64,000 nucleotides of DNA from Candidatus Latescibacterota bacterium (GTDB taxonomy: Bacteria; Latescibacterota; UBA2968): NCBI GenBank assembly GCA_965198115.1, contig OZ240241.1, positions 256,001 to 320,000 on the forward strand. Reading direction: 5' to 3'. The notes beneath the pieces were generated by a model. That model ran no database searches and had not been told where the DNA came from. It saw only the letters and a list, made by a program, of their open reading frames with translations. Both the position numbers and the translations under genes were made by a program. This document shows, piece after piece, positions 1-64,000 of this stretch (position 1 is its first letter; every line of letters starts with the position of its first letter).

Positions 1-87
1 GAGCATGTGCTTCTGTCCCTTTGTGGCGCGTAACGCAAACTGAACCAGCACACCGAGCCACGTTGGCGTCAACCACGCCCGGCATCG

Positions 88-999
88 CTACGAAGCGCGA
101 AGGTCCGCGTCCCAACGATAGAGGTAGACCGGGTTTCCCTGCTGAGCCAGCCCCCAGTTGATGCCCTTCCCGGCTTCGATATCGTCGAAAGCGTCCGGAC
201 AGTAGACACCGGCGTCGAGAATGTGGCCGACCTCGGCGCCGAGCTGGAAGTCGAGTCCGTCTTCGCTGTAGGCCAGGCAGTTCCGATCCACGACCCCTGC
301 TACGCCTTCCCGGTGCGGCCAGACGCAGCCGGTGTGCCAGTCCGCGTGACAGACCGGCGTGGTCTGCGCCTTCTCGAACGGTCCCGTAATTTTCCCCGCC
401 GTTGCCACGCCCAGCCAGCACTGACTCGTGTCCGAGCACCGTCCCTTGTAGTAGAGCCAGTAGTTTCCGTCCCGACGGATGATGCACGGATCGTCCATCA
501 GGATGTGATCGAACCTTTCCGCCTCCAAAGACGGGCTGAGGACCGGTTCATCGGTGACGTATTCGAACGGTCCCTCGGGTCGATCAGCCGTCGCGAGTCC
601 GATGTGTTTCTCCGGCGGGATGAGGAAGACGTCTCTTCCGTGAAGATCGGTTTGGGCACTGAAAAAGAGATAATACCGGCCGTCATCACCCGGTACCATG
701 TGCGGCGCGTGTTTGCCCCGCTCGTGCCACGCCCCGTGGGGGCTCGGCGTCAACACGTTCCCGTGCTCGGTCCAGTGGTGTCCGTCCTCCGACGTCGCCA
801 TCCAGATTTCGAGGACGTTCGGCGCGTGTACGTCATCGCGATGCAGCCCTGCCTGCACGTGGGAGTACCACACGTGATACCGGTCGCCGATCTTCAGGAT
901 GTTGCTCGGATCCCAGCGCACGACACCGTCACCCTCACCCAACCCGTGAGCCGGACTCCTGTCGATTTTTACCGCTTTAAGCTCGGTGGGAATCAGCAT
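88..999 (-). CDS. Five-bladed beta-propeller glycoside hydrolase (GH43/GH117-like)
   Basis: WDPSNILKIGDRYHVWYS, ATSEDGHHWTEHG, HAPHMV, DDPCII..WLYYKG motifs typical of GH43/GH117-type propellers. Confidence 0.75.
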   Translation of the reverse strand: MLIPTELKAVKIDRSPAHGLGEGDGVVRWDPSNILKIGDRYHVWYSHVQAGLHRDDVHAPNVLEIWMATSEDGHHWTEHGNVLTPSPHGAWHERGKHAPHMVPGDDGRYYLFFSAQTDLHGRDVFLIPPEKHIGLATADRPEGPFEYVTDEPVLSPSLEAERFDHILMDDPCIIRRDGNYWLYYKGRCSDTSQCWLGVATAGKITGPFEKAQTTPVCHADWHTGCVWPHREGVAGVVDRNCLAYSEDGLDFQLGAEVGHILDAGVYCPDAFDDIEAGKGINWGLAQQGNPVYLYRWDADLRAS

Positions 1000-1134
1000 T
1001 TCTTCCCTCAGTTCCTTTCAGCTCGCGTGATGGTTCCTCTTTGTAAGGTCACGGCATGCCATGACCCTACCCTCGTATCTGAGAGGTAGTCGCCGCCCCT
1101 TTCAGCGCACGCGATTTCGTCGACGGGGGTCGCA

Positions 1135-1941
1135 TCAGTCGCTGAGACACACCCGTTCCCGTTTGGCGATTTCCTTGGTGTGGGTGTAGTGCTCGGATTC
1201 GAGCAATTCCTGCGTTTCGGGCGCGAGCCGCTCTTTGACCGCCTCCGGAATGGGGCCGGCCTGGCGGTGGTGTGGTCGGTAGCGCAGAGTCAATACGCGC
1301 CGTTGGCGGTCGGCGGGTTTCCACGGCAGTACCCCGTGGGTCACGCATTCGGGCATGACCACCACATCCCCGGCCGCGGGCGTGATGTTGAGGACCCCCG
1401 GCGGTACCTCTCCTTCGATGAGACCCTGGGAAAACAGCTGACGTGGCCGGTCGAACTGGCTTTTATGCGAGCCTGGCAGTACGAGTATCCCGCCATCACC
1501 GGGATGTACATCGTCCAGGTAAGGGAACACCACGAAATCGTCGCAATAGATACGGTCGTGTCGTACCTCGTAGCGGGCGCTCTCGAAACCGTAGTCGTCG
1601 CGGGCGCAGTGCAGCTGGACCGCTTTGGTGTGTCCCTGGGGATCGTCGAGCATCATCGTACCGCTGACGAGCATCGGTTTGCCGTTGGTCAGTTCCAGCA
1701 CAATGGGCCAGACCGCGGGCAGAAAGACCAGCTTTTCCAACGCCCGGTCGAAGGCGAAGCCGTGAGAGAAGCCTTTCTCCTCTTTTGATCCTTCGAAATG
1801 CTGCGGCCGGTCTTTCGGCGCGCTGTCGATGTAGCGGTTGGCGGCCTCCGAAGCCGCTTCCAGCTCCTCGGGGGTGAGGACGTTCTTCAGGTGCAGAAAA
1901 CCGAATAAATCGAAAAGATAGCGCTGTTCATCAGTCATCAT
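1135..1941 (-). CDS. PhyH-family Fe(II)/2OG oxygenase, atypical HxA metal motif
   Basis: MTDEQRYLFDLFGFLHLKNVL N-terminus, LPGSHK, AGDVV..THG, RRVL; proximal motif is LHCAR instead of HxD. Confidence 0.85.
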   Translation of the reverse strand: MMTDEQRYLFDLFGFLHLKNVLTPEELEAASEAANRYIDSAPKDRPQHFEGSKEEKGFSHGFAFDRALEKLVFLPAVWPIVLELTNGKPMLVSGTMMLDDPQGHTKAVQLHCARDDYGFESARYEVRHDRIYCDDFVVFPYLDDVHPGDGGILVLPGSHKSQFDRPRQLFSQGLIEGEVPPGVLNITPAAGDVVVMPECVTHGVLPWKPADRQRRVLTLRYRPHHRQAGPIPEAVKERLAPETQELLESEHYTHTKEIAKRERVCLSD

Positions 1942-2189
1942 CGCGATTGGACTCCGTGAAACGCCGGCCTGCTGCGTGGCGGTGCCTCCGAGACTCCGGC
2001 TTGAGAGGTCTTCAAGGGGGAGGGATAGTAGCAAGCGTGTGGGAAGGAGGCAAGCCGGTTCAACCTGTCACCGCTGGCGGTGGTCTGACCTGCGACGAAC
2101 AGGTCACGCTCGCTGTGCCTCACGGTGTCCCGCCAGGTTTTGACTGAATGAGGTTCGGTCCATAGGTTTTCCCGGTTAGCTACCGCCGG

Positions 2190-3014
2190 GTGGTTCCTGT
2201 CCACCATCCCGTGCCCGAGCAGAATCTGCCCCAAACGACGGGACCTGGTTTGACTCATACCCTTGAAGCGCACTCTGAATTCGCAGCCAACGGTTACATC
2301 GTCATCCCGAATGCGCTGACCGCGGAGGAGCTCGTCACGATGAACGACGTGGTGGACCGCGACCGAGCGCACTTTCCTCGTCTGTGGCAGAATCGGGGTG
2401 GCGGCTGTTTCCATTCGGTCAGCATCCTCCTCGACGAACCCGTGTTCGACCGATCCATCCTGAACCCGGCGACGCTACCCGTCGTTCGGGCGCTGATGGG
2501 TGAGGACCTCTGCTTCGAAGAACATTCCGTGCGGATCCGGGAACCCATCCCCGGATCGGCTCCGGATCCGCACTGGCACCGCGACATTCAGCACGGAACG
2601 GGTCTCCCGCTTTATCTGCGAAACCTGTCGCTCATCTACTATCTCACCGACGTCGACGAGACAACCCACTGTTTCAGCATCGTACCCGAGTCGATCGCGG
2701 AGAAGAAGTCGGCTCCCGAACACCGCGATGGAACGAACGCTGTAGACATCCACGGTCCGGCCGGTACAGCCATTCTGTTCAACGCCGCCAACGTCCACGA
2801 CGCGCGGCAACGTACCACCGAGCGTGAGCGACGTACGATCCACATCTACTACGGCCATCGAGCGCTGCCACCGCTCAGCGTCCACACCATCTTCCCCGAT
2901 CGGTTGGTCAACCATCCCGATCCCGACACCAGTGCCCTCTTCGAGCGTCCCAATGAAATCACCGAGCGGGTGCGACGCGGAGTGGCCAGCGGACAGACGG
3001 ACAGTGTTCGGTGA
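2190..3014 (+). CDS. PhyH-family dioxygenase
   Basis: NGYIVIPNAL, WHRD, YYLTDV, GPAGTAILFN..VH..ERR; start uncertain (could be downstream). Confidence 0.85.
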   Translation: MVPVHHPVPEQNLPQTTGPGLTHTLEAHSEFAANGYIVIPNALTAEELVTMNDVVDRDRAHFPRLWQNRGGGCFHSVSILLDEPVFDRSILNPATLPVVRALMGEDLCFEEHSVRIREPIPGSAPDPHWHRDIQHGTGLPLYLRNLSLIYYLTDVDETTHCFSIVPESIAEKKSAPEHRDGTNAVDIHGPAGTAILFNAANVHDARQRTTERERRTIHIYYGHRALPPLSVHTIFPDRLVNHPDPDTSALFERPNEITERVRRGVASGQTDSVR

Positions 3015-3017
3015 CCA

Positions 3018-3045
3018 TTGACAGATGACAAGTGACAAAGACAGA
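3018..3045. repeat. Degenerate 7-bp tandem repeat (TGACAGA/TGACAAG/TGACAAA)
   Basis: TTGACAGATGACAAGTGACAAAGACAGA just after the stop of the upstream gene. Confidence 0.5.
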
Positions 3046-3272
3046 GCAGAGATCAGGCGGGAAGGAAGGGCTCGGCCGCGGTCGAGATTGCTGATGTGGG
3101 GACATCTAAGGTACAGACCGGAGCGCTCTGCCAGATTCGCAAGTAGACTCCCACCTCGTTGACGATCCGGAAGATACGTCGGCGAGATCACTCATCCGAA
3201 ACGCCATGCCGATTGGCCGGATGCTGGTCGTGCCCAACAAGGCAGAACAGAAGACCTGTTGGAGTAGATCGA

Positions 3273-4532
3273 TTGACAATCCATCATCAGAACTGGTCGG
3301 GCCACACACCCTTCAACGCCGTCCGCTTTCACGAGCCGGCAACCGTTGCCGATCTGCGGGAAACGGTCCGAAATGCTGACCGGGTTCGGGTCATCGGGTC
3401 GCGTCACTGCTTCAACGACATTGCCGATACGACCGGCGACCTGATCTCATTGAACCGTCTCGACGACGACCTGGTCATTGACCGCGAGCGCATGACGGCT
3501 ACGGTCAATGCCGGCATCACCTATCGCGAACTCTGCCCTCGACTACACGCGGCCGGCTATGGGCTGCATAACATGGCTTCACTCGACCACATTACGGTCA
3601 TCGGGGCCTGCATGAGCGCGACCCACGGCTCGGGCGACGCACTCGGTAATCTGGCGACGGCGGTTTCCGGACTGGAAATGGTTACCGCTAATGGCGATCT
3701 GATCACCTTCAGGCGCGACAAAGATGGAGATCGATTCTTTGGCGCGGTCGTCGCGCTCGGTACGCTCGGCATCGTCACTCGAATCACGCTCGACCTGGTA
3801 CCGTCGTTCGCGGTTCAACAGCACATATACCAGAAATTGCCACTGACGCAGCTCTACGAGTCCTTTGACGCGATCATGGGTTCGGGCTACAGCGTCAGTC
3901 TCTTTCCCACCTGGCAGGAAGACGACATTGAATCGCTATGGATCAAGCAACAGGTTCCTGAGGGCGTTGGTGAGCGATCGGCAGAACCTTCGTTCTACAA
4001 CGCGGCTTTGGTGGACGGCCACTTCTGGAATGACCCGCCAGACCGCACCTGGACGCCGGTGGGAACGGTGGGGCCCTGGCACGAGCGCTTACCTCACTTC
4101 ACCTTCAAGGACGCACAGCAGGAAGGGAACGAGCTGCAGAGTGAGTATTTCGTGGCGCGTGGCAACGCAGTTGCTGCGCTGAAAGTCGTCGCCGGCCTTC
4201 GCGATCAATTGGCCCCCATCCTGGGTATTTCGGAGATTCGCAGTGTCGCCGCGGACAAGCTCTGGCTGAGTACCGCGTATGGGCACGACGTGGTCGCCAT
4301 CCACTTCAACTGGCACAAAGACTGGCCCGGCGTGAAGGATTTCCTTCCTGTTCTGGAGGAACAACTCGCCCCCTTCGAGCCGCGACCCCATTGGGGCAAG
4401 CTTTTCGAAATGGCGCCTGCCCGAGTACAGGCCCGCTATCCACAGTTGGCCGAATTCCGTGCCCTGGCGTTCGACCTCGATCCCGATGGGAAGTTCCGCA
4501 ATTCGTATGTCGACAGATACATCTTCGGCTAG
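3273..4532 (+). CDS. FAD-linked alditol/xylitol oxidase-like (D-arabinono-1,4-lactone oxidase family)
   Basis: NWSG, IGSRHCFNDIAD, LHNMASL, ATHGSG, ELQSEYFV, RPHWGKLF, DPDGKFRN; TTG start with GGAG at 3261. Confidence 0.9.
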   Translation: MTIHHQNWSGHTPFNAVRFHEPATVADLRETVRNADRVRVIGSRHCFNDIADTTGDLISLNRLDDDLVIDRERMTATVNAGITYRELCPRLHAAGYGLHNMASLDHITVIGACMSATHGSGDALGNLATAVSGLEMVTANGDLITFRRDKDGDRFFGAVVALGTLGIVTRITLDLVPSFAVQQHIYQKLPLTQLYESFDAIMGSGYSVSLFPTWQEDDIESLWIKQQVPEGVGERSAEPSFYNAALVDGHFWNDPPDRTWTPVGTVGPWHERLPHFTFKDAQQEGNELQSEYFVARGNAVAALKVVAGLRDQLAPILGISEIRSVAADKLWLSTAYGHDVVAIHFNWHKDWPGVKDFLPVLEEQLAPFEPRPHWGKLFEMAPARVQARYPQLAEFRALAFDLDPDGKFRNSYVDRYIFG

Positions 4533-4641
4533 GCCCTGCTAAGAAGTCGCATTCCCTGTCGGATCGTGAAACCATGCCGCAAGACCGTGTGGGTCGGTCG
4601 GCGTGGATCAGCGCGGCTGCGGAAGGGCGTTCGCCGGCTCT

Positions 4642-5733
4642 TCAGGGCTGCGGCCCGACGCGCACGTGACTGTTGTCGGCCGGCCGCTCTTTAAGCTGTG
4701 AAGCGGCGGAAACGTACCACTTGGCGTCGGCGATCTCATCGACCTGGCCATCGGCGCGGTGGCGGACCAGCGCCTGTACCGACGGCGGCAGCTGCTCGAA
4801 GGTCTCCTGCGGCACCCGCGCACCGTTGGCCCCCGCGAATCCCCTTTGCCCTCGCGAGAATTCGAGGTTGAGCCACCAGGGCGCGTAGATCACGACCAAC
4901 CCGATGCGCGGGATGGGTCCGGGGTTTGCGGCTACGGAGTGCCAGCAGCGCGTGTCCTGAACGTAGACGGAGCCGGCGGGCGCGGTGATCTGGACCTCGC
5001 CGGGGATGGGCGCTTGCTGGTTAACGGGGTCGAGTACGCCCCGCGGGTTTCGAGGGTCGCGGTGCGAGTAGGGCACGGCCCACGTACCCCCCGATTGCGG
5101 CGAGGCGTCGTCCAGATACCACACGGTAGACAACGCCATTGTCACGTCGGGGAAGGGCTGGGCGATCGCGCCCGAGTGCGGGCCCGCCGTGAGGTCGTGG
5201 GGCCAGTCGGAGTGCCATTCTCGATAATCCGGTCGGTCATCGTTCGGCGGGCGGACGGTTCCGCCGACCGCCTCACACTGTGCGATGCGCACGTGTGGGT
5301 CGAGGAGACCGCGCGCTACGCCGACCATGCGCTCGTCGCCGAAATAGGGGGCGAGCGAAAGCAGGTGAACCATCTGCGAGATGCCGGGTGGGGTGCGGGG
5401 GGTCGCTTGCTCCCTCCAGTCTGGCGCGTCCAGCGCGTCCCATTCCGCTCTGATGATGTCCGCCGCCTTCACCACGTCTTCGCGGATCGCGGCCACCCGG
5501 TCGGGTGGGATCACGTTCTCGATCACCGTGAACCCCTGCTCCTTCACCCGCCCGACGTGCTCCTCGATCTCTTCGCTTACTTCGGCGGCAGGAGCCGGCG
5601 CGCCGGTCGGCAGAAGCTCACCCCCATCATCGCCGTCCCGCTCGTCAGCCATGCTCTGCAGGCGTTTGATGTAGGCGGGCGAAAGGGTATCTCCGGCCCT
5701 GTCGATGAGCCCGCCTGGTCCTTCGAGTGTCAT
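4642..5733 (-). CDS. PhyH-family dioxygenase
   Basis: QGFTVIENVI, WHSDWPHD, VWYLDD..SGGTW.VPYSH, DTRCWH; ATG 5733 preceded by GGAGG. Confidence 0.85.
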   Translation of the reverse strand: MTLEGPGGLIDRAGDTLSPAYIKRLQSMADERDGDDGGELLPTGAPAPAAEVSEEIEEHVGRVKEQGFTVIENVIPPDRVAAIREDVVKAADIIRAEWDALDAPDWREQATPRTPPGISQMVHLLSLAPYFGDERMVGVARGLLDPHVRIAQCEAVGGTVRPPNDDRPDYREWHSDWPHDLTAGPHSGAIAQPFPDVTMALSTVWYLDDASPQSGGTWAVPYSHRDPRNPRGVLDPVNQQAPIPGEVQITAPAGSVYVQDTRCWHSVAANPGPIPRIGLVVIYAPWWLNLEFSRGQRGFAGANGARVPQETFEQLPPSVQALVRHRADGQVDEIADAKWYVSAASQLKERPADNSHVRVGPQP

Positions 5734-5882
5734 GTCAACCTCCACATCGTTGTGACGGCGCGGGGCTAGAGCCCAGCGCTACGATTACCAAGCCCGCTTC
5801 CACCTTCGCGGCTGTGCCGCTTCGGCGGACACAGATAGCGGGCTCATCCAACAGCATCTATGACTGAACAAAGGAACCGTCT

Positions 5883-5914
5883 GTCATCCCGGCATGCTGC
5901 TGAGCCGGGATCCA
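5883..5914. repeat. REP-like palindrome GTCATCCCGG..CCGGGATCCA (copy 1)
   Basis: GTCATCCCGGCATGCTGCTGAGCCGGGATCCA hairpin; near-identical copy at 49081-49112. Confidence 0.75.
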
Positions 5915-6009
5915 TTTTCGCGCTTATGCGAGCCTGCCCCAAGCGCTCAGTTCATCCAACCCTATGAGCACGGGCCAAACCTCGGCCACGTATAGTCGTT
6001 AGTTCTAAA

Positions 6010-6771
6010 TCACCGAACTGATCGTTCGTAGACTTTCTCACGCTCGCGTCCCAGGCGTCCGGGGACGAGCCGCTGCATGGCTTCCGGCATGCGTGCGTAG
6101 GTCTCGGGCCAGATCGGCTGGTGGCCTCCCTCGATCCAGTTGTTAAACCAGCGCGGATAGTAGGCGATGTTGAGGCCCACGCGGATCTGGTTGCTCGTAT
6201 TCGGCCGGGCCTGATGGAACAGTCCGCCGTGCCACATGATGACCGAGCCGGCCCGGCCAGTGACCGGCTTGATCAGAGGGCTTTCAGGCGTGATCTCCGG
6301 TGGCGGGCGCTTGAGGCGCGACCGGTGGCTCAAGGGCACCACTCCAGTGGCCCCGTTCTCGATCGTGAAGTCGGTCAGCATCCAGATGGTGTTGATCATC
6401 CAGGGCACGTCGGGCACCTCGTTGAATTCGCCCGCCGAATCGACGTGCAGGTGCTGACCGGGGGCATCGGGCCAGGTGGGCTTGGAACACGCCTCGACCA
6501 CCCGGCAGTGAGGCCCCAGAAAGTGGCGGGCGATGGCCAGGACATCGGCGTGACCGGCGCAGGTCCAGACCCGGTCGTCCAGATTCAGCAGGCCGAACAG
6601 CGTCTGGTAGTGCTGGTCGCCGGTAATATATGACGCCCACTTGGCATTGGCGTGCAACTCCAGGCATCGCTGCCCGAGACTCTGCGCCAGGTCTTTCGGA
6701 ATACGGTCTCCCAGAAGACAGTAGCCGTAGGTCTTCAGGTGTTCGACCGCCCCTTTGATCTCATTATTCAT
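6010..6771 (-). CDS. PhyH-family dioxygenase
   Basis: YGYCLL, LHVD, IWMLTDFTIENGATGVVPLSH, AGSVIMWHGGLFH..R. Confidence 0.9.
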   Translation of the reverse strand: MNNEIKGAVEHLKTYGYCLLGDRIPKDLAQSLGQRCLELHANAKWASYITGDQHYQTLFGLLNLDDRVWTCAGHADVLAIARHFLGPHCRVVEACSKPTWPDAPGQHLHVDSAGEFNEVPDVPWMINTIWMLTDFTIENGATGVVPLSHRSRLKRPPPEITPESPLIKPVTGRAGSVIMWHGGLFHQARPNTSNQIRVGLNIAYYPRWFNNWIEGGHQPIWPETYARMPEAMQRLVPGRLGREREKVYERSVR

Positions 6772-6836
6772 GTTAATGAATGTCCACGGCAGAATGGGCG
6801 CATCGATTTTTCAGCGTCCAGGGCGTCGATACTCAT

Positions 6837-7748
6837 CTAGTCGTCAGGATGGAGCACGCTTTCCGGCGACAGCACTTCGTAGGCGAGGCGCCCGATGTTG
6901 CCGATGGCCTCCGTGCCTTGCTGGGACGCTTCGCGCGTGTCAGTGGTGGCCAGGGCGGCGATGCAAAGCGGTCCCGACGTCAGGTAGATCACGCCACAGT
7001 CGGCCTTGATGCGGCCGCGGCCGCCTTCCTTGCGAGCCACTTCGATCTCTGGCTCGAGGAACTGGCGGATGCGATCGGGATTCGTCGACTTCTTCATCAT
7101 CTCGATCATCTGGGCGCAGGCGTCGGGGCTGACGATCTCACGCTTGTGCATCATCTCCATCAGGCGGCCCAGGTCGCGGGCCGAGGCGACGTTGTTGTCG
7201 AGTGAGCTTGCGAACGGCAGGTCGCGGTCGCCATCGCCGGTAAGCTTGCCAGCCCTCATCAGTTCGTCGTTCTGGCGCGATGGCGTCACCGTGATCCCCT
7301 GCATGAGATAGTGCCAGACGCCGATCGACATGGGAAAGCGAGTTTGGTGGAAGCCGAGGTCGTCCATGGTGGCGTTGATGGCTTCGCCTCCACCGACGAG
7401 GCCGTGCAGCGTGTCCGTGGCGACGTTGTCGCTGACCGCCATCATGAGCCGGCAGTAGTCGCGAACTGTGAGCTCTGGTTCGTCCTGCGTCCAGCTGAGG
7501 ACACCGGTACCGTGAGTAGAGACATCCTTCGGGACGTGGTGGCGGGCGTCGAGGGAAAGCTGGCCGCTCCCGGCCTGGCGAAAGACCTCGATCAGGCAGG
7601 CGACCTTGATGGTGCTGGCCGTGGGCAAGGGTTCGTCGGCGTTGTACTCGTGACTGAGGCCGGTGTTGAGGTCCCTGATGTAAAACCCGACACGGCCCGG
7701 GACGGCCTGGGCCACGGCGTCCATTTCGGCAGTTGGGAAGGAGGGCAC
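6837..7748 (-). CDS. Serine hydrolase of the class A beta-lactamase fold
   Basis: TASTIK (SxxK), SDN, KEG box, DCGVI; no signal peptide. Confidence 0.85.
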   Translation of the reverse strand: MPSFPTAEMDAVAQAVPGRVGFYIRDLNTGLSHEYNADEPLPTASTIKVACLIEVFRQAGSGQLSLDARHHVPKDVSTHGTGVLSWTQDEPELTVRDYCRLMMAVSDNVATDTLHGLVGGGEAINATMDDLGFHQTRFPMSIGVWHYLMQGITVTPSRQNDELMRAGKLTGDGDRDLPFASSLDNNVASARDLGRLMEMMHKREIVSPDACAQMIEMMKKSTNPDRIRQFLEPEIEVARKEGGRGRIKADCGVIYLTSGPLCIAALATTDTREASQQGTEAIGNIGRLAYEVLSPESVLHPDD

Positions 7749-7944
7749 TCCGACTCCTCAGTGGCGGTCACTGGGGACTGAACTGTCCATCTCTCACCTA
7801 CAGATCAGCGAGCGCAAAACCGAGCTCGACGAGCCTGATGGTCGCCATTTCGTTCGGTGTGAAAGCTGCCGCAGCGGGAGGAAACCGAACGTATTGAAGT
7901 GCATGACATGGTCATAGCCGAGCATGGCTAGCCCTCCTGCGGGC

Positions 7945-8454
7945 CTATCGGTTTTCGCCGTTCCTGTCCATCACTTGCTGGACGGGTGGGGGTGGGAAAG
8001 CTCCATCCGTGTGAAGAAATTCATCCAGAAAGGTCTGCAGTCTGTTAAGTAGGTAGTGTGCCTGGGTGAGCGTGATGCTCTTCTCTTTCAGTGCCTCCCC
8101 GAAATCCTCGAGATCTATCATTCTGTAGGCGTCCAAGCCTGGCTCGACCAGGACGTCGATCTCCTTGTCTACGATTTCCCACGCGTCTTCTTCACCTGGT
8201 TTTCTCTCAGCAGTCACTAGGTGTATGACCCACTCGGCTGTGGGGATGGTCGGCCAAGGGCGGTGAGCCAGCATTGCACAGTAATCCGGCATGACATAAA
8301 AACGAATACACCTGCCATCGTTAGATCGAAAGTCGAAGATGAGTATTCCACCATCGCGGAAACCCGAATGGTCGCTTCGGTGAGACTCGTTGATGTACGT
8401 GATCTGGACTCGGGTCATTTCAGGATTTCTGGTTCCAGCCTCCCGATTGGGCAT
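7945..8454 (-). CDS. DUF402-like protein (5' end possibly frameshifted)
   Basis: IVDKEIDVLVEP...IDLEDFGEALKEKSIT pattern resembles the DUF402 D.ELDV..D.DE motif. Confidence 0.55.
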   Translation of the reverse strand: MPNREAGTRNPEMTRVQITYINESHRSDHSGFRDGGILIFDFRSNDGRCIRFYVMPDYCAMLAHRPWPTIPTAEWVIHLVTAERKPGEEDAWEIVDKEIDVLVEPGLDAYRMIDLEDFGEALKEKSITLTQAHYLLNRLQTFLDEFLHTDGAFPPPPVQQVMDRNGENR

Positions 8455-8724
8455 GACGTATATGGTGTTCAGATCCGATTTCGCACCCTGCGGGGTTGAA
8501 TGTACCGGGCTGGGGGGGCGGAAATCAAGTTAGGGGACACGACCTGTCTACTCTTTATTGAAAGGCAAGCCGTCAATCTCGATCACGACGCTCTCTCCGC
8601 ATGGAATCCTGTCGACGGGGCGCGACGCACAGCACTCTTTACACTGGGGGCTGGGTACCGCGTGATTACCCTGGTGGATTGCTCGATGGTCAAACCGATC
8701 GCGCAGTAAGTGGGGGACAAGAGG

Positions 8725-9819
8725 ATGAAGATCACGTCAGTCATTGCAACACCGGTGCGCGTACCGAGGCCTCAGGCGTTCTCAAGCAGCCTGGGCGTGT
8801 CTCTGGATACAGAGAACGCCGTCGTCGAAATACAGACCGACGAGGGGATCACGGGCCTCGGTGAGATCAGCAGTATTTGGGATCGAAAAGGACGCGGGCA
8901 GGCCGAGGACGTGAACGACTTGCTGGCTGAAGCCCTCGCCGGTCAGAGTCCGTTCGATATCAATACGATCCACGGCTTGATGGACAGCCTGCTGCACCGC
9001 TCCTATCCGGCAAAGGCGGGGATCGACATGGCCCTGTTCGACATCGTCGGCAAGGCGCTGAATGCGCCGGTCTACGATCTTCTCGGCGGCCGCGTGAGAG
9101 ATCGTGTATTGCTGAGCCATTCGCTGTCAATGGGCCCGCCCGGCCAGGTCGCTGGGCAAGCAGCCGACCTGGTGGCCAGGGGCTACAGGACGGTCAAGGC
9201 CAAGGTAGGCATGGATCAGAAGGCGGACATAGCGACCGTGGCGGCCATTCGTGAGGCGATTGGGAGTGGAGCCATCCTGCGCGTCGACGCCAACATGGGG
9301 TGGCGCAGTGCCAAGGAGGCCATCAGGAACATCCGGCAGCTCGAACCTTACGACATCGAGCTGGTTGAGCAGCCCCTGCACTTCAGCGACCTGGAAGGGC
9401 AACGCCTGATCCGGGAAAGTGTGGACACGCCGATCATGGCCGATGAGAGCGTATGGACGCCAGCCGACGCCTTGGCGTGTATCAGAGCCGGTGCTGTCGA
9501 TGTGTTCAATGTCTACGTTGCGGAGGCAGGCGGCATTGACCCGGCGTCACGGATCTTCGCGATTGCCGAAGCAGCTCGCGTCCCTTGCATCATCGGCAGT
9601 ATGCCGGAATTGGGGATCGGTACCGCCGCTCAGGCCCACCTCGCATTCGCAATGCGTAATCTTGGTTACGCCAGTGATGTGAACGGGTTCGTCTACCACT
9701 GCGACGATGTCATCAATGAAACCCTGACGATCGAGGACGGCCATCTGTTGCCTCCCCCCGGCCCGGGGCTTGGGGTCTCTCTCGACCGCGAGAAGGTAGA
9801 GAGGTACAGCATCCAGTGA
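8725..9819 (+). CDS. Mandelate racemase/muconate lactonising enzyme family protein
   Basis: TDEGITGLGE, IDMALFDIVGK, KAKVG, DANMGW, EQP, ADES, PPPGPGLGV. Confidence 0.92.
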   Translation: MKITSVIATPVRVPRPQAFSSSLGVSLDTENAVVEIQTDEGITGLGEISSIWDRKGRGQAEDVNDLLAEALAGQSPFDINTIHGLMDSLLHRSYPAKAGIDMALFDIVGKALNAPVYDLLGGRVRDRVLLSHSLSMGPPGQVAGQAADLVARGYRTVKAKVGMDQKADIATVAAIREAIGSGAILRVDANMGWRSAKEAIRNIRQLEPYDIELVEQPLHFSDLEGQRLIRESVDTPIMADESVWTPADALACIRAGAVDVFNVYVAEAGGIDPASRIFAIAEAARVPCIIGSMPELGIGTAAQAHLAFAMRNLGYASDVNGFVYHCDDVINETLTIEDGHLLPPPGPGLGVSLDREKVERYSIQ

Positions 9820-9883
9820 TCGCCGAAGGTCCAGGTTGTGCTCGTGATCCTGCCCGAAAAGGCACTCCTTGACATCCGTCGGG

Positions 9884-11441
9884 TCACTCGGGCCAGTCGT
9901 CGAAGTCGTCCGACGGTCGATCGCTGACGATGTTTGGATACTCGAGATGCATATCTGCGTCGATGAGTCGGCCGTCACCCAGCAGGATCTGGTTCGATGT
10001 TTTGGGTGACACGCGAGCAGGAAAGGACTCTGCGAATATCCGTCTCTGGTCCTTCAGGCTTTCGAGCACCCGGTCGTAATCAAAACCCTCACACAGCGAT
10101 GATCGAAGACGTTCGACTTCCGGCGGAACCGGCGATGCGCCTTCCTTCAGAAGGTTGATCTGTTCGTCCGGATCGTACTGCAGGTCGAAGGCGAGATCTT
10201 CACAGTTCCTGAACGTCACGACCTTGTAGCGCTCCGATCGAATGGCGCGATACTCGGTTCCCGGTCCTGCGAATCCCGCGAGGTTCTCTGTGACAGCGCC
10301 GTCACGTCCTTCGAGCTCCGCGGAATGGCCGCCCGTCGCGACAGACGACAGGTCGATGCCCTTCAGGCCGTCCGGTGGTGCGACTCCGGCGAAGCCGCAG
10401 AACGTCGGGAACAGATCCCCCAGGCTGACGGGCGTCGTGATTTCCGATGACGTCAGCGCGCCTCTCCTGTGATCGGGTGTCGACACGATGAGCGGGACCC
10501 GAATCGACGCCTCGTGCCACGTCCGCTTGAACCAGAGACCGTGTTCGCCAGCGAGCTCTCCGTGGTCGGACGTGTAGACGACGATCGTGTTGTCGAGGAA
10601 TCCGTCGCGATCCAGAATGGTCAGGAAGTCGCCAAGCGTTTCGTCGAATTGATCGACGCACGCGAAATAGGCGGCGCGTGCCTTGAGGGTCTGCTCCTCC
10701 GTCACGTTTTCAAGGAAGATTCCCTGTGACTCGCCGGAATCCGACCGGAGCGCTCCGAGCGTGAGCGGATGATCGACTGTATCGCCGGTTCGACCGATGC
10801 GGGGCGGTGTGACACGATCCAGGTAATAGCGATCGAAGAAACGGCGCGCAGCGTTCATGGGGAAGTGAGGGTGAGCGAACGAGGTCATGAGAAGCCAGGG
10901 CTGATCTGGAGTCCGGTGTCTGTGCTCGCGCAACCACGCCGTGGCCTCACGGATCACGATCTGCTCCTGCATCAGAGATTCCGGGATGTTGCTGACGCCG
11001 GGATCCCTCAGAACGGACGGCATGAAGATGTGATCCTTCGGACCGGGAAGGTGAAGCGGGTCTTTCTGATGCGCGGGCGACGGAGCCGTGAAGTCGCCGT
11101 AGGGCCGATGCTGGAAGCCGGCCATCTGTCGCGATCCGATCAGGTGCATCTTTCCGACGGTGGCGGTCGCGTAGTCGTGATCGCCGAGATGAGACGCGAT
11201 GGTCGGAACGTCGGGAGCGAGGACGGCACACTCGGGAGGATGGACGCCCGGAGAGTATGGCGACACGGCTGGGGACGCAGAGCGGATACTGACAGTAGGC
11301 CGTCTCGAAATGGACGCCTCGCTCGATCAGGCCATCGAGCGTTGGCGTCCGACACGGCTCACCGCCACGCTTTTCGGAACGTGCGGTGAGGAATCGGTAG
11401 CTGTGTTCGTCGCTGAGGAGGAATAGGATGTTGGGTTTCAT
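9884..11441 (-). pseudogene. Sulfatase (choline-sulfatase-like), frameshifted near 11230-11245
   Basis: N-part MKPNILFLLSDEH..CQYPLCVPSR (CxPxR) lies in one frame; GKMH, HPHFP, YTSDHGE, RVPLI lie in another. Confidence 0.85.
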
Positions 11442-11444
11442 GAT

Positions 11445-11764
11445 GACTGGCTGAGGCACACCCGTTGCCGAGTGGCGATTTTCTTTGTGTGGGTATAGTG
11501 TGCCCGTTTCGAGCAGTTCGAGCGTTTCGGGTGCCAGCCGCTCTTTGACCGTCTCCAGAATGGGGCCGGCCTGGCGGTGGTGCGGCCTATAGCGCAGTGT
11601 CAGCACCCGGCGCTGCCGGTCAGCGGGTTTCCAGGGCAGGACCCCGTGGGTCACGGATTCGGGCATGATCACGACATCCCCGGCCGCGGGCGTGATATTG
11701 ACGACCCCCGGCGGTAGCTCCCCCTCGATGAGACCCTTGGAGAAAAGCCGACGCGGCCGGTCAG
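11445..11764 (-). pseudogene. 3' remnant of a PhyH paralogue of 1135-1941
   Basis: NITPAAGDVVIMPESVTHGVLPWKPADRQRRVLTLRYRPHHRQAGPI almost identical to the 1135-1941 product; 5' part missing, abuts IS256. Confidence 0.9.
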
Positions 11765-11809
11765 GGTCAAGTCCCATAGTCAGTTGAAACTCATCGGGCT
11801 CCGTGGTAT

Positions 11810-13057
11810 TCATGCTCTCTGCCGAGCATCTTGATTGTCGCCGAGATTCAGGTTGTTTTTCAGTGCTTGCCTGAGCAGCGGGAGGTGTTTGTATCCGCTC
11901 ACGCGTCGCAGGCGTGGTTCGATGTCGAGGAGTGCGGCCGCGACCCATCTGTGTCGCTGAGGAGAGTTGTTCCAGCGGTTGACCTTCCGTATCAGGTTGC
12001 CGGTCATGCTGTTGAGCGCCTCGATGCAATTGGTGGTTCGGAAGCTTCGCTTCAAGAACGGGAGCATCCCCAGCCGGTGGAGGGTCAGGGTTTCCTCCAG
12101 TCCTTCCTCGAGGCTTGCCACGGCAGACTGATTCATCAGCTTGAGTTCGGGTTTGAGTGATTCGAGTGCGGCCTTTGCCTCCTCGTAGGTGTCGCAGTCA
12201 TAGGCTTTCTGAAGTTTCCGTCGAACTCTTGGACGTTCTGCCTCCGGGAGGTAGCTGACGACGTTCTCGCGCTTGTGCCACTGACAGCGATGCACGCACA
12301 CATCCCCTTTGAGGGCTTTGGTGACGGCACTGCGGAGTCCCTTTGAGCCGTCCAGCACAACGAGAAGGCCCTGGTCGTAGCACAGGCCTCTCCGGATGAG
12401 ATCCTGGATCAGCTGACGGCAGATCCGTTCGTTCTCCGTCGCCGATTCGACGAAGCCCAGGGGGATCTTCTGGCCGTCCGTCGTGACGCCCGGAGCGATC
12501 ACGATCTCTTCGTCGGCAAAGCTCTTTCCGTCGATGAACAGGGCGACCAAGTCGTAGTCGTCGAGCGGTCGTTCCTGGAACTGCTTCAGCTTCTTTGCGG
12601 TGGCTTTGATGAACCGTCGCGAGACGGAGGATGCCGAAATTCCGAACGCTTCGGGTACCGACTCTGCACAGGCTCTGTAGTTGCGACAGGAGATTCCCTT
12701 GAGCACACGAAGCAGCAGCTTCTCATCCATCGCTCTGGGCCTCTGCATCCCCCGGTATGCGGCCAGAGAAACCTCCGTATCGGACTCGACGTCGCGCACA
12801 CGGGGAACGGCCACCGGCAGCTTCTGGTCCATCAGATACACGGACCCTTTCTGGCTTCCCCATCGACGATGCGACTGCTCTGAACCCTTACGCGCATACC
12901 GAACGCCTGCGAGCTGCTCCACCTCCTGCTGGAGCACGTCGGCAACGGCCTCCAGACCCAGCGGAATCAGCGCCCGGATCACCGATAAACGCGTCTCCAA
13001 ATCCATAACGTCTGACCCAACCTTGACTTCGCCATCCCCTGCAAATAGCTTCTCCAT
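11810..13057 (-). CDS. IS256-family transposase
   Basis: VPRVRD, ALFIDGK, VVLDGSKGL, HRCQWHK, RTTNCIEALN. Confidence 0.93.
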   Translation of the reverse strand: MEKLFAGDGEVKVGSDVMDLETRLSVIRALIPLGLEAVADVLQQEVEQLAGVRYARKGSEQSHRRWGSQKGSVYLMDQKLPVAVPRVRDVESDTEVSLAAYRGMQRPRAMDEKLLLRVLKGISCRNYRACAESVPEAFGISASSVSRRFIKATAKKLKQFQERPLDDYDLVALFIDGKSFADEEIVIAPGVTTDGQKIPLGFVESATENERICRQLIQDLIRRGLCYDQGLLVVLDGSKGLRSAVTKALKGDVCVHRCQWHKRENVVSYLPEAERPRVRRKLQKAYDCDTYEEAKAALESLKPELKLMNQSAVASLEEGLEETLTLHRLGMLPFLKRSFRTTNCIEALNSMTGNLIRKVNRWNNSPQRHRWVAAALLDIEPRLRRVSGYKHLPLLRQALKNNLNLGDNQDARQRA

Positions 13058-13137
13058 CGTGGGCTCCTTTCTTACGGGTACACGCTCTCACACGTCTACC
13101 CACAACGTAAGTTTGGAGCCCTTTAAGTTTCAACTAG

Positions 13138-14691
13138 GAGCCTGTCGGAGTACCCAGCCGGAGGAAGATTTCGTATTGTAGAAGTGCGATCAAGGTTCCG
13201 ACTCTGAATTGGAGGTTTCCGTTGAGCACTTCTACTCGGTTTCGTGTCTACAATCCGGCTCAGTTGATGTTGCTGCCTCCGGATCTCCGGAGTTGGCTTC
13301 CCAAGGGTCATCCGACCTACTTCATTCTGGATATCGTCGGACAACTTGATTTGTCCGCGATCTACGAGACCTACGATGGGTCTCAAGGTGGCCAGCCACC
13401 GTATGATCCCCGGATGATGGTGAGCCTACTGCTGTATGGTTACTGTGAAGGCATCAGGAGTTCCCGCAAGATCGAGCGTGCGACCTATGACTCGGTTGCT
13501 TTCCGTGTGCTCAGCCTGGATCAGCATCCTGATCACGACACGATATCGACCTTTCGTCAACGGCATCTGGATGCCCTCTCAGGTCTGTTCAGGCAAGTGC
13601 TGTGTCTCTGCGTGAAGGCAGGTCTGGTGAAGCTGGGACACGTGGCGTTGGATGGCACGAAAGTCAAAGCAAATGCCTCAAAACACAAAGCGATGAGCTA
13701 CGGCCGGATGAAGAAGAAAGAAGCCGAGATCGAGGCCGAAGTGCGCAGACTCTTGACCGAGGCCGAAGCCACTGACGCGGCCGAAGACGAACTCTACGGA
13801 AAGGACAACCGCGGCGACGAGTTGCCCGAGGAGTTGCAGCACCGGGAGACTCGACTCAAAGTAATCCGCGACGCAATAGCCGAGATCGAAGCCGAAGCGG
13901 AGGCTGAGTTTCCTGAGAAGCAGGCAGCGTATGAAGAGAAGGTAAAGGCCCGGGAGCGCCGCGGCGGTCGTGGACGTAAGCCCAAGCCTCCATCGAAAGA
14001 GCCCGACTGAAAGGAACAACTGAACTTCACCGATCCCGACTCACGGATCATGGTCTCAGGGGGCCAATTCCTTCAAGCCTACAACTGCCAAGCTGCTGTG
14101 GATGACAAGGCCCAGATTGTCGTTGCTGCCGACGTCACCCAAGAAGCTGATGACAAGAACCAGATGACACCTATGGTCAACCAGATCAGAGCGAATATGG
14201 GCGGCACGACACCCAAGCACCTCACTGCCGACACCGGATACTTCAACCAAAGTCAGGTCGATCAGGTTCAATCAGATGGCGTCGACCTCTATGTGGCGAC
14301 GACAAAACAGAAACATGGAACGCCCATCGCGACCTGCCCCAGGGGACGGATCCCCAAGGGCGCAACGACGAAAGACAAAATGGCGAGAAAGCTTCTCACA
14401 CAGAAAGGTCGCTGCACCTACTGGAAAAGAAAACAGATCATCGAACCCGTGTTTGGACAGATCAAATCCGTTCGGAACTTCACCCGATTCTCATTCCGCC
14501 GAATCCACAAAGTCATCAGAGAATGGAACCTGATCTGTCTCACACACAACCTTCTGAAACTCTATCGACTCTCATTGGCTACCTGATCCCGAAGAGGAAC
14601 TCGGCTCAAGGAAAAAACGAAGGTAACCGGTCGCTGACAGACTCAGCTGGACTTAATCTCAACGAGCTTCCGGGTGTAACCCGACAGGCTC
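13138..14691 (+). mobile_element. IS1182-family element
   Basis: IRs GAGCCTGTCGG / CCGACAGGCTC, flanked by duplicated CTAG (13134-13137, 14692-14695). Confidence 0.9.
13222..14586 (+). pseudogene. IS1182 transposase with in-frame TGA at 14008-14010
   Basis: GQPPYDPRMM, SSRKIE, PDHDTI, ALDGTKVKANASKH; after the stop NFTDPDSRIM, YNCQAAVD, ADTGY, RKQIIEPVFGQIK continue in the same frame. Confidence 0.9.
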
Positions 14692-14748
14692 CTAGGATAG
14701 GGACCTCACCCCGGTCAGATTTCCGTTGTCATAGTCACCTATAGCATG

Positions 14749-16122
14749 GAGCTATAATCAAAAGGTGTGGAAAAAGAGAAAGGGCGACCCTACCCTTCCC
14801 GTGAGATAGTTGATTCACACAAAACCGGGTGAGAGGCCCGGTTGGGAAGGAGGATCGCCGTGAAGGAACATACGCATAGAGCCCCATTGAAGTCCATGCC
14901 GACGTGGGAGACGGTTGACGATTGGATCCGTGAAGAGATCCAGGGCCGGTTCCAGTTCATTCTGGAGGAGGAGGCGACCGCGTTCTTGGGCCGGTCGTGG
15001 TATGAGCGCCGAGCCGAGGTCGATAGCTCCACGGGCTACAGGAACGGCTACGGCAAGCCCCGGCGTCTCTCGACGAGCTGCGGAACGATCAAGGTCCGGC
15101 GTCCCCGGGTTCGTGGTCTGGAAGAGCGGTTTGAAAGCCGCATCCTCCCCCTGTTCGCCCGGAGAACCAGGGCCATTGGAGATCTGCTTCCCGACCTTTA
15201 TCTCCACGGTCTCTCCCAGGGCGACTTCGAGTTGTCTTTGCGTGCGCTGCTCGGTGATGGCGCGCCGCTTTCGCCGACCTCGATCGCTCGTCTTCGAGGG
15301 AAGTGGGAGGTCGACTTCCAGGACTGGAAAGAAAGGCGTCTGGATAATCGCGAACTGGTCTACGCCTGGGCTGATGGCATCTACGTCAAAGCCGGGCTCG
15401 AGCGCGAGAAGGCGTGTCTGCTGGTCGTGATCGGCGCGATGAGCGACGGCAGCAAGGAGATCCTGGCGATAGAACCCGGTTATCGAGAGTCTACAGAATC
15501 CTGGCTCACGGTGCTCCGGGATCTCCGGGATCGCGGGCTCGAACATCCTGTCCTGATCGCCGCGGACGGGAATATGGGCATCTGGGCGGCCGTTGATCAG
15601 GTCTGGCCAGAGAGCCGGCAACAACGGTGCTGGAACCACAAGATCCTCAACGTGCTCGACAAGGTCGCCAAGCGTGCACAGGCTGAAGCCCGCGCACTGC
15701 TCGTCCAGATCCCCTATGCCGGCACGAAAAAGGAGGCCGAGAAGCTCCGGAAACGCTTTGCCGCACGGTATCGCTCACAGTTCCCTGCCGCCGTGGAGAC
15801 GCTCGAAAGAGACTGGGATCGGATGGTCACGTTCTACGACTTCCCGAAGGAACACTGGAAACACCTGAGAACCACGAACGTCGTCGAGAGCCCCTTTGCT
15901 TCCGTTCGGCTTCGCACAAACGCCGCCAGGCGATTCAAGAAAGTCAGGAACGCCACGACTCTCATCTGGCGTACGCTCAAGGTCGCAGAGAGCCGATTCA
16001 GGAAACTCACCGCGCCACACTTGCTACAACAAGTCTACGATCAGAAACACTCAACCGGACCGCAGGTCGAAGCCGGGAAGATGGCCGCCTGATTTCTTTT
16101 ACACACCTATTGACCTGAGCTC
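14749..16122 (+). mobile_element. IS256-family element type b, copy A (1374 bp, no target duplication)
   Basis: IRs GAGCTATAATCAAAAGGTGTG / CACACCTATTGACCTGAGCTC; near-identical to 38670-40043 and 42328-43701. Confidence 0.93.
14842..16092 (+). CDS. IS256-family transposase
   Basis: YRNGYGKPR, WADGIYVK, ADGNMG, QRCWNHK, LRTTNVVESPF; real start may be GTG 14860. Confidence 0.93.
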   Translation: MGRRIAVKEHTHRAPLKSMPTWETVDDWIREEIQGRFQFILEEEATAFLGRSWYERRAEVDSSTGYRNGYGKPRRLSTSCGTIKVRRPRVRGLEERFESRILPLFARRTRAIGDLLPDLYLHGLSQGDFELSLRALLGDGAPLSPTSIARLRGKWEVDFQDWKERRLDNRELVYAWADGIYVKAGLEREKACLLVVIGAMSDGSKEILAIEPGYRESTESWLTVLRDLRDRGLEHPVLIAADGNMGIWAAVDQVWPESRQQRCWNHKILNVLDKVAKRAQAEARALLVQIPYAGTKKEAEKLRKRFAARYRSQFPAAVETLERDWDRMVTFYDFPKEHWKHLRTTNVVESPFASVRLRTNAARRFKKVRNATTLIWRTLKVAESRFRKLTAPHLLQQVYDQKHSTGPQVEAGKMAA

Positions 16123-16165
16123 CCCGCGTCGCATAGTACGCAGCGAGTGTTCTATGATTTCTCAC
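16123..16165 (-). pseudogene. 5' stub of a gene cut by IS256 (possible class I SAM methyltransferase)
   Basis: AGGAGG then GTG-RNHRTLAAYYATR runs into the IS end; L..YYA.R resembles methyltransferase N-termini. Confidence 0.35.
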
Positions 16166-16203
16166 CCTCCTACGGATAGACGGGATCGTTGGAGAGACGT
16201 CGA

Positions 16204-16246
16204 ATACAACTGATTCTCTGTTGACTCGACTTAGAGAATGCTAGGC
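16204..16246 (-). other. Short degenerate attC-like site
   Basis: Minus strand GCCTAGC-ATTCTCT..AGAGAAT-CA-GTTGTAT, 30 bp after the aph stop. Confidence 0.4.
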
Positions 16247-16275
16247 GTAGTCCCTCCCGCCACATTGCCAACGGA

Positions 16276-17058
16276 TCAGAACATCACATCCAGAAGGAGG
16301 AAATACTCAATCTTGTCCCAATTCGGTTTCTGTTCAAGACGCTCCAGAAGCAACCTAACGTGCTGCTCTCCGAGGTCTTCTCTGACGCTCCTTATGCACA
16401 TGGCAATGTCAAACCATTTGTCTCCGACACCTCCACGTCCCCAGTCGATGATCCCAGAAATGTGCTGACCATCGACGAAGAAGTTCCCATCACTCATGTC
16501 ACCGTGTGAAAACGTGGGCTCCTGATCTGGAATATTGTCCTTTAGATACTTGACTAGTGCTGATGGCGAAGGGAAACCTGTATTTCCGGAGTAAAAGTCC
16601 TCTTCGGCGGCCACTCCACTTTCCAGGAGGTACTCCAATTCCACGAGTCTGCTTTCAGCGGAGATAGTGATCGGACATTCAGCGTGATCTATTGATTGAA
16701 TGAGCCTCAGTGCTTCCAGGTAGGTGTCTATTACTTCTGTAGGGCCAAAGTCCTTCCTCTCGTAGAGCGATACGCCATCCGCTTCCGCCGTGAGCAGATA
16801 TTCTCGATCGTCGTCAGAAGCGAAATGCACGACTGGGGGAACCGCAAGCTTACCATCAAGCCATCGTAGGACATCCTTCTCTCGTCCGACTCCATATGTA
16901 GTGTTCTCATACCGCCTCTCGCTGACCTTTAGGAACAAGACATCCTCTTGTCCCGTGAGCCGATACACTTCGCAGGGCGACATGCCATCGCCGTGCGAAG
17001 AAAACGAATAGTCGGATACGATTGTTTGGAGACTGTCAGGTAGAGAGTGGAGATCCAT
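16276..17058 (-). CDS. Aminoglycoside 3'-phosphotransferase APH(3')-like
   Basis: GMSPCEVYRL, LFLKVS, REKDVLRWL.GKL.VP, FSHGDMSDGNFFV, IIDWGRGG, WFDIA, KIEYFLLLD follow the APH(3')-III-type pattern. Confidence 0.88.
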   Translation of the reverse strand: MDLHSLPDSLQTIVSDYSFSSHGDGMSPCEVYRLTGQEDVLFLKVSERRYENTTYGVGREKDVLRWLDGKLAVPPVVHFASDDDREYLLTAEADGVSLYERKDFGPTEVIDTYLEALRLIQSIDHAECPITISAESRLVELEYLLESGVAAEEDFYSGNTGFPSPSALVKYLKDNIPDQEPTFSHGDMSDGNFFVDGQHISGIIDWGRGGVGDKWFDIAMCIRSVREDLGEQHVRLLLERLEQKPNWDKIEYFLLLDVMF

Positions 17059-17177
17059 TCGCCAGATAGTTTTCCGCCAGAGGGGTCTCGCCTAACGTTG
17101 TAACGCCCGAAGCTGGCCGTTCAGTCGGCCTGGCGGCCGGGTTGCTTCTGCAAGCCGGCTGACAGAGGCCAGTTTAT

Positions 17178-18597
17178 GGCTATATCCGGATCTCTCAACG
17201 AGATGAAGTGGGTGAAGGTGCCGTGGTTCCTGGCATGGGGGCGCGGTTAGAGTGTGCGGAACCTCTTCGGAATCTGCTCAGGGATGTTTATGTCTCCGAC
17301 GGTAAGGAAGATCATATCGTTGAATGCGTCGAGTGTGCGGAATCCGCTGGCTCGGTTCTTGACGATTTGGACGATTCGGTTGAGGCCTTCGGCGATGGCG
17401 TTGGTAAGACGCGTGTTCACGAATGCGAGGACGCCGAAGAAGTGCTGTCGCAGGGTCCTGACGAACTTTCGCAGGGGTTCAAGTCGACTTCTGAGTGCGG
17501 ACGTCGTCCAGCATTTCAGGAAGCGTTCGGCAGCCCAGGGCGCTTTGTATTCCCAGAACTGCTCGAACTCGTCCTTGAGTCTCCAGGCTCTATAGATTCG
17601 GTAGTTCGCCTTCTCCAGTGCTTTGAGTGTCCGAGTATCCCCTCTGGAGCGTGTCGCTGAGTGCCGGTAGAGGAGCCATCGGAGGCCCTTCATGGCTTTG
17701 CGCTCATCCGGGGCAGCTTCACGCCACTGGTCCTTACGGACCTCGTCAACGGCGGCATTGAGAGCCTTGACGATGTGAAAGCGATCGAGGACCAGCTTGG
17801 CATTCGGACAGTGTTCCTGGATGGCTCCGATGTAAGCTTCGCTCATGTCGCAGCAGGCCCACTCGATCTTGGATCTCCGGTAGGGACTGAGAGCCTCTGT
17901 GAAGAACCGATCGATCGTTTTACGCGCCCTGCCGCGGCCAACCCACACCACGCAGGAGCGGTCCAGATCGTAAACGAGCGTGGCGTACCTGTGACGCTTG
18001 GCGTAGGAGATCTCGTCGATCCCGATGGTTTTGAGCCCTCGGATACGATGACCTTCACGAAGCCGCGTGATGGATCGGTGAAGGAGATCCGACAGCGTCG
18101 AGGCAGAGATGCGCAGTAACTCGGACGCCGCCTTCTGCGTCATGGTCTGGCAGTAGCGCAGCATGGCATACTCGAAGCGATACGTCACCCGAGAGAACCG
18201 CTCCGCCCACGGAATCTCCTCGACCACACGACCGTGGGTAGGACACCGAATCTCCCGAGGATGGTAGAGAAGCCAGACCCTCCACCCGCACACCGGAATG
18301 TCACGCCACCGACGCGGATGGGGCATTGTGCGGACGATTTTACCTCGACGGCCGCACTCCGGACAACAACAACCATTCTTATGTGGCTTTACGGCGATGA
18401 CGAAGCAGCTTCTCCCCTCAAACCACCAGCTGACAACACGGAACCCCTTGAATCTCAGCAGTTTCGATAGTAATCTGCTCCCGGTCATAGGTCGCACCCC
18501 CTTCGCTTTGATTGTCCTACACACACAACCAAGCGTAGGGAACGATCTATGACCTTGTCATTCTATAGTTTCACCGTTGAGAGATCCGGATATAGCC
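17178..18597 (-). mobile_element. ISL3-family element, copy 1 (1420 bp)
   Basis: IRs GGCTATATCCGGATCTCTCAACG / CGTTGAGAGATCCGGATATAGCC; TSD CAGTTTAT at 17170-17177 and 18598-18605. Confidence 0.95.
17247..18524 (-). CDS. ISL3-family transposase
   Basis: CPECG zinc finger, RRWRDIP, IGIDEIS, CCDMSEAY, LDRFHIVK, TNAIAEGLN; start may be ATG 18488. Confidence 0.95.
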   Translation of the reverse strand: MCRTIKAKGVRPMTGSRLLSKLLRFKGFRVVSWWFEGRSCFVIAVKPHKNGCCCPECGRRGKIVRTMPHPRRWRDIPVCGWRVWLLYHPREIRCPTHGRVVEEIPWAERFSRVTYRFEYAMLRYCQTMTQKAASELLRISASTLSDLLHRSITRLREGHRIRGLKTIGIDEISYAKRHRYATLVYDLDRSCVVWVGRGRARKTIDRFFTEALSPYRRSKIEWACCDMSEAYIGAIQEHCPNAKLVLDRFHIVKALNAAVDEVRKDQWREAAPDERKAMKGLRWLLYRHSATRSRGDTRTLKALEKANYRIYRAWRLKDEFEQFWEYKAPWAAERFLKCWTTSALRSRLEPLRKFVRTLRQHFFGVLAFVNTRLTNAIAEGLNRIVQIVKNRASGFRTLDAFNDMIFLTVGDINIPEQIPKRFRTL

Positions 18598-18786
18598 CAG
18601 TTTATGTGGGTGGGGTTGGGTGTGATCGGGCGTGCGGTGTTATGTGAGGGCGTGGCGGCGTTTAGAATGAAGGCTTGGTACCCTATCGCCGCTTGAAGCG
18701 TGCTCACCTGGTCGTAAAGACGAGTCTATCGTGGCATTTCGCGGCGATCTCGTTAAGCGCCGGAGACAGATTAGTTGGGTGGCCAT

Positions 18787-20958
18787 TCACCGATCGCTTT
18801 CAAACGCCCACCCGTCCCACACGTTATCCTCAGTCGCTGGCACATCTTCTCGGAAGTTTCGGGTATCGACCCACCACTGACGGTTTGGCGCTGGTCCGTG
18901 CGACAGGTTAAAGTATGAAGTCAAACCGTCTCGTTGATACTCACACGGAACGATGTAGCGCACGACAGGGCGATCGTGATCGGCAGAATGATTGACACCT
19001 GGTCCGTGAACCAGGCGCGGATGCCAGAAAACGACGTCTCCAGCTTTGCCGTGAAACGACACCGGCGTAACCTGATTCAGCACATCGTCACGCGCCTTGA
19101 CATATTGCTCCGCGCGGTCGTCATCGAGGGGGCCATAGACCGTCCTGTGATACACGTGACTCATGTGATGAGAGCCCGGCCAGATCGTAAAGCCCCCACA
19201 GTGCGGCGGCACCGTGTCGACGAAGACCATCGCGGAGAGCTGAGCTCCCGTGTGGTCTCCGTGGGGCGATAAACGACCCTCTCTTTCCGGTGACTTCGGG
19301 AAGATGCAGTAAACCCCACGCACCCGATTCGCACGCTTCACAGGCTCGCCGATAAACAATGAAACCAACTGCCGCATGCGTGGATGGTTGGCGATCTTGT
19401 CCACAAAAAAAGGCTCCGTACCAATCTTACGCGAACGCATCTTCCACGAACCACGCCCGAAGTGTCCGAGCTTTTCTGCATCCGCCGCTGTCCACTCCCC
19501 GAGTGGCGCATCGATCCAGGTTTCGGGATCGTCGCGTTTAACGATCTCGCGCGGCACGTTTTCCCATACATAATCGACGATGCGCGCAAAGGTCTCCTTT
19601 TCGTCCAGAAACCCACGTTTCACGAGAAAGCCCTTCTCTTTGAAGAACGCGACTTCGGCTTCACTGAGGGTTGGATCTCCGTTTGTAAATTCTGGATCGA
19701 CCAATACATCGGGATCACGGAGAACGACGTCTTCGCCGATTCCCAGGCCGTGCAAACCGCTTCCTTCAAATGGCGGCATCAGAAGATTGTAGATTTGTTT
19801 CGTTTTCTCCTCCTGATCCATGCCTGCCAATTTCGCTTTCACAGGCTCGAAATCCATGTTCAGATGTTGGTAAGCGGCAAGCCTCATGCATTCGAATGCG
19901 CGGTCCCAGGAAAAGGGTTGAATCTGTGGAAGCGTCCACGCTTGCTCGCCCGTCCAGTAGGGAAAAAGCCAATCGAGGGCGCGTCTGGTTGATCGCCCAT
20001 CGGCAGATTCATAATTGATTAGATCGATACCCCACTGCCGACCGATTTCAGCGAGCTCCAGCATGAGACCCAGATTCATGCTGGCGTATCCCAGCGCCTT
20101 GGTGCGTGCGAGTTCCAGAGGTTGTCGACCATCCGGCTCAATCTGATCGGCAATCCGTCTTTCTCCCACCCCTTCCAGAATCATTCGCGCAAGATCTGAC
20201 TGCCCGACAAAAAACGCATACGTCACGACCTGAACATCATAGGCCGTCGAGTGGTTATTGCCGTGACGCGCTTCATCGACCCCATAAGGATGCTTTAACA
20301 TCCATCCGAGAAACGCGTGGAACCAGGCTTGCAAACCTGCCATATCCTCGTCAGACCAGTTCTCAGCGTCGCGTATAAAACTGACTGCAGGAAGCATCTC
20401 ACGTGCAAACGCAGCCGTTTCAATTAGCCCAATCCCCCGTCCTTCGCATATCCCGGGAATGGCCTGCCCAAACACAAGGTTTGGGTTCATCCTGGTTTCA
20501 GGATTCATAAACCACGTGCGCAACAACAATGCAGCGTGCGTCGCATAGTCTTCTCGCTGAGTAAACCCATAGGCAAGCCCCAGCGTTTTCACCGTTGAAA
20601 TGAGTTTTGCCAATAGAGGGCGATCCGTTTTCTCGACCTCGGGATTGCACTCGCCATCTCGACGAATGTAGGGCAAGCCATCGGGCTTGTCGGGATCCGG
20701 CCACCAGTAGGGCCCTACACTCGCGTAGTCGTGTTTATCACCACTGGACGGCAAAATTGATTTGTTCACAATGGTCAGCGGTTCCTGTTTCAAAGCGGCA
20801 TCCGCCTCCACAAGCAAGGCTTTGAGGGCCTGCGCACACGGGCTCTCTTCCTGTTTGGCCAACGAGCGCGCCCGCTTGATATAATCGGAGTCCACCGTGA
20901 ATATGGGTTCAGCGGGTGAAAACGCTTTGAGCAGATCAGCTTCTTTGTCTGGATACAC
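18787..20958 (-). CDS. Alginate-lyase-family domain fused to a C-terminal PhyH dioxygenase domain
   Basis: SGDKHDYASVGPYWWP, RRDGECNP, MNPNL.FGQ, NNHSTAY, DGRQPLELARTK..GY (lyase); FFKEKGFLV, PHGD, TIWPGSH, AGDVVFWHPRLVH (PhyH); GTG 20958 with AGGAG. Confidence 0.85.
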   Translation of the reverse strand: MYPDKEADLLKAFSPAEPIFTVDSDYIKRARSLAKQEESPCAQALKALLVEADAALKQEPLTIVNKSILPSSGDKHDYASVGPYWWPDPDKPDGLPYIRRDGECNPEVEKTDRPLLAKLISTVKTLGLAYGFTQREDYATHAALLLRTWFMNPETRMNPNLVFGQAIPGICEGRGIGLIETAAFAREMLPAVSFIRDAENWSDEDMAGLQAWFHAFLGWMLKHPYGVDEARHGNNHSTAYDVQVVTYAFFVGQSDLARMILEGVGERRIADQIEPDGRQPLELARTKALGYASMNLGLMLELAEIGRQWGIDLINYESADGRSTRRALDWLFPYWTGEQAWTLPQIQPFSWDRAFECMRLAAYQHLNMDFEPVKAKLAGMDQEEKTKQIYNLLMPPFEGSGLHGLGIGEDVVLRDPDVLVDPEFTNGDPTLSEAEVAFFKEKGFLVKRGFLDEKETFARIVDYVWENVPREIVKRDDPETWIDAPLGEWTAADAEKLGHFGRGSWKMRSRKIGTEPFFVDKIANHPRMRQLVSLFIGEPVKRANRVRGVYCIFPKSPEREGRLSPHGDHTGAQLSAMVFVDTVPPHCGGFTIWPGSHHMSHVYHRTVYGPLDDDRAEQYVKARDDVLNQVTPVSFHGKAGDVVFWHPRLVHGPGVNHSADHDRPVVRYIVPCEYQRDGLTSYFNLSHGPAPNRQWWVDTRNFREDVPATEDNVWDGWAFESDR

Positions 20959-21017
20959 GTGAATACTCCTGTCTGAGGGTGCCCGGGGATCGGCCGCCCT
21001 TCTGACACTGGCATGGC

Positions 21018-21063
21018 ACTTAACGAGCAAGTGTTCCGTGGCACCGCGGACACGCAGTTAGGC
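21018..21063 (-). other. Short attC-like site
   Basis: Minus strand GCCTAAC-TGC-GTGTCCGCGG..CCACGGAACAC-TTGCTC-GTTAAGT, i.e. RYYYAAC..GTTRRRY around a hairpin with an extra base. Confidence 0.5.
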
Positions 21064-21075
21064 GAGGCCGAACAC

Positions 21076-21306
21076 TCAACCTCGAAGCACGCGGTCAATC
21101 ACCTTCGGTAGCCCAGAAATTGACCGAATCGCCGCGTCTGCGGATGATGCACCGGGACTTTCAAGTAGTCGTATCGTCTTCAAGCTTAGATTCTTCGCTC
21201 TCACCAAGTGGCTTTCTCCGTCGTGGCAGGCCGAATACAACTCGTCATTTGAACCCCACCAGCATCTCATCTGCCCATCGGGGCTTTTCTGCAAGCCGTC
21301 TCTCAT
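21076..21306 (-). pseudogene. N-terminal fragment of DNA-3-methyladenine glycosylase I (Tag) joined to unrelated sequence
   Basis: PDGQMRCWWGSNDELYSACHDGE matches the Tag RC.W...D.LY..YHD.EWG start; similarity is lost afterwards. Confidence 0.55.
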
Positions 21307-21356
21307 GTTTAGCAGTCCTATACCTTCGGGACAATGGACTCAACTCGTCAACAGCA

Positions 21357-23401
21357 CTATGCGATCCGCCGGCGGAGGACAACGTAGAATGCACACGCGT
21401 AAAGCGCCAGGGCAACCAGGGACATTGCTCTGTTGCCAGTGATCATCGAGAGATACTCCGAGAATCCACCAAGGATCGCACCCAAAAGATTGGAAGCCAG
21501 AGCCTGGCTAGCCACAGTAGTCCCTCGGAGCAGAGCCGAGAAGATCGTGCCGGCAAAAAGAACCGGAATGGTCAGAATCTCGGCCGCGATCGTTATAGCC
21601 AGGGTATTGGGAAGATTGAGCAGCGCGTGGAATGGAAATGCGGCGTTGATCAGAAGAGAAACGAACAGGGCTATGAACACAGGATTCAGGTTTACCAGAC
21701 GACGTCGTGACACGTACCAATTGGCCAACAAGACAAAGATCAGGACTCCCGAGAACACTGCACTGTTGACCGTCCAGGTCGTTCCTGCCACTAAAGCCAT
21801 CCGTACGACGGCGCTCGTTTCGACCTGTAGAAATGCCGCACCCAGAAAGAAAAACTCCCAGTGCATTCGAATGGGCTGGCGACAAACGACGCGAAAAGCG
21901 CCCAATGACACGACTGTTAGCGAAACCAGCATGAACAGGTAGGAGATTGGGAAGCGTCGTGTACGATAAAACACGTACGGCCAGTCGTCGGTTGGGATGG
22001 AGATGACCTCTCTCGTTCTCGTGGCTTGGTTAATCACTTCCACACCGGGCAGTTCCTCGCTGAATGCGTGGACTTCCGCACGGGTCAGATTGGGTCCGCC
22101 CACGAGAGCGTAGTGGTGTGACCCACGACCGTGCAGTACGCCGAACTCATCACCAAAGGTTTCTCCCATCATTGCGATGAACTTGTCCAGGATCCACGGT
22201 TGCGGTACCCAGATGTTCAGCCAGAGTACACCGTCGGGCGAGAGATGTGCTCTCGCACTTTCGAGCGCCTCGATGGTATAGACGTAGTTGTCCAGCCTTA
22301 AGTTGGCAAACTGCGAGAAAAGCGACCGGGCTTCAAGGACGCCGAAAATGATCAGATCGTATTTACCTTCACTCGTGCTCAGAAAATGGCGAGCGTCGTC
22401 GACGATCAGACGGACACGGTCGTCCTGGTACGGCTTGTTAGGATGGAATCGGTTGGAGAGGCCAGGAATCTGAGGGTCGATGTCAACAGCGTGGACTGAA
22501 TCGACCCCGAACCTCAAAGCCGTCGCCGTATCGTTGCCCAGACCGGATCCCAGAACCAGCACTTTGCTTGGCTTGACCTTCGTAAATGGGGCCAGGAACC
22601 GAAGAGTGCGACCCGCGTGTGCCTCCTCCGTCAGTTCTTCAGGCCTTTCGAGGAGCCTCACATCGAAGGAACGCTGAAACCAGGTGTTATTCACGTTGAG
22701 ACCGTAGCCGGTCTGTTCGCCTGTACCATAGCCCAGCGGGTATACGAGGACCTTGTAGTATGGGGTCCACGTCTCATCCGACTGGGCCACAACAAACCTG
22801 ATGGGTACGGCCAGCAAGCAGACACATCCCAGCAACACAGTTTGTCTGGTCCCAAGCAGTGGCAGTTCGGCGAAAAGCAAAATTGCAAACATCAATGCGT
22901 ATAGGCCGAACCACACAGGAGGTGGAGATGAGACGCTGCATACCGCAGAAAAGATGACCGTTCCAACGAGACTCCCCAGGATATTCCACCCATATGCTTC
23001 AAGGGGTCTTATTGCCAGCCCAACAGACGGCCGAGAAAAACCATTGGAATCAGGACAGAGCCGAAGCTGACGAAAGCAGACACAAGACCGAAGGCAAAGT
23101 GAGACCCTGGTACGAGCACGGCTTCGTCTATTCCTCCCGGATATGCGAGCGCATTGAGACCTGTGATCGAACTGCCGACCACGAAAAGGTGTGGCAGAAG
23201 TGATGTCAACGAGAAGAGTGTGAAACTCCTCCGGATCTCAAGTTTGAGATTGAGGCCAAGACCCAGTCCGAAAAACGCCGCGATCAGAACGAGGTTCTTG
23301 AAGAATCCCACCGCGGGTATCTCTGAAGCAAGGTATCGAATCAGAACCAGCTCATAAAACAGCAGGAGCGCAGATACAGTAAACAACCTTGTCGCTATCA
23401 T
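21357..23401 (-). pseudogene. Membrane-bound spermidine-synthase-like/SAM methyltransferase, frameshifted near 23010
   Basis: LLFYELVLIRY..FFKNLVLIAAFFGLGLG; RPLEAYGWNILGSL in the next frame; VLVLGSGLGND, AVDIDP, DDARHFL, PTDDWPY, GAAFLQVET. Confidence 0.8.
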
Positions 23402-23566
23402 CTCGTTCCTCGATAGATGTGTGGCTTCTCGTTAGGAGTTACCAATATCGCGAAATCTCACGGATCGTGCGTCTACTGGAGCGTCGCGACCTTCTCGAAC
23501 AGGAATGCGCCGATTCATTGGTGAAATGCGAGATACTGCCGCACCCAACCATCCTGAGCCCGACCG

Positions 23567-24619
23567 TCACGAGACACCCGCCTGGTCGAGTCTCCCCTGA
23601 TAGCAGGCATCATCCCACAGGGTCGCTTGGAAGCGTGGCTCAGTACCCGTCATCACCGCAACAGCATCCTTGCACGCATCGGTGAAACAACGTCGATGGC
23701 AGAAATCCGTGCCACCAGCGATGTGAGGGGTTGCCACCAAGTTGGGATGCTGACGAAACCAGGCATCCGGGGGCGGAGGTTCCGGTGCGAACACATCAAT
23801 CGCCGCAGCAATCTCTCCTGCCTCAATGCGTTCCCACAGCGCCTCCCGCTCAACCACTGCCATGCGCGTGACGAGCACGAACAGAGCACCTCGGGGCAAG
23901 GCATTGATGACTTCTCTACTGATAATCTCCTGGGTGGTTGGCGTCGGAGGAAGGCCGACGACGAAGACTTCGCTGAACGCAGCCAGTTCCACAAGTGACT
24001 GGGACCGATCAACACCGTGCGTAGCAAGTGTGGCATCTGTAACGTAGGGGTCGTAGCTTCTCGTGGTGCACCTGAATGGAGCAACCAGTTCGGCGTAACG
24101 CCGGTTGATGCTTCCGAATCCGGCGAGTCCAACACGCCTGCCTGTCAGGTCACCGTGGACAAAGCCTGGCTTGTTCCACGCGTTCGTCTTCCATTCGCCC
24201 TGGCGTACGAGGTAGAGCGATTCAGGAATGTCGCGGATGAGATTGAGTGTCATGGCGAGCGCAAACTCGGCAACCGATGGTGTCATGCTGCGCGACGTAT
24301 CGATCAGCGGGATGTCGCGGTCTGCCAGCTCTTGCAAGTCGACCCAACCACTGAAGCGATTGTCAAACGTTCCCGCCAGGACCTTCATCCGTTCGGCAGA
24401 TTGCCAGTCTCGGGGGGTGGTTTCAGGACGGTGCCAGGGGCCGATTACAACGGCATCCGCAACGGGAAGACGCTTGAGGAATCGCGTGAATGCTTCCTTG
24501 TCCCGTCGATCGGTCCCGCGGACGATTTCGACTTCGCCGTGCGTCTCGAGGAGCGCACGGCCTTCATCGGTGTAGTTCCGCTGTCGATGGGAATCCGTCT
24601 CGAGCACAAGAAAGTGCAT
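23567..24619 (-). CDS. D-isomer-specific 2-hydroxyacid dehydrogenase family protein
   Basis: SVAEFAL, VGLAGFGSIN, YDPY, AAIDVFAPEP, TPHIAG. Confidence 0.9.
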   Translation of the reverse strand: MHFLVLETDSHRQRNYTDEGRALLETHGEVEIVRGTDRRDKEAFTRFLKRLPVADAVVIGPWHRPETTPRDWQSAERMKVLAGTFDNRFSGWVDLQELADRDIPLIDTSRSMTPSVAEFALAMTLNLIRDIPESLYLVRQGEWKTNAWNKPGFVHGDLTGRRVGLAGFGSINRRYAELVAPFRCTTRSYDPYVTDATLATHGVDRSQSLVELAAFSEVFVVGLPPTPTTQEIISREVINALPRGALFVLVTRMAVVEREALWERIEAGEIAAAIDVFAPEPPPPDAWFRQHPNLVATPHIAGGTDFCHRRCFTDACKDAVAVMTGTEPRFQATLWDDACYQGRLDQAGVS

Positions 24620-24690
24620 TGAGATTTCCTCCAACACGGTGCCTGGAGTATACCAGGGCGATTGATCCTGGATGGTCGATTATCGTTTAA

Positions 24691-25019
24691 GGTTCTTCAC
24701 GGAGAAGAGTGGATGCTACGTGCTTCCTTCTTCGCGATCTCATTTGCGTGTTCTCTTTTGTGACCAAAAGAGAACCAGAAAAGTCCCGCTCAGGCGCCGC
24801 GGGGGCTTGTGGCCCACGCCGGCAGTACGATCCTGCTCGGTGACGACACCTGTGACAACCCCCCAGTGCCTCCCCACCCAACCCTATCCCCCCTGGAGGT
24901 GAAACAGCCGCGTTGCTCGCTGCCGCCTTTACCTGGGCCGCTAAGGTGTGGGCGATGGGCTGCTCCATGGTCCTTACAACGACTGGTTTCTGATCGACCA
25001 CTTAAATCCGTGAAGAACC
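24691..25019. mobile_element. 329-bp MITE with ISL3-like ends
   Basis: IRs GGTTCTTCACGGA..AGTGG / CCACT..TCCGTGAAGAACC; 8-bp TSD TCGTTTAA at 24683-24690 and 25020-25027; no transposase. Confidence 0.88.
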
Positions 25020-25160
25020 TCGTTTAAGAACTACTGCTTTGCCAAACAGACGCAGCCCTTAGCATCAGCTAGAGACACTGCAGCTGTAAGATGAAGATCA
25101 TCGCCGTATTGAGTCAACTTACCTGCGACACCGCGCCGCCCAGGCGGCCGAGGAGACCGC

Positions 25161-27305
25161 ATGAGAGTCGTTCCTAAAGAGACGCCGCCGGCGATGATCT
25201 TCCTCGAGGGTTCGGTTTTGGACGCCCGCAGTGGCGAACCGCAGGCCGGGGTCTGCGTGTCGAATGGTGAGCTCATTGTCGCCACTGATCGAGCCGGCTC
25301 GTTCGCAATCGAGGCGCAGCCCGGCATACACCGGTTTCTCACCGTCACGACGCCGAGTGGGTACTCGTGCGCCGAGGGGTGGTTCCGGCGCATCACGGCT
25401 GACTCCCGGCGCTTCGATTTTGCGCTCGACCCTACCACGGAAAACGTCCCGCTGATCGCTGCCCACATCACCGACTTGCACGCTCGGGCCCCCGACGATA
25501 GAGAGAAAGGGTTCAACACGACATCGGTGCTGGCCGCCGACCTGGCTCGTATCGAACAGGAGCTGTCTCCCAGTTTCTTCCTCGCCACGGGTGATCTCAC
25601 CGAATGGGGCCTCATCTCCGAGTTCGAGGCCCTGCGCGTGGTCCTCGACGGACTGAACACGCCGCTGTATCCCGCATTCGGCATGCACGACGCCGACGTT
25701 CTGGCGCACGGCAGCTCGCAGCCGCGGATCCCGCCGGACGGCCCGATTCACGACTGGTTCGACGATTCGAACCTGGGCGTGACGTTGTCGGGCAACTACG
25801 AGCAGATGATCGGGCCGACCCACTACAGCTTCGATCGCGGCGACTGGCATTTCATCGTCTTCCCGAACGAGACGTACGCCTTCTCCGAATACGATCGGAT
25901 ACGCCTGGCGCGCTGGCTCGATCACGATCTGTCGCTGCAACCGGATGGCAAGCCGATCGCCGTGAGCACGCACATGGCTCCGGAGCTCGATTTCCTGCGG
26001 CGGCTGGAGCAGTACAACGTGCGGCTGATTCTCCACGGTCATTCACACACCGTGAGGGCGTGCCGGTGGAAAGACATCCTGATCGCCGTGACGACACCGC
26101 CCTGGGCGGGCGGGGGCGACACCAATCCGCGAGGGTACCGCTCGCTCACATTCGACGGACCGCAGTGCGAGGTGAGGTTCCGACCCCTAACTCCCGAGCC
26201 GCGACCACGCGCTCCGCAATCCCAGCCCTCTGACGAGTCGCGCGCTCGCTGGGAGACGGACCTGCCCGCTCACGTGCACCGAGCGGCACCGGTGTCGTTC
26301 GAAGACAGCTTAATCCTCAGTCTGCAGGACGAGGACGACGGCGCTGAGAGTGGGGTGTGTCGCGTCGACGCCGACGGCGGCATCGTCTGGCACCGCCGAA
26401 CCGAGTCGGCCGTGCGCAACAGTGTGGCCGTTGCGGACGGTGGTCTGTTCGCGGCGTCACAAAACGGTCAACTGCTGCGGCTGGATTCCGGTTCCGGGGA
26501 GGTGGTCTGGAGCAGCAACCTGTGGGGGTTTCCGCTACGGTGGGTGGCGACGTCGCCGCTGGTTTCCGATGGCGCGGTGTTCGTCGGGGCCAAGGCAGGT
26601 TACGGCGCCTTTGACGCGGCGACGGGCGATCTGCGGTGGGAATGCCGATTGAGCAGCACGCGGGACCTGATGGCCGATCCAGTCGGAGACAAGTTCGGCG
26701 CCTACCAGTCGCTGTTGGCGTTCGATGATCTGGTCGTGGCGCTGGTTCCCCGACGGTCGGTGATGGCGCTCGACAGGAACACGGGCCGCATTGCGTGGGA
26801 GGAACCGATTCCCGGCAGCCAGGACACCTGGGCGGCTCCCATTCTGCACGACGAGCACATCATCTCGGGTTCTACGCCCGACCATCTCGTGGCTTTGAGG
26901 CCGGGATCGGGTGAGGTCGTCTGGAAAGCCGCCGTCCCTTTCGACCACGCGACTGCGTTGACGGGACACGGCGAGTGGGTATTCGGCTGCGCCGACGACG
27001 GCTCCGCCTTCTGTATCGACGCCGATGGTGGAGAGGTGCTATGGCGATACCAGACCGGCGAGGGCCTCCTGGACATGTCACCTCAGATGCGCAACACCAG
27101 CGCTGCGTTCGCCGCTCCCGTCGTCTACGATGGTCGCCTTTTGGTCAGCGGGGTCGACGGCTTTCTCCACCTCCTCGACGTGGAAACGGGCCGCTGCCTG
27201 AGCCAGGTGGCGATGGGTGCGCCGGTGACGGCGGCGCCGACTCCGTTGGGCGACGGACTTGCGGTCGCCACCTGGGACGGAACCCTGCGTCTGCTCGAGC
27301 TATGA
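25161..27305 (+). CDS. Calcineurin-like metallophosphoesterase fused to a PQQ-type (BamB-like) beta-propeller
   Basis: GVCVSNG N-domain, HITDLH, ATGDLTE, FGMHD, HGHSH; repeated A.D..TG..W propeller units. Confidence 0.85.
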   Translation: MRVVPKETPPAMIFLEGSVLDARSGEPQAGVCVSNGELIVATDRAGSFAIEAQPGIHRFLTVTTPSGYSCAEGWFRRITADSRRFDFALDPTTENVPLIAAHITDLHARAPDDREKGFNTTSVLAADLARIEQELSPSFFLATGDLTEWGLISEFEALRVVLDGLNTPLYPAFGMHDADVLAHGSSQPRIPPDGPIHDWFDDSNLGVTLSGNYEQMIGPTHYSFDRGDWHFIVFPNETYAFSEYDRIRLARWLDHDLSLQPDGKPIAVSTHMAPELDFLRRLEQYNVRLILHGHSHTVRACRWKDILIAVTTPPWAGGGDTNPRGYRSLTFDGPQCEVRFRPLTPEPRPRAPQSQPSDESRARWETDLPAHVHRAAPVSFEDSLILSLQDEDDGAESGVCRVDADGGIVWHRRTESAVRNSVAVADGGLFAASQNGQLLRLDSGSGEVVWSSNLWGFPLRWVATSPLVSDGAVFVGAKAGYGAFDAATGDLRWECRLSSTRDLMADPVGDKFGAYQSLLAFDDLVVALVPRRSVMALDRNTGRIAWEEPIPGSQDTWAAPILHDEHIISGSTPDHLVALRPGSGEVVWKAAVPFDHATALTGHGEWVFGCADDGSAFCIDADGGEVLWRYQTGEGLLDMSPQMRNTSAAFAAPVVYDGRLLVSGVDGFLHLLDVETGRCLSQVAMGAPVTAAPTPLGDGLAVATWDGTLRLLEL

Positions 27306-27409
27306 GGTGGTCCCGGTTCGTCGCCGCGACGATTCCGACGTCCGTCCTGACGGTCTTCGCCACTGGCGTACTCGAGTACGCTGACGGTCGAACCTCAATA
27401 TTCTCAAAA

Positions 27410-27742
27410 TCATTCCTGGACAGTTTGTCCGGGCGCGCGATAGTAGATTGTACTCTTGGTGGCCTCGTCGACCTCTTCGGGCGTGAGCAACACTGTCGTG
27501 GTGATCCTTACGGCCCCGGAAGCGTTGGCCGCCAACGTAACCGACGTGGCTGTCACGTTATCCGGTAAGTCGGCGATAACCAGCGTGTCGTCACTGCCGA
27601 ATGTGTAATAGAAAGATTCCAGCGTCCCGCCTAAACTGTGTATGAGCTGACGGACGGCCTCTCTACGGGACGCACCTCCTTCCTTGATTAGTCCCTGCAA
27701 ACCATCCGAGCTATAGCTGCCTGTTATAAGGTACTTGGGCAT
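27410..27742 (-). CDS. GYD-domain protein
   Basis: MPKYLITGSYS..G..GL..EG..SRREAV..LGG.LESFYY.FG.DD, TTVLLTPEEVD. Confidence 0.88.
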   Translation of the reverse strand: MPKYLITGSYSSDGLQGLIKEGGASRREAVRQLIHSLGGTLESFYYTFGSDDTLVIADLPDNVTATSVTLAANASGAVRITTTVLLTPEEVDEATKSTIYYRAPGQTVQE

Positions 27743-28135
27743 AGCAGCCTCCTGAAAAAAGGGCCGCGCACATCACCTGGTAGCGGCCGGTTTGTGATTC
27801 TGACGTATACATAAAGTACATCAGTCGGCTCTCCGGTGTCGACCTGGAAAAAACCTTCAGGAGACAGGCCGCGCAAGGACAGTTGGGGTGGTGTGTTGGC
27901 GCCCGATGGGGGCACGGCGATCGCGTTAGATGAAATTGGAAAGGCGAAATTAGATTCTTGCAGTGTATATCCAGAAGATCGAGATTTATGCTGCCATTTT
28001 CTGCCACATTGTAACCAATACGCTCCGCCAGCAAGTAGCCCTCGGTGCTGACCAGATGATTGATCGCTACACTGGCAGGATACTCGAGGATCACCCACCA
28101 GTTGTCCCTCGGCTTGAAGAGGAAAGAGAGACCGC

Positions 28136-29659
28136 ATGGATATAGGTACCCAGAAGCAGCTCCTATTCGACGACAGGTTCATGGAGGCGTCGGAGGGGAT
28201 CAGCCTATGCATGAACCCGCCGTTCCAGCACCCCGAGCCTGTGCTCGTCCCCGAGCGGGTCTGGGAGCGATTGGGCGTGGGTGCCTACAACACGGTGTCC
28301 CTTGAGGCAGACGGCCGCTTTTGTATGTGGTACGAGGCGTGCTACAAAACCCGAGCTCCCGTACTGGAAGGCGCGAGACGACTGTGCTACGCCGAATCGG
28401 ATGACGGTGTGCATTGGGAGAAGCCTTCACTCGGCCTGATCAGCTTCAATGGCTCGAAGGACAATAACATTATCGCCCCGCTCTGTGAGAACCAGAGCAT
28501 CGATGGAGGTACGGTCGTGCGCGACGAGCGTGCCCCCGCTGACGAGCGTTACAAGCTGTGGGCCAAGTTTCGGCCGAGCGACGCTCAGCTGGCGGCAGGT
28601 GTGCTTCTGGGTGGGGGACTCTGGGCTTTTCATTCCAGCGACGGGCTTCGCTGGCACGAGTACGACGGACAGCCCAATCCTTTCCTTCAGTGGTGCGACA
28701 CGCAGAACGTGTGCTTCTGGGATGACCGGGTGGAGCTGTATGTCGGCTACACACGCGTACGCGAGACCCAGGTCGCTGAGGAGGCCGCGGCGGCTGACGG
28801 GGGGACCTATCGCAGCGTCGGGCGCATCACCTCACCCGACTTCCGTTCGTGGTCCGAGACGCAGATCGTGTTCGAAGCCGATGCGGACGACCTGGCCATC
28901 CCCGTCCCCTACCAGCGCGAAGGTCCGAGGCCGAACATCGACTATTACACCAGCTGCGCGTTCAAGTACGACGACGCCCAGGACGCATATTTCATGCTGC
29001 CCTCGGCCTTCTATCACTGGGGGGACGCTCATCCCCGTTTCCCGGAAATGAACGATTTCCCAGCGACCATGGACGTCCAACTCCTGACCAGCCGTGACGG
29101 CATCGAGTGGCAGCGGGCGGGGGATCGACGGCCGTTCTTGCGGCGTGGGCTGGATGGCTCCCTTTCCGGAGGCATGATTTACGCCAACCCCTGGCCGATC
29201 ACGGTGGGCGACGAACTGTGGATCTATTACTCCGGAAGAGGCTACACACACGACGAGTCGTGGCTCCTGAACACCGGTAAGACCAAATGGGACGAGCTGA
29301 AGACCCGGCAGAGCGGCATCTTTCGCGCCACGATGCGGCGTGACGGGTTCGTTTCGGCCGATGCCGGCTACGGGGGCGGGGAGTTCACCACGCCGGTACT
29401 CCAGTTCGGCGGGGACCGCCTCGAGTTGAACTGTGACGGCGGGGCCGGCGGTTGGCTCAAAGTCGAGATTCAGGACCCGGACGGTCAGCCGTTGCCGGGG
29501 TATACTCTGGCTGACGCCGTGGCTGTGGTGGGAAACTCTACGTGCAAGCCCGTGAAGTGGACGGATCGAGACGGCGTGGATGAGCTGGTTGGACAACCGG
29601 TCAGGCTGCGATTTGTGATGCGGGACGTGAAGCTCTACGCATTCCAGTTCTCACGATGA
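28136..29659 (+). CDS. Glycosidase-like beta-propeller protein with C-terminal beta-sandwich
   Basis: QLLFDD, CYAESDDGVHWEKP.LG, SSDGLRW, DTQNVCFWD, SRDGIEW, MRRDGFVS, VRLRFVMRDVKLYAFQF. Confidence 0.75.
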   Translation: MDIGTQKQLLFDDRFMEASEGISLCMNPPFQHPEPVLVPERVWERLGVGAYNTVSLEADGRFCMWYEACYKTRAPVLEGARRLCYAESDDGVHWEKPSLGLISFNGSKDNNIIAPLCENQSIDGGTVVRDERAPADERYKLWAKFRPSDAQLAAGVLLGGGLWAFHSSDGLRWHEYDGQPNPFLQWCDTQNVCFWDDRVELYVGYTRVRETQVAEEAAAADGGTYRSVGRITSPDFRSWSETQIVFEADADDLAIPVPYQREGPRPNIDYYTSCAFKYDDAQDAYFMLPSAFYHWGDAHPRFPEMNDFPATMDVQLLTSRDGIEWQRAGDRRPFLRRGLDGSLSGGMIYANPWPITVGDELWIYYSGRGYTHDESWLLNTGKTKWDELKTRQSGIFRATMRRDGFVSADAGYGGGEFTTPVLQFGGDRLELNCDGGAGGWLKVEIQDPDGQPLPGYTLADAVAVVGNSTCKPVKWTDRDGVDELVGQPVRLRFVMRDVKLYAFQFSR

Positions 29660-30901
29660 GTAGAACCAGTCCGTCGAGACGACCCGGACCTTGTTTCCTC
29701 GATCGTAGGGTGCCAGCCCGAACTCCTCCATCAGCGCGTCGAAGTCCATCCCGTAGGTGTCGGTTATGACCGCCTTGTCGCCCCAGACGAGCATGCTGTA
29801 GGTGATGACCGCCTTGTCGCCGATGAAGGTGATGGTCGGTTCGTTGTAGCGAAGGGGAGCCGGCGCCCGGTGGTAGCGCTTGCGATCCACCGGCTGCCGA
29901 TAGCCCCCGTCGAGGCCGACCTCGATGACGTCCGGCTCGACGTGCGCCGTGTCGTCCAGTGATTCGAGATTCTTGTGGTGCTCCCAGGTCTCACCTTCAT
30001 CTCGGCTGATCGCGCACGTAAGGCGGTGCCGGTAGAGCCCGATCATGTACTCCCAGCGGGACGTCTGGTTCCAGACGACCAGGAGGTCGCCGGTGCCGGG
30101 TATTCTCCTGACGTTCGTGGGCGATGGAACCAGCGTGAGGCCGGTCGACTGGGGCTCCATCCAGGTTTCGCCGGCGTCGTCCGAGTAAGACTTGAACACC
30201 TGACCCAGGTAGGTCCGGCCAAGCATGAGTATGCGCCCATCGGTCAGCTCGATGACCGACGGCTCCTCGAAGGAGTGGTTCCCGGCCGAGCCGCTATCGA
30301 GCGTGACGAAGGTCTCGTTCCGGCTCCGGGTCCAGGTCCGGCCCTCGTCATCCGAGTAGTAGACGTAGCTATATCTGAGGTGACACGCGATGTTGGCGCC
30401 AAAGTAGTCCTCGCCGAAGCGCTTGAGACGCTTTGGCTTGGGCGACAGGGGTGTCGGAGCGATGTGCGAGTGGGCGGGGACCAGGATCCGACCGCTCTTC
30501 AGGACGATGCAGACGTCGTGAGCCGCAAAGGCGGTCGTGCCCGACGGATTGATCTGGACGCCCTCCGACCATGTCTTTCCCTCGTCTCTTGAGCGGTGGA
30601 ACGTCTGCTGGCCGCTCGAGATCATCTGGACCAGGCCCAGGTCCCCGCTCGGAAGCCTGAGCAGGTGCGTGCCGAAGAGACAGGGCATGGTCTCGCCGCC
30701 CTGGAGCAGGAGCGGCTCAGGATCGCTCCAGGTCTGGCCCTGGTCGTCCGAGTAGTTGGCGTGGACGCGATCTTCGGGCCGTCCACGTCCCTCCCCCCAG
30801 ACCCACACGAGCCGTCCGTCGTTCAAGGGAACTACGCTGCCGTAGGAGGGGCTGAGCGGGATCTTGTCGTGGTGGATTACGGTGTTGACGAACTCGGTCA
30901 C
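29651..30901 (-). CDS. Sialidase/BNR (Asp-box) repeat protein
   Basis: Five S.D.G.TW Asp boxes, FEEPSVIELTDGRIL. Confidence 0.85.
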   Translation of the reverse strand: MTEFVNTVIHHDKIPLSPSYGSVVPLNDGRLVWVWGEGRGRPEDRVHANYSDDQGQTWSDPEPLLLQGGETMPCLFGTHLLRLPSGDLGLVQMISSGQQTFHRSRDEGKTWSEGVQINPSGTTAFAAHDVCIVLKSGRILVPAHSHIAPTPLSPKPKRLKRFGEDYFGANIACHLRYSYVYYSDDEGRTWTRSRNETFVTLDSGSAGNHSFEEPSVIELTDGRILMLGRTYLGQVFKSYSDDAGETWMEPQSTGLTLVPSPTNVRRIPGTGDLLVVWNQTSRWEYMIGLYRHRLTCAISRDEGETWEHHKNLESLDDTAHVEPDVIEVGLDGGYRQPVDRKRYHRAPAPLRYNEPTITFIGDKAVITYSMLVWGDKAVITDTYGMDFDALMEEFGLAPYDRGNKVRVVSTDWFYSS

Positions 30902-30964
30902 TTGCGGAGAACCATCCCCTCTTCGGTACCGATAAAAGCTGCAGGATCTTTGTCTGACTTACCG

Positions 30965-31090
30965 CGATTCTCCACGAGGTTGACAGAGAGGTTCAGGGCC
31001 CTGAGTTTCGGCAGACCCGAAAGGGGAGAGATATCTCTGACCTGGGTTATTGCTGACATCGAACTCCTCCAGTTCCAGACTAATCTCTGA
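30965..31090 (-). pseudogene. Leucine-rich-repeat (internalin-like) gene fragment
   Basis: QVRDISPLSGLPKLRALNLSVNLV matches the LRR consensus; no intact gene around it. Confidence 0.55.
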
Positions 31091-31110
31091 CTCGTATTTC
31101 TGTATGAGCG

Positions 31111-31149
31111 GTCTACCTCATCGTGGATAATGGCTCCTCGCACCGAGGG
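31111..31149 (+). other. Isolated 39-bp exact copy of internal IS630 transposase sequence
   Basis: GTCTACCTCATCGTGGATAATGGCTCCTCGCACCGAGGG is the reverse complement of 45607-45645. Confidence 0.9.
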
Positions 31150-31282
31150 TATAGGTGCTCGATTCCTCAGACCGCGCTTGCTCAGACAGGGGCCCCCGTA
31201 TATTCTTCCGGTCCACACAAGGATGTGGGCGGCCAAGGATGCCCAGACTGATTCAGGACCAACTTTATCTACAGGTTCCCAC

Positions 31283-32083
31283 ATGAATTCGAAATGCAGA
31301 CGCTTTGAAGGAAAGATCGCGCTGGTGACCGGCGCCGCCAACGGGTTTGGAAGAGCGACCGTGCACAGACTGGTCGACGAGGGACTGGACACAGTCTTCA
31401 TCGTTGACCGCGAAGTCGACGGCGCGCAGAAAGAATTGGAGAAAGTCGAGGCCGCGGGAGGAAAGGGCTACGTCGTCGAAACCGATGTCTCGAGTATCGA
31501 ATCTGTCGAAGCGATGGGACAGGAAGTCGCCTCCAGGACCGACCGCCTGGACGTGCTCGTCAATTGCGCGGGAATCGGCGGAGGCGGACTGGGGCAAGTT
31601 GAAGCAGATTTCTTGTCATCCTGGGACAACGTGATGAACGTCAACCTGCGCGGAACCCTGATCGTCATCCAAGCGCTGCTCCCGCTGATCAAGGTCAACG
31701 GGGGCGCGATCATCAACATCTCGTCCGACGGCGGCCACCGGGGAAGAACGGGTGCGCTCGTTTACGACGCGAGCAAAGCGGCGGTTGCCAAGACCAGCCG
31801 AAACATGGCCTGTGACCTCGTCCGGTACGGAATCCGCGTCAACGATGTGGCTCCGGGGTGGGCGGCCACGGAGTTCCATTTCGGAGACGCCCCGGATCCT
31901 GAGGCAAAGCGCAAAGAGCTGGAAGAGATGGAAGTTGACACGAACCCCATGAAGCGTCTTGCCCTGCCGCACGAAATCGCCGCCGGCATCGCCTACCTGG
32001 TCAGCGACGATGCCTCCTTCGTGACCGGGTCCACCTTGTTCATCGACGGCGGACGCGTCGGAAACGACCCGCCTAAGTGGTAA
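31283..32083 (+). CDS. SDR-family oxidoreductase
   Basis: LVTGAANGFG, LVNCAG, INISS, YDASK, IRVNDVAPG, FVTGSTLFIDGG. Confidence 0.95.
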   Translation: MNSKCRRFEGKIALVTGAANGFGRATVHRLVDEGLDTVFIVDREVDGAQKELEKVEAAGGKGYVVETDVSSIESVEAMGQEVASRTDRLDVLVNCAGIGGGGLGQVEADFLSSWDNVMNVNLRGTLIVIQALLPLIKVNGGAIINISSDGGHRGRTGALVYDASKAAVAKTSRNMACDLVRYGIRVNDVAPGWAATEFHFGDAPDPEAKRKELEEMEVDTNPMKRLALPHEIAAGIAYLVSDDASFVTGSTLFIDGGRVGNDPPKW

Positions 32084-32098
32084 ACCTTAAAACCTTCA

Positions 32099-32116
32099 AC
32101 CACGAAGACACGAAGG
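32099..32116. repeat. 9-bp periodic intergenic repeat (ACCACGAAGACACGAAGG)
   Basis: Same motif family at 48945, 52294, 56780, 57821 and 61289. Confidence 0.6.
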
Positions 32117-32233
32117 AAAACCAGGGGGGAAGACCTGTCGGCTTCGAAGGCCTCACCTCGCCTAGGGTGAACCTGACGTGACCGTCCTTGTCCAGGTATG
32201 GTTAATTCCCCCCGTAGCGACGACGCGCCTCCA

Positions 32234-33044
32234 TCACGTCAGCAGATCCAGCACCTGCCCCGGCAGCCGATTCGCCTGCGAGAATGACGAGAGGCTTGCT
32301 TGCGTCAGCGTTCGTGCACGGGCGAGAGAGGCCGCTTCACCCGCGATATCCGCATCGCGAATCGTGGACTCGGAAGCGATGAGGTTTTCCCTCGCCGTCT
32401 CTGAGGCGCGAATGGACGAACGCAGCCGATTTTCGATCGCGCCTATCTGTCCCCGTGCGGCCGTGACCGACGCAATCGCCTGCTCGATCGACCCAGTCGC
32501 ACGTGCGGCATCGGGTGCGGTGCTCACCGATGCCGTGTCCAGCCCCAGCGTCGATGTCGACGCATCGGGAACCGATATCTCCAGGCGGTCGGCCTCTCCG
32601 GATCCGCCGCCCGCCTGGATCGTCGCCACCGGCCCCTCCGGGAACGCGGAGGTGGTGGACGCGGCCTGACGATTGACCTCGGCGGACAGCTGGTTGAACT
32701 CCGCTTGAATGGCCCGTCGATTCGAATCGCTCAGCGTCGAATTCGACGCCTGCGCGGCCAACTCCCTCATCCGAACCAGGATCCCGCTTGTCTGGTTCAG
32801 GGCGCCTTCGGCCGTCCGCAGGCTGGTTCACAGCCAGTTCGGCGTTCCGCACACCCTGGCTGGTTCCCGAGATCTGCGCTCGCAAGCCTTCACTGACGGC
32901 CAGGGCCGCAGCATCGTCTGCCGCGCGGTTGACCCGAAGGCTGGAGGAGAGCCTCTCGAGCCTGCTCCGCAGGTCTGCGGAATTCACGCGCAGAAGGCGC
33001 TGCGCTGTTTGGGCGGCCGTGTTGGTGTTCACTCGAGTCGGCAT
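32234..33044 (-). pseudogene. fliC: Minimal flagellin (about 270 aa), +1 frameshift near 32825
   Basis: RVNTN.AA..AQR, ERLSSSLRVNRAADDAA, TAEGAL..LVRMRELAAQASN, RGQIGAIENRL, ESTIRDADIA, QAN..P..VL.LL. Confidence 0.9.
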
Positions 33045-34815
33045 TTGGTTTCCCGCTGGTTCTGAGAAAAATACCGACTATGTACGAGAACGCCAACCAG
33101 GTTGGCCTCGCTCCGGAGGGCTGCGCAGGGCCGTTCGGGGCTATCCTTCGAACTCAGCGGGTATTCGAATCGAAAACGTGCTCCCTTCGCCAATGATCGA
33201 TTCAACCTCGACCGATCCGCCAAGGAGCTCGGCGAATCGTCTTGTTATTGAAAGCCCCAGTCCTGTCCCGTGCAGGGCCTCGCCTTCCGATTGCCCTTTC
33301 ACCTGGCGGTATTCGTCGAAGATCGTCGACAGTTCGTCCTCAGGAATGCCCTTGCCGGTATCCGACACCGAAAGCGCAAGCTGCCCATCTGCCTGACTGG
33401 CCTTCACCACCACACTTCCTGTGTGGGTGAACTTTATGGCGTTGCTGGTCAGGTTGATGAGCATCTGTCTGAGCCTTGCTTCATCCGTTTGCGCTTCGCC
33501 CACGCCATCCGCGACCTCAAACCGCAAGTCGACGCTTTCCTGAACCAGCGGACTCACCGTCGACACGCACGATTCCACCAGCTCCGAGACGTCGAATGAA
33601 GAGACATTCACATCCATTCGGCCGGCTTCGATCTTGGAGAGATCCAGCAGGTCGTTGATCATCGCGAGAAGATGGTCGGAGGCGTGCGTCACCTTGACCA
33701 GGTTTGCTTTTTGCCTGTCTGGCAGCACATCACCAGATCGGCGGAGGACCAAGTTCGTGAAGCCCCGGATGGCATTCATCGGGGTGCGCAGCTCGTGGGA
33801 CATCGAAGCCAGGAAGGCCGATTTGCGCTCGGTCTGCTGCTGAATCTCCCGATTGGCTGCAAAGAGGTCTCGATTCGCTGAGGAGAGAGCGTCGTTCGTT
33901 TCTTGGAGTCGACGACCTCGTCGCACGACACGCGTTGTCTGCCAGGCGATCAGCACGATCGAAACGCCCAGCGCGCCCATCCACCCAAATCGTTCATAGG
34001 GGAGCGCCACGGTCAACAAAAAAGTCGCCGGTAGCTCCGAATACACGAGATCGCGGTCCACTGCGTGGACTTCGAACGTATAGATCCCTCGCGGCAGGTT
34101 CTCGTATTCAACGCGTCTCTCACGCGTGGCCAGCCAATCGCTGTCATAGCCCTTCAGCCGATAGCGGTAGACGATCCCGTATGGACGGGTCTTGAAGCTC
34201 ATCCCTTGAAACTCGAACGTTACCAAGGTCACGTCCGTGGACACCGTCAGCTCGCGGACCTCTTCGTATCGCCGGTCGGCCACGACGCTCTCGATGGCCA
34301 CCGCGGGAGGAAGGGGCTCCGGGGGGTCGAAACGGGTGATGCCTCCCAGGGTGCCGAACCAGAAGACCCCGTCAGTATCCTGCAGGATCGTAGTGACGGC
34401 ATTCCCGGAGAGCCCATCCGCCACCGTCAGCCTCTGGAACGTCTTTCCATCATACCGGTAGATCCCGGCTCCTTCGGTGCCGAACCAGAGGTGGCCGTCC
34501 CGGTCTTCGAACATGGAAATGACCTGGCTGTCCTCCAGTCCATCCGAATCGGGGTAATTGGTGAACGCGCTTCCGTCCCACCGGCTCACCCCCTTGGTGG
34601 TGCCGAACCACACGTCTCCCGACTGGTCCTGCAAAATGAACCAGACCCGGTCGTTTGCCAGGCCGTCCTTTGGCATATATCTGGTGAACTGCTGTCCGTC
34701 ATAACGGGTCGTACCGGAGTTCCAGTTCCCGAACCATAGGATTCCATCCCGGTCCTGGAAGACGACGTTACAGGAGGGGTGACCGAGATCTGCCGAACTG
34801 ATGTTGGTAAATGTA

Positions 34816-34863
34816 GCCTGCCCTGCCTGCCCTGAGTCTGCCGAACGGGAGCCTGCCGAAGGG
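34816..34863 (-). repeat. Nested REP-like palindromes inside the kinase CDS (24 bp within 24 bp)
   Basis: Minus strand CCCTTCGGCAGGCTC[CCGTTCGGCAGACTCAGGGCAGGC]AGGGCAGGC, encoding PSAGSRSADSGQAGQA. Confidence 0.75.
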
Positions 34864-35394
34864 TCGTAACGGACCACGCCTCCGAAGTTTTGAACGAACC
34901 ACAGCTTTCCCGACCGGTCCTCAAGTGCCTGAGCAACGTACCGCGCCTCGGACGTCATCAACATGTCTTCTTTGTCAAACGTCGTGAACGTCCCCGCCCC
35001 AGTCCTGCGCTGCCCGTCAACCGGGAGATCAAGCAGGCTGATTCCGCCCTGGGCCGAAAACCAGAGCCTGCCGGACGAATCCTGTATCATCCCGAAAACA
35101 TTATTGCTGATCAGCCCGTCTTCCGTTCTGTAGGCCGTCCATTCCTTCCCGTCATGCCGAAGGACGCCCTGGTTGAAAACGCTGAACCAAAGGTTGCCAT
35201 CCCGATCCATGAGGCCAGACTGGACCTGATTCCCCGGCAGGCCGTCCTGGGTCGTCAGGGTGGTCATCACTCGACCGGTGTAGCGGCTCACACCGGCCTG
35301 CGTTCCGAACCACATCTGACCGGAACGATCCTGAAAGATTGACGCTACGCGGTTATCGGGCAGGCCATCTTCCTCGGTCAGTGAGGTCCAGGCA

Positions 35395-35448
35395 GCCTGT
35401 CCTGCCTTGCCAGCCGTAGCTTCGCGAAGGCTGGAGCCTGCCGAGGGA
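35395..35448 (-). repeat. Nested REP-like palindromes inside the kinase CDS (30 bp within 24 bp)
   Basis: Minus strand TCCCTCGGCAGGCTC[CAGCCTTCGCGAAGCTACGGCTGGCAAGGC]AGGACAGGC, encoding PSAGSSLREATAGKAGQA. Confidence 0.75.
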
Positions 35449-35931
35449 TCGTACCGGCTGACGCCTCCTTCGGTACCGAACCACATCACGCCGTCACGGT
35501 CCTCACGGATGGATGTCACGACGTTGTCGACCAACCCGTCCTCAGTCGTAAACCGCGTGAAATGCTGCCCGTCAAACCGATACACTCCACTTCCGCGGGT
35601 GCTGAACCAGAGGTCGCCCGAGCGGTCCTGCACGATGGACCTCACGCCCCTCCCGACAAACCCGTCTTCAGCCGAAATCGCGGTCCAGGTCTTGCCGTCG
35701 TAGCGGGCCACACCTCGCGAATGCCCGAACCACATCTGACCCGACCGGTCCTGTAAGATCGATCTCGGCCACCTCATGTCAGCCTCTTCCGAGTTCACCA
35801 GGGTCCACTTCTCGCCGTCAAATCGCTGTAAGTCGATTGCGGATTGGCACCAGAAGATGCCTGACCGGTCCTGATAAATCAGCTGCGAGGTATTGCTGGT
35901 CAGGCCGTCCGCAACGGTATGGGTGGTCCAG

Positions 35932-35955
35932 GCCTGTCCAGGACTCGCCGACGGA
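35932..35955 (-). repeat. Degenerate 24-bp REP-like unit inside the kinase CDS
   Basis: Minus strand TCCGTCGGCGAGTCCTGGACAGGC, encoding PSASPGQA. Confidence 0.6.
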
Positions 35956-36787
35956 TCAAAGCGGCTTATGCCGCCGCCATCGGTGCCGAACCACATGTTG
36001 CCGTCCCGGTCCTGGATGATCGAGCGTATATCGTGGTGGCCCAAAACGTCCTTGTCTGTATACGACGTGAACTCGCGGCCGTCGTATCGGCACAGCCCGA
36101 AAAGCCCGCCGAACCAGAGGTAGCCGTCCCGATCCTGGTAAATGGCGACCGTCGTACCGCTGGTCAGGCCGTCCGTTGCGTCGAAGGTGGTTCACAGTCC
36201 CATTCCCTTCCCGACAGGCACCGTCTTCCCCGATCCTGCTGGCATTGTCGTGCCCGCTCCGGCAGGTCCGCTATACACCTCCAGATTGATCAATCGCCGC
36301 TGGAACTGGAACTCTTCCGGCAACTCTCGCACTACTGTCGACCATTCAGGATCATCCCTGAGCGCCGCCCGCGTCACCGTGGGGTCGAAATCATCGCTGA
36401 CCTCGAAGAGCCGGCTGAAAACGCCCCTCGACGATGGGGCGACCCGTTCTGCAGGTCGTCCCAGACCGTGTCGCTTCAGAATCGGAACAACACGCTTCTC
36501 ATACGCTGCTTCGAACTTGGCCATCCGGTCAGGTTCCACATACCGTGCGGAGAACCGCGCAACAGTAGGGACCGTCGCCACGCAGTCGGACATCGATTGA
36601 ACGCACAGAAGACAGACCACTCCGGAAAATCTCGAGAGCATTCTTGCTGATGCACGCATTTCCTAGCCCCAAACTGAACAGGACACCGAACGGCAACATA
36701 TGCCCTGAGTCAGATCTCAGGGAAATCCCCATTTCCGCACCTGAAGCTGCTACCTGTCGCGTAATAGATGTTCGCTATGGAATGAAG

Positions 36788-37150
36788 TCAAGGGGATCGG
36801 CCAGGGACGGTCAGCGATCGAGTTCCCAGAATGCGGTCTCGACTGCTCGCTGCGCCTTGGTGGGCAAGGGTGGGACGTGGATGCTTCGGCGTCCACACGT
36901 GGAGATCGCTCTCCGGCAGGATGTGCACGAAGGACTCGTCGACTGGCCGGGCGTCGCCGTGCACAGCCGACAGATCCAGATTCAGATGTTTCGCGAAGAA
37001 TGTGTAGGCTTCCGACTCGTTTCGAGTAACCGTAGTCGTGATTCTCTTCGGGAAGATGGAGATTCTCGACATTCTCCTCGGCACCGAGCCGGCGATATAC
37101 GCCTAGCACGTAGGGGAACTCGACTTCCGGGGTGTTGCACGACTGGTCTT
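36788..37150 (-). pseudogene. C-terminal fragment of an alpha/beta-hydrolase (acetylxylan-esterase-like)
   Basis: TPEVEFPY..VYRRLGAEENVENLHLPEENHDYGYSKR, then AYTFFAKHLNLD in a shifted frame. Confidence 0.55.
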
Positions 37151-37235
37151 TGCGGCGGGCGTTCGCGGACACGGGGCACCGTTCGTTGGGGTCTTCACGG
37201 GATCCCGGCTCACGCAAGGTCCGCCAGGTGATGGA

Positions 37236-37824
37236 GATGGAGGTACGGTCCTGCGCGACGAGCGTGCTTCCGCTGACGGGCGTTACAAGCCGTGGGCCAA
37301 GTTTCGCCCTAGCGACACCCAGCTGGCAGCGGGTGTGTGGACTCTGGGCTATGTATTCCAGCGACGGGATCCGTTGGCAGGAGTACAGCGGCCAGCCCAA
37401 TCCTTTCGATCAGTGGTGTGACACGCAGAACGTGTTCTTCTGGGATGACCGGCTGGAGCAGTATGTCGGCTACACGCGTGTCCGCGAGACCCAAGTCGCT
37501 GAGGAGGCCGCCGCGGCTGGCGGAGGGACCTATCGCAGTATCGGGCGTATCACCTCACACGACTTCCGTTCGTGGTCCAAGACGCAGATCGTCCTCGAAG
37601 CTGATGCTGATGACCTGGCCATCCCCGTCCCCTACCAGCGCGAAGGCCCGAGGCTGAGCCGTTGCCTGGGTACGGTCTGGCTGACGCCGTGGCTGTGGTG
37701 GGAAACGCTACGTGCAAGCCCGTGAAGTGGAGGAATCGAGACACCGTGGATGAGCTGATAGGACAGCCGGTCAGGCTGCGATTTGTGATGCGCGATATGA
37801 AGCTCTACGCGTTCCAGTTCTCAC
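37236..37824 (+). pseudogene. Truncated, internally deleted copy of 28136-29659
   Basis: Matches about 28502-28930, then jumps to about 29485-29653; frameshifts present. Confidence 0.9.
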
Positions 37825-37901
37825 TAATCGAGGCATAAGCCGAGCAGGGACTCACTAGTGGCCTGTCACACAAGTCGCACTGTACAATGACAAGGAGCAG
37901 G

Positions 37902-38001
37902 GTCACTTCGAGCACCTCGACTTCGCTCGGCACAGGCTCCGTCGAGAAGTCCCTGTTCGCTCATCCCAATGGGCGTGTTCTCGACTCGCGCTCGAACTGA
38001 C
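37902..38001. repeat. REP doublet with a nested REP
   Basis: GTCACTTCGAGC[..CCTCGACTTCGCTCGGCACAGGC..]GTCGAGAAGTC and inverted partner TTCTCGACTCGCGCTCGAACTGAC. Confidence 0.65.
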
Positions 38002-38128
38002 GCCGCGAGGAACGATGCCAAAACCTTTGTTATAGCTCACCAGTCAATCGTTTTCAGCGGGTTGGTGGATAGGGTGGCTGGATGTACTGAGGCCACGGTG
38101 TTAAGCGCAGGTGGGACGAAAGGCACGC

Positions 38129-40593
38129 TCAGTGTATCGTGCGCCAATGGATGTCGAAGAAGTCAAGCAAGTCTTCATGATCTGGGGGTAACTCGTGTGT
38201 GCGATGATAGGCTTCAAGGAATATCCCCTGCTCATCTGGTAACAAATCACGCCTGATCGCGGCCACATCTGAAAGGAAATAACCCCATCCAAACGGTCTG
38301 AAGTCGATGAGTGATGCACGATCTCCATTCAAATCACACTGAGAGCTCCTGTCTCGTGCATGATCAGGCCGAAATTCTCCGAGGACTCGCCGATGTCCTC
38401 CAATTTGTCAAGGATGTCCGGGTCGGTCACGCCACGCTGCTGCAGCCTTTCAATCCCGTACCGGGGTCGGCTGAACCAGCTTGGGAAAGCGCACGCTCCA
38501 CTATGGCTGTGAAGCTTCGCGAGGGTTTCACCGATGCTGGCAATCGCCGCTTCCGTCCTCTGGGAACCGCTGACCCTTGCCAGCACTTCGCCCTCTATCC
38601 AACGGTAGGCAGTACAGAATCGGGAACCATTAGAAGATTCAACGCGCTGTACTTCCTGGCCATCAAGGTGAGCTCAGGTCAATAGGTGTGTAAAAGAAAT
38701 CAGGCGGCCATCTTCCCGGCTTCGACCTGCGGTCCGGTTGAGTGTTTCTGATCGTAGACTTGTTGTAGCAAGTGTGGCGCGGTGAGTTTCCTGAATCGGC
38801 TCTCTGCGACCTTGAGCGTACGCCAGATGAGAGTCGTGGCGTTCCTGACTTTCTTGAATCGCCTGGCGGCGTTTGTGCGAAGCCGAACGGAAGCAAAGGG
38901 GCTCTCGACGACGTTCGTGGTTCTCAGGTGTTTCCAGTGTTCCTTCGGGAAGTCGTAGAACGTGACCATCCGATCCCAGTCTCTTTCGAGCGTCTCCACG
39001 GCGGCAGGGAACTGTGAGCGATACCGTGCGGCAAAGCGTTTCCGGAGCTTCTCGGCCTCCTTTTTCGTGCCGGCATAGGGGATCTGGACGAGCAGTGCGC
39101 GGGCTTCAGCCTGTGCACGCTTGGCGACCTTGTCGAGCACGTTGAGGATCTTGTGGTTCCAGCACCGTTGTTGCCGGCTCTCTGGCCAGACCTGATCAAC
39201 GGCCGCCCAGATGCCCATATTCCCGTCCGCGGCGATCAGGACAGGATGTTCGAGCCCGCGATCCCGGAGATCCCGTAGCACCGTGAGCCAGGATTCTGTA
39301 GACTCTCGATAACCGGGTTCTATCGCCAGGATCTCCTTGCTGCCGTCGCTCATCGCGCCGATCACGACCAGCAGACACGCCTTCTCGCGCTCGAGCCCGG
39401 CTTTGACGTAGATGCCATCAGCCCAGGCGTAGACCAGTTCGCGATTATCCAGACGCCTTTCTTTCCAGTCCTGGAAGTCGACCTCCCACTTCCCTCGAAG
39501 ACGAGCGATCGAGGTCGGCGAAAGCGGCGCGCCATCACCGAGCAGCGCACGCAAAGACAACTCGAAGTCGCCCTGGGAGAGACCGTGGAGATAAAGGTCG
39601 GGAAGCAGATCTCCAATGGCCCTGGTTCTCCGGGCGAACAGGGGGAGGATGCGGCTTTCAAACCGCTCTTCCAGACCACGAACCCGGGGACGCCGGACCT
39701 TGATCGTTCCGCAGCTCGTCGAGAGACGCCGGGGCTTGCCGTAGCCGTTCCTGTAGCCCCTGGAGCTATCGACCTCGGCTCGGCGCTCATACCACGACCG
39801 GCCCAAGAACGCGGTCGCCTCCTCCTCCAGAATGAACTGGAACCGGCCCTGGATCTCTTCACGGATCCAATCGTCAACCGTCTCCCACGTCGGCATGGAC
39901 TTCAATGGGGCTCTATGCGTATGTTCCTTCACGGCGATCCTCCTTCCCAACCGGGCCTCTCACCCGGTTTTGTGTGAATCAACTATCTCACGGGAAGGGT
40001 AGGGTCGCCCTTTCTCTTTTTCCACACCTTTTGATTATAGCTCCATCAAGGTCGCGTATGGGGACGGGCACATTCGCACGCGCCTCACGAAGAAGGCTGT
40101 TGAGCCAGAACGCCTCCGATCTCACGACATTCTCTTCTACACGGGCGCCGTGGAGGATCGTAAAGCGACGCTCACCGGCTTCGACCATCACGAGGACGTG
40201 GGCGAAGTCGAGTCCACCCGCTGACCCAATCACGTCGGCGTCTTCAAACCCAAACCTGTCTGATGCGAGCGTAGCATAGCGCTGTGCCTCGATGAGCCTT
40301 TGAACCAGATAAGGACCATAGACAACATCGTCCACCCAGTTGCTGTTCGACCTGGACAGAAATGAGAGCTCCTCCTGAGTCGCCCCCTTCAGAAGATCGA
40401 GAACCGTCGACTCGATCTTGGGGTGTTCTCCCTCGAGATCCATCAACATCGATCCACAGCTGCCCTCACACGCGCAACTCAGGATCAGACGACCATCCGT
40501 TGGGTGCCAATCCGGCGGTGGGACAAGCTCCGTGTGCGCGCTCGCACCGCAGATCGGACATTTTTCAGGCGCGGTTGGCCTTTTCTGGTTCAA
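38129..40593 (-). pseudogene. APH/homoserine-kinase-II-like phosphotransferase with Cys-rich N-terminus, split by IS256 and frameshifted near 38330
   Basis: VRSEAFWL..L..VPVPIRDLDG|QEV..AYRWIEGE..IGETLAKLH..FSRPRY..FGLI, SLIDF..GWGYFLSDVA; frame is restored when the IS and one TSD copy are removed. Confidence 0.75.
38670..40043 (-). mobile_element. IS256-family element type b, copy B (transposase 38700-39950)
   Basis: Near-identical to copy A; 9-bp TSD CATCAAGGT at 38661-38669 and 40044-40052. Confidence 0.95.
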
Positions 40594-40631
40594 ATAGCCT
40601 TAGCCATTGATTGGACGTATCCCTTCCGAGC

Positions 40632-40935
40632 TCACCAGTCAATCGTCTCCGCTGCGAGAAACTGTGTCTTCTTTCGCCATCGGATGTCGCTGGTTCGATC
40701 GTGATCGCGCTGGTAGAAGGGGTAGTACTTGCCGCGCGGGTAGATTGCGACGACGTCGTTGCCGCGGCGGACGAGCGAGTAGCGGCGCTTCTGGGCGTAA
40801 ACGGCGTCCTGCCGTTCCTCGATCGGGAAGGTGAGCGTTACCGACTGGCCGGCATCCACGCGGCCCACCTGCGCGTATCGCCCCTTCCACGTGATGTTCC
40901 GATCGATTCTGTCGACCTGGACCCGTGCCTCGTGG
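40632..40935 (-). pseudogene. C-terminal fragment of a larger protein (possibly a glycoside-hydrolase beta-sandwich)
   Basis: GRYAQVGRVDAGQSVTLTFPIEER..RGNDVVAIYPRGKYYPFYQR; no plausible 5' end. Confidence 0.45.
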
Positions 40936-41102
40936 GGCTGGGTACCGTATAAGAAAGGTCGTGGAAGAGACTGAACCCGACAATGAAGTCGAGGAAGCCG
41001 AGCCTTGCTATTTCAGCAGTGTATCTTGTATCTACGGGTACAACTGCGCTGGAGAATGCCGACTATGCAAATATCTCGGTCTTCAGGTGGGATGGATGGT
41101 TA

Positions 41103-43778
41103 GGGTTCGCGAATAAATAAACGGTCGATCTCAATGTTGAGCCATTGGCCGGATCGTGTAGTTCCAGTCGCCGTGGAAATCGTGCGGAGTGAGATCGATT
41201 TGGGTCATCTGTTCATCGGTCACCTTGACCCCGTTAGGGTAGGGTCGCTTGTCGATCTCGGAGCGTACTCGGAGACCGGCTTGAGTGGTTGTTCCGGCAA
41301 TGAGATTCACGGTTGCAGCCAGGCTGACCAGGGGCTTGCCTCGCCAGTTCATAGCGATGAAGGAGAACAGGCGATGTTCGATCTTGTTCCACTTACTAGT
41401 GCCAGGAGGGTAGTGGCATACGGTGATCGTCAGGCCAGTGCGATTCGCAAAGCGCTGCAGCTCCCACTTCCACAGCCGCGTCTTGGCGCCGTTGCTGCCG
41501 CCTGCGTCCGCCGTGATTAGCAGATGCGTCGAAGTGCCGTAGGCGGGCCGTCCCATGTTCTTCCACCAACTTCGGATCGCATTCACGGCGAAGCTGGCCG
41601 TGTCGTGATCGATACCGACACTTACCCAGCCTTCATCACGGCTCAGATCATACACTCCATAAGGGATCGCCTTGCCCTGAGCAGGCACTATGAAATCGTG
41701 TACCTTCACACGCTCCGGGTCTCCCTTGGGTCGCCATTCTCGGCCAGGATTCTTGAAGTCGCCGATCAACTCTTTCTTCTTGGTGTCCACCGAGATAACG
41801 GGAAGGCCCTGCTGCTGCTGCTGGCTAATCCGATCATCGAGGTAAACGAACTGAGCGTCCCGATCCGGGTGTGCAGATCCCTCCCTTGTCTTCCGATTCG
41901 CCTGCAGCGTGTAATCGTGTTCGTGCAGGAGATTGGCAACGATCCTGGGGCTCACCGAATGCCCCATCGCTTGCAACTCGGCGGCCAGTTTGCGAGTGCT
42001 CTTCGATGTCCATCTCAGAGGATTGTCGTCAGGCGACCCCGCAGTCGTTGGCTCGACCAGATCATTCAGGTCCTGCCACAGCGTCGGGTCCGTGTCGGCC
42101 TTCCGCTTACGACCGCCGCCTGGACGCCGGATGCGAGCCGGGTCCAAAGGTTCGTCCGACCTCAACTCCTGAATGCCACGAAAGATCCGCTCTCTGGACA
42201 TTCCTGTCGCCAGAGCCACAATCGCGATCCCACCGTGACCCAACGCTTCGGCTTCCGTGGCGGCCCACAGACGACGCGTGCGTTCCGTCAGCACCGGAGC
42301 CAAGGCTTCATACTTCGTTCGGAGAGTGAGCTATAATCAAAAGGTGTGGAAAAAGAGAAAGGGCGACCCTACCCTTCCCGTGAGATAGTTGATTCACACA
42401 AAACCGGGTGAGAGGCCCGGTTGGGAAGGAGGATCGCCGTGAAGGAACATACGCATAGAGCCCCATTGAAGTCCATGCCGACGTGGGAGACGGTTGACGA
42501 TTGGATCCGTGAAGAGATCCAGGGCCGGTTCCAGTCCATTCTGGAGGAGGAGGCGACCGCGTTCTTGGGCCGGTCGTGGTATGAGCGCCGAGCCGAGGTC
42601 GATAGCTCCACGGGCTACAGGAACGGCTACGGCAAGCCCCGGCGTCTCTCGACGAGCTGCGGAACGATCAAGGTCCGGCGTCCCCGGGTTCGTGGTCTGG
42701 AAGAGCGGTTTGAAAGCCGCATCCTCCCCCTGTTCGCCCGGAGAACCAGGGCCATTGGAGATCTGCTTCCCGACCTTTATCTCCACGGTCTCTCCCAGGG
42801 CGACTTCGAGTTGTCTTTGCGTGCGCTGCTCGGTGATGGCGCGCCGCTTTCGCCGACCTCGATCGCTCGTCTTCGAGGGAAGTGGGAGGTCGACTTCCAG
42901 GACTGGAAAGAAAGGCGTCTGGATAATCGCGAACTGGTCTACGCCTGGGCTGATGGCATCTACGTCAAAGCCGGGCTCGAGCGCGAGAAGGCGTGTCTGC
43001 TGGTCGTGATCGGCGCGATGAGCGACGGCAGCAAGGAGATCCTGGCGATAGAACCCGGTTATCGAGAGTCTACAGAATCCTGGCTCACGGTGCTCCGGGA
43101 TCTCCGGGATCGCGGGCTCGAACATCCTGTCCTGATCGCCGCGGACGGGAATATGGGCATCTGGGCGGCCGTTGATCAGGTCTGGCCAGAGAGCCGGCAA
43201 CAACGGTGCTGGAACCACAAGATCCTCAACGTGCTCGACAAGGTCGCCAAGCGTGCACAGGCTGAAGCCCGCGCACTGCTCGTCCAGATCCCCTATGCCG
43301 GCACGAAAAAGGAGGCCGAGAAGCTCCGGAAACGCTTTGCCGCACGGTATCGCTCACAGTTCCCTGCCGCCGTGGAGACGCTCGAAAGAGACTGGGATCG
43401 GATGGTCACGTTCTACGACTTCCCGAAGGAACACTGGAAACACCTGAGAACCACGAACGTCGTCGAGAGCCCCTTTGCTTCCGTTCGGCTTCGCACAAAC
43501 GCCGCCAGGCGATTCAAGAAAGTCAGGAACGCCACGACTCTCATCTGGCGTACGCTCAAGGTCGCAGAGAGCCGATTCAGGAAACTCACCGCGCCACACT
43601 TGCTACAACAAGTCTACGATCAGAAACACTCAACCGGACCGCAGGTCGAAGCCGGGAAGATGGCCGCCTGATTTCTTTTACACACCTATTGACCTGAACT
43701 CCGGAGAGTTTCGACGTCCACACTCCGAGCGTAAGATCATTACCTTGAAAAGTGCAGCACTTATTTCGTGGCAAACCC
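41103..43778 (-). mobile_element. ISAzo13-family element, transposase (41131-43721) split by IS256 copy C
   Basis: RIRRPGGGRK, LRWTSKS, LQANRK, ISVDTKKKE, TADAGGSNG, HYPPGTSKWNKIEHRLF; ends GGGTT..AAATAA / TTATTT..AACCC flanked by TTA; first codons VDVETLR lie beyond the inner IS. Confidence 0.9.
42328..43701 (+). mobile_element. IS256-family element type b, copy C (transposase 42421-43671)
   Basis: Near-identical to copies A and B; 8-bp TSD CGGAGAGT at 42320-42327 and 43702-43709. Confidence 0.95.
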
Positions 43779-43974
43779 TTACCATGTCGATGTAGTCGAA
43801 GACAGGGTTCCATTGTCGATGCTGTGACATAGTCCTTTGGCCAGTCGGTAGGTCCGTTGTTGGCCGATAACATCCTGAAGAACCCGGCCTTTCATAGCTG
43901 TAGCCGCAATCCTCTTTCCCCGGTACAGCGGAGTGACGGCGAGGGCCAGACCTTTTCGCAGAAAGGCAAACGGC

Positions 43975-45281
43975 ATGCGTCTCACTAAAAATACGGTCAT
44001 CGGTCTCGTCGCATTGGCAGCATTCGGCTACGGCGGATACGAGATCTACTCTCTTCGCCAGGGACTGACACGCCTGGAATCCCGGATCGCGTCGGCAAGC
44101 CCCCAGGTCATACCTTTCGCATCCTCAGGGCGGACGACGCTTGCTCCAGGTTGGAACAAGATCGCTTCTCTTCCCGAGGTGGACCTCCTGCGATCAGCGG
44201 TCTTTCCCGACCGGAAGAACGCCCATGCCGTGGGAAGGGATGCGGGCATAGGTGTCGTTCTGTCGGTCACGCGGCGAGGATGGAGCTGGCGCCAGTCTTC
44301 TGTTGCCAAAGAGCTCTATGGGGTGGACTTCCCGACTGTGACGCACGGCTATGCCGTTGGCAGAGACGGTCTCGTGATAAGAACGGTCAATTCTGGGACA
44401 AACTGGGCATCGCAGAATCCTGGGCCTGCACTCGGTTGGGATCTCCGATCGGTCGCATTCACGGATCAGCTGGAAGGACACGTCGTTGGATCCGGTGGCC
44501 GGACCTGCGTACAATCGATGGCCATAAGTGGGATGGCTACAAAAAGCAGGTCATCGTCAGCCATCTAGCGGCAGTTCACTTCCACAACCGAAGTCGAGGT
44601 TACGCGATCGGGGAAAGGCCGAATGTCTATGCAACACAGAACGACGGCGAGAACTGGGAGGTTTTTCAGCAAAACAGCGGCTGGGATATGCTGGACGTAC
44701 ACTTCCCTACGCCGAACATCGGCTATGCTGTAGGGTTTAGGGGCAAGATCCTAAGGTCGGACGACATCGGCCGGAGTTGGGCGTCACAGGTTTCGGGAAT
44801 CAACGAGATGCTGAACTCTGTTTGGTTCCTGAGCGCAGACGAGGGGTTCGCAGTCGGGGGATCACGCGGTGGAACGGGAATCATCCTGGCCACCACGAAT
44901 GCGGGGGCTACGTGGACCTCCCAATCATCCCCCCAAGCCCTCTTCGATGTCAGATTCCTGACTCTCGAGTTTGGTTACGCCGTCGGAGACGCTGGCGCGT
45001 TCCTCGTGACTTCCGATCGTGGACAGACCTGGCGGGAGGTTGCGGAGTTTGGAGCACTCACGCACACCCACGCCGACGTCTGGCATCTCGTCGGCGACTC
45101 TGGACTTACGCTCAGGACCACCGACTCCGCGGCGTGAACTTCTCCATCGGGGCGTCTCCGACCGAAGAGAAGCTGAACGATGTCTTCTTTCCGGATAGCT
45201 TCCTGAGATTGATCGGATACGCGGTAGGCGAACGTGGTACTGTCATCCGGACGACGGACCGGGGAGATTCGTGGATCCTTA
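43975..45281 (+). pseudogene. YCF48/BNR-like beta-propeller protein with N-terminal anchor; two frameshifts; last codons cut by IS630
   Basis: Repeats L..V.F....GYAVG..G.I.RT.D.G..W spread over three frames (shifts near 44500 and 45130). Confidence 0.8.
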
Positions 45282-46544
45282 GTACTCCTGTTCTCAAATA
45301 CGGTGACGTATTCTAAGCAGACTTTGCCAAGGGCGTATCGTAGAACCTGAGTTTGTCGATCATCTCCGCGAGATCTGTTCGTGTGAACTTCCATTTGAAG
45401 GGTGTGGCGATACGTCCGTAGCGTTCCTGAAAACCGAGGATTCTTGCCTCAAGCTCTTCGAGCGATGCAAATTCGATAGGTGTCAGAGCCTTGCGTTTGA
45501 GGATCGAGAAGTAGATCTCGATCTGATTGAGCCAGCTTGCGTGGATCGGAAGGTGAACGGGGTGGATGTTTGGCCACTTCCCCTGGATACGGTCGATGCA
45601 TGTTTGCCCTCGGTGCGAGGAGCCATTATCCACGATGAGGTAGACTTTCTTTGCCGAGCAATAGGGTTTCCGGCTCATGATCAGGCTCAGGAGCCGGTTG
45701 AAGGGCTCGATACCCGAAGAAGACTCACAGAGACCGAAGATTCGACCATTGTGCACGTCGAGAGCAGCCAGATAGGCCAGGGCTCCTTTCCGCTCGTATT
45801 CGTGTTTCAACGCGTGCCGCTCTGTTCGAGGCTGGCGGTAGGGTAACGTGCTTGCGAGCTCGTGCTTGAATACTGGTCTTTTCGTCGGCAGAAAGTACAT
45901 ATTCCCTCGGCCCTAAAGGCTTTCCTTGCCATTGGCGGTGATACAGATCAAGGACTCTACCTGCTTTGGTTTGGAAGTCCGGGTCCCGTGGGAAAATCCA
46001 GGAACGATGATACCAAGGACGAATCGCGTCCTCGTTCAACCAGCGCCAGACAGTGGCGCCGCTGATCTTGGCAACGAAGCCCCTTTGCACTGCCTCGGCG
46101 GCAATCTCGGAACAGCTGAACCGCGAGAGCGGTATCCCGCTCTCGCTCGGTAGTTCACACGCCAGCGCCTTGATCTGAACGACCACCTGAGGGGGGAAAA
46201 ACCGGGCGGGCGCCCGGGACGAGATCTATCTTCGAGTCCCGAAAGACGCTCTTCGAAAAAGCGCTTACGCCATTTGCTTACGATCGGACGCGGGACATCC
46301 AACCGTTGGGCGATAATCTTGTTGGATAATCCCTCGGCGGCGAGAAGCACGATTTTCGATCGGATCACTTGATAATACGGTAACGTATATTGTCCAGCCA
46401 TTCGCTCGAGGTCGACCCGTTCCTTCTCAGACAGTAGCACCACATAAGGCGAACGTCTTGGCATTGTTCTCCTCCTTTTGAAGGAGAACATAAGCTACAA
46501 ATAATGTTCAGAACATACGTAATAATATTTATGAACCCATGCAC
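45282..46544 (-). mobile_element. IS630-family element
   Basis: HTH ORF A (46036-46464) with TTTTCCCCCC slippery site near 46190-46200; SADEKT, IVDNGSSH, HLPIHASWLNQIEIYFS; imperfect IRs; TA duplication at 45280-45281 and 46545-46546; extra frameshift near 45805. Confidence 0.92.
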
Positions 46545-46627
46545 TAAGGAGTAATTATAAATGGCGAAAGAACATCAGGTTATTGTTCGGGTGTCTACCC
46601 GAACACTTATCTCCGCTTCAACCCCCT

Positions 46628-48106
46628 TTAAACTTCACGCTTGGTGTCGATCCAGCGGTTGATGGTCACCTTCTGACGGGTGAAAAAAGAAACGCCTTCG
46701 CGGCCCTGGACGTGCAGGTCGCCGAAGAAGGAGTTGTTCCAGCCCGAGAACGGGAAGAAGGCCATGGGAGCCGGGACGCCGACGTTGATGCCGACCATTC
46801 CGGCGTTGACGTGATGTCGAAACGTGCGCGCCGCGCCCCCGCTCGACGTGAAGAGGACGGCCGCGTTGCCGAATCCGCTGTCGTTGCATCGTTCGATGGC
46901 TCCGTGGAGGTCGTCGGTGTGCATTACGGAGAGGACGGGGCCGAAGAGTTCGTCCTTCGCGATCGACATGTTGGGTTCGACCTTGTCGAAGACGGTGGGT
47001 CCGAGGTAGAAACCGTTGGGGGCGTCTTCGACTTTGACGTCTCGGCCGTCGACGAACAGGTCGGCCCCTTCTTTGAGACCGACATCGATTGAAGCGTGCA
47101 GGGATTCCAGATGCTGCCGCGTGACGACGGCACCCATCTGCGAGTCGGGATCGCGATCGGTCGGGCCGACGCGCATTTTACGGGCGGCATCGCCGAGGGG
47201 ATCGAGGAAGCGATTGCCAGCCTCTTCGGCACATACGAGAACGCTTCCGGCCATGCAACGCTCACCGGCGCACCCATAGGCGGAACCCATAACAGCATCG
47301 ATGGTGGAATCGAGGTCGGCGTCGGGCAGGACGACCATGTAGTTTTTCGCGCCCCCGGCGGACTGAACGCGCTTGCCGTTTTGCGTGGCGGTTTCATACA
47401 CGTATTTGGCGACGGGCGTCGAACCGACGAATGAAACGGTCCGGACGAGAGGATGCGTGAGGAGGGTGTCGACCGCGTCTTTACCCCCGTGAACGAGGTT
47501 GACGACGCCCTTCGGGCAACCCGCTTCCTCGAGCAGTTCGATCATTCGGATGGCGCTGAGCGGGACCTTTTCCGACGGTTTGAGCACGAATGTGTTTCCG
47601 CATACGAGGGCGACGGGGAGTGTCCAGAGAGGAACCATCACGGGGAAATTGAACGGCGAGATGGCCACGGAGACGCCGAGCGGCTGGCGAATCGTGTCGC
47701 AGTCGATGCCGCGAGCGATGTTTTCGAGCGATTCTCCCATCAGCAGGGATGGAGCGCCACAGGCGAATTCGACGACTTCGATTCCGCGCCGGACGGAGCC
47801 GCGTGACTCTTCGAGGGTTTTGCCGTTCTCACGCGTGACGATCTGGGACAGCTCTTCGAAATGGTCCTCGAGAAGCTGTTTGAACCTGAACATGATTTGC
47901 GCGCGATCGGTGGCCGGGGTCTCCGACCAATCCGGAAAGGCGTTATGGGCGGCTTCGATCGCTCGGCTGACTTCGTCAGCATCGCCCACGGGCGTCGCAG
48001 CGATCTGCGTCCCATCCGAAGGGTTGTAGACGGGGCTCGTTTCCTTCGCGGACGAGGCTTGCCATTCGCCTCCGATGAAGACACGGCAGGTTTCGGGTTG
48101 GGGCAT
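46628..48106 (-). CDS. mmsA: CoA-acylating methylmalonate/malonate-semialdehyde dehydrogenase
   Basis: RGIEVVEFACG, PFNFPVMVPLW, KPSEKVP, SFVGSTP, GKRVQSAGGAKN, GCAGERCMA, GMVGINVGVPAPMAFFPFSGW..SFFGDLH. Confidence 0.93.
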   Translation of the reverse strand: MPQPETCRVFIGGEWQASSAKETSPVYNPSDGTQIAATPVGDADEVSRAIEAAHNAFPDWSETPATDRAQIMFRFKQLLEDHFEELSQIVTRENGKTLEESRGSVRRGIEVVEFACGAPSLLMGESLENIARGIDCDTIRQPLGVSVAISPFNFPVMVPLWTLPVALVCGNTFVLKPSEKVPLSAIRMIELLEEAGCPKGVVNLVHGGKDAVDTLLTHPLVRTVSFVGSTPVAKYVYETATQNGKRVQSAGGAKNYMVVLPDADLDSTIDAVMGSAYGCAGERCMAGSVLVCAEEAGNRFLDPLGDAARKMRVGPTDRDPDSQMGAVVTRQHLESLHASIDVGLKEGADLFVDGRDVKVEDAPNGFYLGPTVFDKVEPNMSIAKDELFGPVLSVMHTDDLHGAIERCNDSGFGNAAVLFTSSGGAARTFRHHVNAGMVGINVGVPAPMAFFPFSGWNNSFFGDLHVQGREGVSFFTRQKVTINRWIDTKREV

Positions 48107-48136
48107 TAGGGATTTCTCCTGTGGGGTTACCGTGAT

Positions 48137-48920
48137 CTACGCGTCGATCATCGATTCCAAATTTTCGACACTGTCGGGGCGCTGACCGATACTGGGTGGA
48201 GCCAGAATTCGCTTCTGTTGTTCGGTCATGTCTCCGTTGAATTCGTCGAGCTCGTAGTAGTTCTGCGACCAAGTGGAATGGCCCGGGCTGAATTTATAGA
48301 GGAGCGCACGTCTTTCGTGATCGGCTTCCCAGGGCATCGTTCCGTGGATGAGGGCCTCGGTGAAGATGAGCGCATCGCCAGCCTCAACCTCCGGTTGACG
48401 GACGTATTCGGGTTGTCGATCGAAGGACTTCACGTCGGCCGGTAGATTCGGGACGAAGTTGCTCTTGTGACTGCCAGGAACGCACGCAAACCCGCCGTCG
48501 CCAGGACCTGCGTGCGTGAGGAAATAGGTGCAGACCGTGAGTCCGTTCCGCATCACGCCCGTCGTGGTAGCGATACCAGTGGTCGGCCGCCCGGCCGATG
48601 ACGTGGCCGGATCCGCCGTGCAAGTTCCCGCGCTTCGCCCCTTTTTGCATGAAAATGCAATAGTCGTGATCCGCACGGAATTTCTCGCCAACCAGCTCCA
48701 CCAGATAGGGCAGCGTTTTGGGATGGTCGAAGAGGTTGACGCAGGCCGGATCCCAATGTGATACGCGACTGGTGCGCTTGAAACCGGTTTCCTCGTCATA
48801 CGGTTCGGGAAACTCGCGATCGGCGATGGCGTTGAGGTTCGCGACCTCCTCTTTGCTCAGCGCGTTCTTGATGACGATGTAGCCTTGCAGGTCGAAGATG
48901 AATTTCTCTTCAGGTGTCAT
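48137..48920 (-). pseudogene. PhyH-family oxygenase (HGG motif), single frameshift near 48558
   Basis: FIFDLQGYIVIKNAL, DHDYCIFM, LHGGSG, ACVPGSHK, FTEALIHG; extra G in GACGGGCGTG relative to the paralogues. Confidence 0.88.
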
Positions 48921-48944
48921 GGAAACTCCTTGAAACCAAAAGCA

Positions 48945-48971
48945 GCCATGGAGAACACAGAGAACACGGAG
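48945..48971. repeat. 9-bp periodic repeat GCCATGGAG/AACACAGAG/AACACGGAG
   Basis: Three tandem 9-mers; inverted-type CTTCGAGTCTTTGTGCCTTCGTG at about 49236-49258. Confidence 0.65.
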
Positions 48972-49080
48972 GGACCTGTCCGCGGGTTCGAGGCCCTATC
49001 CGGGGATGAGAGTCGGAGTAGCTTCAGAGCATCTCCCGATTGTTGTGGTCTTACCGATATCCGACAGCGGAAAAAGCAGT

Positions 49081-49112
49081 GTCATCCCGGTACGCTTCTG
49101 AGCCGGGATCCA
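49081..49112. repeat. REP-like palindrome GTCATCCCGG..CCGGGATCCA (copy 2)
   Basis: GTCATCCCGGTACGCTTCTGAGCCGGGATCCA, compare 5883-5914. Confidence 0.75.
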
Positions 49113-49134
49113 TTCTGATTTCGGAAAGCGAACA

Positions 49135-49220
49135 CAACCCCGTTGGGTTGGATATACTCTCTGCCGATGGCCAAGGGTTCTTCGAACCCTTGGCTGAGAA
49201 ACTCAACCCCTTCGGGGTTG
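49135..49220. repeat. Three-hairpin REP-like element
   Basis: CAACCCCGTTGGGTTG; GCCAAGGGTTC-TTC-GAACCCTTGGC; CAACCCCTTCGGGGTTG. Confidence 0.75.
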
Positions 49221-49270
49221 GAACGGCCCACAATCCTTCGAGTCTTTGTGCCTTCGTGTATGTCTTGGTT

Positions 49271-50728
49271 TCACGTTCCGTGTTTGCGGAACGCGGGTTT
49301 CTCTCCTGGCACGGGCGAGTTATCGAAGGCACCCCTTGCCAGTACTGCATCCACTCCACCGAAGGAATCGATTTTGGCTTTCTGATCGGCTTTGGCATTC
49401 GCGTCTTCGGCTTCGGGATCGACGATCGCGCGCAGGTTGACCTCGTAGCGTTCGATCGTGGCGGCGTGGGACGGATCGGGGGCGAGGTCGTTGACTTCGT
49501 CGGGGTCTGCGGTGCAATCGAAGAGCTGGGGATCGTCATTCACGTAGTGAACGTATTTGTAGTCGCGGTCCCGTACCATGTAGAAGGCGTGTTCGGACCC
49601 GACCGCGTGGTACTCGCTGAAGACGGTGCGGTCCCTGTCGGGCCTGTTGGCGATCGTTAACATCGATTCGCCGGGGAGATCGGCGTCGGCGTCCGAATAC
49701 GATGCGCCGACGCATTCAACGGCGGTCTGGAAGGTATCGATCAGAGAAACAGGTGTTTCGCAGACCTTTCCCGCTGGGATATCGGGTCCGGCAGCAATCA
49801 TGGGAACGGCGGCCGCATCGTCATACATCGTAAACTTGCCGTAAATGCCACGAGAGCCGAAATGCTCCCCGTGATCGGACGTGTAGACGACGCGCGTGTT
49901 CTTTGAAAGACCCAGGGCGTCGATATGATCGAGCACACGACCGATTTGGGCGTCGACATACGTGCACGCGCCGAAGTAGGCGGCCATCATCTGCTGGATT
50001 TCGTCTTCGTTGAACTGGGGTGGGCCGAAATCGAAGAAGCGTCGAAAGTAGTCCATCGCTCCGTGTGCTGGCCAATTCTCTTCCTTCCATTGCTTTGGCC
50101 ACGGGAGGTCGCCGCCGTCGTAGAGGTCGAACATTTCCTGCGGGGCGGTGTAGGGTGGGTGTGGGCAAACGAACGAGAGGAAGCAGGCCCAGGGCTTGTC
50201 ATCCTCCTTGTGGGAGTCCAGCCAGGCGATACCGCCGTCGGCATTGCGCTTGTCGTATTGGAGATACGTCGAGTCACCGGGTCCTGCGTTCAGGATGCCG
50301 CCGCGTTTCTTGCGGAAGGGCGCGTCCTTCCGAATGCAACCGAGGAGATCTCCGACTCCCTCGACGACGTGGAGGGGTTCGATCTCTTGCGTGAAGCCGT
50401 GGTCGTCGCCCGGCCCGCTGAAGTGGAGTTTGCCAATCGAGTCCACCGTGTAGCCCTGTTCGCGCAAACGATGATGCCAGCTCTCGGTGCTGCCATCGTA
50501 GGGATGACCATTGTCCCAGGCCCGAATCTGGTGGACGTAGCGCCCGGTCGCGAGTGACGCGCGGACGGGCACGCAGATGGCGCAGTTCGTGTAGGCGTTG
50601 CTGAATCGCGTGCCTCGCTCGGCAAGCCGGTCGAGGTTGGGTGTCTGGACGACGGGATGGCTGTAGCAGCCGAGGGCATCGCGGTTGTGTTGGTCAGAGA
50701 TGATGTAGAGGAAATTGGCGGGATCCAA
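49271..50728 (-). CDS. Sulfatase (choline-sulfatase-like)
   Basis: IISDQH, ICVPVRASLATG (CxPxR), IGKLH, CPHPPY, YTSDHGE, SEYHA. Confidence 0.93.
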   Translation of the reverse strand: MDPANFLYIISDQHNRDALGCYSHPVVQTPNLDRLAERGTRFSNAYTNCAICVPVRASLATGRYVHQIRAWDNGHPYDGSTESWHHRLREQGYTVDSIGKLHFSGPGDDHGFTQEIEPLHVVEGVGDLLGCIRKDAPFRKKRGGILNAGPGDSTYLQYDKRNADGGIAWLDSHKEDDKPWACFLSFVCPHPPYTAPQEMFDLYDGGDLPWPKQWKEENWPAHGAMDYFRRFFDFGPPQFNEDEIQQMMAAYFGACTYVDAQIGRVLDHIDALGLSKNTRVVYTSDHGEHFGSRGIYGKFTMYDDAAAVPMIAAGPDIPAGKVCETPVSLIDTFQTAVECVGASYSDADADLPGESMLTIANRPDRDRTVFSEYHAVGSEHAFYMVRDRDYKYVHYVNDDPQLFDCTADPDEVNDLAPDPSHAATIERYEVNLRAIVDPEAEDANAKADQKAKIDSFGGVDAVLARGAFDNSPVPGEKPAFRKHGT

Positions 50729-50793
50729 GGCAGTATCCAGTTGAGTAGCGTTGTCAGTTGTCGGGGCGCCGGCCAGAGAGCGGCCGTCTAAGG

Positions 50794-52233
50794 CTACGCC
50801 GTCTGTCTAGGTGAATCGGCGATCATTCGGTCGAGGACGTTGCGCGTGATGCGTTGAACTCTTGAATCGACACCGAGAGGGCCGGAGCGGCCGGTTCTGG
50901 CCGGGATGTGCCCCGGCGGCTGTGAGAGGCCTTCAGGCCACCAGATGGTACCGGCGTTGAAGACCCAATTGCCTTTCGAACACGGGTAGACGAGCGCGCC
51001 GTGACGTTGATCGGGGTTCGATCGGTGCGATCGTGGAAAGAGGTCGGTTTCGGCGACGACCTCGAGTCCGTCGATGTCGGCATACGGCGGTCCGTGGTAT
51101 TCCCAGCCGATCAAACCCGGGATCACGTCGCCGTCGTCGAGATCCGTATCGTCGTAGATCCAGTGTTTGCCGTTCGAGACGACCCAATCGCCGGCTGCGC
51201 TTCCGTAAGACTTGGACCCCATCAAGCGCTCCTCGTCGCCCATTAGTTGCTTGCGGGCGAATGCGCGACAGGGTACGCCGGTGACCTCGCTGTCGTAGAA
51301 CTCGATTTCGTGGTAGACGGCGTTGCCCGACAGGAACGCGATGCTGAGTCCGTCGTCGCGGGCGGCGAGCGCGTTGTCGAACATGTCGCGTGACCAGTAT
51401 TCGTCGTGGGCGACGGAAATCAACGCCTTGCTTCTCGAGAGCACGCTGGGGTCGCGTTGTAGATCCAGGTTAGAGCAGTAGCCGACGTCATAGCCCTGCG
51501 ATTCGAGCCAGAATACGAGCGGGTGCTCCCAGAGGAGGAATTCGCCGGAGCCGATCGACAGGGGCGCGTCGAGGATCTGGCAGTATTTCGAAAAGGGTCG
51601 ATCGAGACTGACGCGCACATTCGGTCCGGAGTACCAGAGTGGCCCACTGCCGTCGTCATAAATCGAATCGTTTGCCGGCCACTTGTTGTACGCTTGCCAC
51701 GTCAGGTCGCTGACCTGGACGAGCAGGTCGGTTCGGGAACGGGTCTTGACGATGAAGATGACGTAGCTTTGCCAGCCCGGTTCGTCGCATCGGCAGAGCT
51801 TGGCAAGGTAGACTCCGCTGCACCAGTCATCTGGAATCGTGAATTCGGCCGTGACATCCCACCGGCACGTGCGGAGCCGCTCGATCGTCATCATCGGTAC
51901 GGCTTGTGGCTCGGCCGGAAACGGCCCTCCCGATCCTGCAAAACGTCCCCCTGCTCCCTCGTAACATCCCAGCCGATAGAAGTCCATCTGGACATTGCCT
52001 GCCGGGTCGAGGCTGACGTGGAAACTCATCGTCTCACCGGGATAGACGCTCGAAGCCGACGCGTAGCCCTCGATGGAGGATGACCTGAGACGACGCACCA
52101 TCGGGTAGCCAGCGAGCGCGGTGACGTCATCGAATTTCGTCCACTGTAGCTGCCACTCGAGCGTGCCCGCTCGCCGATTCTCTGCCGTCACGATGCTGTC
52201 AGTAACGGCACTGGATGCGCTGTAAGTACTCAA
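50794..52233 (-). CDS. N,N-dimethylformamidase large-subunit family domain protein
   Basis: IEGYAS..SV.PGE, SGVYLAKL, TWQAYNKW, VSLDRP, FWLESQGYDV, HDEYWS, FLSGNA, VFNAGT..W. Confidence 0.8.
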   Translation of the reverse strand: MSTYSASSAVTDSIVTAENRRAGTLEWQLQWTKFDDVTALAGYPMVRRLRSSSIEGYASASSVYPGETMSFHVSLDPAGNVQMDFYRLGCYEGAGGRFAGSGGPFPAEPQAVPMMTIERLRTCRWDVTAEFTIPDDWCSGVYLAKLCRCDEPGWQSYVIFIVKTRSRTDLLVQVSDLTWQAYNKWPANDSIYDDGSGPLWYSGPNVRVSLDRPFSKYCQILDAPLSIGSGEFLLWEHPLVFWLESQGYDVGYCSNLDLQRDPSVLSRSKALISVAHDEYWSRDMFDNALAARDDGLSIAFLSGNAVYHEIEFYDSEVTGVPCRAFARKQLMGDEERLMGSKSYGSAAGDWVVSNGKHWIYDDTDLDDGDVIPGLIGWEYHGPPYADIDGLEVVAETDLFPRSHRSNPDQRHGALVYPCSKGNWVFNAGTIWWPEGLSQPPGHIPARTGRSGPLGVDSRVQRITRNVLDRMIADSPRQTA

Positions 52234-52293
52234 GGACGTGTAACTTATCTTTGCCCGAGCAGCCGATCAAGGGTTTATTCGCGAGGGAACTGC

Positions 52294-52358
52294 GCCACTG
52301 AGCACACAGAGGACACTGAGAAACCCAGACTACCACGGAGAACACGGAGGACGCGGAG
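52294..52358. repeat. Two blocks of 9-bp periodic repeat
   Basis: GCCACTGAG-CACACAGAG-GACACTGAG and ACCACGGAG-AACACGGAG-GACGCGGAG. Confidence 0.7.
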
Positions 52359-52504
52359 AAAAGGCGAGGAAGTACTGGTGTCCGGTTGCACGCATTGAGG
52401 ATCGAGGCTCAGCCTTGCGGTGCGATGCCGAGAAGGCATTGGTCTGAACCCTTGCCTTGCCGCCCGCTTCCCCCGTCTCCCGCTCGAAAACACGAAGGTA
52501 AAAA

Positions 52505-53899
52505 ATGCCATCTGATAACAGACTCTTCGGCGTCACCGTTATGGCTGACTTTGTCCTGAACGAAGGCGTCGAGCCGATTCTCGATGGGTTGGCGAAGCAG
52601 GGTGTGAATGCGGTTGCGGTGAATCCGATCGTGACGGCGGAGGCGTCGGAGGGCGAGGGGAGCTGGCAGCCGCCGTCGGATGCAGGGAGCAGCCCGCGGT
52701 TGTTTGATCGGCCCTTATGGGGGAAGCGGGAGCTGTGGGTGAGGAGCGGGCCCAGCTATCGGCCGGAGGTGTCGCTGTATTCGGATACGTCATACAAACC
52801 GAAGCAGCCGAACGAACTGACAGAGGCACACGGTCATCTGGTGGGCGACTTCATCGATGAAGCACTGGAGCGAGGGTTCGAGGTCTATTTCCAGATTCCG
52901 GGGGCGACGCCGTCGGGGTTGCAGGACAAGGATCGGCGGCGGATGCCGGACGGTTCGATTCCGGATGCGATGGTCGATGTGGGAAGTCTGGCAAGCGAGG
53001 ACAGTCGGGCGTATCTGCGAGCGTTCGTGCGCGATCTGTGCCGGGCTTATCCCAACATCACGGGGTTTCGTCCCGACTGGCCGGAGTATCCGTGCTACAA
53101 ACTACCAGAGACGTTCGTCGATTTCGGGGAGCCCGTGAAGCAGTGGGCGGAGGCGCGGGGGGTCGCCTTCGAAGGCATTCGGTTGGAAGTCGGCGAGTTC
53201 TACGACTATCTGACGAATGACCTGAAGAACGATGACATCGCGGAGTTCGCGGAGGTCGAGCGAGGGCGATGGGCTCAGTTGCGGTTGCTGCGCCGGTTCC
53301 CGGCGATTGGTGCCTGGCTGCGCGTCAAGACGGCGCTGTCGCTCGATCTTCTGAGATTCTGGCGAGAGATGATCACCGAAGCTGGTGGCGAAGAGAAGGT
53401 GCTATCGGCCAACGCATTCATGCCGCCACTGACCTTGTTCACCGGGTTGGACATTGCCGGAACCCTGGAGATTGCCCAGGCGGTGTCTCCGAAGCTCTAC
53501 ACGATGCACTGGTCGGCGATGGTCGAGTTCTGGGGTCGGGAACTGATGGCAAACAACGATCTGGACGAGTCGCTGGTCGTTAAGGCGTTGGTCAACCTAT
53601 TCGATCTCGATGACGAGGCAACGGCGACCCGCATCAGTAACTACGGATATCCGGAGAATGATGAGCCGCATCCGATTCCAGACGAGCCGCAGGCTAGACG
53701 GATTCGCCAGGTGCTGGCGGATGCGAATGGGCGCGGGAAAGTGACGCCGCTGATGCACGGGTATGGGCCGATCGATGATTTCGTCAGGCGGTTCAGGATC
53801 GTGGCGGAGAGTGAGGCAGGTGGAGTGTGGATCAATCGGTATGGCTATTTGAGTGATGCGAAGCTGGAGGCGGTGGGGGAGGTTTGGCGGAACACTTGA
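52505..53899 (+). CDS. Hypothetical protein (possible TIM-barrel glycosidase-like fold)
   Basis: 464-aa ORF with genome-typical codon use; LFDRPLWG, GFRPDWPEYPCY, WINRYGYLSD. Confidence 0.75.
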   Translation: MPSDNRLFGVTVMADFVLNEGVEPILDGLAKQGVNAVAVNPIVTAEASEGEGSWQPPSDAGSSPRLFDRPLWGKRELWVRSGPSYRPEVSLYSDTSYKPKQPNELTEAHGHLVGDFIDEALERGFEVYFQIPGATPSGLQDKDRRRMPDGSIPDAMVDVGSLASEDSRAYLRAFVRDLCRAYPNITGFRPDWPEYPCYKLPETFVDFGEPVKQWAEARGVAFEGIRLEVGEFYDYLTNDLKNDDIAEFAEVERGRWAQLRLLRRFPAIGAWLRVKTALSLDLLRFWREMITEAGGEEKVLSANAFMPPLTLFTGLDIAGTLEIAQAVSPKLYTMHWSAMVEFWGRELMANNDLDESLVVKALVNLFDLDDEATATRISNYGYPENDEPHPIPDEPQARRIRQVLADANGRGKVTPLMHGYGPIDDFVRRFRIVAESEAGGVWINRYGYLSDAKLEAVGEVWRNT

Positions 53900-53937
53900 A
53901 CATTGGGAAATCGAGGATCGAACATCGAGAATTGAAG
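53896..53937. repeat. 7-bp periodic repeat (ATCGAGG/ATCGAAC/ATCGAGA/ATTGAAG)
   Basis: Shares TCGAGGATCGAACAT with 63481-63495. Confidence 0.6.
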
Positions 53938-54028
53938 AACCCACTTTTTCTGCCGAGGATGGCGAGCGTTTCCGGCATGATGTCTGTTCGATTCCGTGAG
54001 TGAGGGGTGTGAAACTCGACGGAAGGTT

Positions 54029-55951
54029 CTAGGCAAGCACTTTCTCGTATTCGATTCGATAAGGTCTGAATCCCAACCTTGCGTGAAGCTTCTGCGAGGC
54101 GATGTTCTCGATTCCGGTTTCCGACCGCAGCAGATGTGCGCCTCGTTCCCTGACGAGAGCTTCGACGTGCTCTAAAATTGCTGTGCCAACCCCTCTCTGG
54201 CGATGTGGCGTATCCACCGCGATATCGTTCACCCCGGCGATCGTCACGTCGTAGTCCTCGACATCTATAAACGGCTATATCCGGATCTCTCAACGAGATG
54301 AAGTGGGTGAAGGTGCCGTGGTTCCTGGCATGGGGGCGCGGTTAGAGTGTGCGGAACCTCTTCGGAATCTGCTCAGGGATGTTTATGTCTCCGACGGTAA
54401 GGAAGATCATATCGTTGAATGCGTCGAGTGTGCGGAATCCGCTGGCTCGGTTCTTGACGATTTGGACGATTCGGTTGAGGCCTTCGGCGATGGCGTTGGT
54501 AAGACGCGTGTTCACGAATGCGAGGACGCCGAAGAAGTGCTGTCGCAGGGTCCTGACGAACTTTCGCAGGGGTTCAAGTCGACTTCTGAGTGCGGACGTC
54601 GTCCAGCATTTCAGGAAGCGTTCGGCAGCCCAGGGCGCTTTGTATTCCCAGAACTGCTCGAACTCGTCCTTGAGTCTCCAGGCTCTATAGATTCGGTAGT
54701 TCGCCTTCTCCAGTGCTTTGAGTGTCCGAGTATCCCCTCTGGAGCGTGTCGCTGAGTGCCGGTAGAGGAGCCATCGGAGGCCCTTCATGGCTTTGCGCTC
54801 ATCCGGGGCAGCTTTACGCCACTGGTCCTTACGGACCTCGTCAACGGCGGCATTGAGAGCCTTGACGATGTGAAAGCGATCGAGGACCAGCTTGGCATTC
54901 GGACAGTGTTCCTGGATGGCTCCGATGTAAGCTTCGCTCATGTCGCAGCAGGCCCCACTCGATCTTGGATCTCTGGTAGGGACTGAGAGCCTCTGTGAAG
55001 AACCGATCGATCGTTTTACGCGCCCTGCCGCGGCCAACCCACACCACGCAGGAGCGGTCCAGATCGTAAACGAGCGTGGCGTACCTGTGACGCTTGGCGT
55101 AGGAGATCTCGTCGATCCCGATGGTTTTGAGCCCTCGGATACGATGACCTTCACGAAGCCGCGTGATGGATCGGTGAAGGAGATCCGACAGCGTCGAGGC
55201 AGAGATGCGCAGTAACTCGGACGCCGCCTTCTGCGTCATGGTCTGGCAGTAGCGCAGCATGGCATACTCGAAGCGATACGTCACCCGAGAGAACCGCTCC
55301 GCCCACGGAATCTCCTCGACCACACGACCGTGGGTAGGACACCGAATCTCCCGAGGATGGTAGAGAAGCCAGACCCTCCACCCGCACACCGGAATGTCAC
55401 GCCACCGACGCGGATGGGGCATTGTGCGGACGATTTTACCTCGACGGCCGCACTCCGGACAACAACAACCATTCTTATGTGGCTTTACGGCGATGACGAA
55501 ACAGCTTCTCCCCTCAAACCACCAGCTGACAACACGGAACCCCTTGAATCTCAGCAGTTTCGATAGTAATCTGCTCCCGGTCATAGGTCGCACCCCCTTC
55601 GCTTTGATTGTCCTACACACACAACCAAGCGTAGGGAACGATCTATGACCTTGTCATTCTATAGTTTCACCGTTGAGAAACCCGGATAGAGCCTATAAAC
55701 ACGACCCAGACGAATCCAAGGGCGATTCCATCCTCCTCAGCTATTTCGGCGATCGTTCGATCATCATCCGCGGAGGCATCCAGATGTGACAGGAACGAGT
55801 CCGGCTGCTCCGTGCTCAGCCATTTCTCTCGGTAGGCCTCGTATGAGGTCGTCCTCGCCCACGGGGTCTCGCTTTCATAATTCCCACAGCAATGCAACTC
55901 GAGAAGAAGATCTCGATCCGCCTTCACATCGATTGGTCGAAATGTCAGCAC
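54029..55951 (-). pseudogene. GNAT acetyltransferase split by ISL3 copy 2
   Basis: IAEEDGIALGFVWVVFI|DVED..IAVDTPHRQRGVGTAIL..ENIASQKLHARLGF; frame is restored when the IS is removed. Confidence 0.85.
54273..55693 (-). mobile_element. ISL3-family element, copy 2 (transposase frameshifted near 54955)
   Basis: Near-identical to 17178-18597; flanking repeat TATAAAC at 54266-54272 and 55694-55700; GGCCCCAC versus GGCCCAC in copy 1. Confidence 0.95.
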
Positions 55952-56021
55952 GGCTCTCGGTTGGAGTGATGAACCTGTCGTGTAGGGCAGCGCATGGTGG
56001 CACACGTCGAAGACGGTGCGA

Positions 56022-56759
56022 TTACGCTTCCACGGTGTCGGGTCGCCTGCCGATCGACGGAGGTGCAAGCATCCGCTTCTGCTGTTCGGTCAGCCCGCTG
56101 TAGTTGCTCAGGTCGTAGTAGTTGCTGGACCAGGCGGAGTGGCCGGGGCTATATTTGTAGAGAAAAGTCCGACGTTGATGGCTGGCTGTCCAGGGTGCCG
56201 TTCCGTGAACGAGGGCCTCGGTGAAGATCATAGCATCGCCGGGTTCGACGACAGGTTGAACGACATAGTGCGCATCGCGATCGAATTGACGGACGTCGTC
56301 CGGAATGCTATTCAGGAAGTTCGTTTTGTGCGTGCCGGGGATGCAGGCGAAGCCGCCATCGCCGGGTCCGGCCGGTGAGGAGAAATACGTCACGACCGTC
56401 AGGCCGGTCCGGATGATTCCGTCCCGATACTTGTACCAATGGTCGCCCCCGCGCCCGTGATCCCCGCCGTGCAGCCTGCCTCGCTTCTCGCCCTGTGACA
56501 TGAAGATCGCGTAGTCGTGGTCCAGACGGACCTTCGGTCCGAGCCACTCTGTGAGGTAAGGGACGATCGCGGTGTGGTCGATCAGGTCCTGGAAGATCCC
56601 GCCCCACGCCGATGGTCCCCAGACCTCCTCGTCCGCCTTCTCCGTCTCTAGCTTTTCATCCGTGATCGCGTTCATTTCTTCGACTTCGCCATCGGTGAGC
56701 ACGTCTTTGATGACGATGTAGCCGTCGAGATCGAATACGAAACGTTCTTCGTTGGTCAT
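56022..56759 (-). CDS. PhyH-family oxygenase (HGG motif), tandem copy 1
   Basis: FVFDLDGYIVIKDVL, RLHGGDHG, CIPGTHK, FTEALVHG, QRR. Confidence 0.92.
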   Translation of the reverse strand: MTNEERFVFDLDGYIVIKDVLTDGEVEEMNAITDEKLETEKADEEVWGPSAWGGIFQDLIDHTAIVPYLTEWLGPKVRLDHDYAIFMSQGEKRGRLHGGDHGRGGDHWYKYRDGIIRTGLTVVTYFSSPAGPGDGGFACIPGTHKTNFLNSIPDDVRQFDRDAHYVVQPVVEPGDAMIFTEALVHGTAPWTASHQRRTFLYKYSPGHSAWSSNYYDLSNYSGLTEQQKRMLAPPSIGRRPDTVEA

Positions 56760-57062
56760 GGCGAAATCCTTCCGTTGGAACCACCGATCACACAGAACAC
56801 ATCGAGGGGTGTGACGCCAAGCCTAGGTCGGGATTGCAGTATGTGGAAAGTTGAGTGTATGGAGTATGACTGCGAACCCTGCGCTCTGTTCTTCGCGTAT
56901 TCGCGACTTCGTGTTGCATTTCACCGCCAGCCGACCTCCTGGCGGGCTTGCATCATCATCAGACACGTCCGGGGCGTCGGGATACGACAGTCACCGTCGC
57001 GTTCAGGACGAGGGGCACTTCGGGTCCGATGTCGACTCGCGCGGCTCCCTATACCCTCTCGC

Positions 57063-57800
57063 TCAGGCGTCGACGGTATCGGGTCGTCCTCCAATGGACG
57101 GCGGGGCGAGCATTCGGAGCTGCTGCTCGGTCAGGTCGCTGTATTGGCTGAGGTCGTAATAGTCACCTGCCCAGGCGGAATGGCCGGGGGCGTATTTGTA
57201 GAGGAAAGCACGCCGCTGATGGTTGGCAGTCCAGGGTGACGTTCCGTGGACGAGGGCTTCGGTGAAGATCAAGGCATCTCCGGGTTCGACGACGGGCTGA
57301 ACGACATAGTGTACGTCGCGTTCGAACTGACGGACATCGTCAGGGATGCTGGTCAGGAAGTTCGTCTTGTGGGTTCCGGGGATGCAGGCAAAGCCGCCGT
57401 CGCCGGGTCCGGCGGGCGCCGCGAAGTATGTCACGACCGTCAGTCCTGTTCGAATGACGCCGTCCTGATACTTGTACCAATGATCGCCTTCGTGCCCGTT
57501 ATCCCCGCCGTGCAGCCTGCCGCGCTTCTCGCCCTGTGACATGAAGATCGCGTAGTCGTGGTCCAGACGAACCTTCGGTCCCAGCCATTCGGTCAGGTAC
57601 GGGACGATCGTGGGATGGTCGATCAGGTCCTGGAAGATGCTGTCCCACGCGGACGGTCGGCCGACCTCCTTAGCCGCTTCCTTCGGTTTTTGTTTCTCGT
57701 CGGTGATCGCGTTCATCTCTGTGACTTCGTCATCCGTGAGTACGTTCTTGATGACGATGTAGCCGTCGAGATCGAATATGAAGCGTTCTTCGTTAGTCAT
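57063..57800 (-). CDS. PhyH-family oxygenase (HGG motif), tandem copy 2
   Basis: Same length and closely similar to 56022-56759; RLHGGDNG; ATG 57800 with AAGGA. Confidence 0.92.
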   Translation of the reverse strand: MTNEERFIFDLDGYIVIKNVLTDDEVTEMNAITDEKQKPKEAAKEVGRPSAWDSIFQDLIDHPTIVPYLTEWLGPKVRLDHDYAIFMSQGEKRGRLHGGDNGHEGDHWYKYQDGVIRTGLTVVTYFAAPAGPGDGGFACIPGTHKTNFLTSIPDDVRQFERDVHYVVQPVVEPGDALIFTEALVHGTSPWTANHQRRAFLYKYAPGHSAWAGDYYDLSQYSDLTEQQLRMLAPPSIGGRPDTVDA

Positions 57801-57820
57801 GGCGAAATCCTTCAGTTGGA

Positions 57821-57884
57821 ACCACCGACTACACAGAACACACAGAGGAGTTGGCACCACAAATACACACAAATGAACACGAAT
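57821..57884. repeat. 9-bp periodic repeat blocks
   Basis: ACCACCGAC-TACACAGAA-CACACAGAG and ACCACAAAT-ACACACAAAT-GAACACGAAT. Confidence 0.6.
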
Positions 57885-58099
57885 GGGTGGAAAACCCAAA
57901 AAACCAAGGCCCGATCAAGGAGTGGATTGACGGTAGGGCCCGGAAGGATTCGCAACGTCAATGTGGTTCCCGTTGTCGCGGTCGTTGGCCGCAGTTCACC
58001 GCATTTCTAAACGCCTGGAAGTCCCTCGATTCTCTATGCGCCTCCCCGTTCTCTGCGCTGAATGAGATCCGTCTTTCTTCGCGTCTTCGTGTTTGCATT

Positions 58100-58672
58100 T
58101 CACCGCCAGCCGATTTCCTGGCGAGCTTGCATAATCAACAGTCGGGTCGGGGGTGTTCGCGACACGACGGTGACGGTCGCGTTCAGTACGAGTGGAACCT
58201 CCGGGCCGATGTCCTGACGAGCGCGGAGCTCTATCACGGCGATGAGGCCTGTGTCGGACACGCGCCAGGGCTTCATGAAAAGGACGGCGCGTAGCGGCCC
58301 TTCGGATCCTTCGGGCGAGATCATCGACAGTGCTTGGGGTTCGGGTCTTTGCGAAATGTCTTCGAGGATTTCTCGGACTTCAGAACGGATCTCGACGATT
58401 TCGAAGAACGATGCGAAGCTGCTGTCCTGATCCTCGAAGTAGATCGTGAGACCATAGGCCTCCAGCGCAGCTGCGTCCGGCATAAAAACCTGGAAGCGGA
58501 CGGAATCATCCGCCGCAGGACGAGGAACGGGCGCGATTCCGCTGTAAACGGGCGGTTCCTCGACCCTGGAATCGATGAAGACGGGAAACACGCGTGTGGT
58601 CGGCGTGGCACCCGAGAGGTCCTGACCGAAGCCAGGCGGTGTCCCGGCCAACATCAGGACCAGCAGGATCAC
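58100..58672 (-). CDS. Hypothetical exported protein
   Basis: Hydrophobic signal-like N-terminus; start overlaps the upstream stop (GTGA). Confidence 0.6.
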   Translation of the reverse strand: MILLVLMLAGTPPGFGQDLSGATPTTRVFPVFIDSRVEEPPVYSGIAPVPRPAADDSVRFQVFMPDAAALEAYGLTIYFEDQDSSFASFFEIVEIRSEVREILEDISQRPEPQALSMISPEGSEGPLRAVLFMKPWRVSDTGLIAVIELRARQDIGPEVPLVLNATVTVVSRTPPTRLLIMQARQEIGWR

Positions 58673-59388
58673 GCCGGGTTACCGTGCTTGTTGATGACGG
58701 TGATTTCCGACGAACCGTCCGCGCGGATGGACTTGACCAGGAGCGAGACGCGGTTGTTTTCGTTCAATGCGTTCCAGAATGTCTGAGCCGTTTCCGCGGG
58801 ATCGTTCGCCAGGTCGACGAGATAGGGCTCGCCTGAAAAGGAAAGTACCGGGTCGCCATCATCGTCGTAGGTGGTGATGCAATGACCGTAGCCGGGCAGG
58901 AAACGATCATAGGCAAAGTAGTGTCGGGCGGGGTGGTCTGCACTCTTGCCAACGGTTTTGAGGACGGCCAATCGGTAGGCGACGTCGTCATCGTCGAGGT
59001 CCACGATACCTGAAATGCGCGGCGTCAGAATGGGTGGGTCCGGTTCGAACGACCTCGTGTCCAGCGCGGACTCGAACGTGTCGCCCCGCGCGAGGTGTTC
59101 GACGATGGTATCCGTCTGGTCGCCGTTGGTGACGATGTGACACGATCCGTGGATTCGAATCGGATGGTATACGACGAGAGAGAGGTCGGTCACCTTGGAT
59201 TCGTCGAACGCCCAGGTTCTGACGGTGTCGCCTTCGTGGATGAAGATGCGATTTCGACTTCCCTCGCTCCGTCCCATGATCCAGTAGACCTGAAGGACTC
59301 GACTCTCGTCGGGTGTCTGGCCAATGACGATGCCGCGACCCGGGTAGGTGGCGTTTCGGATTCTGGTCATTTCGGAGGTGTGGATCAC
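58669..59388 (-). CDS. IMP cyclohydrolase (PurO-like)
   Basis: YPGRGIVIG, YWIMGRSEGSRNRIF, IVTNGDQTDTI, FEPDPP..TPRISG, GHCITTY, LNENNRVSL. Confidence 0.85.
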   Translation of the reverse strand: MIHTSEMTRIRNATYPGRGIVIGQTPDESRVLQVYWIMGRSEGSRNRIFIHEGDTVRTWAFDESKVTDLSLVVYHPIRIHGSCHIVTNGDQTDTIVEHLARGDTFESALDTRSFEPDPPILTPRISGIVDLDDDDVAYRLAVLKTVGKSADHPARHYFAYDRFLPGYGHCITTYDDDGDPVLSFSGEPYLVDLANDPAETAQTFWNALNENNRVSLLVKSIRADGSSEITVINKHGNPA

Positions 59389-59401
59389 GTTGCGTGTTCC
59401 C

Positions 59402-60679
59402 TCAGGGGGACCGGAAGAGGTCCGCGTATGTTTCGGGTGTTTCGAAGATACCGCCGCTCTGGTCGTAATAGGTGGCATCGAGCGTAAAAGCCCCGTTCGC
59501 GGGACGCAGCCACGTTCCGTCGACCGGGTAGTCTGCCAGAAGGCGATTCCACGCACCGTAGGTCTCTGGACCGTTCGATTCCATCAGGCCGCCGTAGAGC
59601 CCGGGGAAACGCGGGAGCCGGGCAGCGATATTCTTGTTCCATTCGACGAGGGTCGGGACGCACCCGTTGTCGGCGACGAGGCACTCGAGGCCCGCGTCGC
59701 TGGCTGCCCGCACCATTTCGAACGCGAGCGAAAGGGTTTTGCCGGCGGGTTTAATGGCGACGGCGCCGTAGCCCTGTTTGGCGCGGAACCCGATGTCTTC
59801 GACCGTGTGGACGCTTTCGTCCGCGGCACACAGCGCGGGCAGGTCGGCTACGTTGACATCGACTGAATCGCTGAACGGCTCTTCGATGAGGATGATTCGA
59901 TCCAAGGCGTCGATGGTTTCCGCGTGGGCGAGGAGGCCGGCGATCGACGCTTTCTCGCGGTAGCGTCCGTTGGCGTCCAGATGGTAGAGGACGCGACCTG
60001 ATTCAGTTCGATCGGTTCGACAATCCTTTGCCAGGCTGTGGATCTGTGACAGCCACGCCTTGTCCTTTTCGAGCATCTGTTGCTCATCGCCCGGGTGGCC
60101 GATCTTGATCTTGAGGACGTGGGCGCCGGCTTCGATCAGCGCGTCCAGTTCGTCCATAGGTAAGTTATAGTTCACGGCGGGAGCAATCACCAGGTGATCC
60201 TGGTGGTGGGAAAGATTTGGGGCTGCCCAGTTCGGGATGAGGTCATCGAATCGGGTGATGCCGTTTTCCTTGGCGTAAAGAAGCCAGGCGGAGTTGTCGA
60301 GCGCGACGAGCGCGGTCAGCACGAATGTGAGTCGGAGGGTGTTGCGTCCGGTGATACGGCAACCGTATTCGTGGGCGATGGGGAGGACGTCACCGAGGAT
60401 CGAAGGCGGGTCTGCGTAATCGTGTCCGGTGACGTGTTGAAGCGCGTGCTCGAGCACGGCCGACTGTAGAAGGTTTCCGCCCACCTCCGTGTGTGTGGTG
60501 AAGACGTCCGGGTCGGACCACAAAACGGCGAGTCCGCCGATGCCGATCGCCTCGTGGCCGTTCTCAGAACGGAGACGGACAACACAGTTCCATTTCTCGT
60601 GGAAAGCCGATCCTTTGAATCCGAAGGGTCGTGCGAACGGTTCGCGCTGGATTTCGAGGTCGGATGAGGTGATAATCAT
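59402..60679 (-). CDS. Enolase-superfamily protein (L-Ala-D/L-Glu epimerase-like)
   Basis: PFGFKG, LKIKIG, LDANGRY, IEEPF, ADES, AIKPAGK. Confidence 0.85.
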   Translation of the reverse strand: MIITSSDLEIQREPFARPFGFKGSAFHEKWNCVVRLRSENGHEAIGIGGLAVLWSDPDVFTTHTEVGGNLLQSAVLEHALQHVTGHDYADPPSILGDVLPIAHEYGCRITGRNTLRLTFVLTALVALDNSAWLLYAKENGITRFDDLIPNWAAPNLSHHQDHLVIAPAVNYNLPMDELDALIEAGAHVLKIKIGHPGDEQQMLEKDKAWLSQIHSLAKDCRTDRTESGRVLYHLDANGRYREKASIAGLLAHAETIDALDRIILIEEPFSDSVDVNVADLPALCAADESVHTVEDIGFRAKQGYGAVAIKPAGKTLSLAFEMVRAASDAGLECLVADNGCVPTLVEWNKNIAARLPRFPGLYGGLMESNGPETYGAWNRLLADYPVDGTWLRPANGAFTLDATYYDQSGGIFETPETYADLFRSP

Positions 60680-60682
60680 TTG

Positions 60683-61286
60683 ATGAAACGAAAAACATTC
60701 TTCGTGGGGATCGCGGGTGGATCAGGGGCTGGTAAAACTACGCTGGCCGACGCGCTGCATCGTGCGTGGGGCGAGGAGCGCAGCGTGGTGATTCCGCACG
60801 ACGCGTACTATCGCGATCTGTCGAATCTGACTCTCGCCAAACGGGCGGAGCAGAACTTCGACGCCCCGGAGGCGCTGGAGACGGCGTTGCTGGTCTCGCA
60901 CTTGGACCGTCTCGCAGAGGGAAGGGCCATCGATCGGCCGACTTACGATTTTGAACGACACGTGCGGACGGATCGCCGGGTTACGGTCGAGCCTGTAGAC
61001 GTGATTGTCGTCGAGGGAATCCTGGTGCTTTCGGAGTCGGCGCTTTGCGAGCGGTTCGACCTCAAGGTCTACGTCGACGCGGACTGACATTCGACTGTTG
61101 CGTCGTCTCGAGCGGGACGTGGCGGAACGCGGCCGGGACATCCGGTCCGTGGCGGAGCAGTATCGGTCATCCGTTAAGCCGATGCACGAGGCGCACGTCG
61201 AGGGCAGTAGAGATCGTGCGGATGTGATCGTGCCGGGGGAGGGCGATCTGGATCGGGCTGTTGAAGTGATCGCCGCGTACTTCTAA
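60683..61286 (+). pseudogene. udk: Uridine kinase, frameshifted near 61085
   Basis: GIAGGSGAGKTT, HDAYY, NFDAPEA, PTYDF, VEGIL, LKVYVD; DIRLLRRLERDVAERGR..VKPMH..ADVIVP in the next frame. Confidence 0.9.
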
Positions 61287-61288
61287 TC

Positions 61289-61417
61289 AACACGAAGGCA
61301 CGAAGACACGAAGGAGAGACAGGGCACTGGCCCGATTTCTCGGCTGCCTGACGAGCCAGTCCTTTCATTCCCGAACCGATCGTCTCCTTCGTCTGGTTTT
61401 CTTCGCGTCTTCGTGTT
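61289..61417. repeat. Inverted pair of CACGAAG periodic repeats between convergent genes
   Basis: AACACGAAGGCACGAAGACACGAAGG (61289-61314) and CTTCGCGTCTTCGTGTT (61401-61417). Confidence 0.7.
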
Positions 61418-62414
61418 AATCGCCGGTTGACGTATCCACGGTTCGGATGTCGTCCGCGCGTCGGTCGATGGTCGGGAAACCGACGTTCTTGTCGATTTCG
61501 TTCTGCAGCGGTTCGCCGGCCATGAACCGTACGAGATTCTCGCAGAAGAATCCAACTGTGCGATGATGACGCTTCGGGGATGAACCCGCCGCGTGGGGTG
61601 TGACTAACACGTTTTCCATATCCCACAGGGGGCTGTCCGCTGGCAGGGGTTCTTTCTCGAATACATCGAGTCCGGCGCCCGCGATTTCTCCAGCTTTGAG
61701 CGCGTCGATGAGCGCTGCTTCGTCCACGATGCCGCCACGTGCGGTGTTGACGAGGTAAGCGCTCTTTTTCATGTGCTTGAGCAGGTCGGCGTTGATCAGC
61801 TTGTCCGTCTCGGGTGTGTGCGGGCACGCGATGAAGACGATGTCGGCCTGTTCGACGACGTCGTTGAGTCGACTCATGTCCCAGAGCGCCTCGACGTGGT
61901 CGGGCTTGTCTCCGCCTTGCACATCGAGCGCGAGGATTCGGGACTGGAAGGCCGCGCATTGCTCCGCGTATTTTCGTCCGATGCCTCCGAACCCGATGAT
62001 CCCAATGGTACAGTTATAGAGGTCGTCGAGGACGGGACGTTTCCACTCGTGATTGCGCTGGAAGACGACCGACTGGTGTAGCCCTCTAATTAGGGCCATC
62101 GTCAGCGCGAAAGCCTGCTCCGCGACCTGGATGGCGTGAACACCGCTGGCGTTGCAGAGCGCGATGTCGCTGTCTTTGAGCTCGGGTGGGATGCGACTGC
62201 CGTCCATCCCGGCGCTGGTGGTCTGGATCCACTTGAGCGATCCCATTCCCGCGCGGACCATCTCCCGGTTGTAGTTGCCGAAAACGATGTCGGTTCCAGC
62301 CATTTCGGCGACGGCTTCCTCGCTGTCACACATAATGACTTCTGCGTCTGGTGCGGTGTCTTTGACTTTCTGTAGCAGGGCCTCTTCGACGGGGGGATTG
62401 AGGATGATTTTCAT
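61416..62414 (-). CDS. D-2-hydroxyacid dehydrogenase
   Basis: WIQTTSAG, NASGVH..QVAE, IGFGGIG, LVNTARG, AGLDVFEKEPL, TPHAAG. Confidence 0.93.
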   Translation of the reverse strand: MKIILNPPVEEALLQKVKDTAPDAEVIMCDSEEAVAEMAGTDIVFGNYNREMVRAGMGSLKWIQTTSAGMDGSRIPPELKDSDIALCNASGVHAIQVAEQAFALTMALIRGLHQSVVFQRNHEWKRPVLDDLYNCTIGIIGFGGIGRKYAEQCAAFQSRILALDVQGGDKPDHVEALWDMSRLNDVVEQADIVFIACPHTPETDKLINADLLKHMKKSAYLVNTARGGIVDEAALIDALKAGEIAGAGLDVFEKEPLPADSPLWDMENVLVTPHAAGSSPKRHHRTVGFFCENLVRFMAGEPLQNEIDKNVGFPTIDRRADDIRTVDTSTGD

Positions 62415-62494
62415 GAGGTCTCCGTTTAAGGTCGTGCAGTGAGAAGGCAGCAGTGAGAAAGGCCTTGTTTCGTGACCGTGTTATAGGGCCGGTT

Positions 62495-62519
62495 CCCTTC
62501 GGCTGCGCTCAGGACAAGC
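62495..62519. repeat. Free-standing REP-like unit CCCTTCGGCTGCGCTCAGGACAAGC
   Basis: Same family as the intragenic units at 34816 and 35395; sits inside the inverted arms GGCCGGTTCCC..GGGAACGGGCC. Confidence 0.6.
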
Positions 62520-62537
62520 GGGAACGGGCCTTCTTGA

Positions 62538-63452
62538 TCACGTCAGCTCGGCGACCAATTGCTTCAGGTAATCGCAGCTTTTCCTGTCGCCGTAGTAGGG
62601 ATCGCCCACCCGCATGCCTTCGACAATGATGGTGCCGTCGAATCCGCCTTGGATCATTGCAGTGAGGGCAAAGCAGTAGTCGATGTCCCCGTCGGGCAAT
62701 GGCGTCTGGAGGAAGATGGCGCGCTCGAGCTCGGGAAAGTAGACGCGCTTCAGATTCTTGCAATGCCAGTAGTGGTTGGAGACCGGGGCGATGTCGTGTA
62801 TGGCCTGCTCGCTCGTCTCGTGCGGGTTGTCCCAGGTCCAGTAGATGTTGCCCAGGTCGGGGTTGATCGAGAGGTTGGGTCGGTCGACGAGCGTGTGGAT
62901 TTTTCGAGCCGCCCACGTGGTGTCGAAGATCGAGTGTTGGTGGATCTCAATCGAGATGCCGATGCCCAGGTCGGCAGCGCGGTCGGCGAAGCCGCGTAGA
63001 GCGTCTGCGCTGATCTCGTAGTCCTGTTGGGACGCGGCTTCGCTGGAACCCTGGGAGACGGTTTCGCCCGTGAGCGAACCCGGTTGTGCGGGGTCGGTTC
63101 CCGCGCCCATGCTGGAGTTGACGATGGGGGAACCGATCCACGAGGCGAACTGGATCGCCCCTTCCCATCGTTTTTTCGTTACCTCGCCGGTTCGCGGGTT
63201 GGCTACGCTCCCCCCACCGCGAATGCCAAACACACTGAGGCCCGCGTCGGTGACTTCCTTCGCGATATCCTTGACGTTGGCCTCATTGCTCACCATCCCG
63301 TCGGGCAGTTCGTGACCCATCTCGAACCCGACGAAGCCCATCTCCTTGACTTTCTTCAGCCATCGACCGCGGATCGCCTTCGGCATCAGGTTCGTGCCAC
63401 GGCCGAAGTGCGGGTAGGAGGCCTCGCGTCGAAAACCGTATGCGATGTTCAT
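62538..63452 (-). CDS. Sugar phosphate isomerase/epimerase (xylose-isomerase-like TIM barrel)
   Basis: GFVGFE, ISIEIH, INPDLGN, WHCKN, GDIDY, GFDGTIIVE. Confidence 0.85.
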   Translation of the reverse strand: MNIAYGFRREASYPHFGRGTNLMPKAIRGRWLKKVKEMGFVGFEMGHELPDGMVSNEANVKDIAKEVTDAGLSVFGIRGGGSVANPRTGEVTKKRWEGAIQFASWIGSPIVNSSMGAGTDPAQPGSLTGETVSQGSSEAASQQDYEISADALRGFADRAADLGIGISIEIHQHSIFDTTWAARKIHTLVDRPNLSINPDLGNIYWTWDNPHETSEQAIHDIAPVSNHYWHCKNLKRVYFPELERAIFLQTPLPDGDIDYCFALTAMIQGGFDGTIIVEGMRVGDPYYGDRKSCDYLKQLVAELT

Positions 63453-63471
63453 CGTTTTACCCCTCAAGTTA

Positions 63472-63508
63472 CATCGAATGTCGAGGATCGAACATTGACA
63501 GTCGGGAC
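63472..63508. repeat. 7-bp periodic repeat
   Basis: ATCGAAT-GTCGAGG-ATCGAAC-ATTGACA-GTCGGGA. Confidence 0.55.
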
Positions 63509-63513
63509 GTCAT

Positions 63514-64000
63514 CTACACGCGATGGTGCTTGATACCCTTTCCTGCCTCTATGCCTTTGATCCAACGCCGACACCATTCGTCGTAGTCGTTCTGGACGCT
63601 CGACGGATTGTGCCTGCTCTGTATAATGAACTCGGGATGGGAGGGTCGCCCCGTCGGCGTGCCGGTTTTCTGGAATCGGAGATCTATCGTCCAGCGGACA
63701 TAGTCCGAGCAATTTGGCTGACCTCTGTGGGGGGTGTAGGCGCTAAAGAAAAAGAAGATCCCCACGGTTCATGACACAATCGAAGAGCTCGACCTCGGGC
63801 ATCAAATGGGGCTTGATGCGTGTGCCACCCTCCGCTTCGTGCTGGAGGAATCCAGCCTTCGTGATGCCGGGCAGGATCTGAAGGCATCCACTTTCCGGAC
63901 TGACATCGACCAGGGGAATCCAGACGGTCAGGATCTCGGAGGCGTCCGCTTCTTCCTGCGTCACGCCCTGGTCCTGGTGCCACGGCACCTGGCCCGGCTG
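63514..64000 (-). pseudogene. PhyH-family dioxygenase (runs off the window; frameshift in a T-run near 63750)
   Basis: VPWHQD, TVWIPLVD..SGCLQILPG, GDLL; FSAYTPHRG.PN..VRWTIDLRFQ in the next frame. Confidence 0.85.

What the first reader, a model, noticed from the sequence alone, without database searches (positions are those of the whole stretch)
48137..57800. PhyH paralogues with HxG in place of HxD: candidate Fe(II)/2OG halogenases
Seen: the proximal iron motif reads NLHGGSG (His codon 48618-48620), RLHGGDHG (56469-56471) and RLHGGDNG (57510-57512). The distal His (ALxHGT) and the 2OG-binding Arg region (xRR) are intact. Five other PhyH domains in this window keep the canonical motif (WHRD, WHSD, LHVD, PHGD, WHQD). 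Established: replacing the facial-triad carboxylate with Ala/Gly opens a halide site in SyrB2 (Ala) and in WelO5 and BesD (Gly). Inference: this is an expanded stand-alone halogenase-like or otherwise non-canonical subfamily, sitting among catabolic genes rather than in a biosynthetic cluster. The 48137 copy has no acidic residue at +3, which argues against a simply shifted Asp ligand.
Basis: partly seen in the sequence, partly recalled or inferred. Interest (0 to 1): 0.8.

Follow-up and report, generated by a model that had tools for sequence, protein, structure and literature searches.

The report
HygX-type oxygenases, not halogenases
These three iron-enzyme genes (one broken by a frameshift) do lack the usual iron-binding aspartate, but all carry a glutamate near the second histidine that likely replaces it, as in the antibiotic enzyme HygX, so they are probably oxygenases of unknown substrate and not chlorinating enzymes.

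Summary
The three HxG motifs are real. The closest solved relative by sequence and Foldseek is HygX, which has the same LHGG...EALMH layout; a review describes this as a relocated carboxylate in an oxidative cyclase. That Glu is kept in 120 of 120 close homologues and 108 of 118 distant ones, whereas SyrB2 and CytC3 have Ser there. Nine accessions of this clade are absent from a published 3D-mined halogenase atlas. Fe-Glu geometry could not be measured here, and Asp80 is equally conserved. The 48137-48920 copy is frameshifted, also in assembled contigs of the holding sample; its intact orthologues sit in a conserved sulfatase / oxygenase / methylmalonate-semialdehyde dehydrogenase gene string (7 of 12 top loci), pointing to catabolism. 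A further non-HxD copy lies at 1135-1941. Better halogenase candidates lie elsewhere in this genome: a related group with an altered Glu site, one relative of which is in the atlas. The scan reached the HygX reading before on other genomes. Verdict: new members of a known kind; halogenase about 6%.

The parts
56022..56759 (-). PhyH-family Fe(II)/2OG oxygenase, 245 aa, intact. His97 56469-56471, Gly99 56463-56465, Glu181 56217-56219, His185 56205-56207, Arg196 56172-56174, Lys202 56154-56156
57063..57800 (-). Tandem paralogue, 245 aa, intact, 84% identical to the 56022 gene. His97 57510-57512, Glu181 57258-57260, His185 57246-57248, Arg196 57213-57215
48137..48920 (-). Third paralogue, frameshifted near 48558 (likely pseudogene). 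Proximal His 48618-48620 in the N-half; Glu 48356-48358, distal His 48344-48346 and Arg 48311-48313 in the C-half. Halves are 48% and 66% identical to the 56022 protein; an intact 260-aa orthologue (L026) is 93-94% identical
49271..50728 (-). Sulfatase (PF00884; best NCBIfam match choline-sulfatase, below its cut-off), directly upstream of the 48137 copy; conserved neighbour
46628..48106 (-). CoA-acylating methylmalonate-semialdehyde dehydrogenase (TIGR01722, 612 bits, cut-off 448.5), directly downstream of the 48137 copy; conserved neighbour
50794..52233 (-). N,N-dimethylformamidase beta-subunit-like protein (PF20254) upstream of the sulfatase; same position seen in L026 only
52505..53899 (+). 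464-aa protein without Pfam or NCBIfam match, divergent from the string; homologues near the string in L026 and L045
1135..1941 (-).

Best explanation
The three genes encode PhyH-fold Fe(II)/2-oxoglutarate oxygenases with the HygX motif H-X-G...E-X3-H, in which Glu181 likely replaces the lost Asp as third iron ligand, so they would have no halide site and likely oxygenate a small catabolic substrate. Shown: motif, fold, homology to HygX, conservation, gene context. Inferred: His97, Glu181 and His185 bind iron, Arg196 anchors 2OG, and with bidentate 2OG the remaining site is for O2; an Fe(IV)=O abstracts hydrogen and rebounds OH (or closes a C-O bond as HygX does). For the operon-type copy (broken here, intact in relatives) I commit to: the sulfatase removes a sulfate, the oxygenase hydroxylates a carbon next to a heteroatom so that a 3-oxo acid of the (methyl)malonate-semialdehyde type is released, and the downstream dehydrogenase converts it to acetyl- or propionyl-CoA. 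That substrate step rests on gene order only (about 0.3). The 56022/57063 pair is a recent tandem duplicate with no conserved neighbours found; its substrate is probably a sugar- or acid-type compound. The stated confidence is for 'Glu-completed site, not a halogenase'.
For: HygX is the top sequence hit among solved structures (E 4.3e-9 single protein; 1.1e-13 with the profile, next hit EctD 2.6e-5) and fills Foldseek ranks 1-10 (E 4.6e-14, TM 0.67). The alignment pairs LHGG with HygX LHGG and FTEALVHG with NEALMHG. A review states that HygX has H-X-G...E-X3-H with the acid relocated, and that it forms an orthoester in vitro (PMC13374393, section 7 read). Glu181 is kept in 120 of 120 close homologues, 108 of 118 scorable domains from the 150 distant representatives and 99 of 99 scorable domains in 79 genome loci (partly circular, since one search pattern contained this Glu). 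In this genome 31 of 35 HxG domains have Asp/Glu at -4, against 4 of 159 HxD/E domains. Position +2 is not always small: among 118 representatives it is Pro (4), Leu, Phe or Ile (1 each) with the Glu kept. SyrB2 (FWSTLMH) and CytC3 (FWSNTMH) have Ser at -4. The halogenase criterion in PMC13489965 is absence of any further ligand in 3D; nine accessions of this clade occur in none of its 11 searchable supplements, although the same MAGs DHW51 and CMK14 contribute 2 and 3 other proteins to the atlas. The string sulfatase / oxygenase / MMSDH is seen in 7 of the 12 best loci from 30 related genomes and in 4 of 79 loci of a wider scan (the two sets overlap). No carrier protein, NRPS or PKS domain was found among representatives of the recurring and directly flanking neighbour families (40 and 64 proteins; at E 1e-12, which can miss short ACPs).
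Against: No coordinates were available, so the Fe-Glu distance was not measured. The HygX ligand assignment comes from a review; the primary paper was not held. Identity to HygX is only about 24%, and by VIA-align Z, canonical fungal enzymes rank above it (TlxI Z 19.5, 215 aligned, rmsd 3.2; HygX Z 17.8, 199 aligned, rmsd 3.2). Asp80 is as conserved as Glu181 (Asp or Glu in 111 of 118). HygX Lys137 aligns with Thr121 here, so HygX chemistry need not carry over. The HxG / Glu pairing in this genome is essentially one group, so the counts are not independent events. Absence from the atlas may have other causes (not in the input set); three of the nine accessions come from MAGs with no atlas entry at all.
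Confidence: 0.85

Rival explanations
1. Free-standing radical halogenases: two His ligands plus chloride, with Glu181 serving only as a second-sphere or substrate-binding residue.
For: HxG is invariant in 120 of 120 close homologues. All halogenases reported before had 2His-1Gly/Ala (PMC13489965). A relative from the same wider group (HCR17211.1 = P0317, 27% identical to the 56022 protein) is in that paper's predicted atlas, cluster 4.
Against: The Glu matches the relocated HygX acid. SyrB2 and CytC3 have Ser at this position. The atlas member has Ala/Gly, not Glu, at this place, and nine accessions of the Glu-bearing clade are absent from the supplements. Larger residues at +2 occur with the Glu kept. 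The context is catabolic.
Confidence: 0.06
2. Non-halogenating oxygenase, but the third ligand is another residue (Asp80 or His81 of RLDHDY; less likely Asp100 or His107), or the site is a water-completed two-His site.
For: Asp80 and His81 are invariant in 120 of 120 close homologues; among 118 representatives Asp80 is Asp/Glu in 111 and His81 is His in 89.
Against: HygX has Leu at the Asp80 position but shares the Glu. Asp100 and His107 are not kept in distant relatives (His107 in 11 of 118; position 100 mostly Gly, Pro or Ala), and the 48137 copy has Ser at +3.
Confidence: 0.07
3. Same Glu-completed site, but the reaction is HygX-like oxidative C-O ring closure or alcohol oxidation on a sugar, not hydroxylation with cleavage. 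This competes only on reaction type and lies inside the 0.85 above.
For: The only characterised enzyme found with this motif forms an orthoester on a pseudo-trisaccharide. Neighbours in relatives include enolase-superfamily enzymes (14 of 79 loci), an aminoglycoside 3-N-acetyltransferase-like protein (14 of 79), xylose-isomerase-like barrels and GH32. A Lys/Arg at 202 (106 of 118) could stand in for HygX Lys137 (inference).
Against: HygX Lys137 itself is not kept. No aminoglycoside or orthosomycin biosynthetic cluster was seen around any locus examined. A downstream semialdehyde dehydrogenase fits cleavage to an aldehyde better.
Confidence: 0.25

Closest known systems
HygX of Streptomyces hygroscopicus (hygromycin B orthoester-forming Fe/2OG oxygenase; PDB 4XC9, 4XCA, 4XCB, 4ZPI)
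   Same: PhyH fold; LHGG proximal motif; E-X3-H distal motif (by my count of the alignment, HygX His102, Gly104, Glu202, His206, Arg217 match His97, Gly99, Glu181, His185, Arg196); top sequence and Foldseek hit.
   Different: About 24% identity; HygX Lys137 aligns with Thr121, and the query's Lys202 with a HygX Gly; catabolic rather than antibiotic-cluster context; present in 31 of 31 related genomes searched; substrate unknown.
Fe/2OG radical halogenases (SyrB2, CytC3, BtnX, AspX; WelO5 and BesD recalled, not examined)
   Same: Gly (or Ala) two residues after the proximal His; same superfamily fold.
   Different: SyrB2 and CytC3 have Ser where these proteins have Glu. Halogenases are defined by having no third protein ligand (PMC13489965).
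Predicted halogenase cluster 4 of the Kipouros and Chang 2026 atlas (PMC13489965, supplementary file 8)
   Same: At least one member (HCR17211.1) belongs to the same wider HygX-related group, has HygX as top PDB hit (E 3.2e-4), and comes from the same phyla.
   Different: That member reads HSG...FLAGAQTH, with no acid at either place and a one-residue insertion; only 27% identical to the 56022 protein. Cluster 4 is a prediction in that paper; I saw no assay of it in the parts read (2 of 7 parts plus passages).
PhyH family PF05721 expansions of Poribacteria
   Same: Very large PhyH repertoire: about 350 profile hits, fragments included, in this genome; over 1.9% of genes in Poribacteria (PMC3909097, passages).
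   Different: The passages read do not discuss iron-motif variants.

Membership tests
PhyH family (PF05721) Fe/2OG oxygenase | Pfam match above the gathering score; double-stranded beta-helix fold; two His and the 2OG Arg | tested here: met
   44-46 bits against a cut-off of 22; model pLDDT 88.9; Foldseek and VIA hits are PhyH-fold enzymes
HygX-type site (H-X-G...E-X3-H) | Gly two residues after the proximal His | tested here: met
HygX-type site (H-X-G...E-X3-H) | Glu four residues before the distal His, aligned with the HygX Glu | tested here: met
   3 of 3 copies; alignment; 120 of 120 and 108 of 118 homologues
HygX-type site (H-X-G...E-X3-H) | That Glu binds the iron | not testable with these tools
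   The structure tool returns no coordinates and no model with iron could be obtained
HygX orthologue (orthoester synthase) | Active-site Lys137 | tested here: not met
   Aligns with Thr121; Thr, Cys or Ser in close homologues
HygX orthologue (orthoester synthase) | Lies in a hygromycin or orthosomycin biosynthetic cluster | tested here: not met
   Window and neighbour scans show catabolic and housekeeping genes
Fe/2OG radical halogenase | Gly or Ala in place of the facial-triad Asp/Glu | tested here: met
Fe/2OG radical halogenase | No substitute acid at the HygX position (SyrB2 and CytC3 have Ser four residues before the distal His) | tested here: not met
   Glu in 3 of 3 copies against Ser in SyrB2 and CytC3; BtnX, AspX, WelO5 and BesD not seen at this position
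Fe/2OG radical halogenase | No third protein ligand within bonding distance of iron in 3D | tested here: inconclusive
   Not measured directly. Indirect: homology to HygX and absence of nine clade accessions from a 3D-mined atlas
Fe/2OG radical halogenase | Halide-dependent C-H halogenation | not testable with these tools
   Needs an assay

The most novel reading that the evidence does not exclude
These enzymes are the living stem group of a new halogenase lineage. In these bacteria the iron-binding acid first moved from HxD to E-X3-H (HygX state, including the three genes here), and a derived group of 17 domains in this genome then remodelled that loop, six of them losing the acid altogether to give true two-His sites, which are the atlas's untested cluster 4. 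That would be a two-step route from hydroxylase to halogenase with every stage present in one genome, and removing Glu181 from the 56022 enzyme should open an anion site.
Probability: 0.2. Interest if true: 0.6.

Novelty: new member of a known kind. Interest (0 to 1): 0.27.

Why it matters
It removes a false halogenase lead and gives a simple filter: HxG or HxA in a PhyH protein should be read together with the residue four before the distal His. It also shows that the HygX site, which my paper searches found described only for that one antibiotic enzyme, marks a large, conserved family (1,228 representatives at 50% clustering score E 1e-10 or better, of which the best 150 were inspected) used in the catabolic gene sets of uncultured Latescibacterota and Poribacteria. 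The conserved sulfatase / oxygenase / MMSDH string is a handle on a substrate for one of hundreds of orphan PhyH enzymes.

Tried and rejected
A shifted Asp at +3 (HGGD): rejected, Asp in only 26 of 120 close homologues (Glu in 78) and mostly Gly, Pro or Ala in distant ones. His107: rejected, 11 of 118. Sequencing slip as the cause of the 48558 frameshift: not supported, since contigs of the holding sample carry the same base, but those runs may be the source and are not independent. Asp at -5 as a marker: uninformative, 46 of 159 canonical domains have it. No solved halogenase appeared among the 22 PDB sequences hit by the profile at E up to 10 or in the listed fold-search rows; this absence is not evidence of a different fold. 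No NCBIfam model matches the two intact proteins. No RNA holder was listed, which says nothing about expression. The promoter and terminator scan of 55600-58200 was at chance level. The primary HygX paper and one follow-up were not held. Paper searches found no description of this subfamily or of the three-gene string; the library lacks most subscription journals. I could not establish which family the 237-248 aa Latescibacterota and Poribacteria proteins of atlas cluster 1 belong to; none of their accessions appeared among the cluster members listed, but their sequences were not seen. The careful IQ-TREE run did not finish; the quick tree was used. Census caveat: 123 of 352 aligned pieces were dropped for lacking a His at one of the two columns, and at least one row outside the group was misaligned (L099 is canonical HQD).
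Full report
Observation. The genes at 56022-56759 and 57063-57800 are intact 245-residue proteins, 84% identical, a tandem duplicate. The copy at 48137-48920 is split over two frames by one extra base near 48558. Contigs from runs X1 and X2 (one sample, possibly the source) cover the stretch with no difference, and a short low-depth contig from X3 lacks the base; I read it as a likely pseudogene in this strain. The five canonical motifs are present. A further PhyH gene, 1135-1941, reads LHCA and is also non-canonical.

Each copy has Glu four residues before the distal His. The best PDB match is HygX, by single sequence (E 4.3e-9), by a 120-sequence profile (E 1.1e-13; next EctD 2.6e-5) and by Foldseek on an AlphaFold2 model of mean pLDDT 88.9 (ranks 1-10). 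VIA-align ranks canonical fungal enzymes higher (TlxI Z 19.5, HygX 17.8), so the fold alone does not single HygX out; the motifs do. The alignment pairs LHGG with LHGG and FTEALVHG with NEALMHG. My count of that alignment puts a Lys at HygX 137, as in the review, so the numbering agrees. The review (PMC13374393; passages and section 7 read) says HygX has an H-X-G...E-X3-H triad with the acid relocated, is reminiscent of halogenases, and forms the orthoester of hygromycin B in vitro. I did not see the primary paper.

Conservation. In the 120 best of 650 homologues, His97, Gly98, Gly99, Glu181, His185, Arg196 and Lys202 are invariant. Of 163 domains from the best 150 representatives at 50% clustering, 118 had both His; 108 of these have Glu at 181, while +2 is Gly in 93 and otherwise Ala, Ser, Pro, Asp, Leu, Phe, Ile, His, Asn or Thr. 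Asp80 is as conserved (Asp or Glu in 111 of 118) and remains a formal rival ligand, but HygX has Leu there. SyrB2 and CytC3, seen in the alignments, have Ser four residues before their distal His, as does EctD.

Genome census. The 8.43-Mb genome gives 352 aligned PhyH-like pieces, 229 with both His. Acid at -4: 31 of 35 HxG, 6 of 19 HxA/S, 4 of 159 HxD/E. On a FastTree tree, 57 domains form one group (support 0.939) with 37 non-HxD domains carrying the -4 acid, 19 without it, one with both acids, and no canonical member. With the motif residues masked, the split of these 57 from 36 others (30 canonical domains drawn at random plus 6 outside domains with a -4 acid) held at SH-aLRT 91 in a quick IQ-TREE run. 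This is one event, not 35 independent ones.

External control. Kipouros and Chang (PMC13489965; parts 1-2 of 7, passages and supplement searches) define radical halogenases by two His and no further ligand in 3D, and list 946 predictions. Nine accessions of the Glu-bearing clade (four of the proteins measured at 61-65% identity to the 56022 protein) occur in none of 11 searchable supplements (one scanned file could not be searched). For two of them the locus tags show the same MAG supplies other atlas entries (DHW51, 2; CMK14, 3); two more probably do, judged by accession prefix; three come from MAGs with no entry and say nothing; two were not placed. In contrast HCR17211.1, from the related group with the altered loop, is in cluster 4. 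This is indirect, since I cannot confirm that the absent proteins were in the input.

Context. Named relatives are mostly Latescibacterota and Poribacteria, with some Chloroflexota, Armatimonadota and others; the nearest named string (L026, 84-94% identity per gene) is titled Latescibacteria, so the window probably comes from that phylum. The family is present in 31 of 31 genomes searched. The orthologues of the 48137 copy are intact and lie between a sulfatase and a CoA-acylating methylmalonate-semialdehyde dehydrogenase in 7 of the 12 best loci (an eighth has the sulfatase only) and in 4 of 79 wider loci; the sets overlap and the genomes are kin. Other recurring neighbours are enolase-superfamily enzymes, an aminoglycoside N-acetyltransferase-like protein, sugar-isomerase-like barrels, ankyrin proteins and other PhyH genes. 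No carrier protein, NRPS or PKS domain appeared in the 104 neighbour representatives scanned.

Mechanism. Shown: motif, fold, conservation, context. Inferred: His97, Glu181 and His185 hold Fe(II); Arg196 holds 2OG; with bidentate 2OG one site is left for O2 and none for halide (established chemistry of the family); Fe(IV)=O abstracts hydrogen. For the operon type I favour hydroxylation next to a heteroatom after desulfation, releasing a 3-oxo acid for the dehydrogenase (gene order only, about 0.3). HygX-like ring closure on a sugar is the main alternative reaction. HygX Lys137 is Thr here, while Lys or Arg 202 (106 of 118) sits on another strand and could play a like role (inference).

Comparison and verdict. 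These work like HygX at the level of the iron site but are not HygX orthologues (Lys137 and cluster context not met). They fail the substitute-acid test for halogenases; the 3D test is open. Three earlier notes of this scan reached the same reading on other genomes; I had recorded mine before looking, and they are not evidence. New here are the frameshift, the conserved three-gene string, the atlas control and the related group with the altered Glu site. Novelty: new member of a known kind. Interest 0.27.

Noticed in passing
G000:C1, 17 domains, e.g. 87778-91437 (L001), 1405671-1407573 (L003), 2273357-2274337 (L002), 5299225-5300793 (L004): A group related to the finding's genes (SH-aLRT 98; nested in the FastTree tree) has a one-residue insertion before the distal His (mostly GAQTH). 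At the Glu position 11 have Asp, 4 Gly/Ala and 2 Asn, so six have no acid at either place and are better two-His candidates. Several are second domains of tandem two-domain proteins whose first domain lacks the proximal His. A 67%-identical relative, HCR17211.1, is in cluster 4 of the published halogenase atlas.
   Followed up: partly
G000:C1:5805977-5806861 (L006): A close member of the group with both acids, LHADYG and FTEALTH; three representatives share this pairing. Possibly a four-ligand site or a regained Asp.
   Followed up: no
window 1135-1941 and 11502-11762: The HCA...ECVTH gene has a near copy of its C-terminal third (IMPESVTHGVL) at about 11.5-11.8 kb, cut off next to a transposase-like ORF.
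   Followed up: partly
window 63517-64000: The canonical WHQD gene at the window end also looks frameshifted: the distal His region is in another frame. Reads not checked.
   Followed up: no
window 18787-21030: Alginate lyase domain (PF05426) and a canonical PhyH domain in one 747-residue frame.
   Followed up: no
window 58669-59556: IMP cyclohydrolase-like protein (PF07826; archaeal PurO models below cut-off) upstream of the tandem pair.
   Followed up: no
window 32337-33044: A 235-residue protein with a flagellin N-terminal helical region only, beside a sensor kinase with propeller repeats.
   Followed up: no
window 11810-18524, 38700-46491, 54342-55620: Many repeated transposase-like ORFs (one matched DDE_Tnp_ISAZ013; the others judged from repeated sequence, not scanned). 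The one at 54342-55620 is split in two frames and separates the tandem pair from the sulfatase string.
   Followed up: no
G000:C1:3004291-3005064 (L102), 5844910-5845746 (L103), 1530114-1531025 (L100): Three PhyH domains outside the main group also pair HxG with an acid at -4 (HSG...DCCYH, HSG...DRCYH, HGG...EEIFH), which may be independent relocations.
   Followed up: partly
L017, L019, L023-L025 and others (Poribacteria): In 18 of 79 loci an ankyrin-repeat gene lies next to the oxygenase, and in 14 an aminoglycoside 3-N-acetyltransferase-like gene lies nearby.
   Followed up: no
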